The position numbers and the translations under genes were made by a program. The notes beneath the pieces were generated by a model. That model was given only the letters and a program-made list of their open reading frames with translations. It was not told the origin of the DNA and ran no database searches. This document shows, piece by piece, positions 1 to 64,000 of a stretch of DNA of 64,000 nt. This DNA comes from an uncultured Chloroflexia bacterium. GTDB lineage: Bacteria; Chloroflexota; Anaerolineae; B4-G1; SLSP01. Numbering within the stretch: position 1 is the first letter of the stretch; every line of letters begins with the position of its first letter. The stretch is taken from the NCBI GenBank assembly GCA_963751345.1, contig CAVVUS010000030.1:288001-352000 (forward strand), given 5' to 3'.

Positions 1-2789
1 ACCTCGACCCCGAACCGCGCCTGCAAGTAGGCCTGAAGCGGGTGTCCCATCTCGCGGAACTGGGTAAAGATGAGCGCACGATCGCCCACGTCCAGGGCCT
101 CCTCCAGCATCTCCACCAGGCGCTCCAGTTTTCCGGAACGCCCTCCCAAAGGCGATCCGTCGCCAAGATACTGAGCCGGATGATTGCATACCTGCTTCAG
201 CCTCAGCAACATGCGCAGAATCGCGCCACGGCGTGCGATTTGCGGCTGCTCCTCAGCCTCGGCATCCTCGACGGCGCGCAGTTGCTCCTCGACGACCGCC
301 TGATAGAGCGTGACCTGTTCCTGGGTCAGGGAGCAGTAAACCTTCATCTCCAGCTTATCGGGGAGGTCTTGAATGACGGAGGGATCTGTCTTGACGCGGC
401 GGAGGATGAAGGGTTCCACCAGTTTCCGCAGCTTGGCGGTCGCGTCAGGATCCTGGTAGCGCTCGATCGGTAGCGCGTAGGTTTTGCGGAATCGTTGCTG
501 CGACCCCAGTAGGCCGGGATTAAGGAACTGCATCATCGACCACAATTCCGAGAGGCGATTCTCCACCGGCGTGCCCGTCAACGCGCAACGGTTGTATGCG
601 CCCAGGCTGCGTACGGCTCGTGTCTGCTTGGCTTCAGGATTCTTGATGTTCTGCGCCTCGTCGAGGATAACGTCGCTCCACATCACCTCGGACAGGGTAT
701 CGACGTCCCGCCGGACCAGGCCATAGGTGGTGATCACGACGTCGTACTCTTTCGCCGCCTCGACCAGGGCCGCTCCGCGGTCGCGCTCCCCGCCGTGGTG
801 TAAGAGCACGCGCAGCCCCGGCGCGAACCGCGCGATCTCACGCTTCCAGTTGCCCACTACCGACGTCGGGCACACAAGCAGGGCGGGGGGCAGCGGCGTC
901 TCGGCGTGCTCGCGGGCGTTGAGTAGAAGCGCGATCGCCTGGATGGTCTTTCCGAGGCCCATGTCATCGGCGAGACAAGCGCCCAGCCCCCAGCGACGCA
1001 TGAAGCCCAACCATGACGCGCCCCGCAATTGATAGGGCCGCAATTGTCCCACGAACCCCTCGGGAGCGGGCACCATCGCCACGTGCTCACCCGCCTGCAG
1101 ATCCGCCAACAGCTCGCCGATCGCGCCTGAGACCTCCACAGACTGCACCGGCAAGCCCTCTACCTCGGCGGATGCGCCGAGCACGATGCCCAGCGCGTCG
1201 CGCACCGTCATCTCGCGCTGCCGCCGGCGCTCCCAGAAGGCGATCGCAGTCTCCACCTCATCGGGCTGCAGCAATACCCACTGCCCGCGAACCTGGACCA
1301 GCGGCATCTTCAGGGCCACCAGACGCTCAAACTCCTCCTGTGAAAGGGGAGTATCGCCGAGCGCGAGCTCCCACTCGAACGCAACCAGCGCGTCCATGGA
1401 GAGAATGCCTGCGCTGGTCCCGCTCTGGTCCGATTTGACCTTCGCTCGCACACCCAGCTTGGCAGGTTTGGACCACCAGGGTGGCACGAGCGCCCCGAAC
1501 CCGCTGCCCTCCAGCAGAGGCCCCACCTCGCGCAAGAACGCATAGGCCTCCTCCGTGGTCAACTCGCACGACGCCGGACGCGCTGTGCGCAGGCTCCTAA
1601 GCACGGGAGGGAAAAGCCGTGCCGCCGCGCCGAGCCCGGCGAGTACGCGTTCCTGAGCCTGCTCAAAACGATAGCTCAGATACTCCAGCGTGCCGCCGCG
1701 GGCTTGCCACACCCTATCCAAGGACACAAGCAGGCTAGGATCATCGTGCGCCTGCAGAAGATAAGTCAGCTCCCAGTGAGGCTTGGTTACGCGCCCGGTG
1801 CCGGCGTCCACCTCAGGTGGCTCCAGGCGGAAGCAGAGCCTGAAGGTAGCCTGGTCACCGCCACGCAGTTGAGCCAGCCACGCCTGATGGGCCTCATGAA
1901 GTGCAGCGAGATTGCGCCGCAGCCCAGCCGGAACGGCGATACTGCCATCGGGCGCCCACAGCGCGGTCCACCATAACCCGGCGGCACCCTCCGGTGCCTT
2001 GCGTCGACGGTCGAGACGGGAGGCGCCCCAGTCGCGCACCGCCCTGTCCACCAACTGCTCCAGAAACGCCATCAGCAACCCCGCGGGAGCAGGCGCCTGG
2101 GCAGGATCGGGGACCGCCTTGAGCTCAAACAGCGCGCGACACACCGAGGGCATCGCCTTGGCGAGCGCATCCAGCCTCGCCTTGTCTTCGGGGCGGTCGA
2201 GCACCGGAAGCCAGACAGCACGGTAGCGGCCCTCTCTCTCGTGCAGCCCGGGCAGATAGGCTTGCTGCGCCAACAACGCCAGCCCCAGCTTAGCGACCGC
2301 GCTCCAGTACAGCAGATCCTGTCCCCAGCCACGCTGCGCTCCAGCCGAAGGCACCGTGACCAGAAGGTCGAGAGCGTCGAGGACGTCCACAGAGAGACCC
2401 GCCACCTTCCAGGGAGCCAGTGCCGCCTTCTCCTCATCCTCGGAGGTCTCTTCAGCAACTGAGAACCAGGGCGGCAGAAGAGGCCGTTCGCGCACGGTCG
2501 GCAGGAACATGCCCCACGCCCGCTCAACTGCCGCATCCCACGCCCCAGCCGGGCGCAGGCGGGCCAACGCCACACGCAGGTCACCCGATGAACTCACACA
2601 GGGATGCCGGGGCACCTTGGCGCGGCGCCCACGGGACCGGACAACGGGGGTCGACGATTCGGCCCAGAGGAAGAAGGACTCACCGGACCATGTCCCATGC
2701 AACACCAAATCCGGAGGGACTTTCCCCTCGGCCTCTGAATAGGATTCCAACTCTGCCTCGACCGGAAGCGACACGAATAGCCTTTCCAT
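1..2789 (-). CDS. SNF2/SWI2-family DEAD/DEAH helicase (3' end runs off the window; possible indel ~1.7 kb)
   Basis: Manual minus-strand translation (not in the ORF track): N-term VLHGTWSGESFFLWAE, LRPYQ, motif I LADDMGLGKT, motif II LDEAQNIKN, ALTGTPVENRLSELWS, FILRRVK, LKQVCNHP, ALIFTQF. Start ATG at 2789 is tentative; a TATAAT lies at 2833-2828 (-). Confidence 0.92.
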   Translation of the reverse strand, partial: MERLFVSLPVEAELESYSEAEGKVPPDLVLHGTWSGESFFLWAESSTPVVRSRGRRAKVPRHPCVSSSGDLRVALARLRPAGAWDAAVERAWGMFLPTVRERPLLPPWFSVAEETSEDEEKAALAPWKVAGLSVDVLDALDLLVTVPSAGAQRGWGQDLLYWSAVAKLGLALLAQQAYLPGLHEREGRYRAVWLPVLDRPEDKARLDALAKAMPSVCRALFELKAVPDPAQAPAPAGLLMAFLEQLVDRAVRDWGASRLDRRRKAPEGAAGLWWTALWAPDGSIAVPAGLRRNLAALHEAHQAWLAQLRGGDQATFRLCFRLEPPEVDAGTGRVTKPHWELTYLLQAHDDPSLLVSLDRVWQARGGTLEYLSYRFEQAQERVLAGLGAAARLFPPVLRSLRTARPASCELTTEEAYAFLREVGPLLEGSGFGALVPPWWSKPAKLGVRAKVKSDQSGTSAGILSMDALVAFEWELALGDTPLSQEEFERLVALKMPLVQVRGQWVLLQPDEVETAIAFWERRRQREMTVRDALGIVLGASAEVEGLPVQSVEVSGAIGELLADLQAGEHVAMVPAPEGFVGQLRPYQLRGASWLGFMRRWGLGACLADDMGLGKTIQAIALLLNAREHAETPLPPALLVCPTSVVGNWKREIARFAPGLRVLLHHGGERDRGAALVEAAKEYDVVITTYGLVRRDVDTLSEVMWSDVILDEAQNIKNPEAKQTRAVRSLGAYNRCALTGTPVENRLSELWSMMQFLNPGLLGSQQRFRKTYALPIERYQDPDATAKLRKLVEPFILRRVKTDPSVIQDLPDKLEMKVYCSLTQEQVTLYQAVVEEQLRAVEDAEAEEQPQIARRGAILRMLLRLKQVCNHPAQYLGDGSPLGGRSGKLERLVEMLEEALDVGDRALIFTQFREMGHPLQAYLQARFGVE

Positions 2790-3000
2790 CCACGACCGGC
2801 ACCACCAAAAGGGACGCAGATAGTGCCATTATAGCGCATCCGGAGGCATGCTATCGAGGAGTTCTGACTCCGTGAGACGGCGCGCCGAGCCGAACTCTCG
2901 TGCGTAACGCTTGCTCCCTTCGGGGCGAAGGACCTCCACTGCCCTGCCGGGATGGCAGACCCCACAGCCTCATTATGTACCCAACGAGGACGGTTGTGCC

Positions 3001-3121
3001 TCAACGATCGGCGTAACCCCTCTCCACCCAAAGCGGAGCACGCTCACGCTCGAGGTCATCTGAATGTGGAGCGGAAGATCCACGCTGCAGCGATGAAAGC
3101 CACTGGATTTTCGTTTACGCT
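3001..3121 (+). promoter_or_regulatory. Conserved promoter element, copy A (two dyads + -10 TACGCT)
   Basis: CTCCAC-N5-GCGGAG (3022-3038), GTGGAG-N6-ATCCAC (3066-3083), 32 nt, TACGCT (3116-3121). Aligns by eye with copies at 8608-8729 and 17640-17760. Confidence 0.7.
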
Positions 3122-3367
3122 GAGAAAGGCAAGTAGTGTGATGCTCACACCGCCGCCGACGGCGCGAGGAGCGAAAGGAGCGTTTGTCCGCAGTTTATGT
3201 ATTTGGCGATTCCGTTGACAAGGGCTGACAGCCAAGTCACGTGGGCGCAGTTCGCGATCTTTCAGTCGGGTATGCTTGGGCGATTTTGTCGCCAGTCCTG
3301 GGCCAATAGGCCCGGTAGGATCGGGCAAGTTGCGGTACAGACAGTATGAAAACAGAGGAGGTTATCT

Positions 3368-3821
3368 GTGGTACGTAAACTGATGTCCATCGGCATTGCA
3401 GGTATCTTGATTCTATTGGTCGTAGGCACCATCGTGCAAGCTCCGCCAGTGTTGGCCGGATTCACACCGACCCCCACGCCCACCGCCACGGCCACCGCTA
3501 CGGCCACGGCTACGGCCACCGCTACGGCCACAGCCACGCACCGCTACGGCTACAGCCACGGCGACCGCCGCACCGGCCACCACCGCACCGCCCACCGCCG
3601 CACCGCCCGCCACGGCTGTCTCACCAACCGTCACGCCAACTGTCACACCAGCTATCACGCCAACCGCCACGCCGGCGCCGCTTCTACCGGACACGGGCGG
3701 AGCGGCAGATGGGCCGAGCAATGCTCAGATTATCATCGTAGCCCTGGCCGGCGTGCTGCTCTTGCTTCTCGCTGCCATCAGCCTGGTCGTCCTCAAATCG
3801 GCCAGAACAAGAAACGGATAG
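3368..3821 (+). CDS. Small secreted Thr/Ala/Pro-repeat protein with C-terminal LPDTG sortase signal (frameshift ~3538)
   Basis: Signal peptide, then TPTPTP(TA)n. In the shifted frame: ...PAPLLPDTGG...IIIVALAGVLLLLLAAISLVVLKSARTRNG* (TAG 3819-3821), i.e. LPXTG + TM helix + basic tail. RBS GAGGAGG upstream. Confidence 0.75.
3470..3570 (+). repeat. Coding hexanucleotide-unit tandem repeat (ACN-GCN)n = (Thr-Ala)n
   Basis: acg gcc acc gct acg gcc acg gct acg gcc acc gct..., more than 10 units. Confidence 0.85.
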
Positions 3822-3836
3822 AGGAGGAGGTGTTCA

Positions 3837-5615
3837 ATGTTGCGTAAACGATCGATTGCCCGACTTGTCGCACTGACCATCATTGTCTCACTCGCCGCAT
3901 TGCCTTCCGCGGCGGCGCCCACGGCCACCTCGCCACCACTGAACACGGCGGATAGTTTTGTCGTTCTCGCCGGAACGGCAATCACCGACATTCCAACTTC
4001 TGCCATAACTGGGGATGTTGGGTTGAGTCCCGGCGCCGGGAGCAACTATGCCGGGCTAACGGCAGCAGAAGTAACCGGCACGATCTATGCCGTGGATGCG
4101 TCCGGCCCAGCCGGTTCAGTCGTTAACCCGGCCTTGTTGACCACCGCAAAGACCGACTTGGTCGCTGCGTATGGTGCACTCGCCGGCCAAGGTTGCGATA
4201 CCACCTACGGTGGTGTTCAGGATCTGGTTGGACTAACCCTCGTGCCAGGCGTCTACTGTGCGGATGCCTTTGAGTTATCGGGAACGCTCACTCTCAACGG
4301 GGCCAACACTGATGTTTGGGTGTTCAAGTCAGCGAGCACACTCATTACCTCCGGCACTGCCAACGTTGTACTTTCTACGGGCGGGGTGCCCTGCGACGTG
4401 TGGTGGCAGGTCGGCAGTTCGGCGACACTTGGCACGAACACTTCGCTGGCGGGCAACATCCTCGCCCTCACCAGCATCAGCCTGGCGACGGGAGCAAACT
4501 TGGACGGTCGGGCCCTGGCGCAAAATGCTGCAGTGACGATGGACTCCAACACCATCACCCTACCCATCTGCGCTTTGGCTGTGCCAGTCATTACCACAGA
4601 GATTCACGACAACGACCATGTGGAGGTGATCTTCGCCCAGATCGATACCGTCGTGCATGACATGGCGACGGTAGCCGGCACGCAGGGCATCACGCCCACG
4701 GGGACCGTTACCTTCACGGTCTACGCTAACCCGACCTGCGCTGCGCCCGGTACCTTCGCCGGGGCGGTGCCACTGAACGGGTTGGGTGTGGCAGACCCCA
4801 GCTATACGGCGACCCTGACCAGCGCCGGGCTGTCTTACCTGGCACACTACAGCGGGGATGCTACCTACGATCCGGCCGATGGCCCGTGTGAGGTTCTGGT
4901 CGCCCCGGGCATGCCAAGGATTACCACTGCGATCCACGACGCCAACAATGCAGAGGTGTTCGCTGCCCCGGTTGGTACCATGGTGCATGACACAGCGACG
5001 GTGACCGGCACCCTTGGCACACCTACGGGGACTGTTACCTTCACGGTCTACGCTAACCAGGCTTGCTCTGCGCCCGGTACCTTCGCCGGGGCGGTGCAAC
5101 TGGACGGGTTGGGTGTGGCAGACCCCAGCTATACGGCGACACTGACCAGCGCCGGGCTATCTTACCTGGCACACTACAGCGGGGATGCTACCTACGATCC
5201 GGCCGATGGCCCGTGTGAGGTGCTCCGCGCTCTACCGACGGCGGTGGAGTTGCTCTATTTCCAGGCCAACCCGCTGAGCGGCCAACAGGTGCAGCTGAAG
5301 TGGGCCACGGCGCTGGAGGTGGATAACTTCGGCTTCAACCTGTACCGTGCTAACGTCAATGATGTTGCAGTGGCGCGCGCCGGCGGACCGGTTCACTTTG
5401 AGCCGGCGGTCACGCAGGGCAGTGGCTCAGGCGCGACCTATGCCTACGTCGATACTGTTCCGACCGCTGGTCCCTGGTGGTACTGGCTATCCGATGTGGA
5501 TACCCACGGACTCGAAACGTTTCACGGCACGCCGATAAACACCACCGTACAATCCGGCCTCAGCTTACCGTTCCATGTCTATATGCCGCTAGCCGCAATA
5601 GGGAGCGGACATTGA
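3837..5615 (+). CDS. Ice-binding-like protein (DUF3494) with two Ig-like repeats and a C-terminal PTAVEL.../VYMP tail
   Basis: Signal peptide. DUF3494 hallmarks FVVLAGTAIT..ITGDVGLSPG, TLVPGVY, VWVFK, VWWQVGSSATLGTNTSLAGNILALTSISL, GRALAQNAAVTMDSNTI. Two ~109-aa repeats follow. Confidence 0.9.
   Translation: MLRKRSIARLVALTIIVSLAALPSAAAPTATSPPLNTADSFVVLAGTAITDIPTSAITGDVGLSPGAGSNYAGLTAAEVTGTIYAVDASGPAGSVVNPALLTTAKTDLVAAYGALAGQGCDTTYGGVQDLVGLTLVPGVYCADAFELSGTLTLNGANTDVWVFKSASTLITSGTANVVLSTGGVPCDVWWQVGSSATLGTNTSLAGNILALTSISLATGANLDGRALAQNAAVTMDSNTITLPICALAVPVITTEIHDNDHVEVIFAQIDTVVHDMATVAGTQGITPTGTVTFTVYANPTCAAPGTFAGAVPLNGLGVADPSYTATLTSAGLSYLAHYSGDATYDPADGPCEVLVAPGMPRITTAIHDANNAEVFAAPVGTMVHDTATVTGTLGTPTGTVTFTVYANQACSAPGTFAGAVQLDGLGVADPSYTATLTSAGLSYLAHYSGDATYDPADGPCEVLRALPTAVELLYFQANPLSGQQVQLKWATALEVDNFGFNLYRANVNDVAVARAGGPVHFEPAVTQGSGSGATYAYVDTVPTAGPWWYWLSDVDTHGLETFHGTPINTTVQSGLSLPFHVYMPLAAIGSGH
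4589..5220 (+). repeat. Intragenic tandem duplication, period 327 bp
   Basis: 4700-4893 and 5027-5220 are nearly identical at nucleotide level (TVTFTVYAN...YLAHYSGDATYDPADGPCEV twice). Confidence 0.9.
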
Positions 5616-5661
5616 ACCTGACATCACAGAAATAGCCTGGCTTACGGAAAAGCGAGTAGCT

Positions 5662-8600
5662 ATGATCGGGCAGAGACTGACCCGCGCGACTTTGATGATG
5701 ACGCTATGGCGCGGGATGTGCGTGAGCCTGATTGCTCTGGGCAGCACGCCAGTCAGCAGCGTGGGCGGCGCAGGGTTGACCGCGCCGCCCACGCCGACGT
5801 TGCGCCCGACAGTGAGCGCCACGGCCACAGGACTGCACGTGGAGTGGCGCGTGCCCGAGGCGCAGGTGGTGACACGTGCCGACGGGTCCACCGTGGTGCA
5901 GCTGCCTGGCGCCACGCCAACCGCCCTGCCGGGCGCGCCGGCAGTCCCTTTCTTCTCAGCTTTGGTCGCGGTGCCGCCCGGCGCGCTGCCCACGCTGCGC
6001 GTGGTCTCGCTCGAAGAGACCGAGCGGCTGTTGCCCGGCCCCTTGGCATTGACTCCAATCCCTGAAGGCGTCCAGCGAGACACTGCCGGGCACATCGTTG
6101 GCGGCGACTTCGCCCCGGCTCTTTCGGCGCGATCCGCGCCAAGCAATATCGATGAACCCGTCGTGCTGGAGCCGGTGGGTGTAGTGCGCGGCGTGTCCCT
6201 GGCGCGGTTGGTGTTCTATCCCGCCCGGCCGACCCGGGCATATCCGCAGACGCACCTGCGCGTGACGACCTACGTGTATGTCACCCTCACATTCTCCGGA
6301 CAGCCCGATGACCCGCATCGGGCGATGCGAGCATCGGGCGACCCTGTGCTAGCCGCCCTGCGTGCAGCGGTTATCAACCCGACGCAGGTGCAGCCGGCGA
6401 CCGCCCCTATTCAGCCCCTACCGGTCGAACTCGCCTCCGGACTCCAAGGCAGTGACTCCGGCGCGTCCTGGATGATCGAAGTCAGCGCGCCCGGGATAAC
6501 CGCGCTCACGTATGCAGCCCTAGCTGAGAGCGGCTTCCCAGTGGGGGCCGTTAACCCGCATATGCTGCGCCTGACGCGCGGAGGACAGGAAATCGCCGTT
6601 GAATGGGACGGCAACGGGAACGCGAGCTTTGAACCGGGTGAACGGTTGCTTTTCTACGCCGCACCGCGCTTCAGCCGGTGGACGGCAACCGACATCTACA
6701 TCCTCTGGCACGATGGACGTCACACCGGGACTTGCGGATGCAGAGCCGGCCGGCGAACCCGGCCGGCCAGCCCCTGGGGAGTGCCTGGGTCGAGGCCACG
6801 GCCGAAGCCAATCAACTGTATACCCCGGATTGCTTCTGTGGGACGCTCCCGCCCGGCCGCGACGGCGACCGTTGGACGTGGGATGATCTGAAACGTGCCG
6901 GCCACGCCACCGCCGCGTATACGCTCGCCCTTCCCACTGTGGATGCGACGCAGCCGGCTACGCTGACCCTTTGGTTGATCGGCTACACCGATCTACCCGC
7001 GATCGCCCCCGATCATCGCGTGGCCGCCACCCTCAACACGACGGCACTGGGGGCCATGGAATGGAACGGGCGGCAAGCAATCACGGCCACTCTGCCCATC
7101 CCCCCGGGGCTGTTGCGTCCCACCAATACCTTGACGCTGACCCTGCCCGGTCTGCTCGGCGTATCTGTCGAGGGCGCGTGGCTGGATGCCTTTTCCATTC
7201 GCTATGCTCGCGGCGGCGCGCCCGTGGGCAACACGGTCAGTTTCACCGGGCAGCCCACGCCGCACACTTATGGGCTAACGCTCAGTGCCACGGCGGGCCT
7301 TCGTGCTTACGACGTCACGAACCCGGACCTGCCGCTCCGCTTGACGGGCATGATCACAGACGGGGACACCACCTCGTTGAGCGATCCGCCGGTGGGCGGG
7401 CAACACCGCTACGCGTTGACGACGGACAGTGGCGTGCTATCCCCCGTAAGCGTGCGCCCGGTACAAACGCTGCAGGCGACCGGCGGCGCCGACTATGTGC
7501 TCATCGCGCCGGCCGACTTTGTCCCCGCGCTGGACGACTTGGTCGCGCTACGACGTGCACAGGGGCTGACCGTCGCCGTAACCGCCGTGCAAGCCATCTA
7601 TGATACCTTTGGGGACGGGCGACCGGATCCCGCCAGCATCCGCGCTTACTTGGCGCACGCTTATGCCACCTGGACGCCACGCCCCACCTATGTGCTGCTG
7701 GTCGGCGCGGGCAGCTTCGACCCGCGCCGCTATCGTGACGCCTCACCGCTCACGTGGGTTCCCCCGTACCTGGCCGACGTAGACCCGTGGGCCGGCGAAA
7801 CGGCTGCCGATAATCGCTACGTCACCGTGGATGGCCCGGATAATGTGCCGGATATGCTGATTGGCCGCTTGCCGGTCCGGACCTTGGGCGAGACGCAGAC
7901 CGTGGTGGCCAAAATCGTGCAGTACGAGACGCAGCCCCTCCCCGGTGGCTGGAATGGGGCGGTGACATTTGTAGCCGACGACGCGGATGGGGCGGGTGAC
8001 TTTGCGGCGGCATCCGATGCGCTGGCGTCCACCTATGTGACTGCACCCTTCACGGCGCAGCGCGTTTATTTCACGCCGCCGGCCACACCCCTAACAGCCA
8101 CTCAGCAGGCCGTGCTGAATGCTCTTAACGCCGGCGCGTTGCTGGTCCAGTACACCGGCCATTCATCGTGGCAACAGTGGGCTGCCGAGCGCCTATTCCA
8201 TTTGGACGATCTATCTGCGGTACACAACGACCGGCGCTGGCCAATCGTGCTCGAGATGACGTGCTTCACCGGCGCGTTTCACCGGCCGGAGCCCACACTG
8301 GACGTGGGATTACTCATACAGCAAGGCGGTGGCGCTGTGGCGACCTGGGGCGCGACCGGGTTGGGCGTGGGTACCGGCCACAACCTTCTGGCTGCGGGTT
8401 TCTTGCAAGCCGTTTTCAGCGATACGGTGCGCACAGTGGGAGAAGCTACTTTGACGGGGAAACTGTCTCTGGTCGCTGCCGGTCAGAATGGCGACTTGCT
8501 GGATACCTTTATGCTGTTGGGAGATCCGGCCCTGCAGATAAACAGGGCGATCGTCCCATGGGCCAGCCGGACCTACCTACCGTACGTGATGAGGCAGTAG
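5662..8600 (+). CDS. Peptidase C25 (gingipain/PorU-like) cysteine peptidase with propeptide (frameshift ~6720)
   Basis: Propeptide motif PGAPAVPFFSALVAVP. C25 motifs ADYVLIAP, IYDTFG, YVLLVGAGSFDP, PDMLIGRLPV, catalytic-like YTGHSS and MTCFTG, LLGDPAL. Ends RTYLPYVMRQ. Joined from ORFs 5662-6891 and 6678-8600. Confidence 0.88.
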
Positions 8601-8607
8601 GCCCATT

Positions 8608-8729
8608 GACTCAACAACACGCATCTTCCTCTCCACGCACAGTGGAGGCCACTCACACCCAGGTCGACAGAATGAGGAGCGGGAATTCCACGCTGCACCG
8701 ATAACAGCCGTCGCACTGGCATGTATGCT
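8608..8729 (+). promoter_or_regulatory. Conserved promoter element, copy C
   Basis: CTCCAC-N5-GTGGAG (8631-8647), GAGGAG-N6-TTCCAC (8674-8691), 32 nt, TATGCT (8724-8729). Confidence 0.7.
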
Positions 8730-8804
8730 GAATCATGTCCGTCGCGCGCCGGCAACATCGGGATCATCGGGTCTGCGATGACGGGCCGAATGAAAGGATG
8801 CTCT

Positions 8805-10290
8805 ATGAACACTAGGGGTCAGCACCACCAGGCTATTCTGCAAAGCCTCGCACACCGAGTGATGCTTGAGCGCGGTTTGTTGCCTGACTTTTCGGCTGAA
8901 GCACTCGCCGAACTGGACCGGATTCAGCTACCTGCCGTAGCTATGGATGGTGAGCTGGTGCGTGATCTAACTCACCGGCTATGGGCTTCGATAGATAACG
9001 ACGACTCCCGCGACCTCGATCAGATCACCGTAGCCGAGGCTGTGCCCATCAACAAAGTCAAGCTCCTGATAGCCATCGCGGACGTGGACGCGCTCGTCAA
9101 GACTGGGACAGCTATTGACGAGCACGCACGTCACAATACGACCTCGGTATATACCGCGGCCGAGATCTTCCCCATGCTGCCGGAGAAGCTATCGACAGAT
9201 CTCACCTCGCTCAACCTCAATGAGGAGCGCCTGGCTATCGTCGTTGAACTGGAATTGAGCGCGATCGGCTCACTTCTGAGTTCAGAGATCTACCGGGCAC
9301 GGGTCCGCAATCACGCGCAGTTGGCCTATGACAGCGTGGCCGCATGGTTGGAGGGTGGCGACGTGCCGGAAGCGGTCGCCGCCGTGGATGGACTGGCCGA
9401 GAATCTGCGGCTACAGGACCGGATAGCCCAAAAGATGCGGAATCTCCGGCATGTCCACGGAGCGCTGAGTTTGGAAACACTTGAGGCGAAACCGATCTTC
9501 GACGGTGAACAAATCCGCGATCTCGAAGTGCAAAACAAGAACCGCGCCACCGAGATCATCGAGGATTTCATGATCGCAGCCAACGGTGTTACCGCCCGCT
9601 ATCTCGCGTCCAAGAGCATTCCCTTCGATCCGACGGGTGGTCCGCGCGCCCAAACGCTGGGGCCGAATTGTCGAGCTGGCCAGGGAACATGAGTTCAGAC
9701 TACCGGATCATCCAGATTCAAAAGCGCTGGATAGGTTTCTCATCAAGGAGAAGGCCGCCGATCCGCTACGCTTCCCCGACCTATCCCTGGCGGTGATCAA
9801 GCTTCTCGGCGCGGGCGAATATGTAGCAGAGCTGCCCGATGAAGATGCTCCCGGACACTTTGGACTCGCGGTCAAGGACTATGCCCATTCGACCGCGCCG
9901 AACCGTCGCTATCCCGATCTGATCACACAACGCCTATTGAAGGCTGCTATGGCGTGTGGTGCCTGGCCCTACAGCGAGGATGAGCTGGACGCTCTGGCGA
10001 AACATTGCACCGAAGAAGAGGATGCCGCCAACAAGGTCGAACGGCAGGTCGGAAAATCTGCAGCGGCGCTGCTCCTTGAGTCGAAGATCGGCGAACGGTT
10101 TGACGCCATTGTCACGGGTGCTTCAGAGAAAGGTACCTGGGCCAGGCTGCTCAACATTCCGGTGGAAGGGAAGCTGATGCATGGCTTCGAGGGCCTGGAC
10201 GTCGGCGATCGGGTGCGCGTGCAACTGATATCGACCGACGTCGAGCGTGGCTTTATCGATTTCAAGAGGACGGGGCCTTCGAGGGATTAG
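8805..10290 (+). CDS. RNB-domain exoribonuclease (RNase II/R family, short form) with C-terminal S1-like domain (frameshift ~9620)
   Basis: SIDNDDSRDLDQ catalytic motif, IEDFMIAAN, GHFGLAVKDYAHSTAPNRRYPDLITQR. RBS GAAAGGA before ATG 8805. Confidence 0.9.
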
Positions 10291-10364
10291 GGCCATTGCA
10301 GCCGCTGCGGCTTTGGCGTTTTGTCGATGTTTGATACGCAAAGTTAAATGAAAGGATTACGATC

Positions 10365-11138
10365 ATGTTAGTCAAAGCCGAAACACTCAAGGGTTACAAA
10401 CTGGACAGCCTGGACGGGGAAATAGGGAAGGTCAGAGAATTCTACTTCGATGACCAGTACTGGACGATTCGCTATCTGGTCGCCGACACAGGAAATTGGC
10501 TTACGGACAGGCAGGTGTTGATCTCACCCCATGCGCTGGTCGCCGTGAATCACGAAGAGCAATACATCTCCGTCGACTTGACCAAGAAGCAGATTGAGGA
10601 CAGTCCATCCTTGGAGACTGACAAGCCCGTCTCCCGACAATTCGAGGAGGCTTACTACAGGTATCACGGATTGCCGACGTATTGGAGCGGCCCATACATG
10701 TGGGGAGCTTATCCCAACATTGTGCGTGACCGCGAAGAGTCGAGGGAATCCACCCAGGTTGAGAACCCGCGCAGAGTGGGACGAATCCGCCCAAGTTGAG
10801 AATCGCAGAACTGGGATGCCCATCTGCGCAGCACGCACGATGTGAGTGGCCATCACGTCGAAGCCCCAGACGGCGTGGTTGGCCACGTCGAAGATTTCAT
10901 CATCGATGAGGAGACATGGGCGATTCGCTATCTAGTCATCGATACACGGAACTGGTGGCCGGGGAAGAAGGTCTTGATTTCGCCGCAATGGATCGAGCGC
11001 GTGAGTTGGGACGAGTCGAAAGTATTCGTGAGTGTTCCCCGCGAGACGATCAAGCAGGCACCGGAATACACGGAGGAATCTCCGCTCACCCGGGATTATG
11101 AGGCCGCACTGCATCGCCATTACGATCGCCAAGAATAG
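10365..11138 (+). CDS. Tandem PRC-barrel domain protein (frameshift ~10770)
   Basis: Two copies of DG.(I/V)G.V..F..D...W.IRYLV.DT.NW....VLISP. Confidence 0.88.
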
Positions 11139-11149
11139 AGGAGCATCGA

Positions 11150-12628
11150 ATGAACATCTTGCTGGTTTACCCAGAGTTCCCGGATACCTTCTGGAGTTTC
11201 AAACACGCGCTCAGGTTCATCCGCAAAAAGGCCGGTGCTCCCCCCTTGGGGCTGTTGACCGTGGCCGCGATGTTACCGGCTGCATGGGAAAAACGGCTGG
11301 TAGATCTCAACGCAATCGGCCTGAGCCAAAGAGATCTGCTGTGGGCCGACTATGTCTTCATCAGCGCCATGGTCGTGCAGCGGGATGCCGCGCGTGCCCT
11401 CATCGCGCGCTGCAAGGAGGCGGGCGTGAAAGTCGTGGCGGGCGGCCCCCTCTTTACGATGGAGTATGCAGAGTTTCCCGAAGTGGATCACTTTGTACTC
11501 AACGAAGCTGAGCTCACCTTGCCGCCTTTTTTGTCAGATCTGGCCAACGGGTGCGCGCGCCATCTCTATACGACGACCGAGTATCCCGATATCCGCCAGA
11601 CTCCGGCGCCGCTGTGGCAGTTGGCGGATCTGAAGCAGTACGAAACCGTCAGTATCCAGTTCTCGCGCGGCTGCCCGTTCAACTGCAACTTCTGCAACGT
11701 CACGGCGCTTCTGGGCCATCGCCCACGCACCAAAACAGCCCCACAGATCATCGCCGAGCTGGACAGCCTCTACGCGCTGGGCTGGCGCAAGGGTGTCTTT
11801 TTCGTAGACGATAACTTTATCGGCAACAAGAGGCAACTCAAGGCCGAGATATTGCCGGCGTTGATCACCTGGCGCAAGGGAAAGATCGGAATGCCGTTCA
11901 ACACGGAAGCGTCCATCAATCTGGCCGATGATCCGGAGCTGATGACCCTGATGACGCAGGCCGGGTTCGAAACGGTCTTTGTCGGGATTGAAACGCCGAA
12001 TGAAGACAGCCTGGCCGAATGTAGCAAGACGCAGAACAAAGGGCGAGATCTGGTGGATAGCGTCAAGCGCCTCCAACGGGCGGGACTACAGGTGCAGGGT
12101 GGGTTCATTGTGGGCTTTGACAACGATACCCCGGCGATCTTTCAGCAGCAGATGGACTTCATTCAGCAGAGCGGCATTGTTACGGCAATGGTGGGACTGT
12201 TGCAGGCTCCACCAGGCACGCGCCTTTATGCCCGCATGCAAGAGGAAGATCGCCTGGTGGACGAGATGTCCGGCGACAACGTGGATGGCTCCACCAATAT
12301 CATCCCGAAGATGGGTCTGGCGCCGCTAAGGGCAGGCTATCGCCAACTCCTGGCGCATATCTATGCGCCCCAGTTCTATTACGAGCGTGTGTTGACCTTC
12401 CTCCGCGAGTATCATCCACCCAAAATCAGGACCTCCCCGGATCCGCAGTATCTCCTGGCCCTGGGACGCTCGATCTATCAGCTGGGTATCCGCGCGAAAG
12501 GGCGTGTCCACTATTGGAAAGTCTTTTTCTGGACACTGTTCCGCCGGCCACGCCTCTTCCCGTTGGCCATCACGCTGGCGGTTTACGGCTTCCACTTCCA
12601 ACAAGTGATCGCACTACATGTAGAGTAA
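11150..12628 (+). CDS. B12-binding radical SAM protein (DUF4070 C-terminus)
   Basis: PPLGLLTVAA B12-binding N-terminus; SRGCPFNCNFC CxxxCxxC motif; FFVDDNFIG; GGFIVGFDND. Confidence 0.9.
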   Translation: MNILLVYPEFPDTFWSFKHALRFIRKKAGAPPLGLLTVAAMLPAAWEKRLVDLNAIGLSQRDLLWADYVFISAMVVQRDAARALIARCKEAGVKVVAGGPLFTMEYAEFPEVDHFVLNEAELTLPPFLSDLANGCARHLYTTTEYPDIRQTPAPLWQLADLKQYETVSIQFSRGCPFNCNFCNVTALLGHRPRTKTAPQIIAELDSLYALGWRKGVFFVDDNFIGNKRQLKAEILPALITWRKGKIGMPFNTEASINLADDPELMTLMTQAGFETVFVGIETPNEDSLAECSKTQNKGRDLVDSVKRLQRAGLQVQGGFIVGFDNDTPAIFQQQMDFIQQSGIVTAMVGLLQAPPGTRLYARMQEEDRLVDEMSGDNVDGSTNIIPKMGLAPLRAGYRQLLAHIYAPQFYYERVLTFLREYHPPKIRTSPDPQYLLALGRSIYQLGIRAKGRVHYWKVFFWTLFRRPRLFPLAITLAVYGFHFQQVIALHVE

Positions 12629-12762
12629 GACACATCCCAGCCCACGGGTATGAGACGGCTGGAATTCGAGAACGCGCGCATTGACGCAGGTCCGGCAGAC
12701 GAGCTGAAGGAAATGGGGGGTGGACATCACCCAACAAGCAAATCGCGAAGGAGTGGAATCCT

Positions 12763-13413
12763 ATGTTCCCTATCGGTGATGATGATAGCTCTCGTAGAAC
12801 TGTTCCGTTGGTCACCTATGCCCTGATAGCTCTGAACGTCCTGTTTTTCTTTGTAGAGCTGAGTGGTGGTGATGCTTTCATTGAGAAGTGGGCTTTCGTT
12901 CCTAGCCGCTTCCTTGCCAATCCCGTCGGTGATTTTCTGACGCTCTTCACAGCCATGTTTATGCATGCCGGATGGCTTCACCTGGGTGGCAACATGCTCT
13001 ACCTGTGGATCTTCGGTGACAACGTGGAAGACCGTTTCGGGCACATAAAGTTCACAATCTTTTACTTCCTCTGTGGCCTCGCGGCGACTTTTGCCCAGCT
13101 GGCGTTTAGCGCCGGCTCAAACGTACCGAATTTGGGCGCATCGGGAGCGATTGCCGGCGTGCTGGGGGCCTACATTTTGCTGTTCCCGCAGGGAAAGGTC
13201 AGAGTACTCCAGGGCCGACAAGTGATCCAGGTACCTGCCCTGATCGTCATTGGGCTTTGGATCGTTCTGCAGTTCTTCAGCGGCATTGGTTCGATTGCCA
13301 ACACAGCGGAGACGGGTGGCGTCGCCTACATGGCGCACATTGGTGGATTTGTCGCCGGGTTCATCTTGACCGTTTTGTTTCGCGGGAATCGAAGAGCGCC
13401 GGCCACGCGCTGA
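12763..13413 (+). CDS. Rhomboid family intramembrane serine protease
   Basis: MFMHAGWLHLGGNMLYLWIFGDNVE, GASGAIAG, AHIGGF. Confidence 0.93.
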   Translation: MFPIGDDDSSRRTVPLVTYALIALNVLFFFVELSGGDAFIEKWAFVPSRFLANPVGDFLTLFTAMFMHAGWLHLGGNMLYLWIFGDNVEDRFGHIKFTIFYFLCGLAATFAQLAFSAGSNVPNLGASGAIAGVLGAYILLFPQGKVRVLQGRQVIQVPALIVIGLWIVLQFFSGIGSIANTAETGGVAYMAHIGGFVAGFILTVLFRGNRRAPATR

Positions 13414-13442
13414 ATTCTCACTGTATGGGGAGGTAAACCAAA

Positions 13443-14114
13443 ATGACAGATAGCTACCTTGAGAACTTGCTGGGGGAAAACGAACGCATTATCCTCATCA
13501 CCCGCCAACACTGGCTGGTCCTGATCGGCCGAATCCTGGCCCAAGGCGTGCTTGCCTTGGCCATGGGCATCCTGATCACCCTCATCTGGCGCTTCTGGCT
13601 CCCCCTTTCGCTGGTTCCCCTGGCCTACCTCCTGTTGATCCTGCCCTTACTGGGCATGCTGAGGAATGTGACCATCTGGAGGAGCCGGAAATACGTCGTC
13701 ACAAACTGGCGGGTGCTCCAGATCTCGGGGGTGTTCTCCAAAGAGGTGACGGATTCCTCTTTGGAGAAGATCAATGATATCAAATTGGAGCAATCCTTTT
13801 TGGGGCGGCTGTTGGACTATGGGGACCTCGAAATCCTGACTGCAAGCGAATTGGGCGTCGACCAATTCACGCATATAAGGCAACCCATCCGCTTGAAGAC
13901 GGCCATGTTGAATGCAAAAGAGGAACTGGAACATGGTCAGGCTGGGTTGGGGCATAGCTCGGGGGTAGATATCGCCGGGCCGATTGAGCAGCTAGGCAAT
14001 CTGCGAGACGAGGGACTGCTGACGGAAGAGGAGTTTCAGCAACAGAAAGCGCAAGTGCTGGCCAAGATGCAGAATGCCGATCAATCGCACGACAGCAAGC
14101 ATCCGTCGGGATAG
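13443..14114 (+). CDS. Membrane protein with bacterial PH domain and SHOCT domain
   Basis: Two TM helices; YVVTNWRV...QSFLGRLLDYGDLEI; C-terminal LRDEGLLTEEEFQQQKAQVL. Confidence 0.82.
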   Translation: MTDSYLENLLGENERIILITRQHWLVLIGRILAQGVLALAMGILITLIWRFWLPLSLVPLAYLLLILPLLGMLRNVTIWRSRKYVVTNWRVLQISGVFSKEVTDSSLEKINDIKLEQSFLGRLLDYGDLEILTASELGVDQFTHIRQPIRLKTAMLNAKEELEHGQAGLGHSSGVDIAGPIEQLGNLRDEGLLTEEEFQQQKAQVLAKMQNADQSHDSKHPSG

Positions 14115-14121
14115 GGCAAGC

Positions 14122-15396
14122 ATGTCACTTGATCCATCTTCGAAACCGTATGACTGGGCCTTTCGGCGAGTCGTGTGGGCGACCCTTGTTTTTGTCTTCG
14201 TCGCCCTGAGCTTCTGGCAGCTCTATCGGTTCTACCAAGTCGTTTTCATCCTGTTGCTCGCGATGCTGATGGGCACGGTGATCAGGCCGACCGTAGCCTG
14301 GCTGCAACGGCGGGGACTTCCCCGGTTAGCGGGGGGCATTCTTGTCTACCTCCTACTGCTTGGCTTTCTCACCGGTTTTGTGCTGCTGTTGTTTCCACTG
14401 ATCGTTGAGCAGGGGACGACGATTGCCGCGGCAGTGCCGGACTACTACGATAGCCTGCGCGTGTGGATGGTCGGCCATTCCAATCAGCTGATCGTGCGCC
14501 TCAGTGCATTCCTCCCCGCCGTGCTGCCGGGCCTGAAGCCGATCCAGCAGACGGGACAACAGGTACTGGCGTCTGCAGGGCAAGCGCTAGGTTACCTTGG
14601 CTCGGCGACTAAGGTCATCTTTGTCGCCACGGCTATTCTGCTGCTGGCCTTTTACTGGATGCTCGACGGACCGCGAACCCTCCAATCATGGTTGCTGCTG
14701 GTTCCCAAGGACCGGCGTGAGAGCATTGGCGATTTGGTTACCGCCATTGAGACCAAAGTGGGCGCCTATCTTGTCGGACAAAGCGTCCTGTGCCTGGCCA
14801 TCGGCCTACTGGCGCTGGCGGCCTATCTGCTGATCGGCCTACCCAATGCCCTGGTGCTGGCGCTCATGGCGGGCGTGCTAGAGGCCGTCCCGATGATTGG
14901 GCCACTGCTGGGCGCGATTCCCGCGGCGGTCATCGGCTTGTCCATTGGCCCTACCAAGCTGATTTGGGTGGTCGTCGCCACGATCGTGATTCAGCAAGCG
15001 GAGAACATCGTGCTAGTGCCGCGCGTGATGCGCAAGGCGGTCGGGGTCAACCCATTCGTCTCCCTGCTGGCGTTGTTCGCCTTTGGTTCTCTATTCGGCA
15101 TTGCCGGCGCGCTAATGGCAATTCCTATCGCGGCTATTGCGCAGCTCATACTCAATCGCTTCGTCTTTGGGCCCGAGGCAGCAGGGCCGGAGGTCTCGGA
15201 AGGGCGTGACTATGCCAGCCGGCTGCGCTATGAAGCGCAGGACCTGGCCCAAGACTTACGCAAGCAGGCACGGCTCAAGAAGGGTGGCTCGGAGCTAAGG
15301 GTCAAGCAGATCGATCAGGTGATGGATGAGATTGAGTCCATCACCACCGACCTTGGGACGCTGCTAGCAAAGGCCCGAGACTCGGGCACGCCATGA
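14122..15396 (+). CDS. AI-2E family transporter
   Basis: Multi-TM; VPMIGPLLGAIPA, QQAENIVLVPRVMRKAVGVNP, FGIAGALMAIP. Confidence 0.88.
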   Translation: MSLDPSSKPYDWAFRRVVWATLVFVFVALSFWQLYRFYQVVFILLLAMLMGTVIRPTVAWLQRRGLPRLAGGILVYLLLLGFLTGFVLLLFPLIVEQGTTIAAAVPDYYDSLRVWMVGHSNQLIVRLSAFLPAVLPGLKPIQQTGQQVLASAGQALGYLGSATKVIFVATAILLLAFYWMLDGPRTLQSWLLLVPKDRRESIGDLVTAIETKVGAYLVGQSVLCLAIGLLALAAYLLIGLPNALVLALMAGVLEAVPMIGPLLGAIPAAVIGLSIGPTKLIWVVVATIVIQQAENIVLVPRVMRKAVGVNPFVSLLALFAFGSLFGIAGALMAIPIAAIAQLILNRFVFGPEAAGPEVSEGRDYASRLRYEAQDLAQDLRKQARLKKGGSELRVKQIDQVMDEIESITTDLGTLLAKARDSGTP

Positions 15397-16631
15397 CCAA
15401 GACATTGATACGGTTCAGTACAGCGGTAATGACCACACTGCTGGCGCTGGTGGTGCTATGGCAGTTCCGCATGGTTGCCGTCTATGTGCTGGTCTCAGTA
15501 GCGCTTGCGGCAGCGCTGCGCCCACTGGTGAACCGCCTGGTCGGGCGAAGACTAGTGGTGCGCGGGGCTTGGATTCTGCTTTACGTGGTGGTCCTGGGCG
15601 GATTCGGCCTGCTATTGTTTTTGGCCGGCAGAGGAGTGATCGGTGAGATTCAGGACTTGGCCCGTACCGTAGCGGTACAAGATGCATGGAAGCTGCCCAC
15701 ATGGTTGCAGGGCAGCGCGTTCCAAGGGGTGCTGGCCGCATGGCTGCCCCCACCGAGTAGGCTCTTCGAAGCAATTACCGGCGACCAAGGGCAGCTCGTG
15801 CTGCCGGCCATCTTCGGTTTCACGCAGGGCATTGCCGGCGTCGTGAGCCGTGTACTCATCGTTCTACTCCTGAGCATCTATTGGATCGTCAATCAAGTCC
15901 ACTATGAACGACTCTGGCTGTCGCTGCTTCCGCCGGGGCAGCGCAGGCAAGTGCGTAGCATTTGGCGTACCATCGAACCGAATCTTGGTGCTTACATCCG
16001 CAGCCAAGCAGTCCAAAGTCTCCTGGCGGGGCTAGTGCTGGGCCTGGGTTACTGGGCGCTCGGGTCACCCTATCCGATCCTGTTGGCCCTGGTTGGTGCT
16101 CTGGCAGGCCTGATACCCATGGTTGGGGCGCCCCTGGCGGTGGTCTCACCCCTCTTGGTGGGGCTACTGACCAGTGTACAGCTTAGCCTGGTTACAGTTC
16201 TGTATACCCTCGTCGTCTTGGTTGCGCTGGGGATATGGGTCTGGCCGCGCCTCTTCAACCGCAGGTGGGACAATCCCATTCTCACCATCGTTCTACTCAT
16301 AGCCCTGGAAAGCGCTTTTGGCCTCCTTGGCATTCTCATAGCGCCGCCCATATCGGCCGTATGCCAAATCCTGTGGGACCTCCTGGTCAGTCATCGGCGT
16401 GCCTCCGGCGCTGCAGCCCAGGTTTCGGACCTGAAGGAGCGGCAGGAACGGGTGGGGGCCATCATCAGGGCAATGGACGAGGCGCCTCCGGCATTGGTGA
16501 CGAGTAGTATGGAGCGGCTTACCGAGCTGATTGCTGAAGCAGAACCCGTTCTGCACGCCGTCGAGCCACTCCAAGTGACGAAGGCTATTATCACTGCTGA
16601 AAGTGGTTCGTTTCTACCCCCAAAACCATAG
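15393..16631 (+). CDS. AI-2E family transporter (second paralog)
   Basis: Multi-TM; AALRPLV, LIPMVGAPL, FGLLGILIAPP; ATGA overlap with the previous gene. Confidence 0.82.
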   Translation: MTKTLIRFSTAVMTTLLALVVLWQFRMVAVYVLVSVALAAALRPLVNRLVGRRLVVRGAWILLYVVVLGGFGLLLFLAGRGVIGEIQDLARTVAVQDAWKLPTWLQGSAFQGVLAAWLPPPSRLFEAITGDQGQLVLPAIFGFTQGIAGVVSRVLIVLLLSIYWIVNQVHYERLWLSLLPPGQRRQVRSIWRTIEPNLGAYIRSQAVQSLLAGLVLGLGYWALGSPYPILLALVGALAGLIPMVGAPLAVVSPLLVGLLTSVQLSLVTVLYTLVVLVALGIWVWPRLFNRRWDNPILTIVLLIALESAFGLLGILIAPPISAVCQILWDLLVSHRRASGAAAQVSDLKERQERVGAIIRAMDEAPPALVTSSMERLTELIAEAEPVLHAVEPLQVTKAIITAESGSFLPPKP

Positions 16632-16642
16632 GGGGACACGCG

Positions 16643-17617
16643 ATGATCGTACCCAGGGTAAGACGCTATGTCGCACAGCTCCGGCAGCAGGGCATCCGCA
16701 ACGTGCACCGGCTCAACAAGCTGACACACGGTTGGTTAGGAATAGTGGCAAGGGCGGCCCAAGCAACCCTCAAGCCCGAATCAGGGATTATGGCCGCGGC
16801 GATCGCCTACTACGCCCTCTTCTCCCTCTTTCCCATTACGCTCTTGAGCATCGCGATTGGCAGCTTCGGCCTTGGCCCGGCGATGGAACAACAAGCCATC
16901 ATTCAAAGGCTGGAGTTTATCGCGCCTGCCCTAGGCCAGTTGTTGGGCAAGAATATCGACGCAATCATCCAAGCGCGTGGGCCCATCACCGGTGTTGCTT
17001 TGGTGAGCCTGATCTGGTCCGCCTCTACCGTTTTCTACACGCTGACACTCTCTCTGAATGATATGTGGGAAATCAGACGTCGTCGCGCGGTCTGGAAGCG
17101 CCGTGGCTTAGCCGTGTTGTCTGTCTTGGTCCTCGTGGGCCCGGCTCTCTTCCTGGCGTCATTTGCCAGCAGTATGATTGCCAACCTACGCCCCTGGTTG
17201 CCCGACGCACTCATCCCGATCGGGAGCGGCGTCAGTTTGGCGCTGGCGCTTCTACTCGACGTCGTCTCGTTTATGGTGCTCTACATGCTGCTTCCGCGTG
17301 GCACGTCTACCTGGCGCGAGATCATGCCCGGCGCAGTCGGGGCAGGCTTGCTTTGGGAACTGGCGAAGAAAGCATTCTTGTCTTTTGTCTCCACCTACGT
17401 CTCTGTCTCGAACCTGGTCTATGGTTCAGTGGCCGCCGTTATCGCCTTCCTGGCCTGGGCCTATCTGACCAGCCTGATCTTCCTCTTTGGCGCTTACTTA
17501 AGCGTCTCTTACCACCGGCTCAGGCAGCAGCAACGAAAAGCGACAGCCCCAGACACAGATGTCCCCTTGTCAGATCGTATGGCTGTTCCTGCCATCGGTC
17601 CTGGGGAGCTGCCGTGA
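16643..17617 (+). CDS. YihY/virulence factor BrkB family membrane protein
   Basis: AAAIAYYALFSLFP, VYGSVAAVIAFLAWAYLTSLIFLFGA. Confidence 0.9.
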   Translation: MIVPRVRRYVAQLRQQGIRNVHRLNKLTHGWLGIVARAAQATLKPESGIMAAAIAYYALFSLFPITLLSIAIGSFGLGPAMEQQAIIQRLEFIAPALGQLLGKNIDAIIQARGPITGVALVSLIWSASTVFYTLTLSLNDMWEIRRRRAVWKRRGLAVLSVLVLVGPALFLASFASSMIANLRPWLPDALIPIGSGVSLALALLLDVVSFMVLYMLLPRGTSTWREIMPGAVGAGLLWELAKKAFLSFVSTYVSVSNLVYGSVAAVIAFLAWAYLTSLIFLFGAYLSVSYHRLRQQQRKATAPDTDVPLSDRMAVPAIGPGELP

Positions 17618-17639
17618 ACCCCTCTCCAGCCGGCCTGAC

Positions 17640-17760
17640 TCAGCGATCGGCATAGACCCCTCTCCACATCAAGCGGAGCAGGCTCAAAGTCAGATCATCT
17701 GAGAGTGGAGCTACAACTCCACACCGCATCGATGAAGGCCACAGCAGTGTGATGTATGCT
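17640..17760 (+). promoter_or_regulatory. Conserved promoter element, copy B
   Basis: CTCCAC-N5-GCGGAG (17662-17678), GTGGAG-N6-CTCCAC (17705-17722), 32 nt, TATGCT (17755-17760). Confidence 0.72.
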
Positions 17761-17794
17761 AAGAGTATGCAAAGGGTAGGCGCATTGTCACCAG

Positions 17795-18433
17795 GTGAAG
17801 AAGGGCGGCATGGTTACTCAGTTGGCTCGTAAGGGGTGGCTGATGGTGGTGCGAAGTATGATCGCCCTGCTAATTGGCTTGGCGGCTCTCCGGCCGGGCG
17901 CCACTCTGACGACACTTGTGCTGTTATTTGGCCTCTGTGCGCTGGCAGACGGCCTCTTGGCCCTGACCGTGGTGAGCCGGCTTGAACGCTACGAATTGGA
18001 GCACGGATGGATGTTGCTGCTCAAGGGACTGGCAAGCATCGCCATCGGGGCACTTACCTTCCTTTGGCCGAGCGTCACAGTGCCGGCACTGGTCTCTCTC
18101 ATCGCCGCCTGGTTGATCCTGACCGGCGCGTTTGAGGTCGGAGCGGTGCTTGATCTGCGCAACGCAGCCGAGCGCGAACGGCGGATGGCTTGGGACGCCC
18201 TGGTCAAGCGCCAGACCCAAATGGCTTGGGACGGCAGGGTCGAGCGCAAGACCCGCTACGCGCACGCTGAGCAGATGGCCTGGGACAAACAGAGCGACCG
18301 GAAGATGCGCGGCGCAGGCGTTGGAGGGTTCGGGCACGGACTATACGCGGGAGCGGTGCACTACTCTGCCCGGAGCACCGCAATCGTGAATGAGGGCAGT
18401 CTATCTGCGGGATCCGGGAGGGTCGAATTATGA
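17795..18433 (+). CDS. HdeD/DUF308 family membrane protein with atypical MAWD-repeat C-terminus
   Basis: PGATLTTLVLLFG..ALADG, LLLKGLASIAIGALTFLWP, LIAAWLILTGAFEV; then three MAWD repeats. Confidence 0.75.
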   Translation: MKKGGMVTQLARKGWLMVVRSMIALLIGLAALRPGATLTTLVLLFGLCALADGLLALTVVSRLERYELEHGWMLLLKGLASIAIGALTFLWPSVTVPALVSLIAAWLILTGAFEVGAVLDLRNAAERERRMAWDALVKRQTQMAWDGRVERKTRYAHAEQMAWDKQSDRKMRGAGVGGFGHGLYAGAVHYSARSTAIVNEGSLSAGSGRVEL

Positions 18434-18667
18434 ACAAGGACATATTCGAGGGCAAGTGGAAGCAGCTACAGGGTCAGGCCAAACGAGTGGTGGGGCAAGC
18501 TCACCGACGACGACCTGAAGCGAGTCGGCGGCCAGTTCAACCAATTCGTGGGCGTGCTCCAGGTAGAGTGTGCCTACACCCGCGAGCACGCCGAAGAGGA
18601 GATCGACCGGCGAATGGCGGAGCACGAAGCCCACCGGCAGGAGGTCGCGACTCCGGCCAGAAAATAA
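18430..18667 (+). CDS. csbD: CsbD family general stress protein (frameshift ~18485)
   Basis: MNKDIFEGKWKQLQGQAK(E)WWGKLTDDDL...YTREHAEEEIDR; TAA 18665-18667. Confidence 0.85.
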
Positions 18668-18775
18668 CTCGATAAACCTATCCCTGCAAGTCTACATGGC
18701 AGTTGGGGACAGGTCATCGCGAATCGTGTGGAATATGGACAACTCGTGATCTTAAGACTTAGTACGGAGAAACCT

Positions 18776-19040
18776 ATGCCAAACCTTCTGATTTACCTAA
18801 TCGTTGCAGCGGTGATCGGCTGGGTAGCGAGCGAGCTCATGCATGACCGCTCGGGCCTGCTGCTCAATATCATCGTGGCCGTCGTGGGCGCTTTCCTGGC
18901 CGGCTACTTCCTCAGCCCCATCTTCAGGGTCGGGACCATCAACGATGCGATCACCATTCCGACTATGCTGGTTACGCTTGCTGGGCGCCGTCATCCTGCT
19001 GGCAATCGTCAATCTCTTCCGCAGGGGTAGGCGGCGATAA
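18776..19040 (+). CDS. GlsB/YeaQ/YmgE (transglycosylase-associated) stress membrane protein (frameshift)
   Basis: VIGWVASELM...GLLLNIIVAVVGAFLAG...LLGAVILLAIVNLFRR. Confidence 0.85.
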
Positions 19041-19124
19041 CCTGCTGATGGTCCGATGTCAGCTGTCCCATCAAGGGAAGGTCAAGCGATATCCCGTTAT
19101 CTGAGGGATACAGGGAGGACAACC

Positions 19125-19621
19125 ATGTCTATGAATCAACCGACCGATCAAGTGCCCGTGGATCGGCGCGAGGAAACCGTGGTCACCCAGCAACCGGGCT
19201 ATGCGGCGACCGAGCAGGTAACTCGCGATGTTGCTGCCGAGCGGCAGCAGACTTTGTTCCAGATCAACCGGATCATCTGGAGCATTCTGGGCCTACTTGG
19301 AGATCCTACTAGGGCTGCGCTTCATGTTCAAGTTGATTGGGGCCAATCCAGACAGCGGCTTTGCCGCTCTCATATATGGAATCACGGACCTGTTCGTTGC
19401 GCCGTTTGCACTGCTTGGTGGGAACGCCTGCATCCGGCGGAATGAGCCTCGAGCTGACGACCCTGATTGCGATGGGAATCTATGCCCTGATCACTTGGGG
19501 CATCGTCCGCGTGATCCAGATCGCTACGGATCGTCCCAGGGCGCGCACGGTCACGCGCTCGGTATGGGAGCAGACAGGCCCGGGCACGGAACGTACGACA
19601 CACACCACCCGCAGCGGATAG
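19125..19621 (+). CDS. YggT-like membrane protein (frameshifts)
   Basis: LEILLGLRFMFKLIGANPDSGFAALIYGITDLFVAPF...LELTTLIAMGIYALITWGIVR across frames. Confidence 0.72.
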
Positions 19622-19679
19622 GCGCAATTCAGACCTCAATCGAGCGTTTTATCAGCCCATAACACAGGAGAAGAACAGA

Positions 19680-20030
19680 ATGAACGAACATGACTACGAA
19701 TGCGCAGACGATAACAGTCAACTGGGAGGCTTTCTTGCCGGACTGCTCATAGGTGGATTGGCCGGCGCCGGGGCGATGCTGTTCCTGGCGCCGCAATCGG
19801 GGAAAAAGACACGCGCCACGGTTCAGAAGAAAGGCATCGAGCTGCGCGATCAGATGGTCAAGACTGTGGAAGATGCGTCGGCGCAGGTCCGCGATAAAGT
19901 CCACCAGATCTCGGACGATGTTCAGGAGCAGGCTGAGGACCTACAGCAGCGTGGGCAGGATGCGATCGATGAGCAAAGGGACAATTTGTCCCACACCCTC
20001 AAGGATTTGGGGAAGGCCGTCAAGTCTTGA
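19680..20030 (+). CDS. YtxH domain-containing general stress protein
   Basis: GFLAGLLIGGLAGAGAMLFLAPQSGKKTR followed by a coiled coil. Confidence 0.88.
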   Translation: MNEHDYECADDNSQLGGFLAGLLIGGLAGAGAMLFLAPQSGKKTRATVQKKGIELRDQMVKTVEDASAQVRDKVHQISDDVQEQAEDLQQRGQDAIDEQRDNLSHTLKDLGKAVKS

Positions 20031-20164
20031 TGGCGACGGGCCGGATAGCGCTGCAATAATCCGGTCAACCGGTTGCGCGGAAGTATCAGCTTTGGCTTTG
20101 CCTTGTAGCCCGGGCAACAGTTGCTCCGGCGGCAGCCAAACAGCTTTTCAAAAGGAGAAGACCC

Positions 20165-20323
20165 ATGTTGTGGACGATCATCGTGATACTCGTCGTACTA
20201 TGGTTGCTCGGCTTTTTCGGTCGGAACATCAGCTCAAGATTCCCACAGACCGGCAGTTGGATCCATCTCTGATCGTTATCGCCGTCATCCTCATCATCTT
20301 GAGACCTCCTTGGGGTAGTGTAA
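20165..20323 (+). CDS. Small lmo0937/DUF5670-like membrane protein (indels)
   Basis: RBS AAGGAG; MLWTIIVILVVLWLLGFFG...GSWIH..IVIAVILIILR; missing from the ORF track. Confidence 0.75.
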
Positions 20324-20407
20324 CCCTCTCTCGCGGCGATGATGTGGCCGGGTCCGCCGGAAGCTTGCGTGACGGACCCGGCTCCAGGTAATGGGAAAGG
20401 AGACTCT

Positions 20408-20963
20408 ATGAACGAATCCGAAGCCAGATCTGAAACCCGCCTGCAAAAGTTCATGCACGGCGCACTGCGCTGGGCGCTCGTGGCGCTGTCGGCGTTTGTG
20501 TTGGGGGGGCTGCTGATCACCTTAGCGCTCTACGTCCCCACCCGGCAAAAGCTCGACAAAGCCAACGCCGCACTAGAGCAGGCCAACGCGACGATCACCG
20601 ACAAGACCGATCAAGTCACCACGTTGCAGGCGGACAACGAGACACTGCAAAGTGATCTGGATACCACTACGCTGCACATGGTCGTACTCGAGGCGTTGTC
20701 AGGTGTGCGCGGTGCCAGCCTGGCGGTGGCCGACGACGACTACGCCGGAGCGCGCCTGTCGTTGATCCAGGCCACTGAAGCGCTGAATACCTTGCCCAGT
20801 CTGCTTGGGAGTGGATCAAAAGGACGTGATCACCGCGATGCAACAGAGTGCAGCCCAGGCGTTGACCGACGTGCAGAGCAATCTCAAGTCGGCGCAGCCG
20901 GAGCTGGATTTGTTGGGGCAGAACTTGGTCCAGCTGGAGGACAGTCTGTTCCCCAACCCGTGA
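20408..20963 (+). CDS. Hypothetical membrane-anchored coiled-coil protein (frameshift ~20810)
   Basis: RBS AAGGAG; TM helix, then heptad-rich region. The shifted frame continues DQKDVITAMQQS...LEDSLFPNP* (TGA 20961-20963). Confidence 0.62.
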
Positions 20964-21031
20964 AACTAGGTGGACACAGAGAATCGCACCCGCAAGGAAG
21001 AGGAAGAGACCCTAGGTTGACAGGCTTACCG

Positions 21032-22060
21032 ATGAACAAGCGTGGTATCGCGACGGTGATGACTCTCTTGATCCTGGCGCTGCTGGCATGTGTCAGTGCC
21101 ACTCCGCCCGGACAAGCGGTCCCGCCTGCGTACTCGGCGCTCACCCCTTCGCCGTTGTCCGGCAACAACCAGGACCCAGCGTATGCTGCCGCACAGGCTA
21201 CGCTGGCTGCCGGTCAGAGCGAGATGATGGAGCTATCTCATCAGGCCACCGTGGTCAGCCTGGCTATGGCCCAGGCCGCGGGCGTCGCAGCACAGGCCAC
21301 GCTTGACTATCACCAGCGCCAGTTAATGGAACTATCCATCCAGGGCACCGAGGTCAGCCAGAACATGGCCCGGGCCGCTGCCACGCAGCAGGCCATTATC
21401 GAGCAAGCCCAGATGGCACAGAACGCTACAGCCACGGCTCAAAGCCAGGCGGTTGCGGCCACAGCTCAAAGTCGGATTGCGGTGGCCACAGCTCAGAGCC
21501 AAGCGGCTACGGCCACTTATGCTGCCTACGTACTGAACGTCACACAAACAGCACAAGTCCAGGCGATTGCGGACGCCCGGGCCCGCGGCACGGCCCAAGC
21601 GCATGCAACGCTGACAGCCTATCCATTAACGGCCACACCGGCAGCTGCGATCCAGGCCTCCATCATACGAAACCGGGATGCAAGTGAACGACGGGTATTG
21701 TGGCAGGACTCGGTCGTCACCCCTTTGAAGGTTTTCCTATCAACACTGGTCGTTCTCCTGCTCATCGCGGGCGGGGTGATGGCCTATCGCCGGCTAATGC
21801 CGGTGGTGGAGTATCGCCTGCGTAACCCGCGGGGGAACGGCAACCCGATCGCTTTGCCTCTGACGGAGGGGACGATCGTGGAGCTCCATCCCCATCAATA
21901 CCGACTCATGCAGGGCGAACTACACCCATACGGACACCCTGAACTTGCGAGCGATGAAATGCCTCAGGTGGAAGTCATCGACCCGTCTGAGCCATTGATC
22001 ATCAACTGGATTACCGAAGCCGAGCGCAAGCTGCGCACCAAGGGAGAAATCCAGCTATGA
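21032..22060 (+). CDS. Hypothetical Ala/Thr/Gln-rich lipoprotein with C-terminal TM helix
   Basis: MNKRG...LALLAC lipobox; (A)TAQSQA repeats; TM VFLSTLVVLLLIAGGVMAY. Confidence 0.65.
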   Translation: MNKRGIATVMTLLILALLACVSATPPGQAVPPAYSALTPSPLSGNNQDPAYAAAQATLAAGQSEMMELSHQATVVSLAMAQAAGVAAQATLDYHQRQLMELSIQGTEVSQNMARAAATQQAIIEQAQMAQNATATAQSQAVAATAQSRIAVATAQSQAATATYAAYVLNVTQTAQVQAIADARARGTAQAHATLTAYPLTATPAAAIQASIIRNRDASERRVLWQDSVVTPLKVFLSTLVVLLLIAGGVMAYRRLMPVVEYRLRNPRGNGNPIALPLTEGTIVELHPHQYRLMQGELHPYGHPELASDEMPQVEVIDPSEPLIINWITEAERKLRTKGEIQL

Positions 22061-22362
22061 GCGCCGACCGTTACCTTGCCGCAGCCCGCACTGTAGCCCG
22101 ATCAATACCAGGCATCCTGGCACAACGCGGGCTTACGCCGTTCATCAGCCGCTTTGTTCTGACCGAGACAGAACAAGGCCATGCCTGGCTGTTTGTTGTC
22201 CTGGAGATCGGTCCTCAACAGCCCCTAGAAGACTACGCTGCTGATGATGTGTTGGAGTATCTGTCCACGGCACTACACGGGCTTCCGGTCGTCATGAGCG
22301 ATTCCTACGGCCTGCGGTATGCCGTGCTTCTCGGTTCCCCAGATATGTTAAGAAATCCTTAG
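22057..22362 (+). CDS. Hypothetical protein
   Basis: 101-aa ORF, ATGA-coupled to the previous gene. Confidence 0.55.
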   Translation: MSADRYLAAARTVARSIPGILAQRGLTPFISRFVLTETEQGHAWLFVVLEIGPQQPLEDYAADDVLEYLSTALHGLPVVMSDSYGLRYAVLLGSPDMLRNP

Positions 22363-22382
22363 CTAGATAGGAGACGGAAATC

Positions 22383-22553
22383 ATGAAACTCAGTGCACCC
22401 AAAGTTGTCACATTCTGGATTGCCGTGGTTCTGGTCGTCATCGGGGTCCTGGCTTCACTGGGAAGCATCCCTGCACTCTCTGCCTACGCCCTCTGGCTGG
22501 TAGTCATCGGGTTCGTTGTATTGGCTCTCGGGAACCTCATGAGGAATATGTAG
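22383..22553 (+). CDS. Small two-TM membrane protein
   Basis: RBS GGAG; MKLSAPKVVTFWIAVVLVVIGVLAS...YALWLVVIGFVVLALGNLMRNM*. Confidence 0.7.
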   Translation: MKLSAPKVVTFWIAVVLVVIGVLASLGSIPALSAYALWLVVIGFVVLALGNLMRNM

Positions 22554-22654
22554 CACTTTCGCCATCCGGCAGAAGCGCCGCACAGGAGCCTGTGGATCGC
22601 GCCGCGCATCCCCCAGAAGGGATCGAGAGACGCTTCGAGGGAGCACGACAACGA

Positions 22655-22691
22655 GAGAGGGCGCGCCGAGTCAGCCTCGTGCGCGCCCTCT
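22655..22691. terminator. GC-rich hairpin between the convergent small CDS and tRNA-Phe
   Basis: AGAGGGCGCGC...GCGCGCCCTCT perfect 11-bp stem; U-tract weak. Confidence 0.5.
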
Positions 22692-22700
22692 GCTTGCCTG

Positions 22701-22774
22701 TGCCGAGACCGAGAATCGAACTCGGGACACATGGATTTTCAGTCCACTGCTCTACCGGACTGAGCTATCTCGGC
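22701..22774 (-). tRNA. tRNA-Phe (GAA), CCA not encoded
   Basis: Reverse complement GCCGAGATAGCTCAGTCCGGTAGAGCAGTGGACTGAAAATCCATGTGTCCCGAGTTCGATTCTCGGTCTCGGCA: acceptor stem, D arm, GAA anticodon, GTTCGA T-loop. Confidence 0.96.
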
Positions 22775-22786
22775 TAGGTGACGACC

Positions 22787-22814
22787 ATTGTAATAAAAGT
22801 GCCGCATTTGTCAA
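22787..22814 (-). promoter_or_regulatory. Sigma70 promoter of tRNA-Phe
   Basis: TTGACA-N16-TACAAT on the minus strand, 12 nt upstream of the tRNA. Confidence 0.75.
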
Positions 22815-22972
22815 GATGGATACTTCCAAACTTTCAAGAGCGTCAGAGACTATGGCGGTGTCCCAACCGGAGAGCCCAAAGCAGAGTCAACGATATAGCG
22901 GTTACGACGCCTAATTGCGTAGATATTGCAGAAGACGCATCCTAACGCCACGATAGGGTACAAATATCCACC

Positions 22973-24181
22973 TCAGTGTTTGTCATCAGTACCCTCAAAT
23001 ATAGCCAGAGATGCAATTACACCACAAAACAGAAACGAAAGGCCATAACTCGTCATCCGAAAGTCTAGAGCAGCACGTTGTACCGATGATAGCACCACTG
23101 CACACATTATAGGGATAGCCAAAACAATTGTGCCGTGCCCGAACATTACACTAAGATTGGTGCTTCCTCTCCAAGAAGATAAATACAGAGTGACAATTCC
23201 AGTCAGAGCAACTATGACGAGCTCTGGGTGAGGAAGAACCCCCCGAAATTGCCCAAGCTTGCCAGCCGTGTGAAGAGGCGAAAACCCGTGAGGATCATAG
23301 AGATAATACGGCAATGTAACCATAAAAAACACTAGGCAAACGATGCCACACTGGAAAAGTGCGTAGCGCCAGCCACGAAGCCGGACCAGGGTAGCAAACG
23401 CCAAAGGCAGTAGGAATATGAAGTTCAGCCGCGATGAAAGGCCGATGCCCAGCAATACTGCGCTTAGGATAGCTTGCCATCTTCGCCGATTCTGTAACTG
23501 GGCGGACTTGACCAGCCACAACATGAAAACGATTACGTAGATGCTATTTGCTAGTAGGTCTCCACCTGTGACAAGTTCCCGCATAACGCTGGGAGAGAAG
23601 ACAAGTACCACCCAGAAGACAAACAGAGGCTTACTCCAGCTTCTTGTGAAGGACCGACACATTATCACAAAAAGCAGCAGCCAGAATAGGTTCTGATAGG
23701 CGCTGTTGCCGAGCAGCACAAATGGCACAGCCAGAATCATCGCTCCAGGCAATGGACTGATTGGATTCTGTAGGTAGGTCCTCAAATAATAGGGATATTC
23801 TCCGCGCAATACTGCTCGTGTACCAATTTCGAGAGCATCGTCACGATCCGATCCAGGACCTAGGGCTCCGGAGTTGGCCAATGGATAGAGTATACGAAAC
23901 ACTACGAAAAGCGTAATCCATGTAACCGCCAGCAACCGCAGTGCAGCTCGCTCGCCAACTATGGGAACCCTGACCCGCTGGACTAGAACGTATCCGCAGT
24001 AAACCAACGTCCCCCCAAGGAGTGCATAAAGAATCGCACCGCCTACCCCTAAGTACTTTTGAATAGTCGCCATCGATGGGATGAGAAGTGAGAAACTAAG
24101 AAGCATAGTCCCTTCGAACCCCGATGATTCCAACTGTGACATTGCGTTTCGACTCCTAGAGTTTTGGCACCGAACTAGCAC
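22973..24181 (-). CDS. Low-GC polytopic membrane protein, GT-C/GT87-like glycosyltransferase candidate
   Basis: About 10 TM helices; GSDRDDAL...LRGEYPY...NPISPLPGA loop pattern resembles GT-C enzymes. The start is more likely the downstream ATG (MSQL). Confidence 0.55.
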   Translation of the reverse strand: MLVRCQNSRSRNAMSQLESSGFEGTMLLSFSLLIPSMATIQKYLGVGGAILYALLGGTLVYCGYVLVQRVRVPIVGERAALRLLAVTWITLFVVFRILYPLANSGALGPGSDRDDALEIGTRAVLRGEYPYYLRTYLQNPISPLPGAMILAVPFVLLGNSAYQNLFWLLLFVIMCRSFTRSWSKPLFVFWVVLVFSPSVMRELVTGGDLLANSIYVIVFMLWLVKSAQLQNRRRWQAILSAVLLGIGLSSRLNFIFLLPLAFATLVRLRGWRYALFQCGIVCLVFFMVTLPYYLYDPHGFSPLHTAGKLGQFRGVLPHPELVIVALTGIVTLYLSSWRGSTNLSVMFGHGTIVLAIPIMCAVVLSSVQRAALDFRMTSYGLSFLFCGVIASLAIFEGTDDKH

Positions 24182-25077
24182 ACGATCGTCTCAAGGACCG
24201 CGTTCTGGGCGTGCAGCAGGTCGGCCTTGGCCTCGTAGACGTGATGGCCCAGATAGGCCATCGCATCCTCGGAGACCTCCTCACCCCGCGTGACGGGCGG
24301 ACAGGGCAGGAAGAGGACGTCAGGCGAGGCAGCTTTCAGCCGCTGGGCCGTGATCTGATAGGGAAGAAAGCGCTCCGCCACGCGGACGGCCTCGTCCTGA
24401 CCGGCACGGGCGGGCCAGCAGTCGGTGTAGACGACGTCGGCGTCCCTGAGCCCGGACACCAGGTCGTGGGTGACGTGCAGGCTACCGGTCGCGCCCTGCT
24501 GCACCGCCGACAGGAACGATGGGGCGACTGCGTACCCCTCGGGGCAGATCTGCACCACCTCAATCGGCAGCCGCGCGGCGGCCTCGAACCAGGGATGGCA
24601 GAGGTTCGTCGCCTCGCCGACAAACGCGACTTTGAGCCCGTCGAGGTGCCCGCGCTTCCGGCGGATATAGGCCAGGTCACCCAGGATCTCGCAGGGATGG
24701 TTGAAATCCGTCCGCGCGTTGATGACGGGGATCGCAGCAGCGGCAGCCAGACGCAGCATATGGCTGTGCAGGCGCGTCCGGGTCACGATACCGTCAAACC
24801 AGTTGGACAGATATGCTGCCACGTCCTCGATCGACTCCCGCTCGTCGAGCCGCCCGGGAATCCGGACGCCGATCCCGCCCATGGAGGCGATGCCCAACTC
24901 GAAGGCAACGCGGTTGCGAAAGCCCTCAGCATCCCAGATCAGCGCCAGGGACTTGCCTTTGAGAGGCTGTGGCATCTCCTTGAGCCGCCACGCCTCGCGC
25001 AGGGTGTCGGCAAGGTCAAGCAGGTCCGTGATCTCAGGCTCAGTGAAATCGAGGAACGTGACAAAGTCCTTTGGCAT
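24175..25077 (-). CDS. Ornithine carbamoyltransferase-family protein with divergent motifs
   Basis: LKGKSLALIW, ESIEDVAAYLS, PVINARTDFNHPCEILGD, DVVYTDCW, LPCPPVTRGEEVS; lacks STRT and HCLP. Confidence 0.8.
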   Translation of the reverse strand: MPKDFVTFLDFTEPEITDLLDLADTLREAWRLKEMPQPLKGKSLALIWDAEGFRNRVAFELGIASMGGIGVRIPGRLDERESIEDVAAYLSNWFDGIVTRTRLHSHMLRLAAAAAIPVINARTDFNHPCEILGDLAYIRRKRGHLDGLKVAFVGEATNLCHPWFEAAARLPIEVVQICPEGYAVAPSFLSAVQQGATGSLHVTHDLVSGLRDADVVYTDCWPARAGQDEAVRVAERFLPYQITAQRLKAASPDVLFLPCPPVTRGEEVSEDAMAYLGHHVYEAKADLLHAQNAVLETIVC

Positions 25078-25086
25078 TCTCTCTCC

Positions 25087-25653
25087 TCAGTTCAGTCGGC
25101 GCCCGACCTGCCTGCGCCGAATCGCAGCCACAATCGCGATGAGCAACAACACGAAACTGCCACCGACGAAGAGCCACTTGACCGGCGTGAAAACAGAGGC
25201 GAGTAGAGCTATCACCGGGGTTGGATCAGGATAGCGGGCCATCACGACGGAGGCGGAGACGTTCTCCAGATAGTCGAAAAGCGCGCCGACAAGCGGGGCC
25301 AGATTCGCAAGCTGCCATCGCGAATCGGACGCAAATGATCTACGCGTCAGCCAGCTAATCGACGTCACCAGGAAGAACGTGTAGACGATCGGGAACACCA
25401 GGTCAAAGGTGAAGCGGGCCCGGATGTAGTCGGCCCGGCCTTGTGCGCCGTAAGCCTCCGCCATCCGGTAGAGATCGCGTGGGGTGTAGAAGAAGGAGGT
25501 AGTCGGGGGACCCGACGTCCTCGGTGCCAGCAGACCTGAGCCGACTGTGCGGGCAGCACAAAGCGCCATGAACAGCAGGAATACTACAACTGCGCCGAGC
25601 GTCACCCAGCCCGTGGAGACATGGTGCAGCCAATTGGACATGCGCGTCAACAT
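25087..25653 (-). CDS. Hypothetical membrane protein (probable indels)
   Basis: TM helices; FFYTP..LY.MAEAYG.QGR..Y...TFDLVFP, ALFDYLEN. Confidence 0.65.
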   Translation of the reverse strand: MLTRMSNWLHHVSTGWVTLGAVVVFLLFMALCAARTVGSGLLAPRTSGPPTTSFFYTPRDLYRMAEAYGAQGRADYIRARFTFDLVFPIVYTFFLVTSISWLTRRSFASDSRWQLANLAPLVGALFDYLENVSASVVMARYPDPTPVIALLASVFTPVKWLFVGGSFVLLLIAIVAAIRRRQVGRRLN

Positions 25654-25696
25654 TCAGCACCCCCGCCAATGACCGGTCGACACTGCGTCCAGCCCG

Positions 25697-26245
25697 TCAT
25701 GGCATCACCCGGGCCTCTTCCAACGGCCAATAGATCAGGATGACGTGACCTTCCACCGCCTCAATCGGCACAGGGCCCAATGCGCGGGAGTCGAGTGAAT
25801 TGGCACGGTTGTCACCAATGACAAACACGTATCCTTCCGGCACCTTCTGGGGAGGGCAGTCCGGCCCTCCCAGGTACGCAACCCACGGCTCGTCCAACCA
25901 CTCGCCATCGATCAGCACGCGCCCGCCTCGAACATCGATGGTCTCACCGGGCAAGCCTATCACGCGCTTTATCAGGGACACGGCTGTGCCGGGCCGATTT
26001 ACGACGACGACGTCACCACGATGAACCGGACCGAACCGATAGGACACCTTCTCCATCAGGACACGATAGCCGACATAGAGCGTCGGCTGCATACTCGGAC
26101 CGTTCTCGACCGATGCGGCTTCTGCAACGTAGACATTGATAAAGAGCGCCACTAACAGCGCGGGAATCACCGTGACGAGCAACTCCCTCAATGCCTTGCA
26201 CGCCCATATGGGCGCCCTCTCGATCCATTGTCTGTTCATCATCAT
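25697..26245 (-). CDS. lepB: Signal peptidase I
   Basis: GPSMQPTL (Ser), [11 protein letters not shown] (Lys), GDNRANSLDSR. Confidence 0.92.
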   Translation of the reverse strand: MMMNRQWIERAPIWACKALRELLVTVIPALLVALFINVYVAEAASVENGPSMQPTLYVGYRVLMEKVSYRFGPVHRGDVVVVNRPGTAVSLIKRVIGLPGETIDVRGGRVLIDGEWLDEPWVAYLGGPDCPPQKVPEGYVFVIGDNRANSLDSRALGPVPIEAVEGHVILIYWPLEEARVMP

Positions 26246-26394
26246 CGCGTCTCCCTCCGACAGTCGTCGGAATCTCGCGGCACATACCGAGCCTTCCAGC
26301 CGGCAGACTCGGTCTCGTCAACCGGGCCCGCTGATCAACAAGAGATTTTTGCGTCGCTTCCCGTGCTGACATTGGCCATTTCAGGCAAAGCCAG

Positions 26395-26508
26395 TATAAT
26401 GGGTGCTTGTGTTTGCGACCAGCGAGGTCGCGACGTCTAATATCAAGCAGTTTTCGCATCGTAGGGCCAGGAGTGCGACTTGGCTCGCGGAGCCAAGGAG
26501 TACACCAA
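26395..26508 (+). promoter_or_regulatory. -10 box and structured 5' UTR of the DEAD-box helicase
   Basis: TATAAT 26395-26400; several stems, the last (CTTGGCTC/GAGCCAAG) overlapping the SD AAGGAG. Confidence 0.5.
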
Positions 26509-27703
26509 GTGAGTTTCACACAGTTTTCACTCGACCCGCGCATCATGGGCGGCGTCGAGTCGGCGGGTTATACCGAGCCCACCCCCATTCAGCAGCAAGC
26601 CATCCCCGTCGTCCTCAAGAACCGTGACGTGATGGGCATCGCCCAGACCGGCACCGGCAAGACCGCAGCGTTCGCGTTGCCCATTCTGAACCGGCTCATC
26701 CAGAGCCGATCCCGCCACGTGCGAGCGCTGATCCTGGCGCCCACGCGCGAGCTGGCAGAGCAGATCCACGATATGATCGGGGAGCTTGGCCGGCAGACAA
26801 AGGTCCACAGCATCACCGTCTACGGCGGCGTGAGCAAGAATCCCACAGGTCGAGGCACTCCGGAGAGGCGCGGACATCGTCGTCGCATGCCCGGGACGGC
26901 TGCTCGACCTCCTGGGCGAACGTGCCATTGACCTGTCACACGTCGAGGTCCTGGTCCTGGACGAGGCGGACCGGATGTGCGATATGGGCTTCCTGCCCGA
27001 CATCCGCCGCATCCTCAAGGTGCTACCCGCACGGCGCCAGACGCTCTTCTTCTCGGCGACCATGCCTGACGATATCCGGGACCTGGCTGCCCACATCCTC
27101 AAGGATCCGGTCACGGTGCAGGTCGGCATGATCGCGCCGGCCAAGACGGTGTCGCACGCGCTCTATCCGGTGCCCCGGCACCTCAAGAAGGATCTGTTGC
27201 TGACGATGCTGGACCGAACCGCCACGGGGCGTGTGCTGGTCTTCACCCGCACCAAGCATCGTGCCAAGAACCTCGCGCGCGACCTGGCCAAGCAGAACAT
27301 CCGGGCTGCCGCGCTGCAGGGCAACATGTCGCAGAACCAGCGGCAGCGGGCGCTCGACGGCTTCCGCAGCGGCAAGGTCGACATCCTGGTCGCCACCGAC
27401 GTCGCCTCGCGCGGCATCGACGTGGCGGACATCACGCACGTGATCAACTTTGACATGCCCGACACCGTGGACGCCTATACCCACCGCATCGGGCGTACGG
27501 GCCGTGTGGATGCCACCGGCGAGGCGCGGACCTTCGTCGAGCAGGACGATGAGCCGTTGGTACGCCAGATCGAGCACTTGCTGGGCAAGCGCATCGAGCG
27601 GCGGCGGCTGGAAGATTTCAACTACGGCGCGCCGGCCCCGCAGTCTCAATCGCAGGGCAATCGCTCCCGCGGATCGCGTCCGCCGCGGTCGCGACGGAAC
27701 TAA
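26509..27703 (+). CDS. DEAD-box RNA helicase, RhlE-like (frameshift ~26845)
   Basis: PTPIQ, AQTGTGKT, LAPTRELA, LDEADRM, SAT, VATDVASRGID, YTHRIGRTGR. Confidence 0.93.
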
Positions 27704-27716
27704 CGCAAGCCAGATC

Positions 27717-27751
27717 ACAGGCCCCCGGTTGAAGCCGGGGGCCTGTTTTGT
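27717..27751 (+). terminator. Rho-independent terminator
   Basis: ACAGGCCCCCGG-TTGAAG-CCGGGGGCCTGT-TTTGT right after the helicase stop. Confidence 0.85.
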
Positions 27752-27819
27752 AGGGAGCATCAAGATTGGACCAGTGAGAAGGCCGCACGGGGATGAAGTC
27801 CCCGTGCTACCAAGGCGGC

Positions 27820-27909
27820 GCCCGATGAATCGGGCTTTCAGACTCACAACCGAACCCCACTGCGCGGGACGCTGCCACCTGGCCCCGGAACCGATAAATC
27901 GGCACCTAC
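27820..27909. repeat. REP-like palindromes in intergenic region
   Basis: GCCCGATGAATCGGGC and CCGATAAATCGGCACCTAC (reverse complement begins GTAG, typical of REP families). Confidence 0.45.
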
Positions 27910-27923
27910 GAACCCCAGGTCTG

Positions 27924-29283
27924 TCAGCGCGCTATTGCCCGCTCGCGGAGGATCTCGCTGAGCGGGTCGGCATGCCAGTGGGGTTTCGCCATCTGCGCCT
28001 GGATCCAATCGTCCATCAGGGCGCTGCACGCTGCCACGACGTCGGGCGCGTCGGCGGCGATGTTCGTCGTCTGGTAGGGGTCTGCCGTCATGTCATAGAG
28101 CTCGACGGGATCGAAGGCGTAGCCGTAGTCGTCGTAGGTGCGGATCATCAGGTGCGTCCGCGTGCGGACGGCGCGCTGGACGGTGTAGAGGCCACAGTCC
28201 CAGACGAGGGTGTCGCGGTCCAGCCCGTCAGGCCCCTGCAGGTTGGCCTTGAACGATGCGCCGTCCCATTCAGGCGGCGAAGGGATATCGAGCAGGTCGC
28301 AGAGCGTCGGCGCCAGGTCGACGTTGTAGAGGAAGGCGTCGGAGTGCCTGTCCGCGGCGGCGAGGCCGGGCGCCCGCACGATCAGCGGGACGTGGTGGAT
28401 GCACTCGTCCGCACAGACGTGATCCGAGTAGATGCCGTGCTCGCCGAAGGCGTCGCCGTGGTCGGCAGAGACGATCACGACCGCGTCGTCCAGGACGCCC
28501 TGCCGGTCCAGCTCGTCAAGTACCTCGGCAACATGGCTATCGGTGTAGGCGATGGCGGCGTCATAGCCCGTGACCATGTGCTCGAAGTCGGCACGGGAGG
28601 CGACCGCTCCGGGCATCAGGGGATAGGGGCTAACGTTGTCGCGGAACTGGCCCTGCGCCGTGAACGGCCCGGTGATCGCCTGGTGCGCGCGGATCGCGGC
28701 CTCGTCGGGCCAGGCCTGCGGGACCGGCGTATCCTGGAACCGGTCCGCCCACGACGCATCCATCTTGTAGGTGCGGTGGACGTCCCAGTAGTTGACGTGG
28801 AGGACATAGTCCTCTCGCTGAGCGTTGTGCTTGAGCCAACGGAGCACGGGCGCATTGACCTCGTCCGCGGTCTCGGCGCCGCCCTTGAGGTTGGGGGTGT
28901 GGAACTCGGACCAGCCATACATAAACCAGAGCGCGTTGTGGCGGTCGGCGAAGTTGGAGAAGCTGATGGTGTCGTAGCCGTGGCGCCGCAGTTGGCGCAT
29001 CAGCATCTCGTTGTCGGGCTGCGGCCCGCCGTAGGTTCGGGTCTGCAGATTGAACCGCGCCCCGGCCCCGTGGTTGGAGATCACGCCGTTGCGGATGCCG
29101 AAGCGCCCGGAGAACAAGCGCCGTCCGCGAGGGCAGACAGGGGGAGCTGGCGCAGTAGTAGTGGTCGAACGCGGTGCCCTCCGCGGCAAGCGCATCGAGG
29201 GTGGGCGAGGTGGGCCGCTCGTAGCCGTAGCAGCCCAGGTGATCCGGTCGAAGGCAGTCGATGTCGAAGTAGATGATGCGCAT
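27924..29283 (-). CDS. Sulfatase (frameshift ~29115)
   Basis: [25 protein letters not shown] (CxPxR formylglycine motif), [24 protein letters not shown]. Confidence 0.9.
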
Positions 29284-29372
29284 CTGTGATCTCCTCTCGC
29301 CAGATCCGACAGGACCAGATTCTTCGCCTTCGGCTAAGAATGACTTCCCCCAGCGATTGACTTGACCGTCTA

Positions 29373-30727
29373 CTATCCCAACTCTAGCGCCGCCAGCATC
29401 GCTTCGTTCGCGGTGAACTTGTGGCCGGGGTTGCCGCGACGCTCGGCCTCGGCTGCTTCGATCTCCGCCAACCGGATCACGTCCTTCTTGGTGATGAGCG
29501 GCTTGCGGAGATGGGACAACACATCGGTCAAAGCGGCTCGGGCTACATCGGGTGCCGTCGCTGACGGGTGAAGGGCCATGTGGGAGAGGACGGCCTCGAC
29601 ACAGCCTCGGGCATCCTTTCGGGCGAGGGCGACCTGGCCCTTGCTGGCGCTGCCGCGCCCAACCCGCCAGGAAGATGCCATCCATCGCCGCCTCGGAGTC
29701 GGGGTCGTAGGCCTCAAACGAGATGCCATCGACGGGATGACGCGGCGCCGGGTGCTTCACAAACGAGAAACGGGACACCGGCAGCCCGAAGTCCTCGCTC
29801 ACCCGGTCACCGATGCAGAAGATCACCGTGTCGACATCGAGCACGTGCGTTGTTCGCAGGGACTGTGCCTTGGTCTCTCCATCGGGCATCAGCACCAACG
29901 CAGTATCCTCGACCTCGAGGCCGGACACTCTCCCGGCACTATCGCTAAGGATGCGGCTGGGAGAGGAGAGAAAGCGGAAGTCGCAGTCGCGTGTCGGAGA
30001 TGGGCTCCTCGGCCCGCGGCAGCGCGGCAAGGATGAACTCCTTTGCGGCCATGGGGTCCTGGCCCACGGCCTCCATCCGCGTCGCGCACGCGCTCAATCT
30101 CCTGGTCGAGCGCAGCCAGGTCGAGATTGGCGGCGACGTAGGTAAGCTCCTGAGTGGTGAACTTGACCTCGGCGGGGCCACGGCGTGCCACGGCAACGAC
30201 CTCATCCACCTGCAGCTCACGCACCAACCAGTGGGCAATGTCGGCCATCACGTTGCCCACACCGATTAGGGCCACCCGCTTCCCGATGTCGAAGCGCTGG
30301 TCGCTGAAGGGTGGCAGGCCGTTGTAGTAGTAGATCACGTCCTTGGCATGATAGACACCCCGGAGGTGTTCCCCCGGCAGCCCCAGCCACTTCGTGCCCT
30401 GGGCACCCACGGCGACCACAATCGCGCCGAATCCCATCGCCGCGCAACTGCGATAGCGTGAGGTCCCCTTGTTCTCCAACCGCGACATTGCCGATATAGT
30501 GCACCCGCGGCATCTGGAGGATCTTGTGAAACTGAGTCGCGGAGCGCAGCCTTGATCCTGTGTTTGCTGTGATAGATGCCGTATTCGGCCAATCCACCCG
30601 GCTTGATGTCACGATTCAGCAGGATGACCTGAACCCCCTTTGCAGCCAGTTCCTGCGCAGCAAAGAGACCGGCGGGCCCTGCCCCAATGACCAGGACCAG
30701 GGCTTCAGTCGAGTGTTCTGCTTCCAT
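29373..30727 (-). CDS. FAD-dependent oxidoreductase, adrenodoxin-reductase/FprA-like ferredoxin-NADP+ reductase (several frameshifts)
   Basis: [56 protein letters not shown]. Confidence 0.8.
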
Positions 30728-30859
30728 TTGTCCCCCCTTGGCACAGACTACGTGTCCGAACTAGGAATACAAACACTTAGGGCTGAGAATCGATATGGTC
30801 ATACCTAGCAGAAGCGGCTGGCGCCATGAGCAGCCAGCCGTGGGGCCCTCAAACCCAGG

Positions 30860-31132
30860 TCAATACGACCAGCGCCGAGGGCCTTGCTCGTCCGGCCCCT
30901 CGCCGGCTCGGAAACGCCGGTAGGGGCCTTCCATCAAGGATTCAACATCGGGACCGAAGATGAACTCAACGTGGGCCAGTGCCGCGCTGTCATAGCGGGT
31001 GTAGCTGCAGGAATCGCACCGCCAGGCGGGAAAGTCGGGCAGCGTGATCATGTGCGCGCCCCAACGGCGGAGAAAGGTGACCTTGGCGGGTTTCAGGCTC
31101 CCGAAGCTACAGTTGGGGCACGTATAGCTCAT
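30860..31132 (-). CDS. YgiT-type (MqsA-like) zinc finger protein
   Basis: CPNC...[14 protein letters not shown]. Confidence 0.78.
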
Positions 31133-31794
31133 TCAGGCGCTTCCTCGACAATGTCCACGCCACGACTCGCCCCGAGGCGAGTGGCACCGGCCTCAATCAG
31201 GGCGATGGCTTCGGCGTAGTTGTGGATGCCGCCGGCGGCCTTCACCCCCATCTCAGCTCCCACCGTCCTGCGCATCAGGGCGACATCCTCAACCGTCGCG
31301 CCACCCTTGGCGAAGCCCGTGGAAGTCTTTACGAAATCGGCGCCCGCTGCCTGACACGCCTCACAGGCTGCTACTTTCTCGGCGTCGGTCAACAAGGCGG
31401 CCTCAATGATGACCTTGAGGAGCGCACCCTGGGCGTGGCACACCGCGGCTACCGCCGTGATATCCTCACGTACCCGGTCCACCTTGCCAGCCTTCAGGAG
31501 CCCAATCGCGATCACCATATCGATTTCGGTGGCCCCCTTGGCAATCGCCAATTCGGCCTCGCAGACCTTGATCGCCGTGGAGGTCGCCCCGAGCGGGAAT
31601 CCGACGACGGCGCAGACCGCGACGTCACTTCCGGCAAGCTTCTTGGCCGCCATCGGTACGAAAATCGGATTGACGCAGACCGACGCGAAGTGATATTTCA
31701 GAGCCTCTCGACAGAGATGCTCCACCTCGCTCGGAGTTGCGTCGGGCTTGAGCAGTGTGTGATCGATGGTGCGAGCCAACTCACGACGTTTCAT
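31129..31794 (-). CDS. deoC: Deoxyribose-phosphate aldolase
   Basis: [47 protein letters not shown]. Confidence 0.97.
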
Positions 31795-32531
31795 GGCGTT
31801 CCCTCCAATTCAGGATAGCGATAGTGCGTAATGGCACCCCATTTATCGGGCGGCCAATAGCGGAAGATTGTCTTACCGATGACGTTCTCTCCTGGCAAGG
31901 TCCCCCAGACGTGGGAATCGCTGGAATTGTTGCGATTGTCGCCCAACACCAGGTACTCATCCGGTCCCAGGACGATATCGTCCTGGTAGAGTGCCGGTCC
32001 ACTTACATAGGGCTCGTTGAGCGCGACGCCGTTGATCCACACTCGCCCGTCGCGCACCTCCACGTGCTCGCCGGGAAGACCGATGACGCGCTTGATATAC
32101 GGTATCGTGCTCCGGTGATCCGGGGGATCCAGCACGACAATGTCACCGCGCTGAGGTGGATGAAACCAGTACGTGAACTTGCTCACGATCAGATATTGCC
32201 CCTCGTGCAGCGTGGGCTCCATGCTGATCGACTGCACCTCATATCGGCCGGTCAGCGTATTGACCAGGACGAAGATGATCGCGGCCAGAACCAGCGTCTC
32301 CAGGATGTCGCGGGCCCACGCCCAGAACTGGTTCTGCTCCTTCGCAGGGGGGCCCGCTTCCTCCAACGTCGCGCCAGCCTGGCCCCAGGGCTCTTCGGCA
32401 GGCTCCAGGCCGGGCGGCCGCATCGTTTCGTGGCCTGCCTGACCTTCCACTACGTGTGGTCTCGCGCCTGGCGCGCTTGCGCTTGGCGCTTGAGAGGCTT
32501 CAATACCTTGTGCCATATCTCCGGATCCCAT
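31791..32531 (-). CDS. lepB: Signal peptidase I
   Basis: [31 protein letters not shown]. Confidence 0.93.
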
Positions 32532-32599
32532 CCACTATCTCGCCATCAAGCCAACGTAAAACGGCGACAGAACGAAACACGCTCCCTGCACAGCATCGG

Positions 32600-33253
32600 C
32601 TATTGAGCCTCTTGAAGTTCAGGGAACGTGTAATGTGGTATCTTCCCCCAATACTCGGGTGGCCAATAAGAGAAAACCGCCTTGCCGAGGATCTTGTCTG
32701 CCGGCAGCAATCCCCAGGAGTGGGAATCGCTTGAATTGTTGCGATTGTCACCCAGGACGAAATACTCGCCCTCCCCAACGACCCAGTTTCCGGGATAGGC
32801 GGGTGGCTGGTTGATATACGGCTCGTTGAGCGCAATGCCGTTGACCCAGACCCGATGCTCCCGGACCTCCACGAGATCACCCGGCAGCCCAATCACACGC
32901 TTGATATAGGGGACATCGTTGCCCTCGGTAGGGGGATCGAGCACGATCACGTCGCCGCGCTCAGGCGGATGTAGCCAGTAGGTAATCTTGCTGGCGATCA
33001 AGTATTGGCCATCGTGGAGACTTGGCTCCATGCTTTGTCCGTGGACCTGATACCGTCCGGTGAACGTGTTGATAACGAAGAACAGAATCGCAGCCAGGAG
33101 CAGAGTCTCGAGCACGTCCTGGAGCCACGAGCGAATGCCAAAGGATCGACTGAGTGAAGGTTCCTGGTCGTCGAGAGCTACAGCGGTCGACGCTGGGGCT
33201 TCGCTCGGATTCTCATTGACCAATAGCCGCCTCCAATCTATGCTGGGTCGCAT
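32600..33253 (-). CDS. lepB: Signal peptidase I (tandem paralog)
   Basis: [31 protein letters not shown]. Confidence 0.93.
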   Translation of the reverse strand: MRPSIDWRRLLVNENPSEAPASTAVALDDQEPSLSRSFGIRSWLQDVLETLLLAAILFFVINTFTGRYQVHGQSMEPSLHDGQYLIASKITYWLHPPERGDVIVLDPPTEGNDVPYIKRVIGLPGDLVEVREHRVWVNGIALNEPYINQPPAYPGNWVVGEGEYFVLGDNRNNSSDSHSWGLLPADKILGKAVFSYWPPEYWGKIPHYTFPELQEAQ

Positions 33254-33294
33254 TATAGTTCATGTCGTGGTCAGGGCAACCCTTAATGACCCGG

Positions 33295-33329
33295 AAAAAC
33301 AAACACCCCCGTCGTGATGCGGGGGTGGG
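33295..33329 (-). terminator. Rho-independent terminator
   Basis: Minus strand CACCCCCG-CATCACGA-CGGGGGTG followed by TTTGTTTTT. Confidence 0.65.
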
Positions 33330-33410
33330 TTCTGTGGGATGCACGATGCGATCAGCCGCGATGCTCCTGATTCCAAAGCGCGGGACCCTGCTACGGTGCC
33401 GGTCACATCC

Positions 33411-33749
33411 TCAAGAGGCCTGTGATTCCTCCTGGGCTGACGCCTCGACATCCGCATCCGTCTCGGTCTGCGCCGCGGGCTGCTTTGAGGACTTGCGCCT
33501 GAACAGTCCGCCCCGTGGGGAGACCGCTTCCGGACCTTCCTCAGTTTCCTCTTCCTCATCCTCCCAGCCGATGATCCACACCGCGAGGCCGGCCACGAGG
33601 ATCGTGGCGATGATCAGTGCGGCCCACTGACCTGGGAGAAGGCCGACATCCCGCGCCGACCACACCAGGATCGCGACCATCCCAATCGCAAGCACGATCC
33701 AGGATGTCCATTGGGGATGCTCATTGACGAAATTCTTAATCTTGTCCAT
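33411..33749 (-). CDS. Small two-TM hypothetical protein with acidic tail
   Basis: 112 aa; RBS GGAG; two hydrophobic helices. Confidence 0.65.
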   Translation of the reverse strand: MDKIKNFVNEHPQWTSWIVLAIGMVAILVWSARDVGLLPGQWAALIIATILVAGLAVWIIGWEDEEEETEEGPEAVSPRGGLFRRKSSKQPAAQTETDADVEASAQEESQAS

Positions 33750-33791
33750 ACCGTGATTCTCTCCTGGGATGTCCGTCCAAGGAATTCAGTC

Positions 33792-34352
33792 TCAACCCGG
33801 CTGCCGGATCAGGCCCTCTCGCAAGCGCTTAATCATCACGCGCTCTCCCACGAGGCCCTGCTCGGCCACAGCCTCCCTCCAGGCACCGTGCAATTCCGCG
33901 ACGTCCTGGAATCCGTACCCTAGTCCCTGCCAAAATGCGACCAACGCCTCGCTGGCGTCCGCCGGTAGAAAGAGGACCACGGCCTCAGCCAACAACTCCG
34001 CGGCCTCTGCCTCCGTCTTACCCACAAGCGCCTGTCCCACCGCCATAGGGTCGGCAGCGGAAGCGATCAGGAAATCGATCACGCGGACGACGAGGTTCTC
34101 GACCTGCCATCCGAGAAGCCCCACGAGGTGTCCCTCGCGTTCCGCAATCATAAACCCGATCTGGCCGAATCGCTCCGCGACGTCGAGCCGCGAGACCTCG
34201 CGATGTGCGCCCACCGTAGAGACCGACTGGGCCGCATTCACGAGCGCCGCAATAGCTTCCGAGTCCGAGAACTTCGCTCGTCGTACCACCACATCCCGCG
34301 CCACGCCGTTCTCCTCCGATTTCATCACGGCCGACCCGATTGCCAGGCCCAT
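33792..34352 (-). CDS. GNAT-fold (acetyltransferase-like) protein
   Basis: VVVRRAKFSDSEAIAALV, FMIAEREGHLVG, VGQALV, FWQGLGY. Confidence 0.65.
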   Translation of the reverse strand: MGLAIGSAVMKSEENGVARDVVVRRAKFSDSEAIAALVNAAQSVSTVGAHREVSRLDVAERFGQIGFMIAEREGHLVGLLGWQVENLVVRVIDFLIASAADPMAVGQALVGKTEAEAAELLAEAVVLFLPADASEALVAFWQGLGYGFQDVAELHGAWREAVAEQGLVGERVMIKRLREGLIRQPG

Positions 34353-34443
34353 TATACCGGGCTTTGCCCAATCTACAAAGATTATCGACTCGCTGCCAAC
34401 CTTAGGTTTCGCGGAAACTCGGCGCGGGGGGATTGCTGGTATA

Positions 34444-35232
34444 ATGAAGACTTGGTCGATACAAATGAGACGCCAATCCGGGCTCTATGAAGTGGGGGAT
34501 GAAGCTGTGTACGAACTGATCGCAGGTGCCCAGGACTTGCAGATATCACTGACACCCGAGCATCTCGAGGCACTGCGCCGCTACCAGGAACATCTCACCA
34601 CCTGGAATGATCGTTTCAACCTGACGGCCATCACCGATGACACCGGAATCCAGATCCGCCACTTCCTCGATTCACTCTCCTGTCTGCTGGCATTGGAACC
34701 CGGAGAGCGGTTTGCGGGAAAGCGCGTCATCGACGTCGGTACGGGCGCGGGGTTTCCCGGCATCCCACTAAAGATCGTCTGCCCCGGTATAAGACTCACG
34801 CTCCTGGAGGCGACGGCCAAGAAGGCGCAGTTTCTACAACACATCGTCGACCAACTGCAACTGAGGGACGTCACCGTGCTTCATGGCAGGGCGGAAGAGC
34901 TAGGCCAGGATCCACAGTACCGCGAGACTTTTCACTGGGCGATGGCTCGGGCCGTCGCAGATCTGCCCATCCTGGCGGAGTACCTGCTGCCGCTGGTACA
35001 GATCAGCGGCCGTGCCCTTGCTCAGAAAGGGGAAGGCGCCCCGTCAGAAGCTCAGCGCAGCGAGTGGGCGTTCAAACAGCTCGGCGGACGGCTGCGCAAG
35101 CTGGTACCCGTGGACCTCAGAGGGATAACTGAGACGCGCTACCTCGTTCTGGTCGACAAAGTCGCTGCAACCCCTGCCAGGTACCCACGGCGGCCCGGTA
35201 TGCCCAGCAAGCACCCCTTGCTGGCAGAGTGA
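34444..35232 (+). CDS. rsmG: 16S rRNA m7G527 methyltransferase (start uncertain, 34444-34507)
   Basis: WNDRFNLTAI, HFLDSL, IDVGTGAGFPGIPL, GRAEE, ARAVA, YPRRPG. Confidence 0.96.
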   Translation: MKTWSIQMRRQSGLYEVGDEAVYELIAGAQDLQISLTPEHLEALRRYQEHLTTWNDRFNLTAITDDTGIQIRHFLDSLSCLLALEPGERFAGKRVIDVGTGAGFPGIPLKIVCPGIRLTLLEATAKKAQFLQHIVDQLQLRDVTVLHGRAEELGQDPQYRETFHWAMARAVADLPILAEYLLPLVQISGRALAQKGEGAPSEAQRSEWAFKQLGGRLRKLVPVDLRGITETRYLVLVDKVAATPARYPRRPGMPSKHPLLAE

Positions 35233-35241
35233 GACCCTACC

Positions 35242-37744
35242 TCACTCCGACCCACGCAGGGCCGGGGCCGGCTTCATACTATCCACCGGCCCGGCATAGA
35301 GCAAGCGATAAGCAGCGTAGTATTCGCGGATGAGCCGTATGTAGCTCTGCGTCTCCCCAAAGCCGACCAGCTCCACGAAGAGGTCCGTATCGCCGCCGGC
35401 GTCCTCCATCCACCGGAGCGCGTTGCCCGGCCCCCCGTTGTAGGCGGCGAGCGCAGCAAACTCGTTGCCGGCGAACCGCTCCTTTTGCTGCGCGAGATAC
35501 CAGACGCCGAACCGCACGCTGACCATGGGACGGTAGAGGTCCTGGGACTGGTAATCGGGCGGCCAATCCAGCGCCTCAGCGATGGCGGCGCCCGTCGGCG
35601 GAATGACCTGCATGAGGCCCTGCGCTGCGGCAGATGACGTCGCAAAGCCCTCGAAGAGGCTCTCTTGACGCATCAGTGAGTAGACGAAGAGCGGGGAAAG
35701 CCCGTTGGCCGCGGCCTCCTGCTCCACCAGGTCGCTGTAGTACATCGGATAGATCAGGCAGCCGATAAAGGCCGGCAGTTGGCTCACGTCGGCCGCCGGG
35801 GAGAGCTGCCAGAGCGCGGTCGCGGCGATGATGGAGGAGCGGTAGAGCCCGACGTCGCGGAAGTAGAGGGCCAGCCGATATTGAGTCAACGCGTCGTCGG
35901 CCGTGGCGACCCTCAGAGCCTCCAACTCGGTCCGCCCTTCGTCAAAGTGCCCGACGTCGAGCAGAAGCGTGCCCCGCCTCAAGTGCGCGTCGTTCAGTAG
36001 CGAGGTGGGCAGCGTCCCCACGGACGTCCCCGGATCGAGATTCAGCCAATCCGCGAGCCACGACTCGGCCTCGCGCTGGGCCGCCTGGCCCGTGCACGAC
36101 GCCATCGCGTCGGGAGTGGCCCGGAACGGCTCCCGTTCCTGCAAAAGATCCTCGGCCTGAAGGCCGTAGAAGTCCCAGCGCCCCAGGCTGATGGCGCTGG
36201 TCAGGGCCTCCGTCGCACTGATCGTCTCGCCGGCCGAGAGGCGCACCTTCCCCAGCCAGTACCACGCCCCCTGTGCGTACTCGTCGTAGGGGTACCACGC
36301 GGTCAGATCCTCCCACGCAGCGGTCGCTCCCTCGATATCTCCGGCGCGATAGCCGTAAAGCCCCGCCTCGAAGCGCGTCTCCGGCGCACGTTCATCGTTG
36401 GGATAGCGATCAGCCAGGTCGACGAGGAGATCCGCAGGCCTGCGAGAAGGCCCGCGACGTCATCAAGATGCTCGACCACGTCCCAGGCCGACTTAGGCGC
36501 CTGCTCCGATTCGGGATAGCGGTCCATCCCCTCCTGATAGGCCTCCAACGCCGTGTCGAGATGGCCCTGGTCGATCAGGACCATCGCTTTGCCGAGCCAC
36601 GCATCCGGCACGTAGGGATCGCCAGGGTGGGTGTCAATCAGCATGTCGAACTCGTCGAGCGCCTCGGCAAGGTCGCCCAACTCGAGGAAGGCGAGGCCGG
36701 CGTAGTAATGCGGCTCGCCACTGTGATCCGGGTCTCCGAGAATGATCCGGTAGAAAGACTGGATGGCCGGACCATAAGCTTCTGCGTTGATAATCGATCA
36801 ACCCGCGCAGCATATCATCGACGGGTTCACCGGCGTTCACCAAGTCCACGAGCGCGTCGTACGCCTGATCCTCGGTCGGGTAGGCCGCAATCAGATCCTG
36901 CATACGAGCGTAGGCGTCGGTCGATTCCCCAAAAGCAAGCGCCGTGGTGGCGGCCTGGTACATGATCCGGGCGCGGTATTCGGGGATCCGGGCAATCGCC
37001 AGGATCTGATCGTAGGCGGCCATCGCGCCCTCGTAATCCCCATCGGCGGCACGGGCCTATGGCGATCTTTTCGAGCAGCCAGACCTGGCTGCTGGCGGCC
37101 TCGGCGTCCGCCAGCGCGGAGGAGTAGGCCGCCGTCGCGGTCACGTAGTCCCCGGCATCGGCGAGCGCGTCGCCCAGCCACTCATTGGCATAGGGTGCGA
37201 GGAGCGGCTGCGCCTCGATCACCGTGGAGTAGTGCTCTGCCGCTGAAATCGGCTGGTCGGCATTGCGCAGCGCGTCGCCAAGGAGCACGTGGCCCTCCAC
37301 AGCCGCAGTCGACAGGGTGTCCGTGGGGGGATCCGTGGCAGCCAGATCGCCGAGGAAACCGTCCAGCAGCGATACAGCGTCCGAATAGGCACCGGCGGCG
37401 ACGTAGGTCCGTCCGAGTCCCAGGGTCGCCTGCGAGATCTCATCCTCGCTAGCCGCCGAATTGGCTAACGCCTGCTCGTAATCGTCGGAAGCCGCGCTCC
37501 AGTCACCATCCCGATAGGCGCGCTCTGCCCGGCTCAGCACCTCCGCCGGCAGGGGCGTCGGTGTAGGCGTGGGGATGGGCGTGGCGGTCGCGGTGGGGGT
37601 GGGCGTAGGTGTGGGGGTCGAAGTGGGTGAGGGCGTTGGTGTGACCGTGAACACGCGCACGCCGGCGATTCGGCCATCCCCTGTGCATCCTGCGGCAGCT
37701 ACGAGCACCAGCAAGCACAGCCATGGTACTTTCCATATTCTCAT
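35242..37744 (-). CDS. TPR-containing soluble lytic transglycosylase lipoprotein (frameshifts)
   Basis: Lipobox AAGC, PT-rich linker, TPR helices; SLT motifs MRQESLF, AQGLMQVIPPT, AAYNGGPGNA, ETQSYI. Confidence 0.85.
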
Positions 37745-37870
37745 ACGACTCGATTATGTCGGTTTCCGGCGAAAGTGTCAATAGCGCGAAGATCACTTGC
37801 GGTTTTCTTAGATATGGACTATCATAGTATTAAAAATGGGGTTTATTACCATTTAAGGAGGTAACGAACG

Positions 37871-38870
37871 ATGGCTAATCTGGCGACGACCTACATGGGA
37901 CTGTCTCTCAAGAATCCGGTGGTGCCCTCGGCATCCCCGCTTTCGCGTGATCTCGACGGCATCAAGCGGATGGAAGATGCCGGCGCGGCGGCGATCACGC
38001 TCTACTCTTTGTTCGAGGAGCAGATCGATCGAGAGGCAATCCTGACGGACTATATCCTCGAGAACCAAAAGGATCGTTACTCGGAGATGACGGACTTCTT
38101 CCCGGAGCCCGAGTTCTTCCGCCGCGATGAAATGGAATACCTCGACCTGATCCGCGAGGCGAAGGAAGCCGTGGATATCCCGGTGATCCCCAGCCTCAAC
38201 GGATACAGCGAAGGGGGTTGGACACAGATACGCAAAGCTCTTCCAGGAGGCGGGCGCAGACGGGATCGAGCTCAACGTCTACTATATCCCGACCTCGCAC
38301 CGGCTGACGGGGGCACAAGTGGAGGCGCTCTACTTCAACGTCCTGCGCAACGTCAAGGAGCAGGTCACGATTCCGGTTGCGATGAAGCTCAGTCCGTTCT
38401 TTAGCTCCATCCCTCACATCGCAACGGTGCTGAGCCGCAGCGGTGCCAACGGGCTGGCACTTTTCAACCGCTTCTATCAGCCCGAGTTGGACATTGAGGC
38501 CCTGTCCTCGAAACGAAGTCTCACGTTGAGCACCTCGGAAGAGATGCGTCTCCCCCTGAGATGGATCGCCATCCTCTACGGTCAAGTCGACGCGTCATTG
38601 GCGTTGACGACAGGAATTCACACACCGGAGGATGTCATCAAGGCCGTGATGGCGGGCGCCGACATCGCCAACGTCTGCTCGGTGCTTCTCCAGGAGGGTA
38701 TCGGCAAGATCAGCAAGCTCGTCGAGGGTGTCGATCTCTGGCTGGACAGCCACAACTACGAGTCGCTGCACGAGATCAAGGGGATCCTGAGCCACAAGCA
38801 GAGCCCCAATCCGGATGCCTTCGAGCGCGCCAACTACGTGCAATTGATCGGCGCGGGGGGCTTCCGATAG
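37871..38870 (+). CDS. Dihydroorotate dehydrogenase-like protein (frameshift ~38225)
   Basis: LATTYMGLSLKNPVVPSASPLS, SLFEEQI, IELNVY, MKLSPFFS, LFNRFYQP, LRWIAIL, FERANY. Confidence 0.88.
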
Positions 38871-38879
38871 ACAGATCCG

Positions 38880-39444
38880 ATGCACGAATCAGGCTTCTAC
38901 ACCGGCGAGGGAGACCGCGGCGACACCGTCCGACTGGAAGGCACCGAACGTATCGCCAAGAGCAGTGCGCTGATCGAGGCGGTGGGGACGCTCGATGAGG
39001 CGACCTCGGTCATCGGCATGGCCCGTGCTCAGGCACGGGCCCAACTGCTCAAGGAGATCCTGCCCGCGGTACAACGGCACATCTACCGGTTGCTCTCCCA
39101 TCTGTCAGCCGTATCAGAAGCCCGGGGGCATTATCCAGGACTGACACTGGAGGACGTGGCATGGTTGGAGGCCCGCATCGCCGACCTCGAGACCCGCCTC
39201 CCTCCCCTGGAAAGACTTCGTGCTGCCGGGGGACTCGGTGTCCAGTGCCACGTTTCACGTAGCCCGCACCGTGGTCCGGCGCGCCGAGCGGAGGGTTGCG
39301 GCTCTCGCCGAGTCCGATCCCAGTTTCGGCAATCCCAATCTGGCTTATCTCAACCGGCTCTCGTCGCTCCTCTTCGTTGCTGCACTTGTCGAGGATCTCG
39401 ATGAGGGCAGCCCGCCCACGTTAGCCAAGGAATCAGGGGGGTGA
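38880..39444 (+). CDS. pduO: ATP:cob(I)alamin adenosyltransferase, PduO type (frameshift ~39210)
   Basis: [43 protein letters not shown]. Confidence 0.88.
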
Positions 39445-39462
39445 ATTTAGAATAGAGTTGTC

Positions 39463-39490
39463 TTGAAAATAGGGTGTGCTCTGCTATACT
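39463..39490 (+). promoter_or_regulatory. Sigma70 promoter of rpsD (extended -10)
   Basis: TTGAAA-N16-TATACT, with TG at the extended -10 position. Confidence 0.6.
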
Positions 39491-39595
39491 GCTTCCCGAT
39501 GATGATAAGGTAGGGCGATCGCATTTGACCGTCCGGGAAGGCCGGAACCTTTCCGGACGGCGCGATGGCTCTGGAATAAGGAGGCAGTATCGAGC

Positions 39596-40208
39596 ATGGG
39601 ACGATATACCGGCCCAAAACACAAGCTATCGCGGCGCGAGGGGGTTGACCTCTTCGGAAATGGAGGCGAGAGCCTCCAACGCCGCTTGGACCAGCCGCCC
39701 GGGATGCACGGCAAAGCCGCAGCGTTTTCGCGACGGCGCAGAGGGGACTACGATCGCCAGTTGCGAGAGAAGCAGAAGGTCAAGCGCACCTATGGGATGC
39801 GCGAACGCCAATTTCGCCGCTTCTACAGGATGGCACAGCAGGCCCAAGACCTGACCGGCCCGGCTCTACTGAAACTGCTGGAGCGCAGACTCGACAACGT
39901 CATCTACCGGATGGGATGGGCGCGCACGCGTCCACAGGCGAGGCAGTTTGTCTCGCACGGGCACATCCTGGTGGATGGCAGACGGGTCGATATACCGTCT
40001 TACCTGGTCAGCCCGGACCAGACCATAGCACTGAAGGCGCAAGACACGGCGGATTCCCGAGGTCGAGGAGTTGATCGAATCGCCGCCGCCGGTCCCGGAG
40101 TGGCTATCTCGTGAGGGTCCCGAGGGACGGATTCTCCGCGAGCCCGAGCGGCAGGACATTCAGGAGCCCGTCGACGAGCAACTGGTCGTCGAGTATTACT
40201 CTCGTTAG
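39596..40208 (+). CDS. rpsD: 30S ribosomal protein S4, Cys-free, stand-alone (frameshift ~40045)
   Basis: MGRYTGPKHKLSRREG, QLREKQKVKRTYG, LERRLDNVIYRMG, QARQFVSHGH, VDIPSY, EQLVVEYYSR*. Confidence 0.95.
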
Positions 40209-40232
40209 CACGTCGTCGGTCGGACGCGCTTG

Positions 40233-40268
40233 ACCTTCCGGGAAGGTGACAGCACCTTCCCGGAAGGT
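40233..40268. repeat. Palindromic REP-like doublet ACCTTCCGGGAAGGT
   Basis: ACCTTCCGGGAAGGT-N6-ACCTTCCCGGAAGGT; related copies at 39529-39560 and 47657-47727. Confidence 0.75.
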
Positions 40269-40363
40269 TTTCATGTTTTGCTTGCCCCTATGAGGTTGCA
40301 TGCTATCTTTGATCCCACGCCTGTGCAGTCCGTGCAACGCAACAGGCAGATGCGGAGGGCAAT

Positions 40364-41166
40364 TTGGGAGATCCCCTGATTCTGGTGACAAACGACGATG
40401 GCATCCGGTCTGCCGGGCTGCGGGCTGTGGTGGAGGCGGTCGGTGGGCTGGGCGAGGTGCTGATAGCAGCGCCGAATCGGCAGTGGTCCGGATCGGGGCG
40501 TTCGATGCCGGCTTCCGTCAGCGGCGAGATCAGTGAGGTTCCCTGCAGCGTCGCGGGCTCGACCTATCGCGCCTATGAAATCGATGCTACCCCCGCGCTC
40601 TGCGTGATTCACGCGATGGCACGGCTGGTTCCTCGTCCGCCTGACCTCGTGGTTTCGGGGATCAACTTCGGTGAGAACGTCGGCATCGACATCACTATCT
40701 CCGGCACCATCGGTGCGGCGGTGGAGGCCGCGGCGTTCGGGATTCCGGCACTCGCGATCTCCGTCGAGATGCCGGTCGAGAATCATCTCATCGGGGACGC
40801 ATCGGAGGACTATGCAGCAGCCAAGGCGTTTACGCGGCAGTTCGCGATACGCATCCTCCAACGCCCCCTTCCCTTCGACGCCGATCTACTTTCCATCAAC
40901 CTCCCTCACGGCGCGACCCCGGACACCCCATGGCAGCTTACCAGGCTCTCCCGACAACGGTACTTCGTGCCCGTCAAACAGGAGGGATCCCAGGAGAAAC
41001 GCCAGGCGGCTACCGGGTGATGGATCATCCGGAGCAAACGGAAGTCGGCTCCGATATATGGTGCCTACACTACGCACACCAGGTTTCGGTGACCCCACTC
41101 TCACTCGACCTCACCGCAAGGGTCGACTTTGGCGCCCTGGATGAGCAACTGCGGACTGAGGCCTGA
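40364..41166 (+). CDS. surE: 5'/3'-nucleotidase SurE (frameshift ~40995)
   Basis: ILVTNDDGI, AAPNRQWSGSG, PDLVVSGINFGENVG, SGTIGAA, VSVTPL. Confidence 0.93.
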
Positions 41167-41281
41167 CCGCGCGTCCGCCTGGATATTCTGTATTGAGGCG
41201 CACTCGCAGCTTCGGGTGCTATGCACCAAGAGCTTGACAGAATAGCGCCCACAGCCTAGACTTGGGCTAGATCGGTGACCT

Positions 41282-43586
41282 ATGCAATACCAAACTGAGA
41301 TCTTGCACTTCCAGGAAGGCGCACGGAGCAGGAACCCCACTCCCGACGCGACGATTGCCGCGGCACAGCTAAATGCTCTATCGGATGCAGGGAGCCAGAT
41401 TGCGGTCCTCGTCGATCTGGTACCCGAGCTCCCCTACCGCAGCCGCGAGATCCGCACGTTGGTGGTGAAGACCTACTGGTCCTCCTCCGGCAGCATCGTC
41501 GCGCGTCTCCGCCGCGCCCTGGCAGCGGCCAACCGGCATCTGATCACGTTCAACCAAGAGGCGATATCCGGGAACAAATGCTCCGGCAGCATCACCTGTG
41601 CGGTCTTTTCAGGCGATGAGTTGTTCCTGGGCCAGGTCGGGGCCGCCTATGCCTACGTCTACCAACCTCCGAATGCCGCGGGCGTGGGGGAGAGTGAGCT
41701 GGAGGTATTCCCAAAACGAGATCGACTGCTGATTCCCCTGGGTGGCACGGTGCCGCCCGTGATCCATATCGGGTACACGACGATATATCCCGGCAGTATG
41801 GTCTGCCTGGCGACAACCAAGATCGCAGAATCCCAGGCGCGGGAAGTGTGGCAACAGGCGCTCTCTCTGCCGAAGCTCGCCCTGATCTCGAGTCACCTCA
41901 GCCGGGAGTTCACCAACCGTAGAAGTACGGGCAGTATCATCTTGTTCAGCGCACAGGCTACGTCAATACCCAAGCCCGCACCATGGGCTCAGCCGCGGGC
42001 TCACACACAGAGGACAACGCAACCTGAACCCGAGCGGCACACCTCGGTCACGCCGGCTTCGCTCAAGCCGATATCAGCGCCCCGGAGCCGTTCCGGTGCC
42101 AGGCCTACCAGCACCGAGATTCCCTCGGCGGCTGCGGAGCGCCTCGCCGGCCTATCCCGACCGTTTGCCCGGTTTCGAGAGCGAGGAGCCTCTGCCTACG
42201 GGCCGGGATGCGCAGGCCGGATTATCCTTGACTCCGGTCAGGGAATGGATCGAGCAGTCGCAGCGCAACTGGAGAGAACGGCGCAGGCTTCGCCAACTGA
42301 GAGCTACCGAGAGATCCACCACGGCCGAGAGGGCACGTCTCCGGCAGGCGCTGCGCACCCTGCTCCCCGGGAAGATCGAGAGCAGCCAGAAGACCGCTTC
42401 ACGTACCCCTCCTCCCGAACGATCCCCCCTCCTGCGTTGGGTCGCCCTCGGGCTACTGCTGGTCGTCACCCTTGTCACGCTGGGCAAGTACCTGCAGTTA
42501 GGCGGCCCGTTGAAGGCAGAGGAACTGATGGAAGAGGCAAAGACCCTCAGGACCCAGGCATACAGTACCCAGGATCCGGGGGATTGGCACAAGCTTCTCG
42601 ACTTGGCGGGTCAGATCGTACGGCTGGATCCCCAGAATGCCGATGCAGCGCAGTTGAAGGAGGAAGCCCAGCAGGCAGTAGATACGATGGAAAGCGCGGC
42701 GATGCTCAGCGTGACGCCGCTGCTCGACCTGGGGACAGCCCCTGCCCCCAGACGCGTGCTGGTGGCGGACGGTTGGATCTATGTCCTGGAGACGGCGACC
42801 GACGCCGTCATCGCGCTGCCGCTGAATCAGGACGGCGTCTCATCGTCGGCGGAAGGCCCCACGGCTATCTTGAGGCGGGGACAGAGTTATCTAGGTCAGA
42901 CCGTCAACCACCTGGTCGATTTCGGCTGGATCGAACCGGGTGGAAGCTATCCCGACGGGGCAGTCTTTGTCTACAGCGACGGCGGGGACATCTTCATCTA
43001 CGAGCCGGCTCTCGGCCCCGGCAGCATCACGGTACAACATATCCAAGGGGACCTGAATCCCGGGAACGTCACCGCGATGGAGACGTTTGGCGAGAACATC
43101 TATCTCGTGGACAGACAGGCAAACCAGGTCCTGATGTACGAGCCTGTGAACGGCATCTACGATGCTCCGAGGCCATATTTCGCGGAGGGATCCGCTCCGG
43201 ATCTACAATTGGTCCAGGATCTGGCGATTGATGGCCGCGTCTATCTGTTGATGGGCGATGGGAAGGTACTGTCGTACTTCTCCGGCTCCCTGGATCCTTC
43301 ATTTGAGATCAACAGTCTGCCGGACGCCGACTTCACCCCGCTGGTCATGACGATCGACCCCGACCCGGATAGCGGACTAGTCTTCCTCGCCGATTCCCAA
43401 CGCGAGCGGATCATCGCCCTTGACAAGCGCGGCAGCTTCGTCCACCAGTATCGCCTGCCGAAAGGTGAGCTCCAGCGCATCGAAGCCCTCACCGTCAACT
43501 CCCAATCGCAGGTTCTCTATCTGATTGCCGACAATCAGCTCTTCGCGGCACCATTGCCCAACTTCGGGGTTGAGCCGGCGCAGTAA
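41282..43586 (+). CDS. Membrane protein: degenerate PP2C-like N-domain, Pro-rich linker, TM helix, extracytoplasmic beta-propeller-like domain (frameshift ~42100-42170)
   Basis: LRRALAAAN...ITCAVFSGDELFLGQVG PPM-fold pattern; TM WVALGLLLVVTLVTLG; repeated IYLVD/LAIDGRVYLL/VFLADS strands. Confidence 0.6.
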
Positions 43587-43599
43587 ACGCGTGGCGACT

Positions 43600-44205
43600 A
43601 TGCCCGGCGTCACAACCCTGCGCACCTTCATCGCGATTCCTCTCTCCGAGGAGATCCACGGAAAGCTCGCGGGCGTCCAGCGACTGCTCAAGCGAACCGG
43701 CCCCGAGGGCACTGTGCGCTGGGTCGATCCGTCAAGCATTCATCTCACGCTGCACTTTCTCGGTGACATCCTGCCGGAGCGGGTCGAACCCGTTCGCGCC
43801 GCCTTGAGTGTCGTCGCCCGCCACGCCAGCCCCTTCGAATTTGGGGTTGGGGAACTGGGAGCCTTCCCGAATACCAGCCGCCCAAGGGTTGTGTGGGTCG
43901 GCGTACAGGATGCCTCGTCGTGGTTGTCGCTGCTTCACGACGCCGTTAACGAGGCGATGGCCAACCTTGGCTTCACGCCGGAAGAGCGACGCTTCTCACC
44001 TCACCTGACGCTGGGACGTGTCCGGCGCAATGCCGACAGTCGAGACGTCCGGGCGCTGGGGAACACCGTCGCACAGACGGATATCGGCACCCTCGGAACC
44101 GTGCATGCGAGGGAAATCATCTTTTTCCAGAGCGTCCTCAAACCCTCCGGAGCAGAGTATACCGCGCTCCACACCTTCGGGTTGGGGTCCGCCTCCGAAG
44201 GCTGA
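43600..44205 (+). CDS. thpR: RNA 2',3'-cyclic phosphodiesterase (2H phosphoesterase)
   Basis: LRTFIAI, two HxT motifs (HLTLHFLG, PHLTLGR), PRVVWVG. Confidence 0.93.
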   Translation: MPGVTTLRTFIAIPLSEEIHGKLAGVQRLLKRTGPEGTVRWVDPSSIHLTLHFLGDILPERVEPVRAALSVVARHASPFEFGVGELGAFPNTSRPRVVWVGVQDASSWLSLLHDAVNEAMANLGFTPEERRFSPHLTLGRVRRNADSRDVRALGNTVAQTDIGTLGTVHAREIIFFQSVLKPSGAEYTALHTFGLGSASEG

Positions 44206-44213
44206 CCCTTTTT

Positions 44214-45317
44214 CTACGCCTCCATCGCTGCCCGATAGGCCACCATCGTCCGTTCTGCCGTCGCCCGCCAGCTAAACGTTGCAGCTTGCTTGAACCCTGC
44301 CTCGCGTAAGCGGTGACGCAGGTCCCGATCCGCAGCGATGCTGGCGAGCGCCGTGGCAATCGCCGTCACGTCATCCGGATCCACCAGCAACCCGGCCTCC
44401 CCCACCACTTCGGGCAGACTGGCACGATTCGAGACCACGGTAGGCAGACCGCACTGCATCGCCTCCAGGGCAGGCAATCCGAACCCCTCGTAAAACGAAG
44501 GCATCACGAGCAACAGCGCGCCATTGTAGAGGGCGACCAGCTCATCGACCGTGGGTCCCTCGATGAAGTGGACCCAGCCCTCAAGGCCGAGGGACTGGAT
44601 CCGGGCGTAGACCTCGCCGTACAGCCACCCCGGCCGCCCGGCGATGACCAGGCGCTGCGCCTCCCCTCTGTCCCGAAGCAGCGCAACGGCCTCAAGCAGA
44701 CCCGGCAGATTCTTCCGCGGTTCCCAGACACCCACAAAAAGCATATACCCCGGCGTCAGGCCATAGCGTGTCAGCGCGCTCTGGGTGTCGTTGACCGGCA
44801 GCGTCCTGAACCGTTCGTCCGCTGCCAGATAGGCCACGGTCACGCGCTCGTGATCCACCCCCAACAGCTCCACGAGGTCGCGCTGCGTCGCATAGGAGTC
44901 TACAATGATCGCATCCGCACGCTTCACAGCCCACTCGATTTGGTGGTTATAGTAGCGGCGGGCATCCTCCGTGAGATAGTCCGGGTAATGCAGGAAATTG
45001 AGATCGTGCACGGTGGCCACCAGATGACGAGCGCCCCAAGCCGGCGGGATAAAGTCGGTGCTATGGAGGATGTCGAGCCCCATCGGCCACAGCTCCACAC
45101 CAAACAGCCACTTTTCCAGGGGATGATGCGGGGGGGTCCAGACACGACGTGTCCGGGCACCGGGCAGGGCCACCATGTCCTGTTCCTTCCGATGGGAGAT
45201 CAACGACCATTGCTCGGCAGGCTCAAGCTCCGCTAACGCACGGCAGAGGCGCCGTGCGTAACGGGATATGCCGCCGGGAGCATACGCATGCAGACGCAGA
45301 TCGATACCGACCTTCAT
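44214..45317 (-). CDS. Glycosyltransferase family 4
   Basis: GGISRY, TVHDL, FVGVWEPRKN, PSFYEGFGLPALEAMQCG, FSW. Confidence 0.93.
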   Translation of the reverse strand: MKVGIDLRLHAYAPGGISRYARRLCRALAELEPAEQWSLISHRKEQDMVALPGARTRRVWTPPHHPLEKWLFGVELWPMGLDILHSTDFIPPAWGARHLVATVHDLNFLHYPDYLTEDARRYYNHQIEWAVKRADAIIVDSYATQRDLVELLGVDHERVTVAYLAADERFRTLPVNDTQSALTRYGLTPGYMLFVGVWEPRKNLPGLLEAVALLRDRGEAQRLVIAGRPGWLYGEVYARIQSLGLEGWVHFIEGPTVDELVALYNGALLLVMPSFYEGFGLPALEAMQCGLPTVVSNRASLPEVVGEAGLLVDPDDVTAIATALASIAADRDLRHRLREAGFKQAATFSWRATAERTMVAYRAAMEA

Positions 45318-45324
45318 GCTCTTT

Positions 45325-46360
45325 TCAATACCCCCGCGACAGATCCACGATGTTGCGCAGTTGGTCGCCACGCAGATAACGTGCCAGGTTGTCCAGGAAG
45401 AGCTCGGCCTCGCGCTGCTTGAAGTGCGGCGTGCTCCAACTGTTATGGGGCGTGATCATCACGTTTGGCAGATCCCACAGCGGCGAGTCCGCCGGCAGGG
45501 GTTCCTCATCGAAGACGTCCAGCGCCGCACCCCCGATCTGCCCCTCTCGCAAGGCCTCGATGAGCGCTTCGTGATCGACAATGGGGCCGCGGGCGATATT
45601 GATCAGCCAAGCGTCGGATCGCATCCGGCGTAATTCCGTCCGTGCTGAGCAGGCCCCGCGTCTGAGGGGTCAAAGGTGCAGCGACCACAACAAAGTCCGA
45701 CGCCGCCAGCAAATCCGGCAGTCGATCGGGTGAGAGGACCTCATCGGCGCAGGAGGCAGCGCGCTCGGGATGTTGACGTGTGGCAATCACACGCATCCCC
45801 ATCGCCTGGCAACGGCATGCGATCTCCGTCCCGATGCTGCCAAGGCCGATGAGCCCGACGGTAAGATCGCTCAGCTCGCGCAGCCGCAGGAGATGCCATT
45901 GGTGCGCCCGCTGTTGGACGAGGAACTCGGGAACGCGTTTTGCTACCACGAGGATCCACGTCAACACCGCCTCGGCGATCGGCACATCGAAGACGCCGGC
46001 CGCGTTGGTGATCACGACATCGCGACCCGGCGACATCGCCCGCACCACGTGCTCCACGCCGGCTGTCATCACGTGGGCCCATCGCAGCGTGGGCGCGTGG
46101 AGAAGCAGTTTCAGTGACTCGTGCGAGAGCGTCCACGGTACCATCACGACCTCGGCATCCTGGATATCCGGCCGGCTGCGCTCGTCGTGACCCTCCACCC
46201 TATCGGAGCTCATGTCATTGGGCGTTACATCGCCATCGGTGAAGCCGAGATCCTCGATGAGCACGATATCACAAGCGTCGAGAAGATCCCAGTCTTCCAC
46301 CAACTCGCACGTGCGCGTCTGCAGGATCGGTAACACAAACTCGGGCATGACGATCTTCAT
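45325..46360 (-). CDS. D-2-hydroxyacid dehydrogenase (frameshift ~45635)
   Basis: AGVEH, TNAAGV, GLIGLGSIG, APLTPQT, LINIARG, AALDVFDEEPL, ITPH. Confidence 0.9.
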
Positions 46361-46476
46361 CAGCAACCTCGCATCAAGTCATTCGAGTCGAGCATACCTG
46401 ATTTGAGGGCAAAGTCCAAACACACGTTGCACCTTTCCCGGCCCATGCTCTGTGTTATGATACGTGCGGAGGATTT

Positions 46477-47647
46477 ATGTCGAAACAATACATCGTGCAC
46501 TACGGCGAGCTCGGTCTCAAGGGACACAACCGTGTCAACTTTGAGCGAAGGCTTGTCAGCAACATCCAGACCGCGCTACGAGATCTCGGAGACGCGAAGG
46601 TCTCCCGTTCGTACGGATACATCGTCGTCAAGTCCCCTGAGGGAGCCACGGCGGGCGAGATGGAGGCACGGCTCAGCCGGCTCCCCGGTATCGCTTACAT
46701 CGCCCCGGTGACCACGACACCGCTCGATATGGACGTAATCGGCGAGACTGCGGTGATGCTGGCACGTGACGTCATCACGCCGGAGACCAGCTTCCGCGTC
46801 CGCACTGCACGGGGTAACAAGCAATTCCCCTACACCTCGCCCGAGGTAGATCGAGAGGTCGGAGGCCGGATTGCCGATGAGATCGGGGCACCGGTCGATC
46901 TGAGGGACGCCGACGTCACGCTCACGATTCAGATCTATGACGAAGAGGCTTATATCTTTGTCCGCCGGATTCCGGGATTGGGCGGGCTTCCGGTCGGCTC
47001 CAGCGGACGCGTGATCGCGCTCTTCTCCGGAGGCATCGACTCGCCGGTCGCGGCACACCTGATGATGAAGCGAGGATGCACCATCGACTTCGTGCACTTC
47101 CACCTTCTGCGGGGAACGCAACAGATTCACGACGCGAAGGTCGTGGCGATGGCGCATCAGCTCCTGGCACCCCACCGTGTCGCCGGTCGTCTCTTCATGA
47201 TCTCCGCAGCGCCCTTCGAGGCCGCGATGGCCTCGCTGAACTCCCGCGTCGCGACCGTGGTATTTCGGCGCTTCATCATGCGGGCCGCGGAGAAGAGTCG
47301 CCTTCTACCGCAAGGCGCCCGCCCTCGTGACGGGCGAAAGCCTCGGGCAGGTCGCCTCGCAAACCCTCAAGAACATCAACGTGATCGCCGACGCCACCCA
47401 TATGCCGATCCTTCGTCCCCTGATCGGGATGGACAAGCTGGAGATCATCGACATCGCGAAAGAGATCGGAACGTACGAGATCTCCATACAGCCCTATCAG
47501 GATCCGTGTTCGCTCCATGCCCAGAGTCCCGCGACCTGGTCGCGGTTGGATCAGGTCCGCCAGGTCGAGGACGAGATCGACGCCGAATCCCTGCTTCATG
47601 AGACGATGACGCACCACGTCGAGGAGATCCGTATCTCCTTCACGTAG
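46477..47647 (+). CDS. thiI: tRNA 4-thiouridine synthase ThiI (frameshift ~47300)
   Basis: YGELGLKGHNR, THUMP domain, GGLPVG, LFSGGIDSPVA, TGESLGQVASQT, LRPLIGMDK. Confidence 0.95.
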
Positions 47648-47656
47648 AGAGAGAGA

Positions 47657-47727
47657 ACCTTCCGGGAAGGTACAATGAGAGTGGGCTCGCGGAGCTGCCA
47701 TTCTAGAGGCTTACCATCCCGGAAGGT
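47657..47727. repeat. Palindromic REP-like doublet (same family as 40233)
   Basis: ACCTTCCGGGAAGGT (47657-47671) ... ACCATCCCGGAAGGT (47713-47727). Confidence 0.72.
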
Positions 47728-47782
47728 AGAACGTGCTATACTAAGGGTGAACGTCAGGACCGACCGAAACGGAGCCCAAGAC

Positions 47783-49073
47783 ATGGATTTGCGCGCCTTC
47801 ATCGCCGAACTGGATGCAGCGGGCGAACTGCAGCGGATTTCCGATGCGGTCTCCCCGCAGTTCGAGGTTGCGAGCATTCTCGCCCGTCACGACGGGCAGC
47901 CGCTGCTGTTTGAACATCTGACGGGCTATCCCGGTTGGCGCCTCGCCTCCGGCTACGTCGCCCAGCGCTCCCACTTCGCCCGGGTCCTTGGCTGCAGTGT
48001 GAACGAGTTGGTTCCCGCGATGGCAAAGGCGTTGGCCCAGCCGGCGACACCCCCATTTGTCGAGGAAGCACCGTGCCAGGAGGTCGTGCTATCTGACGTC
48101 GATCTCGACCGGATCCCGATTCCGCGCTACCACCCCCAGGACGGGGGGCCCTACATCACCGCCGGGGTCGCGGTTATCGTCGATCCGGACTATGGGCGCA
48201 ATCTCTCCTTTCACCGGCTGATGCGCATCGGGAGGGACCGCCTGGTAGGGCGCATCGTCGAACAGCGGGGAACTGACACGGCGTGGCGGAAGTTCCCGGA
48301 CGGGCTGCCGATGGCGGTCTGTATCGGGCTGCCACCCCACATCCTCCTGGCAGCCGCCATGTCACCCCCCAAAGGGGTGGATGAGATGGGTATCGCCCAG
48401 GCGATGGCCCCAACACCGATGACGCGAGCGAGGACGGTCCCCCTGGAGATCCCGGCGAACGCGGAGTTGGTGTTCGAGGGCGTCCTGACCCATGAGTTTG
48501 CGTCTGAAGGCCCCTTCCCGGACCTGTCAGGGACGATGGACGGCGTCCGAGAGCAGCCGATCTTCAAAGTCACGACCATCACCCACCGGCGCGACCCCAT
48601 CTTTCACGCGCTGCTGCCGGCGGGACTCGAGCACAAGAACCTGATGGGAATGCCACGGGAACCCACGATCTACGCAGAGGTAAGTAAGGTCGCGACCTGT
48701 ACGGGAGGTCCTGATCACGCCCGGAGGCTGCTCGTGGCTACACGCCGTGGTACAGATTGAGCCTCACGGGCCGGACGATGCGCGGCAGGCGATCGAGGCG
48801 GCATTCCGCGGCCACAGCTCATTGAAGCACGTGGTAGTGGTAGATACGGACGTGGATATCCACGACCCAGCCGACGTGGAGTGGGCCATTGCCACCCGCT
48901 TTCAAGCCGACCGTGACCTTATCCTCCTCCGAGGGCAGCCAAGCTCCAGCCTCGACCCCAGCGCTCGCCAGATTCCCGGCCAGAAGACGCAGACGGCGAA
49001 GATGGGATTGGACGCTACGATCCCCTGGGGTGCCGAGAAGGAAGGGTACCTCCGCGTGCACTATGCGATGTAA
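47783..49073 (+). CDS. UbiD-family prFMN decarboxylase, archaeal short type (probable anhydromevalonate-phosphate decarboxylase; frameshift ~48705)
   Basis: DGGPYITAG, NLSFHRL, EGPFPDLSGTMD, EHKNLMGMPREP, HSSLKHVVVVDTD, VEWAIATRFQADRD, SSLDPS, KMGLDAT. Confidence 0.88.
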
Positions 49074-49096
49074 ACGTTCATTGGCAAAGGCCGGGT

Positions 49097-49126
49097 GGGG
49101 CGTGCAGACACGGGGCGTGCAGACAC
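49097..49126. repeat. Intergenic tandem duplication (2 x 15 bp)
   Basis: GGGGCGTGCAGACAC twice. Confidence 0.7.
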
Positions 49127-49176
49127 GCCAGGGCAAGCTCTCTAGCACCCGGCGCCTAGAGACAAGGAGGGACACG

Positions 49177-49878
49177 ATGAAATTCATCAATGGGCTAAAC
49201 CGCGCCGTTGTCGTGATCATATGCCTCGTGCTGATGGTGGGGCTCACGGCTCTCTTCCTCATGCCAGAGATCGTCCTCCGGGACGTGGGGCAGTGGATGG
49301 TGAATTGGGGTGGCTACCTCGGAGGCCAGGTCGCATGGATTCGCCTTGCCGTGGGGATCGTGTTGACCATCGTGGTGGACGCACTGCTTCTGATCGCGAT
49401 CTTCCTGGAGGTTCGTCGCGGACGTCAGCGCTACATCAGGGTGCAGCAGGTCGCCGGCGGGATGGCAACTATCGGCGTTGACAGCGTGACGGAACTGCTG
49501 CATTACAAGCTCGATCCGCTGCCGGGTGTGATCAAGGTGATCCCGGACATCCGGGCAAAGGGCAACAGGGTGGATGCCAGGGTCGAAGTGGGGGTGAGCC
49601 GCGGCACGAACGTGCCGGAGACCGCCAACCGGGTCATCAGGGAGATCCAGTCAGCCCTCACCGACGATTTGGGCATGCAGATCGCGGGTCAGCCGCAGGT
49701 CCGGGTGACCGTCCTCGCGCAGGAGGGCAGGAGGGTAGCTCCGACCCGGACCCCGCCGCCGATACCGGTGCCCTCGACGGCGCCGTCGGGCAGTAGCGTC
49801 GAGGAGGCCCAGGGCGACTCACTCGGTGAGCAGCCCTCGCAAGAGCCCGACGACGACCGAGAAGCCGAAGACGCGTGA
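49177..49878 (+). CDS. Alkaline shock/Asp23-AmaP-like membrane anchor protein
   Basis: RBS AAGGAGG; MKFINGLNR, two TM helices, then a small alpha/beta domain (LPGVIKV...NVPETANRV). Confidence 0.65.
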   Translation: MKFINGLNRAVVVIICLVLMVGLTALFLMPEIVLRDVGQWMVNWGGYLGGQVAWIRLAVGIVLTIVVDALLLIAIFLEVRRGRQRYIRVQQVAGGMATIGVDSVTELLHYKLDPLPGVIKVIPDIRAKGNRVDARVEVGVSRGTNVPETANRVIREIQSALTDDLGMQIAGQPQVRVTVLAQEGRRVAPTRTPPPIPVPSTAPSGSSVEEAQGDSLGEQPSQEPDDDREAEDA

Positions 49879-50406
49879 GTGATACCGAAAGACCGGCCCC
49901 CGAAGCGTTGCTGGAGGCCCTGATCTTCACCTCGCCCCAGCCTGTATCGGTCGAAGCCCTGGCTGGGGCGACCGGACTCTCCCTGGAGGAGACGGAGGAC
50001 GCGCTGGCAACCCTGGAGGCACAGAGCGCACACCGGGGACTCCGCCTCCAGCGCAGCCACGACCGGCTGCAATTCGTCTCTATGCCCGAAGCTGCACCCT
50101 ACATCGAGGAGCTACTGGGGTTGGACGTGACGTTACGCCTCACACAGGCCGCGATGGAGACGTTAGCCATCGTCGCCTATGCCCAACCCGTGACCCGCCC
50201 ACAGCTGGAGTCGATTCGCGGGGTCAGCTCGGATAGCACGATACGCACACTGCTATCCGCAGGATTGATCGAGGAGATGGGGCGAGCCGATAGCGCTGGG
50301 TCGCCCGATCCTGTACGGGACGACGTTCGAATTCCTCCAGCAGTTCGGGCTCAAACAGCCCGATGACCTTCCCCCCTGCAAGCCAAGGGAGACACTCCGA
50401 GCGTAG
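49875..50406 (+). CDS. scpB: SMC-Scp complex subunit ScpB (frameshift ~50295)
   Basis: LEALIFTSPQP, LTQAAMETLAIVAYAQPVTR..IRGV, ILYGTTFEFLQQFGL. Confidence 0.93.
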
Positions 50407-50478
50407 AAACTGAGTCTCAAGGTCAGGCATAGGGCGCTGGGCGCACCCCTATCAGGCGATGTGCGACGCTGCGAGTCA

Positions 50479-53210
50479 ATGAGCCGATCCGGTGTCCCGC
50501 AACCCTCGGGGCCGACCGCGCATCGCGGCTCCCCCTCCCCACCCCTCTCGACTAGGGGGAGGGAGAAGAGGACGCGGCTAGGACGCCGTCCGCGGCTGGG
50601 ACGCCGTCCGCGGCTGAGGGGCTTCCTCCTCCTCTGCTTGGTGGTGCTGTTCGCGGGCGGTCGCCCGTTGAGGCACGCAGCGAGTTCGCACAGGCCGCTA
50701 CGAACCCCGTAAGCGTCTACTACGTAGGTCCGGAGGACGTCATCGCCAATGCCATCGACCGTGCGGCGCCCTATGTCGTGCGGGTGGATCAGCCGGATCT
50801 CGCCCAGGTCATCGTCATTAACAACGCGCCGCTGAAGGACTCGCTCGAGGTCTTCAGCAACGAGATCCAACAAAGCCGAGTCGGGCTCGTCCTGTTCTGC
50901 GGCCCGTTCTTTCCCGAGACCGCGGAAGATCTTCGGGCGCTCTTGGCCGTAAGCACGTTCGGACTCGATCGGACATCGAGCCCGGAACCGGTTCAGGTTT
51001 CGACCGTGGACGATCCCCTCCAGCACGCGATCACCTGGAGATCCGCACCCGAGATTCAGGCGCGGACCTTGATCACCAACCCCAACCTGCTGCAGCCGGT
51101 GGTGACCACGGCCTCGGGCCAGGGTGTGATCCAGCGCGTCCGGAGCCGAGATCAAACCCAGGCATTGATCGTCGATGGGTGGCTGAGCGATCCCTCGAAC
51201 GCGGCGTGGTCGACGTGGCCCTACTTCAACTATCTGATCTACGACCTGATCGCAGATGCGGCCAATGCTGCCAGGGTTCTCGCTTATGCAGACTACCCCG
51301 CATCGCCGGCCCCGGCGCGGACGGGCCGATGGGCCATAGCAGGCGCGGGACTGGGGTTGGTGATCGGCGCGGGGGCAATTTACTACGCCGCCCGGCGTCG
51401 CCTCTACCTGAGACCAGACCTGGCCGACAAGTGGCGTGAGACCATGCGCGGAACCGCGCGACCATCAGGACCCGAGGCATGGCGGCGTGCCGGATTCCAT
51501 CGCCCCCTCGCCGGATTCCTCACCTATCTGCCCCTGGCTCTGCTGCTCTTCTTGCCCCTGATCGCCTATGATGTCTACGTTCTCCCCGACCTCCTGATGC
51601 CGGATGCGCAGGGGCTGCAAACCTGGGAGACAGTCATCACTTGGACGATGATCGTCTGGATTTTGCTGGATGCAGGGATGGGCACCGCAGTCGTGCGTAT
51701 GTACAGTGCGCACCACATCCACTTTCCGCAGCGCGCCTCGCGATACCTGCAGTTCTATATATGGTGGCAGATCATCAGCGGGGCGCTGCAGCTCGGGATC
51801 ACGTGCGTGCTGTGTGCCGTGGTCAATACCGGCGATAGGACTGGCCCATCTCACCTACTATATCCTGGCACGTGCCGCACTCCAGCTTCTGGGATTCATG
51901 GGGGTCTTCGGGGTAGCTTTCCGCGCGCGCCAGCGTTTCGACTTCCAGCAGTTTCTCAACCTTACCGCGATGCTAAGCGTGCCGCTTCTGCAGATCACGC
52001 TCATCCTTCTCTTGCGACCGTGGGGAGAAGTCACGACGGAGATCGGCCCAGGGCTGGGCGGCGCGCTTGGGCTCGCCGGCGGCGTCGTGCTCGCGAATCT
52101 CTTCACGTTTGTCCTTGGGCGCTCTTCTCTACCGCCGAGATGGCCAGAGTATTGGGGCGCTGTTCCTGCCCACGTTCGATGCCCAGACGTCCAGAGACAC
52201 GCTGTCGTTTGGGATCCCGTGGGCAATTGGTGCGGCGATTCCAGCTATCGGCGTACTGCTTCAGACCCATGTGCTGGTCTCACAGCTGACGCCCCCGAGT
52301 CTGCGGGTCGAGAGCTGGCGCCTCCTATTGCTCCTCGCAGGGGGGTTCGAAATTCTGCTCACCGGCCTTTATCGTGACCTGATGCCGATGCTGTCAGAGG
52401 CGCAATCGATGAACTTCCGAACGCTGCTGCGTTACGCGACCAGCCAGGGCATCCGGTATGGCGCATGGTTCAGCTTCTTCCTGTTCGCGGTCCTGGGCGT
52501 CCTCGGTGAGCGCGCCTTCGCCACAATACTCAGCCCTCGCTACGGAGATGCGGCGCCGTGGCTGATGGCGCTGCTCCTGTGGGGTGCACTGCGCTGGGCG
52601 ACGTGGCTACCGGATCGCATGCTGGAGGCTGCAGGACGTCCCTGGTTTATCGCCCTCCTGTCGCTCATCGAGCAAGCTGTGCGAATCGGGGGAGGCCTGG
52701 TCCTGGTGCGGCGCATGGGGTACGCCAGGGCTGTTGGCAGCCTATGGCGCCGGACTCCTTCTGAGAGCGCTGCTCGCTCGGCGCTTCGCCGGGCACTATC
52801 TCGTCCAGGCCCGGATCTACGTCTGGCAGGCGCTCGTTGCCCCCGCAGGGGGCGCAATCCTCACCTATCAGATCCTGCGCATCATCCTGATGTATACATG
52901 GCCGGCCACCGCATCACCCACGACGTGGCTTGGTGGGGCGCTGCTCGCCATTGGGCTGCTGCTTCCCGCTCTATGGATCTACGGATTTCTCACCGCGCTC
53001 CTGGGAGGGTGGGACGATGGCGGTCTCGCGGAGTTGCAGGAGGCCACGAGCATCAGCAGCGTCGGCTACCCCGCCGCGTGGGTGCTCGTGCAATGTGTCC
53101 GCCTTGGCGCCCACATCTCACCCTTGCACGCACGCTTTCCCATCGCGCTTTATACGCCGGCCCAGAGAGAAGCCCGCGAGCTCACCTTGGCACAACGGCA
53201 ACCTGAGTAG
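50479..53210 (+). CDS. Large membrane protein: extracytoplasmic N-domain + multi-TM flippase/MATE-like region (at least 4 frameshifts)
   Basis: Joined ORFs 50461, 50778, 51670, 52067 and 52584; signal-like N-terminus, GFHRPLAGFL, LDAGMGTAVVR, more than 10 TM helices. Confidence 0.6.
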
Positions 53211-53257
53211 ATAATGGATGCGGAAAGGACCACATCGCAGCCGAATCTTGGACATTC

Positions 53258-54551
53258 ATGAAGGAGCCAGCCATGCTTACCCATCAGAAGACATTATGGA
53301 TCTTGATCTTGCTCGCGGCGCTGAGCCTCGCCTGTAGTCTTGTCCAGAGCACGCCACAAGCGACGGACACTCCAACGGTGCCGCCGACAGAGACCAGCGC
53401 TCCGCCCACTGAAGCGCCGGCCGACATCAACACCGAAGCCTACGGCACTCCCCACCGCGACCTCGGCCCCAAGTGGATCGGAGTCGGAACTCGAGATCGT
53501 CAACGATACCCAACGGGACATCTGGTACGTCTACCTCTCTCCCACCGATGCGGACTCGTGGGGAGACGACCAATTGGGGGCCACGACGATTTCCGCCGGC
53601 GAAAGCTACACCTTGAGCGGGATCTCTGACGGTGTCTACGATCTGCAGGTGCGTGACGAGAACGACGAGGCCATCCAGACGGTTTGGGGAATCGAGATCT
53701 ATGGGAGCGTCACCCAGGTGATTTCGGCCCAGGCCACGCTGGAGATCGACAACCTCACCGACACCACGATCGCGAAGCTCTACGTCTCACCCACCGATAG
53801 CGACACCTGGGGCCAAGACTGGTTGAACGGAGATACCATTCCCCCGGACGGCGTGTACTCCCTGGCAGACGCCGGCACCGGCACCTTCGATTTGAAAGCC
53901 GAGGATGCCAACGAGGATGCTATCGAGATTATCTACAACGTCTCATTGGACGGCGGCTATTACTGGGACATCGTGGGGAAGGTCGACCTGCCCAGCAACG
54001 CTGTTCTGCGGTTCCAGGATGACTTCACCGACAATCGCAATAACTGGGGCAACACCTCCACCGACACCGTCACGTACAACCCACCTGCAAACGGGGAATA
54101 CTGCATCGATATCAACACCGACCAAATGACGGCCTGGGAGTGGTACGAACCCTTCCGCCCCGACCAGTTCGTGGCTGAAGTCGGCTGTAACATAGAACAG
54201 GGGAGCGACGCCAGTTGCGGGTTGGGATTCGGCCCTGACGGCGACAACCTCTACTGGTTCGAGGTCTCACCCTCCGATCAGACGTACGCCCTGTTCCTGC
54301 TGCTCAACGATGAGTGGCAGGACAGCCTGATCTCGTGGACGGAATCCAAGAACATCACGACTTCGGGATGGAACTACCTCAGCATCGAACGTGTGAACGG
54401 CGTCTTCTCCGTTTACATCAATGGCATACTCCAGGGATCCCTGAACAGCGACCACTTCCCCACGGGACGGATCGGCCTGGGGGGCGCCACTTACTCGGAC
54501 GGCAGTGCCCGCATCTGCCTCGACAACCTGCGGGTGTGGCGGATGGAGTGA
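53258..54551 (+). CDS. Secreted lipoprotein with two repeated beta domains and a LamG/DUF1080-like C-terminal domain (frameshift ~53430)
   Basis: LSLAC lipobox, PT linker, two LEI.N.T...I..(V/L)Y(L/V)SPTD.D.WG.D repeats, FQDDFTDNRNNW...FSVYING...GRIGL. Confidence 0.7.
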
Positions 54552-54560
54552 AACGTTAAG

Positions 54561-54606
54561 AATGACGATTGACCGGAAACGCGCCGATCGGCCGTCAATC
54601 GTCATT
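54561..54606. terminator. Inverted repeat between convergent genes (bidirectional terminator candidate)
   Basis: AATGACGATTGAC ... GTCAATCGTCATT, 13-bp perfect IR. Confidence 0.55.
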
Positions 54607-55015
54607 CGTCAGCTTTCCATACCGTGACGCGCCCATCCTCCACGCGCACACGGTCGCCTGTTCGTATCCGGTCGATCGGCACCTGGTCGACCATAGGAAT
54701 GTCGCTGATGATCGCGCCGACAGCGACGATAGGCTCGCTGTCGGCGTTGATCATCGCGGCAGGCGCCTTCCCCTCGACGGCGAGCTCGTAGAGCACGTAG
54801 GAGCCAACGGTGCTTCCCTTCCCCGTGGGGAAGACCAGTACCTTGCCGGCCACGCACAGTCCCTCCAGCGCATGGCCACGCTCCGTCACAATGCCCGTCT
54901 TGCCGTCCACGCCGCCCAGGAAACCGATGGGCTCCGGCGAGACCAGGGCCTCTCCCTCGGCGATGCCGGATTTGATGACGCGAGCGGAGAAGCTCAACGG
55001 TGAGGTGATAGCCAT
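54602..55015 (-). CDS. Aconitase X swiveling/small subunit (DUF126); probable mevalonate-5-phosphate dehydratase small subunit
   Basis: GIAEGEALVSPEPIGFLGGVD, HALEG, GKVLVFPTGKGSTVGSY, APAAMIN, VAVGAIISDIP. Start may be 55054. Confidence 0.9.
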   Translation of the reverse strand: MAITSPLSFSARVIKSGIAEGEALVSPEPIGFLGGVDGKTGIVTERGHALEGLCVAGKVLVFPTGKGSTVGSYVLYELAVEGKAPAAMINADSEPIVAVGAIISDIPMVDQVPIDRIRTGDRVRVEDGRVTVWKADE

Positions 55016-55035
55016 TGGGTCGTCTCCCGGAACCG

Positions 55036-56267
55036 TCACTCGGTACGTCCCCATCTCCCCGTCATCGCCGCCTCAACACACGCCTCCAGCGTCCCGAAGC
55101 GCACGGCGACGTGGGCGAGGTTGCGCAGGTAGGTGGCACCTTTGGCCGAGGGTGTGGCTACGGCACCAAAGCCCAGATCGCGGACAGGGGCAATCGCCAT
55201 ACAGGCATCGGCGAAGACACGACCGCCCGCAGCCTCGATCATATCGACCAGCCCCTGTTCCGCCGCCAGCGACCTTGACCGGGCGAGCACAGGTAACCCA
55301 CAGCGGGATGTGCAACGTCTTCCCCCGCACCCGGTCGGCCACCCGCACGATCTCCCGGAGTGAGGCGTGGGGACAACCGATCCAGACGAGGTCGATGTCC
55401 GTGATCGGGTCGCTGAGCGCGGCGTAGCCGGGGGCAAGGTCGTCGACGATCAGCGTGTCGTGATCCGGCGCCAGAAGGGCCTCGGGCGTGATCCCCTCCA
55501 CGTGGAAGAGGGCCACGGCGCCCGTCGCTGCCATCGCGGCCCCCAGCGCCTTGAGCTTCTCCTCCCACAGCGGATCTCGCTCCCCGCGATCAAGATGCAG
55601 CCCAACAAAGTAAGGCACCGCCTTGTTCGCATGCCGCCCGACGATCGCGCCCAAGCGCGCTGTAGTCAGAGATCGTCTCGGGCTGTGCCACCACCTCCAC
55701 CCGGAGCGTGCCGACCCGCGCTGCGTCGAGGTGCAGCCCATAGGCTGCGGTACGCCCCGTGATGGCTGCCGCGATGGCCCCAGGCCCACCCTCACGGTTG
55801 GTGCGGGCGCCCAACACGCTGTTGGCAAAGGCAACGGCCGAGGACTCCGCCCAGGCGACATGTGTACCCATCGCAGGGCGATTGCCGATGAGGTAGGGCG
55901 TGCACGTCGGAACGGGTGCACCTCCGCCCACGCCCATGCGCGCGAAGACCTCGACGACCTGCTGTTGCTTGTCGGCGAACTCGGGGGCGAAGCACTGCGC
56001 CTCCCAATCGACCATATCCATCGCCGTGGGGTTCAGGGTCGTGGGGACGCGCACGCGCGCACCCTCATCGGCCCAGCGACGCAGAAAGCCAAGACCGGCG
56101 TCACCGATGTTGCGGTAGGAGACGCCGGAGATTTGCACGCTCTCGACGGGAATCAGGCGCTCGGCCCCGTAGATGTTGCCGAGCGCCACAACGATCTCTA
56201 TGGCGCGCTTGGTCGCGGGTCCGGCGTCGCCGGCAAGCCACGCCTGTTCCTCAGGGGTCAGATGCAT
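55036..56267 (-). CDS. Aconitase X catalytic/large subunit (DUF521); probable mevalonate-5-phosphate dehydratase large subunit (frameshifts ~55655 and ~55265)
   Basis: MHLTPEEQAWLAG, QISGVSY, TTLNP, TCTPY, AWAESSAVAFANSVLGARTNREGGP, LKALGAAMAATG, IGCPH, DACM, TPSAKGATY. Confidence 0.9.
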
Positions 56268-56268
56268 C

Positions 56269-56375
56269 TGGACCGCGGGCGTCTCGCCCGCCAGCGCACG
56301 GGCAAGCCGTGTTGAAGAAGCGCCTGCCTGCGCGCGGTACCCCGTCGGCAGAGCGGGCGAGACGCCCGCGGTCCA
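56269..56375. repeat. REPIN-like element with perfect 23-bp terminal inverted repeats
   Basis: TGGACCGCGGGCGTCTCGCCCGC (56269-56291) / GCGGGCGAGACGCCCGCGGTCCA (56353-56375); each arm is internally palindromic. Confidence 0.78.
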
Positions 56376-56400
56376 TTCCGGTTAGTATGGTGTGTCGCCA

Positions 56401-59102
56401 TCAAACGCTCTCAAGTGTGGCCAGGGCCTCCAGAACGCGCTCCGGCGTGAAAGGAATCTGGCGGAGGCGGACGCCCACCGCGTCGTAGATCGCATTGGCA
56501 ATCGCGGCCGGCGTGGGTCCCTGTGCGCCTTCGCCGATCCCCAGATAGGGCCGGCCCGGGCGATCGAGCAGCACGGTGTGAACCTCCGGCATCTGACCGA
56601 AGCGCAGGATCGGATAGGTTCGCCAGTCGACGCTGGTGATCCGATGCCGGTCGAAGGTCACCTGCTCGTTCAGCGTCCAGCTTGCCGACTGGGTGAGGGC
56701 CCCCTCGAGTTGATTGCTCAGCCCGTCGGGGTTGACGATCTGGCCCGCATCCACGGCAACGACGGCCTGCCTGAGCTGAACGCGACCGCTGTCGCGTTCG
56801 ACGGTCAAGTCCACGACGACGGCGACGTAGCTTTGGCGGTTCTTGTACTGGGAGAAGGCGACACCCCGGCCCACACCCGCAGGCTTCGGCCCGGCCTTCG
56901 CCACAGCGGCCTCGATCACGGCTCGCGCACGCGCGAGCTGTTGCGCACGCGACGGCTGCTCTTCATCGCCCGCGAGGTACTTCAGGCGGAGGGCGACCGG
57001 ATCGACTCCGGCGGCGTGCGCCAACTCGTCGACAAACGACTCAATCGCAAAGACGTTGGCATACGATCCCAATCCCCGGAGCGCTGAGACCCGTAAGGGG
57101 CTATCGGGCAGGAAGTGCTTGACGATCCTTCGGTTCGGGAAGGTGTAGAGGGGTTCGGCATTGCGGTGAATACCGGACTGCGGCCCCATCATAGGATGCG
57201 ATTGGGGCCGCTTGAGCGGCTCCTCGAGATACCAGGCAGCCAGCAAACTCGACGTGCCTCCGACACCGCGGGAGCGAGCCGAGTGGCTGTAACCCCAGAC
57301 ATCGTGGTTCCAGTCGACGACCTCGCCGTCGGCGTTGACGCTGCCCTGCATCCGGATGACCGTCGCGGTGCCGTAGGGCTCCCACGCGTGCTCGTCCGCC
57401 CGCATCCACTTGAGCGAGACGGGGCGCCCGGGAAGTGCACGCGCCAGCAGGGCCGCATCCAATGCGGCGTCATCCGCCCCATTGTGCCCATAACAGCCGG
57501 GCCCGTCCATGTGGATAACGTGAATGGCGTCCTCGGGCAACTCCAGGACGAGCGCCAATTCGGCGCGCAGCGGGTAGGGGCCCTGCGTATGCGACCAGAC
57601 GGTCAGCTTGTCGTCAACCCACTGGGCCACTGCGGCGGAGGGTCCGAGGGACGCGTGCATGTGATAGGGGCGAGCGTAGGTCGCCGCCACTGTATTCACG
57701 GCATCAGCCGGCACCTCGATGGGGGGGATCGGGCCGTCGACGGGGCTTCCGTCAACCAAGAGATAGGCCTCGTCGGGCTGGTTCAGGACGTAATCGAAGA
57801 ACCCTTCCTGGGATGGCAGTTCGGTCACCGATTTCCAGACCGCAGCCGCCTGGAGCGCCTCCATCGCCCGCACAGCATGTTCTTCGCGCTCGGCGATCAC
57901 GGCCAGGAAGCTGCCGTCGCGCACGACCCGCAGCACACCGGGCATCCGGAGGATGCCCTCGACGTCGACCGACACCAGCCGGTCGTCGTAGCTCGGCGGG
58001 CGCACGGCCCGCCCGTGGACCATATCGGGAAGCTCCAGATCCTGGACAAACGTGTGCGTGCCGGTGACCTTCGCCAGCAGGTCGAAGCGGCGCACAGGAT
58101 GTCCCACAATCGTGTAGTCATCGGCCTGCTTGGGCTGTGCACGCCCGGTCACCTGGCCCCCGAGCTTCTTGCCACCGAAGAGATCCCAGTAGGTGACACT
58201 GCGTCCGGTGACCGGATCAGAGATCGTGCCGTCGGTCACCGTGAGACGCTCCTGTGGCGCCTCCAACTCCTCAAAGGCCACCTCGAGCGCGCGGAGACGA
58301 AGCTCGGCGGCAGCATAGCGGATGGCATTGCCCGAGGTCTCCAGAGACATACTGCTCACGGTGTACCCCTCGTCGGGCGAGGCCTCGGTATCGGCCATCA
58401 CGACGCGGATGCGATCGAGTGCCACATCGAGCTCGTCGGCCCCGATCATCGCGAATGAGGTACGGATATCCTGACCGAGCTCTACCTTGCCGGTGAAGAC
58501 CGTGATCGTGCCGTCTTCATTGACCCGTACCCAGTCGTCAAGATTGGGGGTCCGCCGCAGGGGGCTGGGCAGGTTGGGGGAGGAGGGGGAAGATGACGAA
58601 TCATCGGCGATTCTCTGCTCGTATGCAGGCGCAGGCATCGGGTTGCCCGATGCACGCCGGACGGCCCTGAGGAATCGGTCGTAGGTCCCGCAACGGCACA
58701 GATTGCCATCCATCGCCGCGCGGATCTCCGAATCGGTCGGATGCGGGTCGCGATCGAGCAGCGCCTTCGCGGTAATGATCATTCCCGAAACACAGAAGCC
58801 ACACTGCGCCGCGTTTTCCTGGACGAAGGCCTCCTGGAGCGGATGAAGGTGCTCCGCGGTAGCCCAGGCCCTCCACCGTCGTGATCTCGCGCCCTTGAAC
58901 GGAACCCACGGGCACCCGGCAGGCGTGCACCGCGCTCCCGTCAATCAGGACCTTGCAGGCGCCACACTGGCCAAGGCCACAGCCAAACTTGGTCCCCTTC
59001 AGACCTAGATCGTTGCGCAGGGCATACAGCAAGCGGCGTCTCCGGCTCGATAATGAGACAATGCGTGCCGCCATTGACCGTCAACGTGATCTCTTCAGGC
59101 AT
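56401..59102 (-). CDS. Xanthine-oxidase-family oxidoreductase, [2Fe-2S] subunit fused to molybdopterin subunit (nicotinate/isoquinoline dehydrogenase-like; frameshifts near N-terminus)
   Basis: GTKFGCGLGQCGAC, AQCGFCVSG, NLCRCGT, TGKVELGQ, HASLGPS, GCYGHNGADD, ALRGLG, ESFVDELA, NQLEG, GIGE. Confidence 0.88.
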
Positions 59103-59167
59103 CTTACCCTCCCTGCCATATAGCCTTTGCCCGAGTCTATCGCCGAAAGCGGAGTCCGACCGTCCTC

Positions 59168-60233
59168 TCAATCGAAGATACTCAGATCCCATTCCGGCAG
59201 ATAGTGCAGTTCGAAATGACCGTCCACAAACTTCATCGGCAACCACATATACCGCCCGTCGATGGCGTTCTGAGGACGCCACAGGTCGAACATCGCGATG
59301 TAGGCATCCTCTCGCCCGGCAACCGGCAGAATGAACGTGCTCTGACCACCGAAGGTCGTCTCGCTATCAGGGCCAATACACGGATTGCCCAGCTCAATCC
59401 ACGGCCCCCAGATAGAGCCGGCGACGGCGGAGCGGGCCGCGTTCGGCGCCCATCCTGTACAGTCCGAGCCGATGAAATAGGTGCGTCCCTGCCGCTTACA
59501 GATCGCCGGTGCCTCCATGTAACGCTGGGGGAACGACCCGCACGAACTCCCCGGCGGGCGCCAGATAGTCATCCGTAAGCCGCGAGATATGCAGGGTGCT
59601 GTTCTCCTCTGACGCGAAGAGATGATATGCCCGCCCGTCTTCGTCGACGAACAAGGTCATATCCCGAGCCATCTGCCCACCCAAGAAGTCCCGTCCGAGG
59701 ATGTTGACCTTGTCGATATCCTGATCATAGCCCCCGCTGAACTCACGCTCGATAGAGACGGGGTCCACAGCGTGCATCTGCTCGGCGGTAGCGTTGATCG
59801 GCCAGACGCCGGCGTTGGGCCGGAATGATCGCAGAAACCTGTAGGGTCCGATCGGACTGTCGCTGACTGCTACACCGCTGCGCGCAGCACGATAGCCCTG
59901 CCCCTTGAGCTCCAGATGGAACCACATCACGAAGGTCCCGGTCGCAGCATTGTAGATGACCTTGGGACGCTCGATGACACATCCCTTGACAATGTCGCTG
60001 TCGAGATCTTCGGATACGGACAGAGCAATGCCCTGGTCTTCCCAGTTGTAGAGATCCTGCGAGGCGTAGCAATGAACGCCCACCATCGCGCGGTTACCTG
60101 CCCGGCCCTCGATCTTGTGCTCGCCGAACCAGTAGTAGGTGTTTTCATGCAAGAGTACGCCGCCGCCATGCGCGTTGATGTGATCGCCGGAGGTATCGGG
60201 CCAGAGAGCACCTGGGTAGAATTTCGTCAGCAT
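59168..60233 (-). CDS. Glycoside hydrolase family 43 (subfamily 24-like; frameshift ~59535)
   Basis: INAHGGG, YYWFGE, IERPKVIYN, ARDMTLFVDEDG, SEEN, EAPA, CTGWAPN, TFGGQS. Confidence 0.88.
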
Positions 60234-60237
60234 AGGA

Positions 60238-61170
60238 TCATTGTCCCGTCACGGAATCCACATCGCCGAAGATCGAGACGAGCCGCTGTCGATCTTCTTT
60301 GGGCAGCGGTGGGCGATCAAACGATGCGAGGTTGGCCCTGAGGTGCTCGGGATTGCCCGTGCCCGAGAGGATGACGTGCGTGCCGGGTTCGTCACGGCAG
60401 AAGCGATAGGCCGCATCGGGCAGACTGACGGCACCGCCCTCGTGTATGAGAAAGCCCAGCGGGTCGTCCAGATCCACATCCGCGGGATCGATCTGCCCGT
60501 TGGCCACAAGTTCGTTCAGGATTTCCACCAGCCTATCAGGCCGGCTCAGGGCCCGACGGACGGCGAACATCACCAGGATTCCGATGTTTTTCTCGATCGT
60601 CCGGCTGAAGACGCGGTCACGGGCGGACTGGTTGAGAAGGTTGAAGCCTACCATCATCACGTCCCAGACGTCATCCTGGAGCGCGCGCTGCGCCATCGCG
60701 TGGCCGGGATCGGCATTCCATCGCTCGGTGATCCCCAGAAAGCGGAGCTTGCCTTCGTCCCGGAGCTTGAGCATCTCGGGCACGATCTCCGATGCAAGGT
60801 AAGGATAGTCCTCGAGGATCACGCCGTGCAGGTGGTAGACGTCAACATAGTCTGTGTCCAACCGCTTGAGGCTGGCCTCCAAGCTCTGCCGCACGTCGGC
60901 AGGTGTGATCTGCCTCCCGGCGCTCTTCTTGGTGGACACCACAATGCTGCCACGGTCCAGACCTTGCATGGCCTTGCCGACGATCTGCTCCGTTCTGTAA
61001 GCCTCGGCAGTATCGACGAAATTGATGCCGGCGTCCAGCGCCTCGCGCACGACAGCGACCGACTCCGCCTCAGTCTTCCCAGTGCTCTGTCCGGCGCGGC
61101 TCGGTCCGCCGGAGCCGACACCCATCACCGTGACCCGAAGGCCGGTGCGTCCCAGTATCTTTGTGTCCAC
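60238..61170 (-). CDS. Aldo/keto reductase
   Basis: LGRTGLRVT, GINFVDTAEAY, SLKRLDTDYVDVYHLHG, EGKLRFLG, GTGNPEHLRAN. Confidence 0.92.
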   Translation of the reverse strand: MDTKILGRTGLRVTVMGVGSGGPSRAGQSTGKTEAESVAVVREALDAGINFVDTAEAYRTEQIVGKAMQGLDRGSIVVSTKKSAGRQITPADVRQSLEASLKRLDTDYVDVYHLHGVILEDYPYLASEIVPEMLKLRDEGKLRFLGITERWNADPGHAMAQRALQDDVWDVMMVGFNLLNQSARDRVFSRTIEKNIGILVMFAVRRALSRPDRLVEILNELVANGQIDPADVDLDDPLGFLIHEGGAVSLPDAAYRFCRDEPGTHVILSGTGNPEHLRANLASFDRPPLPKEDRQRLVSIFGDVDSVTGQ

Positions 61171-61230
61171 GATATTGTCCTTCCTAATGCTGCGCTGAGC
61201 ACCTGTACCGAGACCTTTGGGGTTTCCTCC

Positions 61231-61540
61231 TCAAGGAAGCATCTTCTCTAGAAGAAAGGCCCCAAAGGTCTTCCCCACCCATGTCTTCGCCACGATGGCC
61301 GCGAGGTCATCCTCCGTCCAGGTCCGATAATCGCCGTCGACGTAGGTGGCGACGCGACTGCCGCCCCAACTTCGCAGGTCGCGCGTCACATACTTCAATT
61401 GCTGAGGGCCTTCCTTCTTGGCTTCCTCGACGGAGTTTGTCATCGGCACCACGCAACCTGTCCGTTACCGGATTTGTAGCGAATCTCGTGATCCCAATCC
61501 CGTTCTCGCCGATCCTCGTGTCGTGCAAGTACATTGTCAC
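61231..61540 (-). CDS. Small hypothetical protein (frameshift ~61450)
   Basis: ORFs 61307-61540 and 61231-61452 join into a ~100-aa protein with plausible codon usage. Confidence 0.45.
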
Positions 61541-61677
61541 AGTGAGATCGACCTAGAGTGTACTCCAGGTAGACCTTGCCGCCAATACCCTTCAGTGTCT
61601 GGGACACACCTTAGGCGACGTCTGAAATCCCCGCCCTTGGAGATAAGACTACCGCAGTCGTGGGATCTTCGTTTCAG

Positions 61678-61762
61678 GTGCCAGGCACTCGCGCCGCAGA
61701 CGGCGACGAAAGTGCCAGGCACCAAGAAAGAATGCCGGTCACCCTGGAGGCGATGACCGGCA
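61678..61762. repeat. Palindromic GTGCCAGGCAC copies and a hairpin downstream of GH38
   Basis: GTGCCAGGCAC at ~61678 and ~61712; TGCCGGTCA...TGACCGGCA stem 61733-61762. Confidence 0.5.
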
Positions 61763-61814
61763 CCCATTCCCGGACAGGGGGATACTCCCTCGTGCCTTTA
61801 TCCCTATTTCCTGA

Positions 61815-64000
61815 TTACCTTCCCTTGAGACTCACCCGCAGCGTCTTGATCTCAAAGGGGCCGAAGCTGAGGGACACGCCACCCTCGACGAGGTCGAGCT
61901 CCTGCAGCGGGGTTTCCATCAGGTCGGCTTCGGCGACTGCTGCGACGGGCATGCCGAAACTCACCTGGGCGTCGACGCCGGCCCCGGTCGCCTCGTAGAG
62001 CCGGACGATGACGTCGTCACCATCCTCAGCCTGCTTGACCGCCTCCACGATGACGGCGGGCGCGTCGACCTGCAGCAGCGACGCCGTCTTCGGCGCCTCG
62101 CCGCCCTGGGCCTTCAGATAGGTCGTCCTCAGCGGCACGTTGAGCGCGTATCCTTCCCGGATCACGCCACCCTCGACCGGGTCGCCGGCGTGCGGGTAGA
62201 GCGCGTAGGTGAAGACGTGATCGGCCTGGTCGGTGTAGCCGAGATGGGGCTCACCCTCAGGGAACGTCTGCTCCAGCGCGTAGTTCGTGCCGGGGTAGGG
62301 CGCGCTGCGCAGCAGGTTGAGATCGATCACGGGGAATGCTCCTTGTCCCACGCTCTTGATCTTGTAGCCGTACTTTGAGTCATTGAGAGTGCGACACCGT
62401 AGTCGCGCTGCGAGACGTCGGCCCACTTGTGGGCCACGACCTCGTCCTTCGCCAGATCCCAGGTGGTGTTCCGGTGGGTCGGGCGGCGGAGGTGGCCGTA
62501 CTGGATCTCATACGTCGCTTCGTCAGCGTGCACGGCGACGGGGAACTGCGTCCGCAGCATCGAGTGGATCTCGCGCCAGTGCAGGTGCGTCACGAAGTCG
62601 AGGCGCGCGCTGCCCGCCGTCAGGGCGATCTCCTGGGTCAGCTCGGAGTATCCCATCTTGTAAGTCTGCTTCAGGACGGCGCGGGGGCCATCGACGGAAG
62701 CAGTTGACGCCACCAGCGTCATCCGCCGCGGCGTCTGTTCGGCGTAGTCCATGGGGAAGTCCCAGGCATCACCGGGGTCCTCGAAGACCACCAGCCGGTT
62801 GGCCGACTCGCCCTCGGGGATGACCTCGCGACCGGCGCGCTTGTCGTAGATCGAGGCGATGCTCCCGTCCTCGGCAAAGCTCACGCGCAGGAGGTCGTTC
62901 TCCAGGGCCTCGGTGGACGCCGAGAGGAGGGGCGCAGCGTGCTGCGCCCCTACGAGATCGGGGAGGAGACGCAGCGTCCACCACGGCGTAGCCCATCGCG
63001 GGGACTTCGGCGTGGACCCAGTGCCATCCAGGCGGACCCACTCCTCACGCGGCCAGGAGAGGGAGTTATGAAGTGCCACGGGCGCGGTCATGCCGGTCGT
63101 GTCGACCTTGCCCACGATCCGCGCATCCAGCTCGGCGGTCAGCGTCTTGACCTCCTCGTACATCGTCTCGTACCGGGCAACGCTCTCGTCATAGACGCGC
63201 TTGATCGAGGAGCCGGGCAGAATGTCGTGGAACTGGTAGAGCAGGACCTCACGCCAAAGCGTCTCAAGCCGCTCCGCCGGATAGGAGGCGCCGGTGAGCA
63301 CGCCAGCAGCAACGGCGGCCCACTCCAGGTCACGCAGGCCCAACTCCATCTTGCGGTTGAACCACTTGTTGCGCGCCTCGGTCGTCAGCGTGCCCTCGTG
63401 GCGTTCAAGATAGAGTTCGCCTACCCAGGTGGGAAAGCGATCGGCCTCCTTGCGCCACGACTCGAAGAACGCCGCAGCGGATTCCTGCTTGACCGGGCTC
63501 AACCCTGCGAGATTCTGGATGCGCTCCAATCGCTCCAGGTGCTCCGCGCCCGGGCCGCCGCCACCGTCGCCGATGCCGTAGACCATCAGCGCGTGGTGGG
63601 AGACGCCCTTGTCCTTGTAGTTGGTCTCGATCTTGCGCACGGACCGTGGCGCCGCCGGGCCGTTGTAGGTCTCCTCCGGCAGCATGTGCGTCAGCACGAT
63701 GCTGCCATCGATGCCCTGCCAGTGGAACGACTGGTGCGGGAACGTGTTGATCAGGCTCCAGGAGAGCTTCTGCGTGGAGAAGATGTCGACCCCGGCCTTT
63801 TTCAGGATCTGGGGCAGCGCCGCACTGTAGCCGAAGACGTCGGGCAGCCAGAGGTAGTTGATGTCGACGCCGAACTCCTCCTTGAAGAAGCGCTTGCCCT
63901 GCAGCACCTGGCGGACCAGCGCCTCACCGCCGGAGACGTTGGTGTCGGCCTCGACCCACATCGCGCCCTGGGGCTCGATGCGGCCCTCGGCGACCTTGGC
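61815..64000 (-). CDS. Alpha-mannosidase, GH38 (5' part outside the window; frameshifts ~62390 and ~62990)
   Basis: WVEADTN, WLPDVFGYS, GIGDGGGGP, WVGELYLERHEGT, QFHDILPGSS, YEIQYG, NDSKYG, IVRLYE, FGPFEIKT. Confidence 0.93.
62928..62953 (-). repeat. GTAG-type REP palindrome inside the GH38 CDS
   Basis: Minus strand GTAGGGGCGCAGCACGCTGCGCCCCT, translated as VGAQHAAP. Confidence 0.7.

Follow-up and report, generated by a model that had tools for sequence, protein, structure and literature searches.

A 125-bp element that recurs ahead of stress and surface genes in an uncultured Chloroflexia bacterium is most likely a DNA promoter cassette read by a NarL-family regulator encoded beside the founding copy. 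This reading rests on half-sites held at fixed spacing, a rightward −35/−10 pair, a mirrored leftward TATAAT, and the co-occurrence of the element with one group of kinase orthologues. Three of the copies lie in the window, the 64,000-nt stretch of contig C30 analyzed here. An earlier note on the same DNA had proposed that an activator-dependent promoter is common to three gene runs; this is supported and is the best reading, since the spacings are fixed, the downstream genes are co-oriented, the element belongs to no Rfam family, and its copies lack a MITE-like scatter. In these uncultured bacteria, genes typical of a general stress response would then come under a two-component switch, the label "stress regulon" being suggested by the gene families downstream.

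Copies of the element and the genes behind them

The three copies of about 125 bp described in the earlier note were recovered by a repeat finder as one family with 70–72% identity over 71 nt, and a single regular expression that encodes their full dyad architecture finds only window positions 3022, 8631, and 17662 when both strands of the 5.4-Mb genome are searched. A weight matrix that covers the proximal 60 nt and was derived from 51 copies of other origin gives copies A, B, and C 58–61 bits and exceeds 12 bits only in five known copies; four column-shuffled matrices, run on the same genome as a chance control, reach at most 7.7 bits. These five copies are the genome total. Copy D (C30:286608) lies 1.4 kb left of the window and ends after its −35 without a rightward −10, and copy E (C13:145814) is located on another contig. 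Copies D and A are carried by 154-bp duplicates that bracket an SNF2-SWIM gene pair, and in copy D the equivalent leftward promoter points at the kinase gene. Only copy E and a copy on contig G021:C1 are clearly unlinked to the kinase block.

Table 1. Coordinates of the element copies and neighboring features (window positions unless a contig is named; G000 is the source genome)
Feature	Position	Strand	Details
Copy A	2998..3121	+	CTCAAC 3000-3005; distal half-site CTCCAC 3022-3027; inner GCGGAG 3033-3038
Copy A, proximal box/dyad	3066-3083	+	−35 3093-3098; −10 3116-3121
Copy A, leftward −10 hexamer CATAAT	2972..2977	-	50 nt from distal GTGGAG half-site start on minus strand
Copy B	8608..8729	+	CTCAAC 8610-8615; CTCCAC 8631-8636; GTGGAG 8642-8647
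Copy B, proximal box/dyad	8674-8691	+	−35 8701-8706; −10 8724-8729
Copy C	17637..17760	+	CTCAGC 17639-17644; CTCCAC 17662-17667; GCGGAG 17673-17678
Copy C, proximal box/dyad	17705-17722	+	−35 17732-17737; −10 17755-17760
154-bp segment	2922..3073	.	86% identical duplicate at G000:C30:286532-286683, left of window
Kinase gene	G000:C30:286509-284310	-	putatively soluble PocR-GAF-GAF-HisKA_3(-HATPase)
NarL-family response regulator gene	G000:C30:284310-283633	-	adjoins kinase
SNF2 helicase gene, 5′ part	1..2857	-	own sigma-70-like promoter 2857-2828
Run after copy A	3368..8600	+	secreted Thr/Ala-rich ORF (start 3368), Ice_binding + Big_3_5, Peptidase_C25
Run after copy B, part 1	8805..17617	+	RNB (ATG 8805), PRC, radical SAM-DUF4070
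Run after copy B, part 2	within 8805..17617	+	rhomboid, bPH_2, two AI-2E, YihY/BrkB
Run after copy C	17795..22553	+	DUF308 (ORF 17795-18433), CsbD-like, GlsB-type, YtxH, further small unknown ORFs
tRNA-Phe	22700..22774	-	right end of block; present also in G002, G011

The view that the element heads three operons holds as far as the co-oriented genes downstream are concerned. However, copies B and C start only about 10 and 20 nt past the preceding stop codon, and no terminator-like site was found ahead of either, so that both are better described as internal promoters of one co-oriented run. In the assembly, the RNB and PRC genes after copy B are each split over two ORFs. DUF308, CsbD, GlsB-type, RNB, and ice-binding families recur downstream of different copies, and USP and long catalase are also among the target families. 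The SNF2 helicase gene stands between copy A and the group formed by copy D and the kinase and regulator genes.

Geometry of the probable promoter

The most fitting reading of the element in its kinase-side form is that of a pseudo-symmetric promoter working in two directions. An 18-bp box of the type GTGGAG-N6-[A/C]TCCAC begins 50 nt ahead of the plus-strand −10 hexamer, and in kinase-side copies a second box begins 49–51 nt ahead of a TATAAT on the minus strand. Consensus counts refer to 56 non-redundant copies—three unanchored matches (one of them a truncated G039 copy) and four near-identical copies were left out—and spacing counts to 55 of these, one copy with a short flank being dropped, or to 48 once seven without a clear distal half-site are set aside. 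Most copies (49 of 55) have 26 nt between the start of the proximal GTGGA and the GATG block, four have 25 nt, and two have 27 nt; the distal-to-proximal spacing is 42–44 nt in 44 of 48. The leftward TATAAT, which lies outside every model used to find the copies, occurs at 49–51 nt in each of the 16 non-redundant copies that face a kinase (at exactly 50 nt in 13) and in four that do not face a kinase; it is absent from the other 28 of the 48.

The best-conserved bases are those of the −35/−10-like pair. The commonest −35 hexamer is ATGACA (28 of 56 copies), which differs from TTGACA at one base, and copies A, B, and C, whose −35 had been called weak, indeed rank among the weaker ones of the 56. 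The rightward −10 reads TATGCT in 32 copies and TATACT in 11; TAnnnT stands at the fixed offset in 53 of 56, a figure that is partly built in by the profile and the anchoring step. In agreement with the earlier note, the hexamer counts show no SigB-type GTTT...GGGTAT pair.

A short form, lacking about 32 bp (three turns), occurs twice in G025. Its outer-box spacing is 23 bp, compared with 55 bp in the long form, a difference of three turns. Judging from this form, the upstream "dyad 1" of the earlier note may mark the place where two boxes meet and not be a separate site. A terminator-like hairpin occupies the middle of the element in G207, and the spacing there is still 43. The parse into boxes is uncertain since conservation is low (40–60% per base) in the outer half of the distal box. 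Position 5 of the box is A (about 90%) in both halves, and C7 is found in the left half only (about 60%).

A kinase and response regulator beside the element

As stated previously, the window contains no regulator gene; a candidate was found 1.5–4.4 kb to its left, where kinase and regulator genes are transcribed divergently from the truncated copy D. The adjacent genes encode a receiver and a LuxR-type helix-turn-helix (PF00072 and PF00196) and a HisKA_3 kinase (PF07730 and PF02518) that carries a PocR sensor domain (PF10114). The kinase of the source assembly is broken by a 1-nt indel at C30:285507, possibly a sequencing error; G002 has an intact frame of 733 amino acids. Cysteines C48, C62, and C83 of the PocR domain are invariant. 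In the predicted structure, PocR, GAF, and kinase domains appear to fill the protein, and a fold search with this model gives generic tandem-GAF and phytochrome matches that assign no ligand. The closest solved relatives of the regulator are 5hev (E 3.5e-60) and VraR (2e-55), with 3c3w (E 1.4e-38) also matching, and a quick tree places the regulators in one clade of 18 rows (SH-aLRT 98).

All 16 kinase orthologues (at least 72% identity) for which upstream DNA is available face an element: 12 a full copy, one a short copy, one a left half backed by a full copy, one a copy cut by the contig end, and one a truncated copy. Two further loci begin inside the kinase and fall outside this count. Within the family, 15 of 71 genomes harbor both element and kinase orthologue, two the element only, and 54 neither (10, 2, and 54 of 66 without the five training genomes); related genomes are not independent in these counts, and the co-occurrence is partly linkage since kinase and element usually sit in one block. 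In a class-level set beyond the training genomes, the five of 80 genomes with the element are those with the five best kinase matches, and it occurs in none of 21 genomes with weaker kinase paralogues and none of 54 without a kinase match. One genome, G787, was found through the element alone, and kinase (77%) and regulator (85%) were then seen beside it, so that the prediction held. Of ten metagenome pattern matches, five face the kinase; one match duplicates another and one matches the G039 copy. In G004 and G106, whose assemblies comprise 640 and 750 contigs, the element was found without an orthologue, the best regulators reaching 62% and 65%. The exact proximal pattern has no match in 301 genomes of the phylum, a weak test because it misses the source genome's own copies too, and no close kinase orthologue was found in a phylum sample of the same size (301 genomes). 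Among the genomes examined here, the element is found only within Anaerolineae.

Alternative explanations

The modules between copies vary in order and content among G000, G002, G011, and G020, as they would if the element served to shuffle them, either as a recombination site or as a small mobile repeat of the attC, MITE, or REP type. Copies D and A form a direct repeat around the SNF2-SWIM pair, a search of four close relatives did not find the SWIM gene, and the block terminates at tRNA-Phe. A role of this kind is nevertheless highly improbable. A MITE or REP should have many copies and, as the earlier note pointed out, these should lie in random orientation or downstream of genes; just five were found in 5.4 Mb, co-oriented upstream of genes. 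By a mechanical rule that leaves out three copies with short flanks, the next ORF runs in the same direction as the element in 45 of 53 copies; seven of the other eight have, in our reading, a short opposite-strand frame that overlaps or precedes a co-oriented ORF, and a convergent gene is faced only by the truncated copy D. No integrase or transposase was found among the ORFs scanned, no viral contig matches either of two exact patterns, and no att-like duplicate of tRNA-Phe was found near the left end of the block. Integron attC arrays have a linked tyrosine integrase and single-gene cassettes; the modules here hold up to about nine genes, and an attC likeness was considered by eye and dropped. 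The conservation maximum at the −35/−10-like pair also speaks for a promoter, and ordinary homologous recombination between repeats explains the module shuffling. It is just as hard to credit that the element acts as a structured cis-acting RNA with two hairpins in read-through transcripts, although B and C do lie inside a co-oriented run without terminators. In the dyads, 81% of cells pair, seven of 12 pairs show a two-sided change (3.1 in shuffles; reached in one of 500), and the antisense folds of B and C have z-scores of −1.9 and −2.0. However, these two-sided changes amount to 10 of 431 cells and stem from seven of 36 sequences, of which two are sister copies of one genome and one is poorly aligned; one central pair fails to form in 23 of the 36 sequences and another in 30. 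The previous statement that dyad substitutions break pairing is thus correct for most cells and fails for some. Sense folding of the three window copies gives z-scores of −1.24, +0.20, and −1.00, RNAalifold predicts six pairs with none covarying, and the founding copy, located between two divergent −10 boxes, would be covered by neither transcript. An Rfam search of window positions 1–26000 (E up to 5) retrieved only the tRNA and a sub-threshold lncRNA match, in line with the absence of a known family for the element. A riboswitch likeness was considered by eye and dropped.

A real promoter might also be read by some other factor, be it an alternative sigma factor or a regulator without linkage to the element, with the two-component pair merely a linked target. 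A target would be expected to face the element, and the kinase operon does; none of the genome's 19 sigma-70 region-2 matches lies inside the block; and two fragmented genomes (G004 and G106) carry the element without the orthologue. Moreover, the rightward −10 is consistently unlike the leftward TATAAT, and two sigma factors may therefore take part. Against this unlikely arrangement, kinase and regulator are the clusters that recur most: of the 16 loci, which yielded 231 ORFs, they occur in 12 and 10, although the regulator cluster takes in paralogues and several of the loci had been chosen for the kinase at their centre. The 36 ORFs scanned from the other clusters, which cover part of the 119 unlabelled ones, include no DNA-binding regulator family, and the element tracks the orthologue clade across families. 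Sigma factors do not recognize upstream inverted repeats.

Proposed mechanism and wider meaning

If the NarL-family regulator reads the cassette, the presumably soluble PocR-GAF-GAF kinase would sense a cytoplasmic cue and phosphorylate the regulator. Dimers of the regulator would then attach to the 18-bp proximal box, at about −62 to −45, distal sites would be occupied cooperatively on the same helical face, and the bound regulator would recruit RNA polymerase to a promoter that is presumably weak alone (ATGACA-17-TATGCT). Owing to the mirror geometry, the same complex would boost the kinase–regulator operon, establishing positive feedback, and whole-cassette duplicates (B, C, and E) would bring more gene runs under the same control, other contigs included. 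The description of DevR offers a precedent, in which 18-bp boxes stand in tandem and in helical phase and promoters diverge (PMC3177182).

More tentatively, Anaerolineae may possess a portable general-stress regulon that employs a two-component activator instead of an alternative sigma factor, in which the pair moves between lineages, cassettes duplicate, and copies recombine, integron-like but without an integrase. If so, a self-activating PocR-GAF-GAF kinase and NarL-type regulator would travel as a block, the regulon would grow by duplication of the two-way cassette before new genes, and recombination between copies would reshuffle modules. No described regulon of this kind in the class was found in the open-licence literature. 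The analysis supplies a candidate regulator, operator, and target list for Anaerolineae, and the pair, together with a 125-bp reporter, is open to study in a laboratory strain, with no need to culture the organism. Should the reading be right, several families whose roles are poorly understood (DUF308, DUF4070 radical SAM, PRC, YihY, AI-2E, and ice-binding proteins) would be tied to one signal, CsbD/YtxH-type stress genes would be run by a two-component activator, and the ligand of a PocR domain carried by a kinase would become easier to approach.

Comparison with known systems

In general terms, the system resembles NarL/LuxR two-component regulons: a regulator with receiver and LuxR helix-turn-helix is paired with a HisKA_3 kinase, and a conserved inverted-repeat site lies at a fixed position before the targets and the pair's own operon. 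DevRS/DosRS(T) of Mycobacterium tuberculosis likewise combines a NarL-family regulator (PDB 3c3w) with a HisKA_3 kinase bearing tandem GAF domains. DevS and DosT have a GAF-GAF layout, and their catalytic domains are also matched in the kinase search; unlike DevS, the kinase here has an extra N-terminal PocR domain. Sensors of the DevR/DosR regulon detect O2, NO, or CO through a haem-binding GAF domain; the GAF matches of the kinase here are generic and point to no ligand. The 18-bp palindromic boxes recall the DevR sites as described, G3, G4, and, in one half, C7 are common to both if the boxes are centered alike, and the system may also share with DevR a tandem order of strong and weak sites, a spacing that depends on helical phase, promoters that diverge, and control of its own operon (PMC3177182). 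Assuming the same symmetry centre, position 5 is A here whereas DevR needs G5, and C7 is found in the left half only rather than in each half (PMC3177182). The proximal box is centered near −53, compared with −42.5 or −63.5 for DevR according to the same source (PMC3177182). In contrast to those of DevR, the targets are spread as duplicated 125-bp cassettes, and these were found here only in Anaerolineae.

The target families here (CsbD, YtxH, GlsB-type, DUF308, USP, and long catalase) are of kinds typical for the SigB, RpoS, and EcfG general stress regulons. The SigB consensus is GTTT...GGGTAT and the RpoS-type −10 is CTATACT, which the rightward −10 resembles. Unlike these regulons, the element combines inverted repeats upstream with linkage to a two-component pair, which speaks for an activator and not for a switch of sigma factor.

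The cell-envelope stress systems LiaRS, VraSR, and CesSR comprise the closest solved relatives of the regulator. LiaS and VraS are membrane sensors that act with LiaF, whereas the kinase here, judged from its domain architecture, consists of PocR, GAF, and kinase domains only. An A-rich stretch in or beside the site is shared with LiaR/VraR/CesR as described (PMC4447274), but their 16-bp site TCAGHCTnnAGDCTGA plus A4, as given there, is unlike the box, so that identity with LiaR was rejected (PMC4447274). The recognition helices are near-identical (TVRTHVSNI versus TVKTHVSNI).

The PocR domain has been described as a binder of small hydrocarbon derivatives (PMC13602510). With PocR/MtaR, by the same description, the system shares this domain, boxes upstream of the −35, and positive autoregulation, the latter being proposed here (PMC13602510). 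Those proteins are presented as one-component AraC proteins of catabolic operons (PMC13602510); here, in contrast, the domain belongs to a kinase, with stress and surface genes as targets.

A rare repeated element

The repeat is real and rare. All three copies that the earlier note had placed in the window (A, B and C) were present where it put them, and the whole pattern described there matched at window 3022, 8631 and 17662 alone in the 5.4-Mb genome (G000). A profile built from these copies recovered two others, D and E, the next best match in the genome having an E of 1.1. The proposed weight-matrix scan of the genome, run with a matrix trained on 51 copies, all from other sources, scored A, B and C at 58–61 bits and returned only the five known copies above 12 bits; shuffled matrices reached at most 7.7 bits.

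Copy D points away from the kinase and regulator genes, and a tRNA-Phe forms the right-hand boundary of the block. D and A constitute a direct repeat of 154 bp with 86% identity, bracketing an SNF2-SWIM pair that has its own promoter; the SWIM gene was found in one of five relatives, located there on a different contig. In three other genomes (G002, G011 and G020) the kinase lies directly opposite a full copy. We infer that copy A has taken over the function of the original kinase-side cassette.

Positions of the element and associated features (C30 and C13, contigs of G000; L-numbers, sequence loci; G-numbers, genomes)
Feature	Location	Context	Basis
Copy A	window 2998–3121	heads ice-binding/C25 run	
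Copy B	window 8608–8729	heads RNB-to-YihY run	
Copy C	window 17637–17760	heads DUF308-CsbD-GlsB-YtxH run	
Copy D	C30:286608	1.4 kb left of window; stops just past -35	profile search
Copy E	C13:145814	precedes receiver-CheW-CheR-MCP cluster	profile search
Chemosensory cluster	L002:12814-17650 (G000:C13)	receiver-CheW-CheR-CheW-MCP, copy E at head; unlinked to main block	
Kinase gene	left of window	PocR-GAF-GAF-HisKA_3-HATPase domains	
Regulator gene	left of window	receiver-LuxR domains	
SNF2 helicase and SWIM zinc-finger pair	window 1–2857 and G000:C30:286716-288000	between D and A repeats	
Genes split by indels relative to G002	G000:C30:285507 and window 8700–20900	kinase, RNB, CsbD-like, GlsB-type, others	
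Small palindrome	window 3135–3151	in 240-nt leader of copy A; similar stretch behind G011 kinase-side copy; possibly second operator or hairpin	
Three related signal-peptidase-like genes	window 25697–33034	repeat family D3	label by eye from translation
Copies right behind regulator gene	L091:691-814, L092:2571-2695, L030 near 11663	regulator's terminator-like hairpin within element; spacing kept	
USP and 2,811-aa GH94/glucoamylase protein behind elements	L139:3157-13101, L140:5483-14860, L133:2-6627	L133 additionally long catalase	
146-aa protein, first gene behind element in several genomes	L019:12566-13003 and relatives	no Pfam match	
Sulphur oxygenase reductase gene	L133:13277-14227	flanked by two element copies in G039	PF07682
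More distant kinase-regulator pairs	L093, L095, L148	near proximal-only module; regulators 65–72% identical	

Architecture of the element

The anatomy was derived from 60 distinct copies, 56 of them non-redundant. The proximal module has the consensus GTGGAG-N6-ATCCAC, 8 nt, GATGAC, 18 nt, TATGCT, with ATGACA as the -35 in 28/56 copies and TATGCT (32/56) or TATACT (11/56) as the -10. The -10 offset is constant in 53/56, partly as a product of the anchoring step; the 26 nt from proximal box to GATG (49/55) are independent of anchoring. A distal CTCCAC precedes the proximal box by 42–44 nt in 44 of 48 copies. Read on the minus strand, this half-site is GTGGAG and starts 49–51 nt upstream of a TATAAT-like hexamer in every one of the 16 copies that face the kinase, the plus-strand counterpart distance being 50 in 49/55. 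The leftward hexamer also occurs in four other copies (A, two at contig ends and one opposite a metallo-beta-lactamase-fold gene) and is absent from all 28 remaining copies of the 48. Since it formed part of no model used, it is an independent sign that the kinase-facing form may act as a two-way promoter.

A form about 32 bp shorter occurs at two sites in one genome (G025), and a G207 copy has a terminator-like hairpin as its middle with spacing unchanged; both suggest that helical phase counts for more than middle sequence. The short form can be read as two boxes with 5 bp between them, so that "dyad 1", the upstream dyad of the earlier note, may be a box junction. Against this reading, per-base conservation in the distal box's outer half is only 40–60%.

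Downstream genes

By a mechanical rule, 45 of 53 copies are followed by an ORF in the same orientation; a clear convergent gene lies opposite truncated copy D only. Pfam families of 45 hand-chosen first ORFs comprise DUF308 (nine), CsbD (five), GlsB-type (three), RNB (two) and ice-binding (two), besides rhomboid, Band 7, P-type ATPase, cupredoxin and other kinases, while 11 have no family. Deeper in the co-oriented runs of relatives are USP, a 2,811-aa GH94 protein, which we take to be cyclic beta-glucan synthase-like, a long catalase and a 2-oxoacid oxidoreductase. We regard the targets as general-stress genes because such families are typical of the SigB, RpoS and EcfG regulons.

Association with a kinase and regulator

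The earlier note saw no regulator gene in the window; a candidate kinase-regulator pair lies directly to its left. Each of the 16 kinase orthologues with upstream DNA stands opposite an element (12 full, one short, one left half ahead of a full copy, one cut by a contig end and one truncated), two more loci that start within the kinase not being among them. At family level the element occurs in 17/71 genomes and the kinase in 15/71, all within the 17 (12/66 and 10/66 minus the five training genomes), co-occurrence counts being weakened by physical linkage and kinship among genomes. The two genomes with element only are split into 640 and 750 contigs, and searching them directly for an orthologue gave none. 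At class level, 26 of 400 sampled genomes have a kinase match; sought in these and in 54 without one, the element was present in exactly the top five kinase matches (two weak, E 1.5e-4 and 7.7e-4) and in none of the other 21 or the 54. An order-wide element search (18/145 genomes) added G787, where kinase and regulator were then found adjoining the element. A metagenome pattern scan blind to the regulator gave 10 matches, one a duplicate and one the G039 copy, with five opposite the kinase. Clear unlinked copies are E and one G021 copy on another contig. Judged from these sequence associations, the regulator probably acts at the element.

In a quick tree the regulators form one clade of 18 rows, where rows of the window's own genus have other-family rows nested between them, a pattern that points to transfer or patchy loss. 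A proximal module lies near 3 of the 25 rows outside the clade; the same box may therefore be used by a wider family. The 43 full-length kinases listed are 69–100% identical, and wherever an organism is named it belongs to the Anaerolineae; a sample of 300 across the phylum yielded no close orthologue. Compared with G002, the G000 kinase is interrupted by a 1-nt indel, with about 20 similar indels along the shared block. Gap openings are about equally frequent in the flanks, so sequencing or assembly error is likelier than decay.

Alternative readings

A structured RNA would agree with two-sided changes in 7 of 12 dyad pairs, equalled in 1 of 500 shuffles, and the earlier statement that dyad substitutions break pairing, though it fits most cells, does not apply throughout. 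Against an RNA, 19% of dyad cells are unpaired. Moreover, the two-sided changes amount to 10 of 431 cells in only 7 of 36 sequences, and the founding copy sits between two divergent -10 boxes. The proposed Rfam comparison gave no family match, folding was unremarkable and RNAalifold reported zero covarying pairs. The order of gene modules differs among genomes, as a shuffling MITE or REP might explain, but homologous recombination between repeats could also account for it; low copy number and orientation speak against a MITE or REP, and the scatter expected of one was not seen.

Proposed mechanism

The shared activator-dependent promoter first proposed is supported by geometry, co-oriented genes and co-occurrence, and is extended by the candidate regulator. 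Building on the observed sequence geometry, gene families and co-occurrence, the kinase, taken to be cytoplasmic, would phosphorylate the regulator, whose dimers would bind cooperatively from about -62 outward and thereby activate a weak promoter, the kinase operon receiving feedback. C48, C62 and C83 are invariant in the PocR domain of the kinase; the ligands described for PocR domains are small hydrocarbon derivatives (PMC13602510). The genome has 19 sigma region-2 matches.

Comparison with known systems

No description of the system or motif was found in a search of the open-access literature. LiaR/VraR are nearest to the regulator in sequence, but the kinase seems to lack the membrane layout of their partner kinases. 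The LiaR/CesR recognition repeat (PMC4447274) also differs from the element box. The system is not a member of the DevR/DosR regulon, since with the boxes centred alike position 5 is A here, whereas DevR requires G (PMC3177182). DevRS/DosRS nevertheless resemble the present system in their NarL-type regulator, GAF kinase and divergent promoters, and perhaps also in the tandem arrangement and phasing of 18-bp boxes (PMC3177182).
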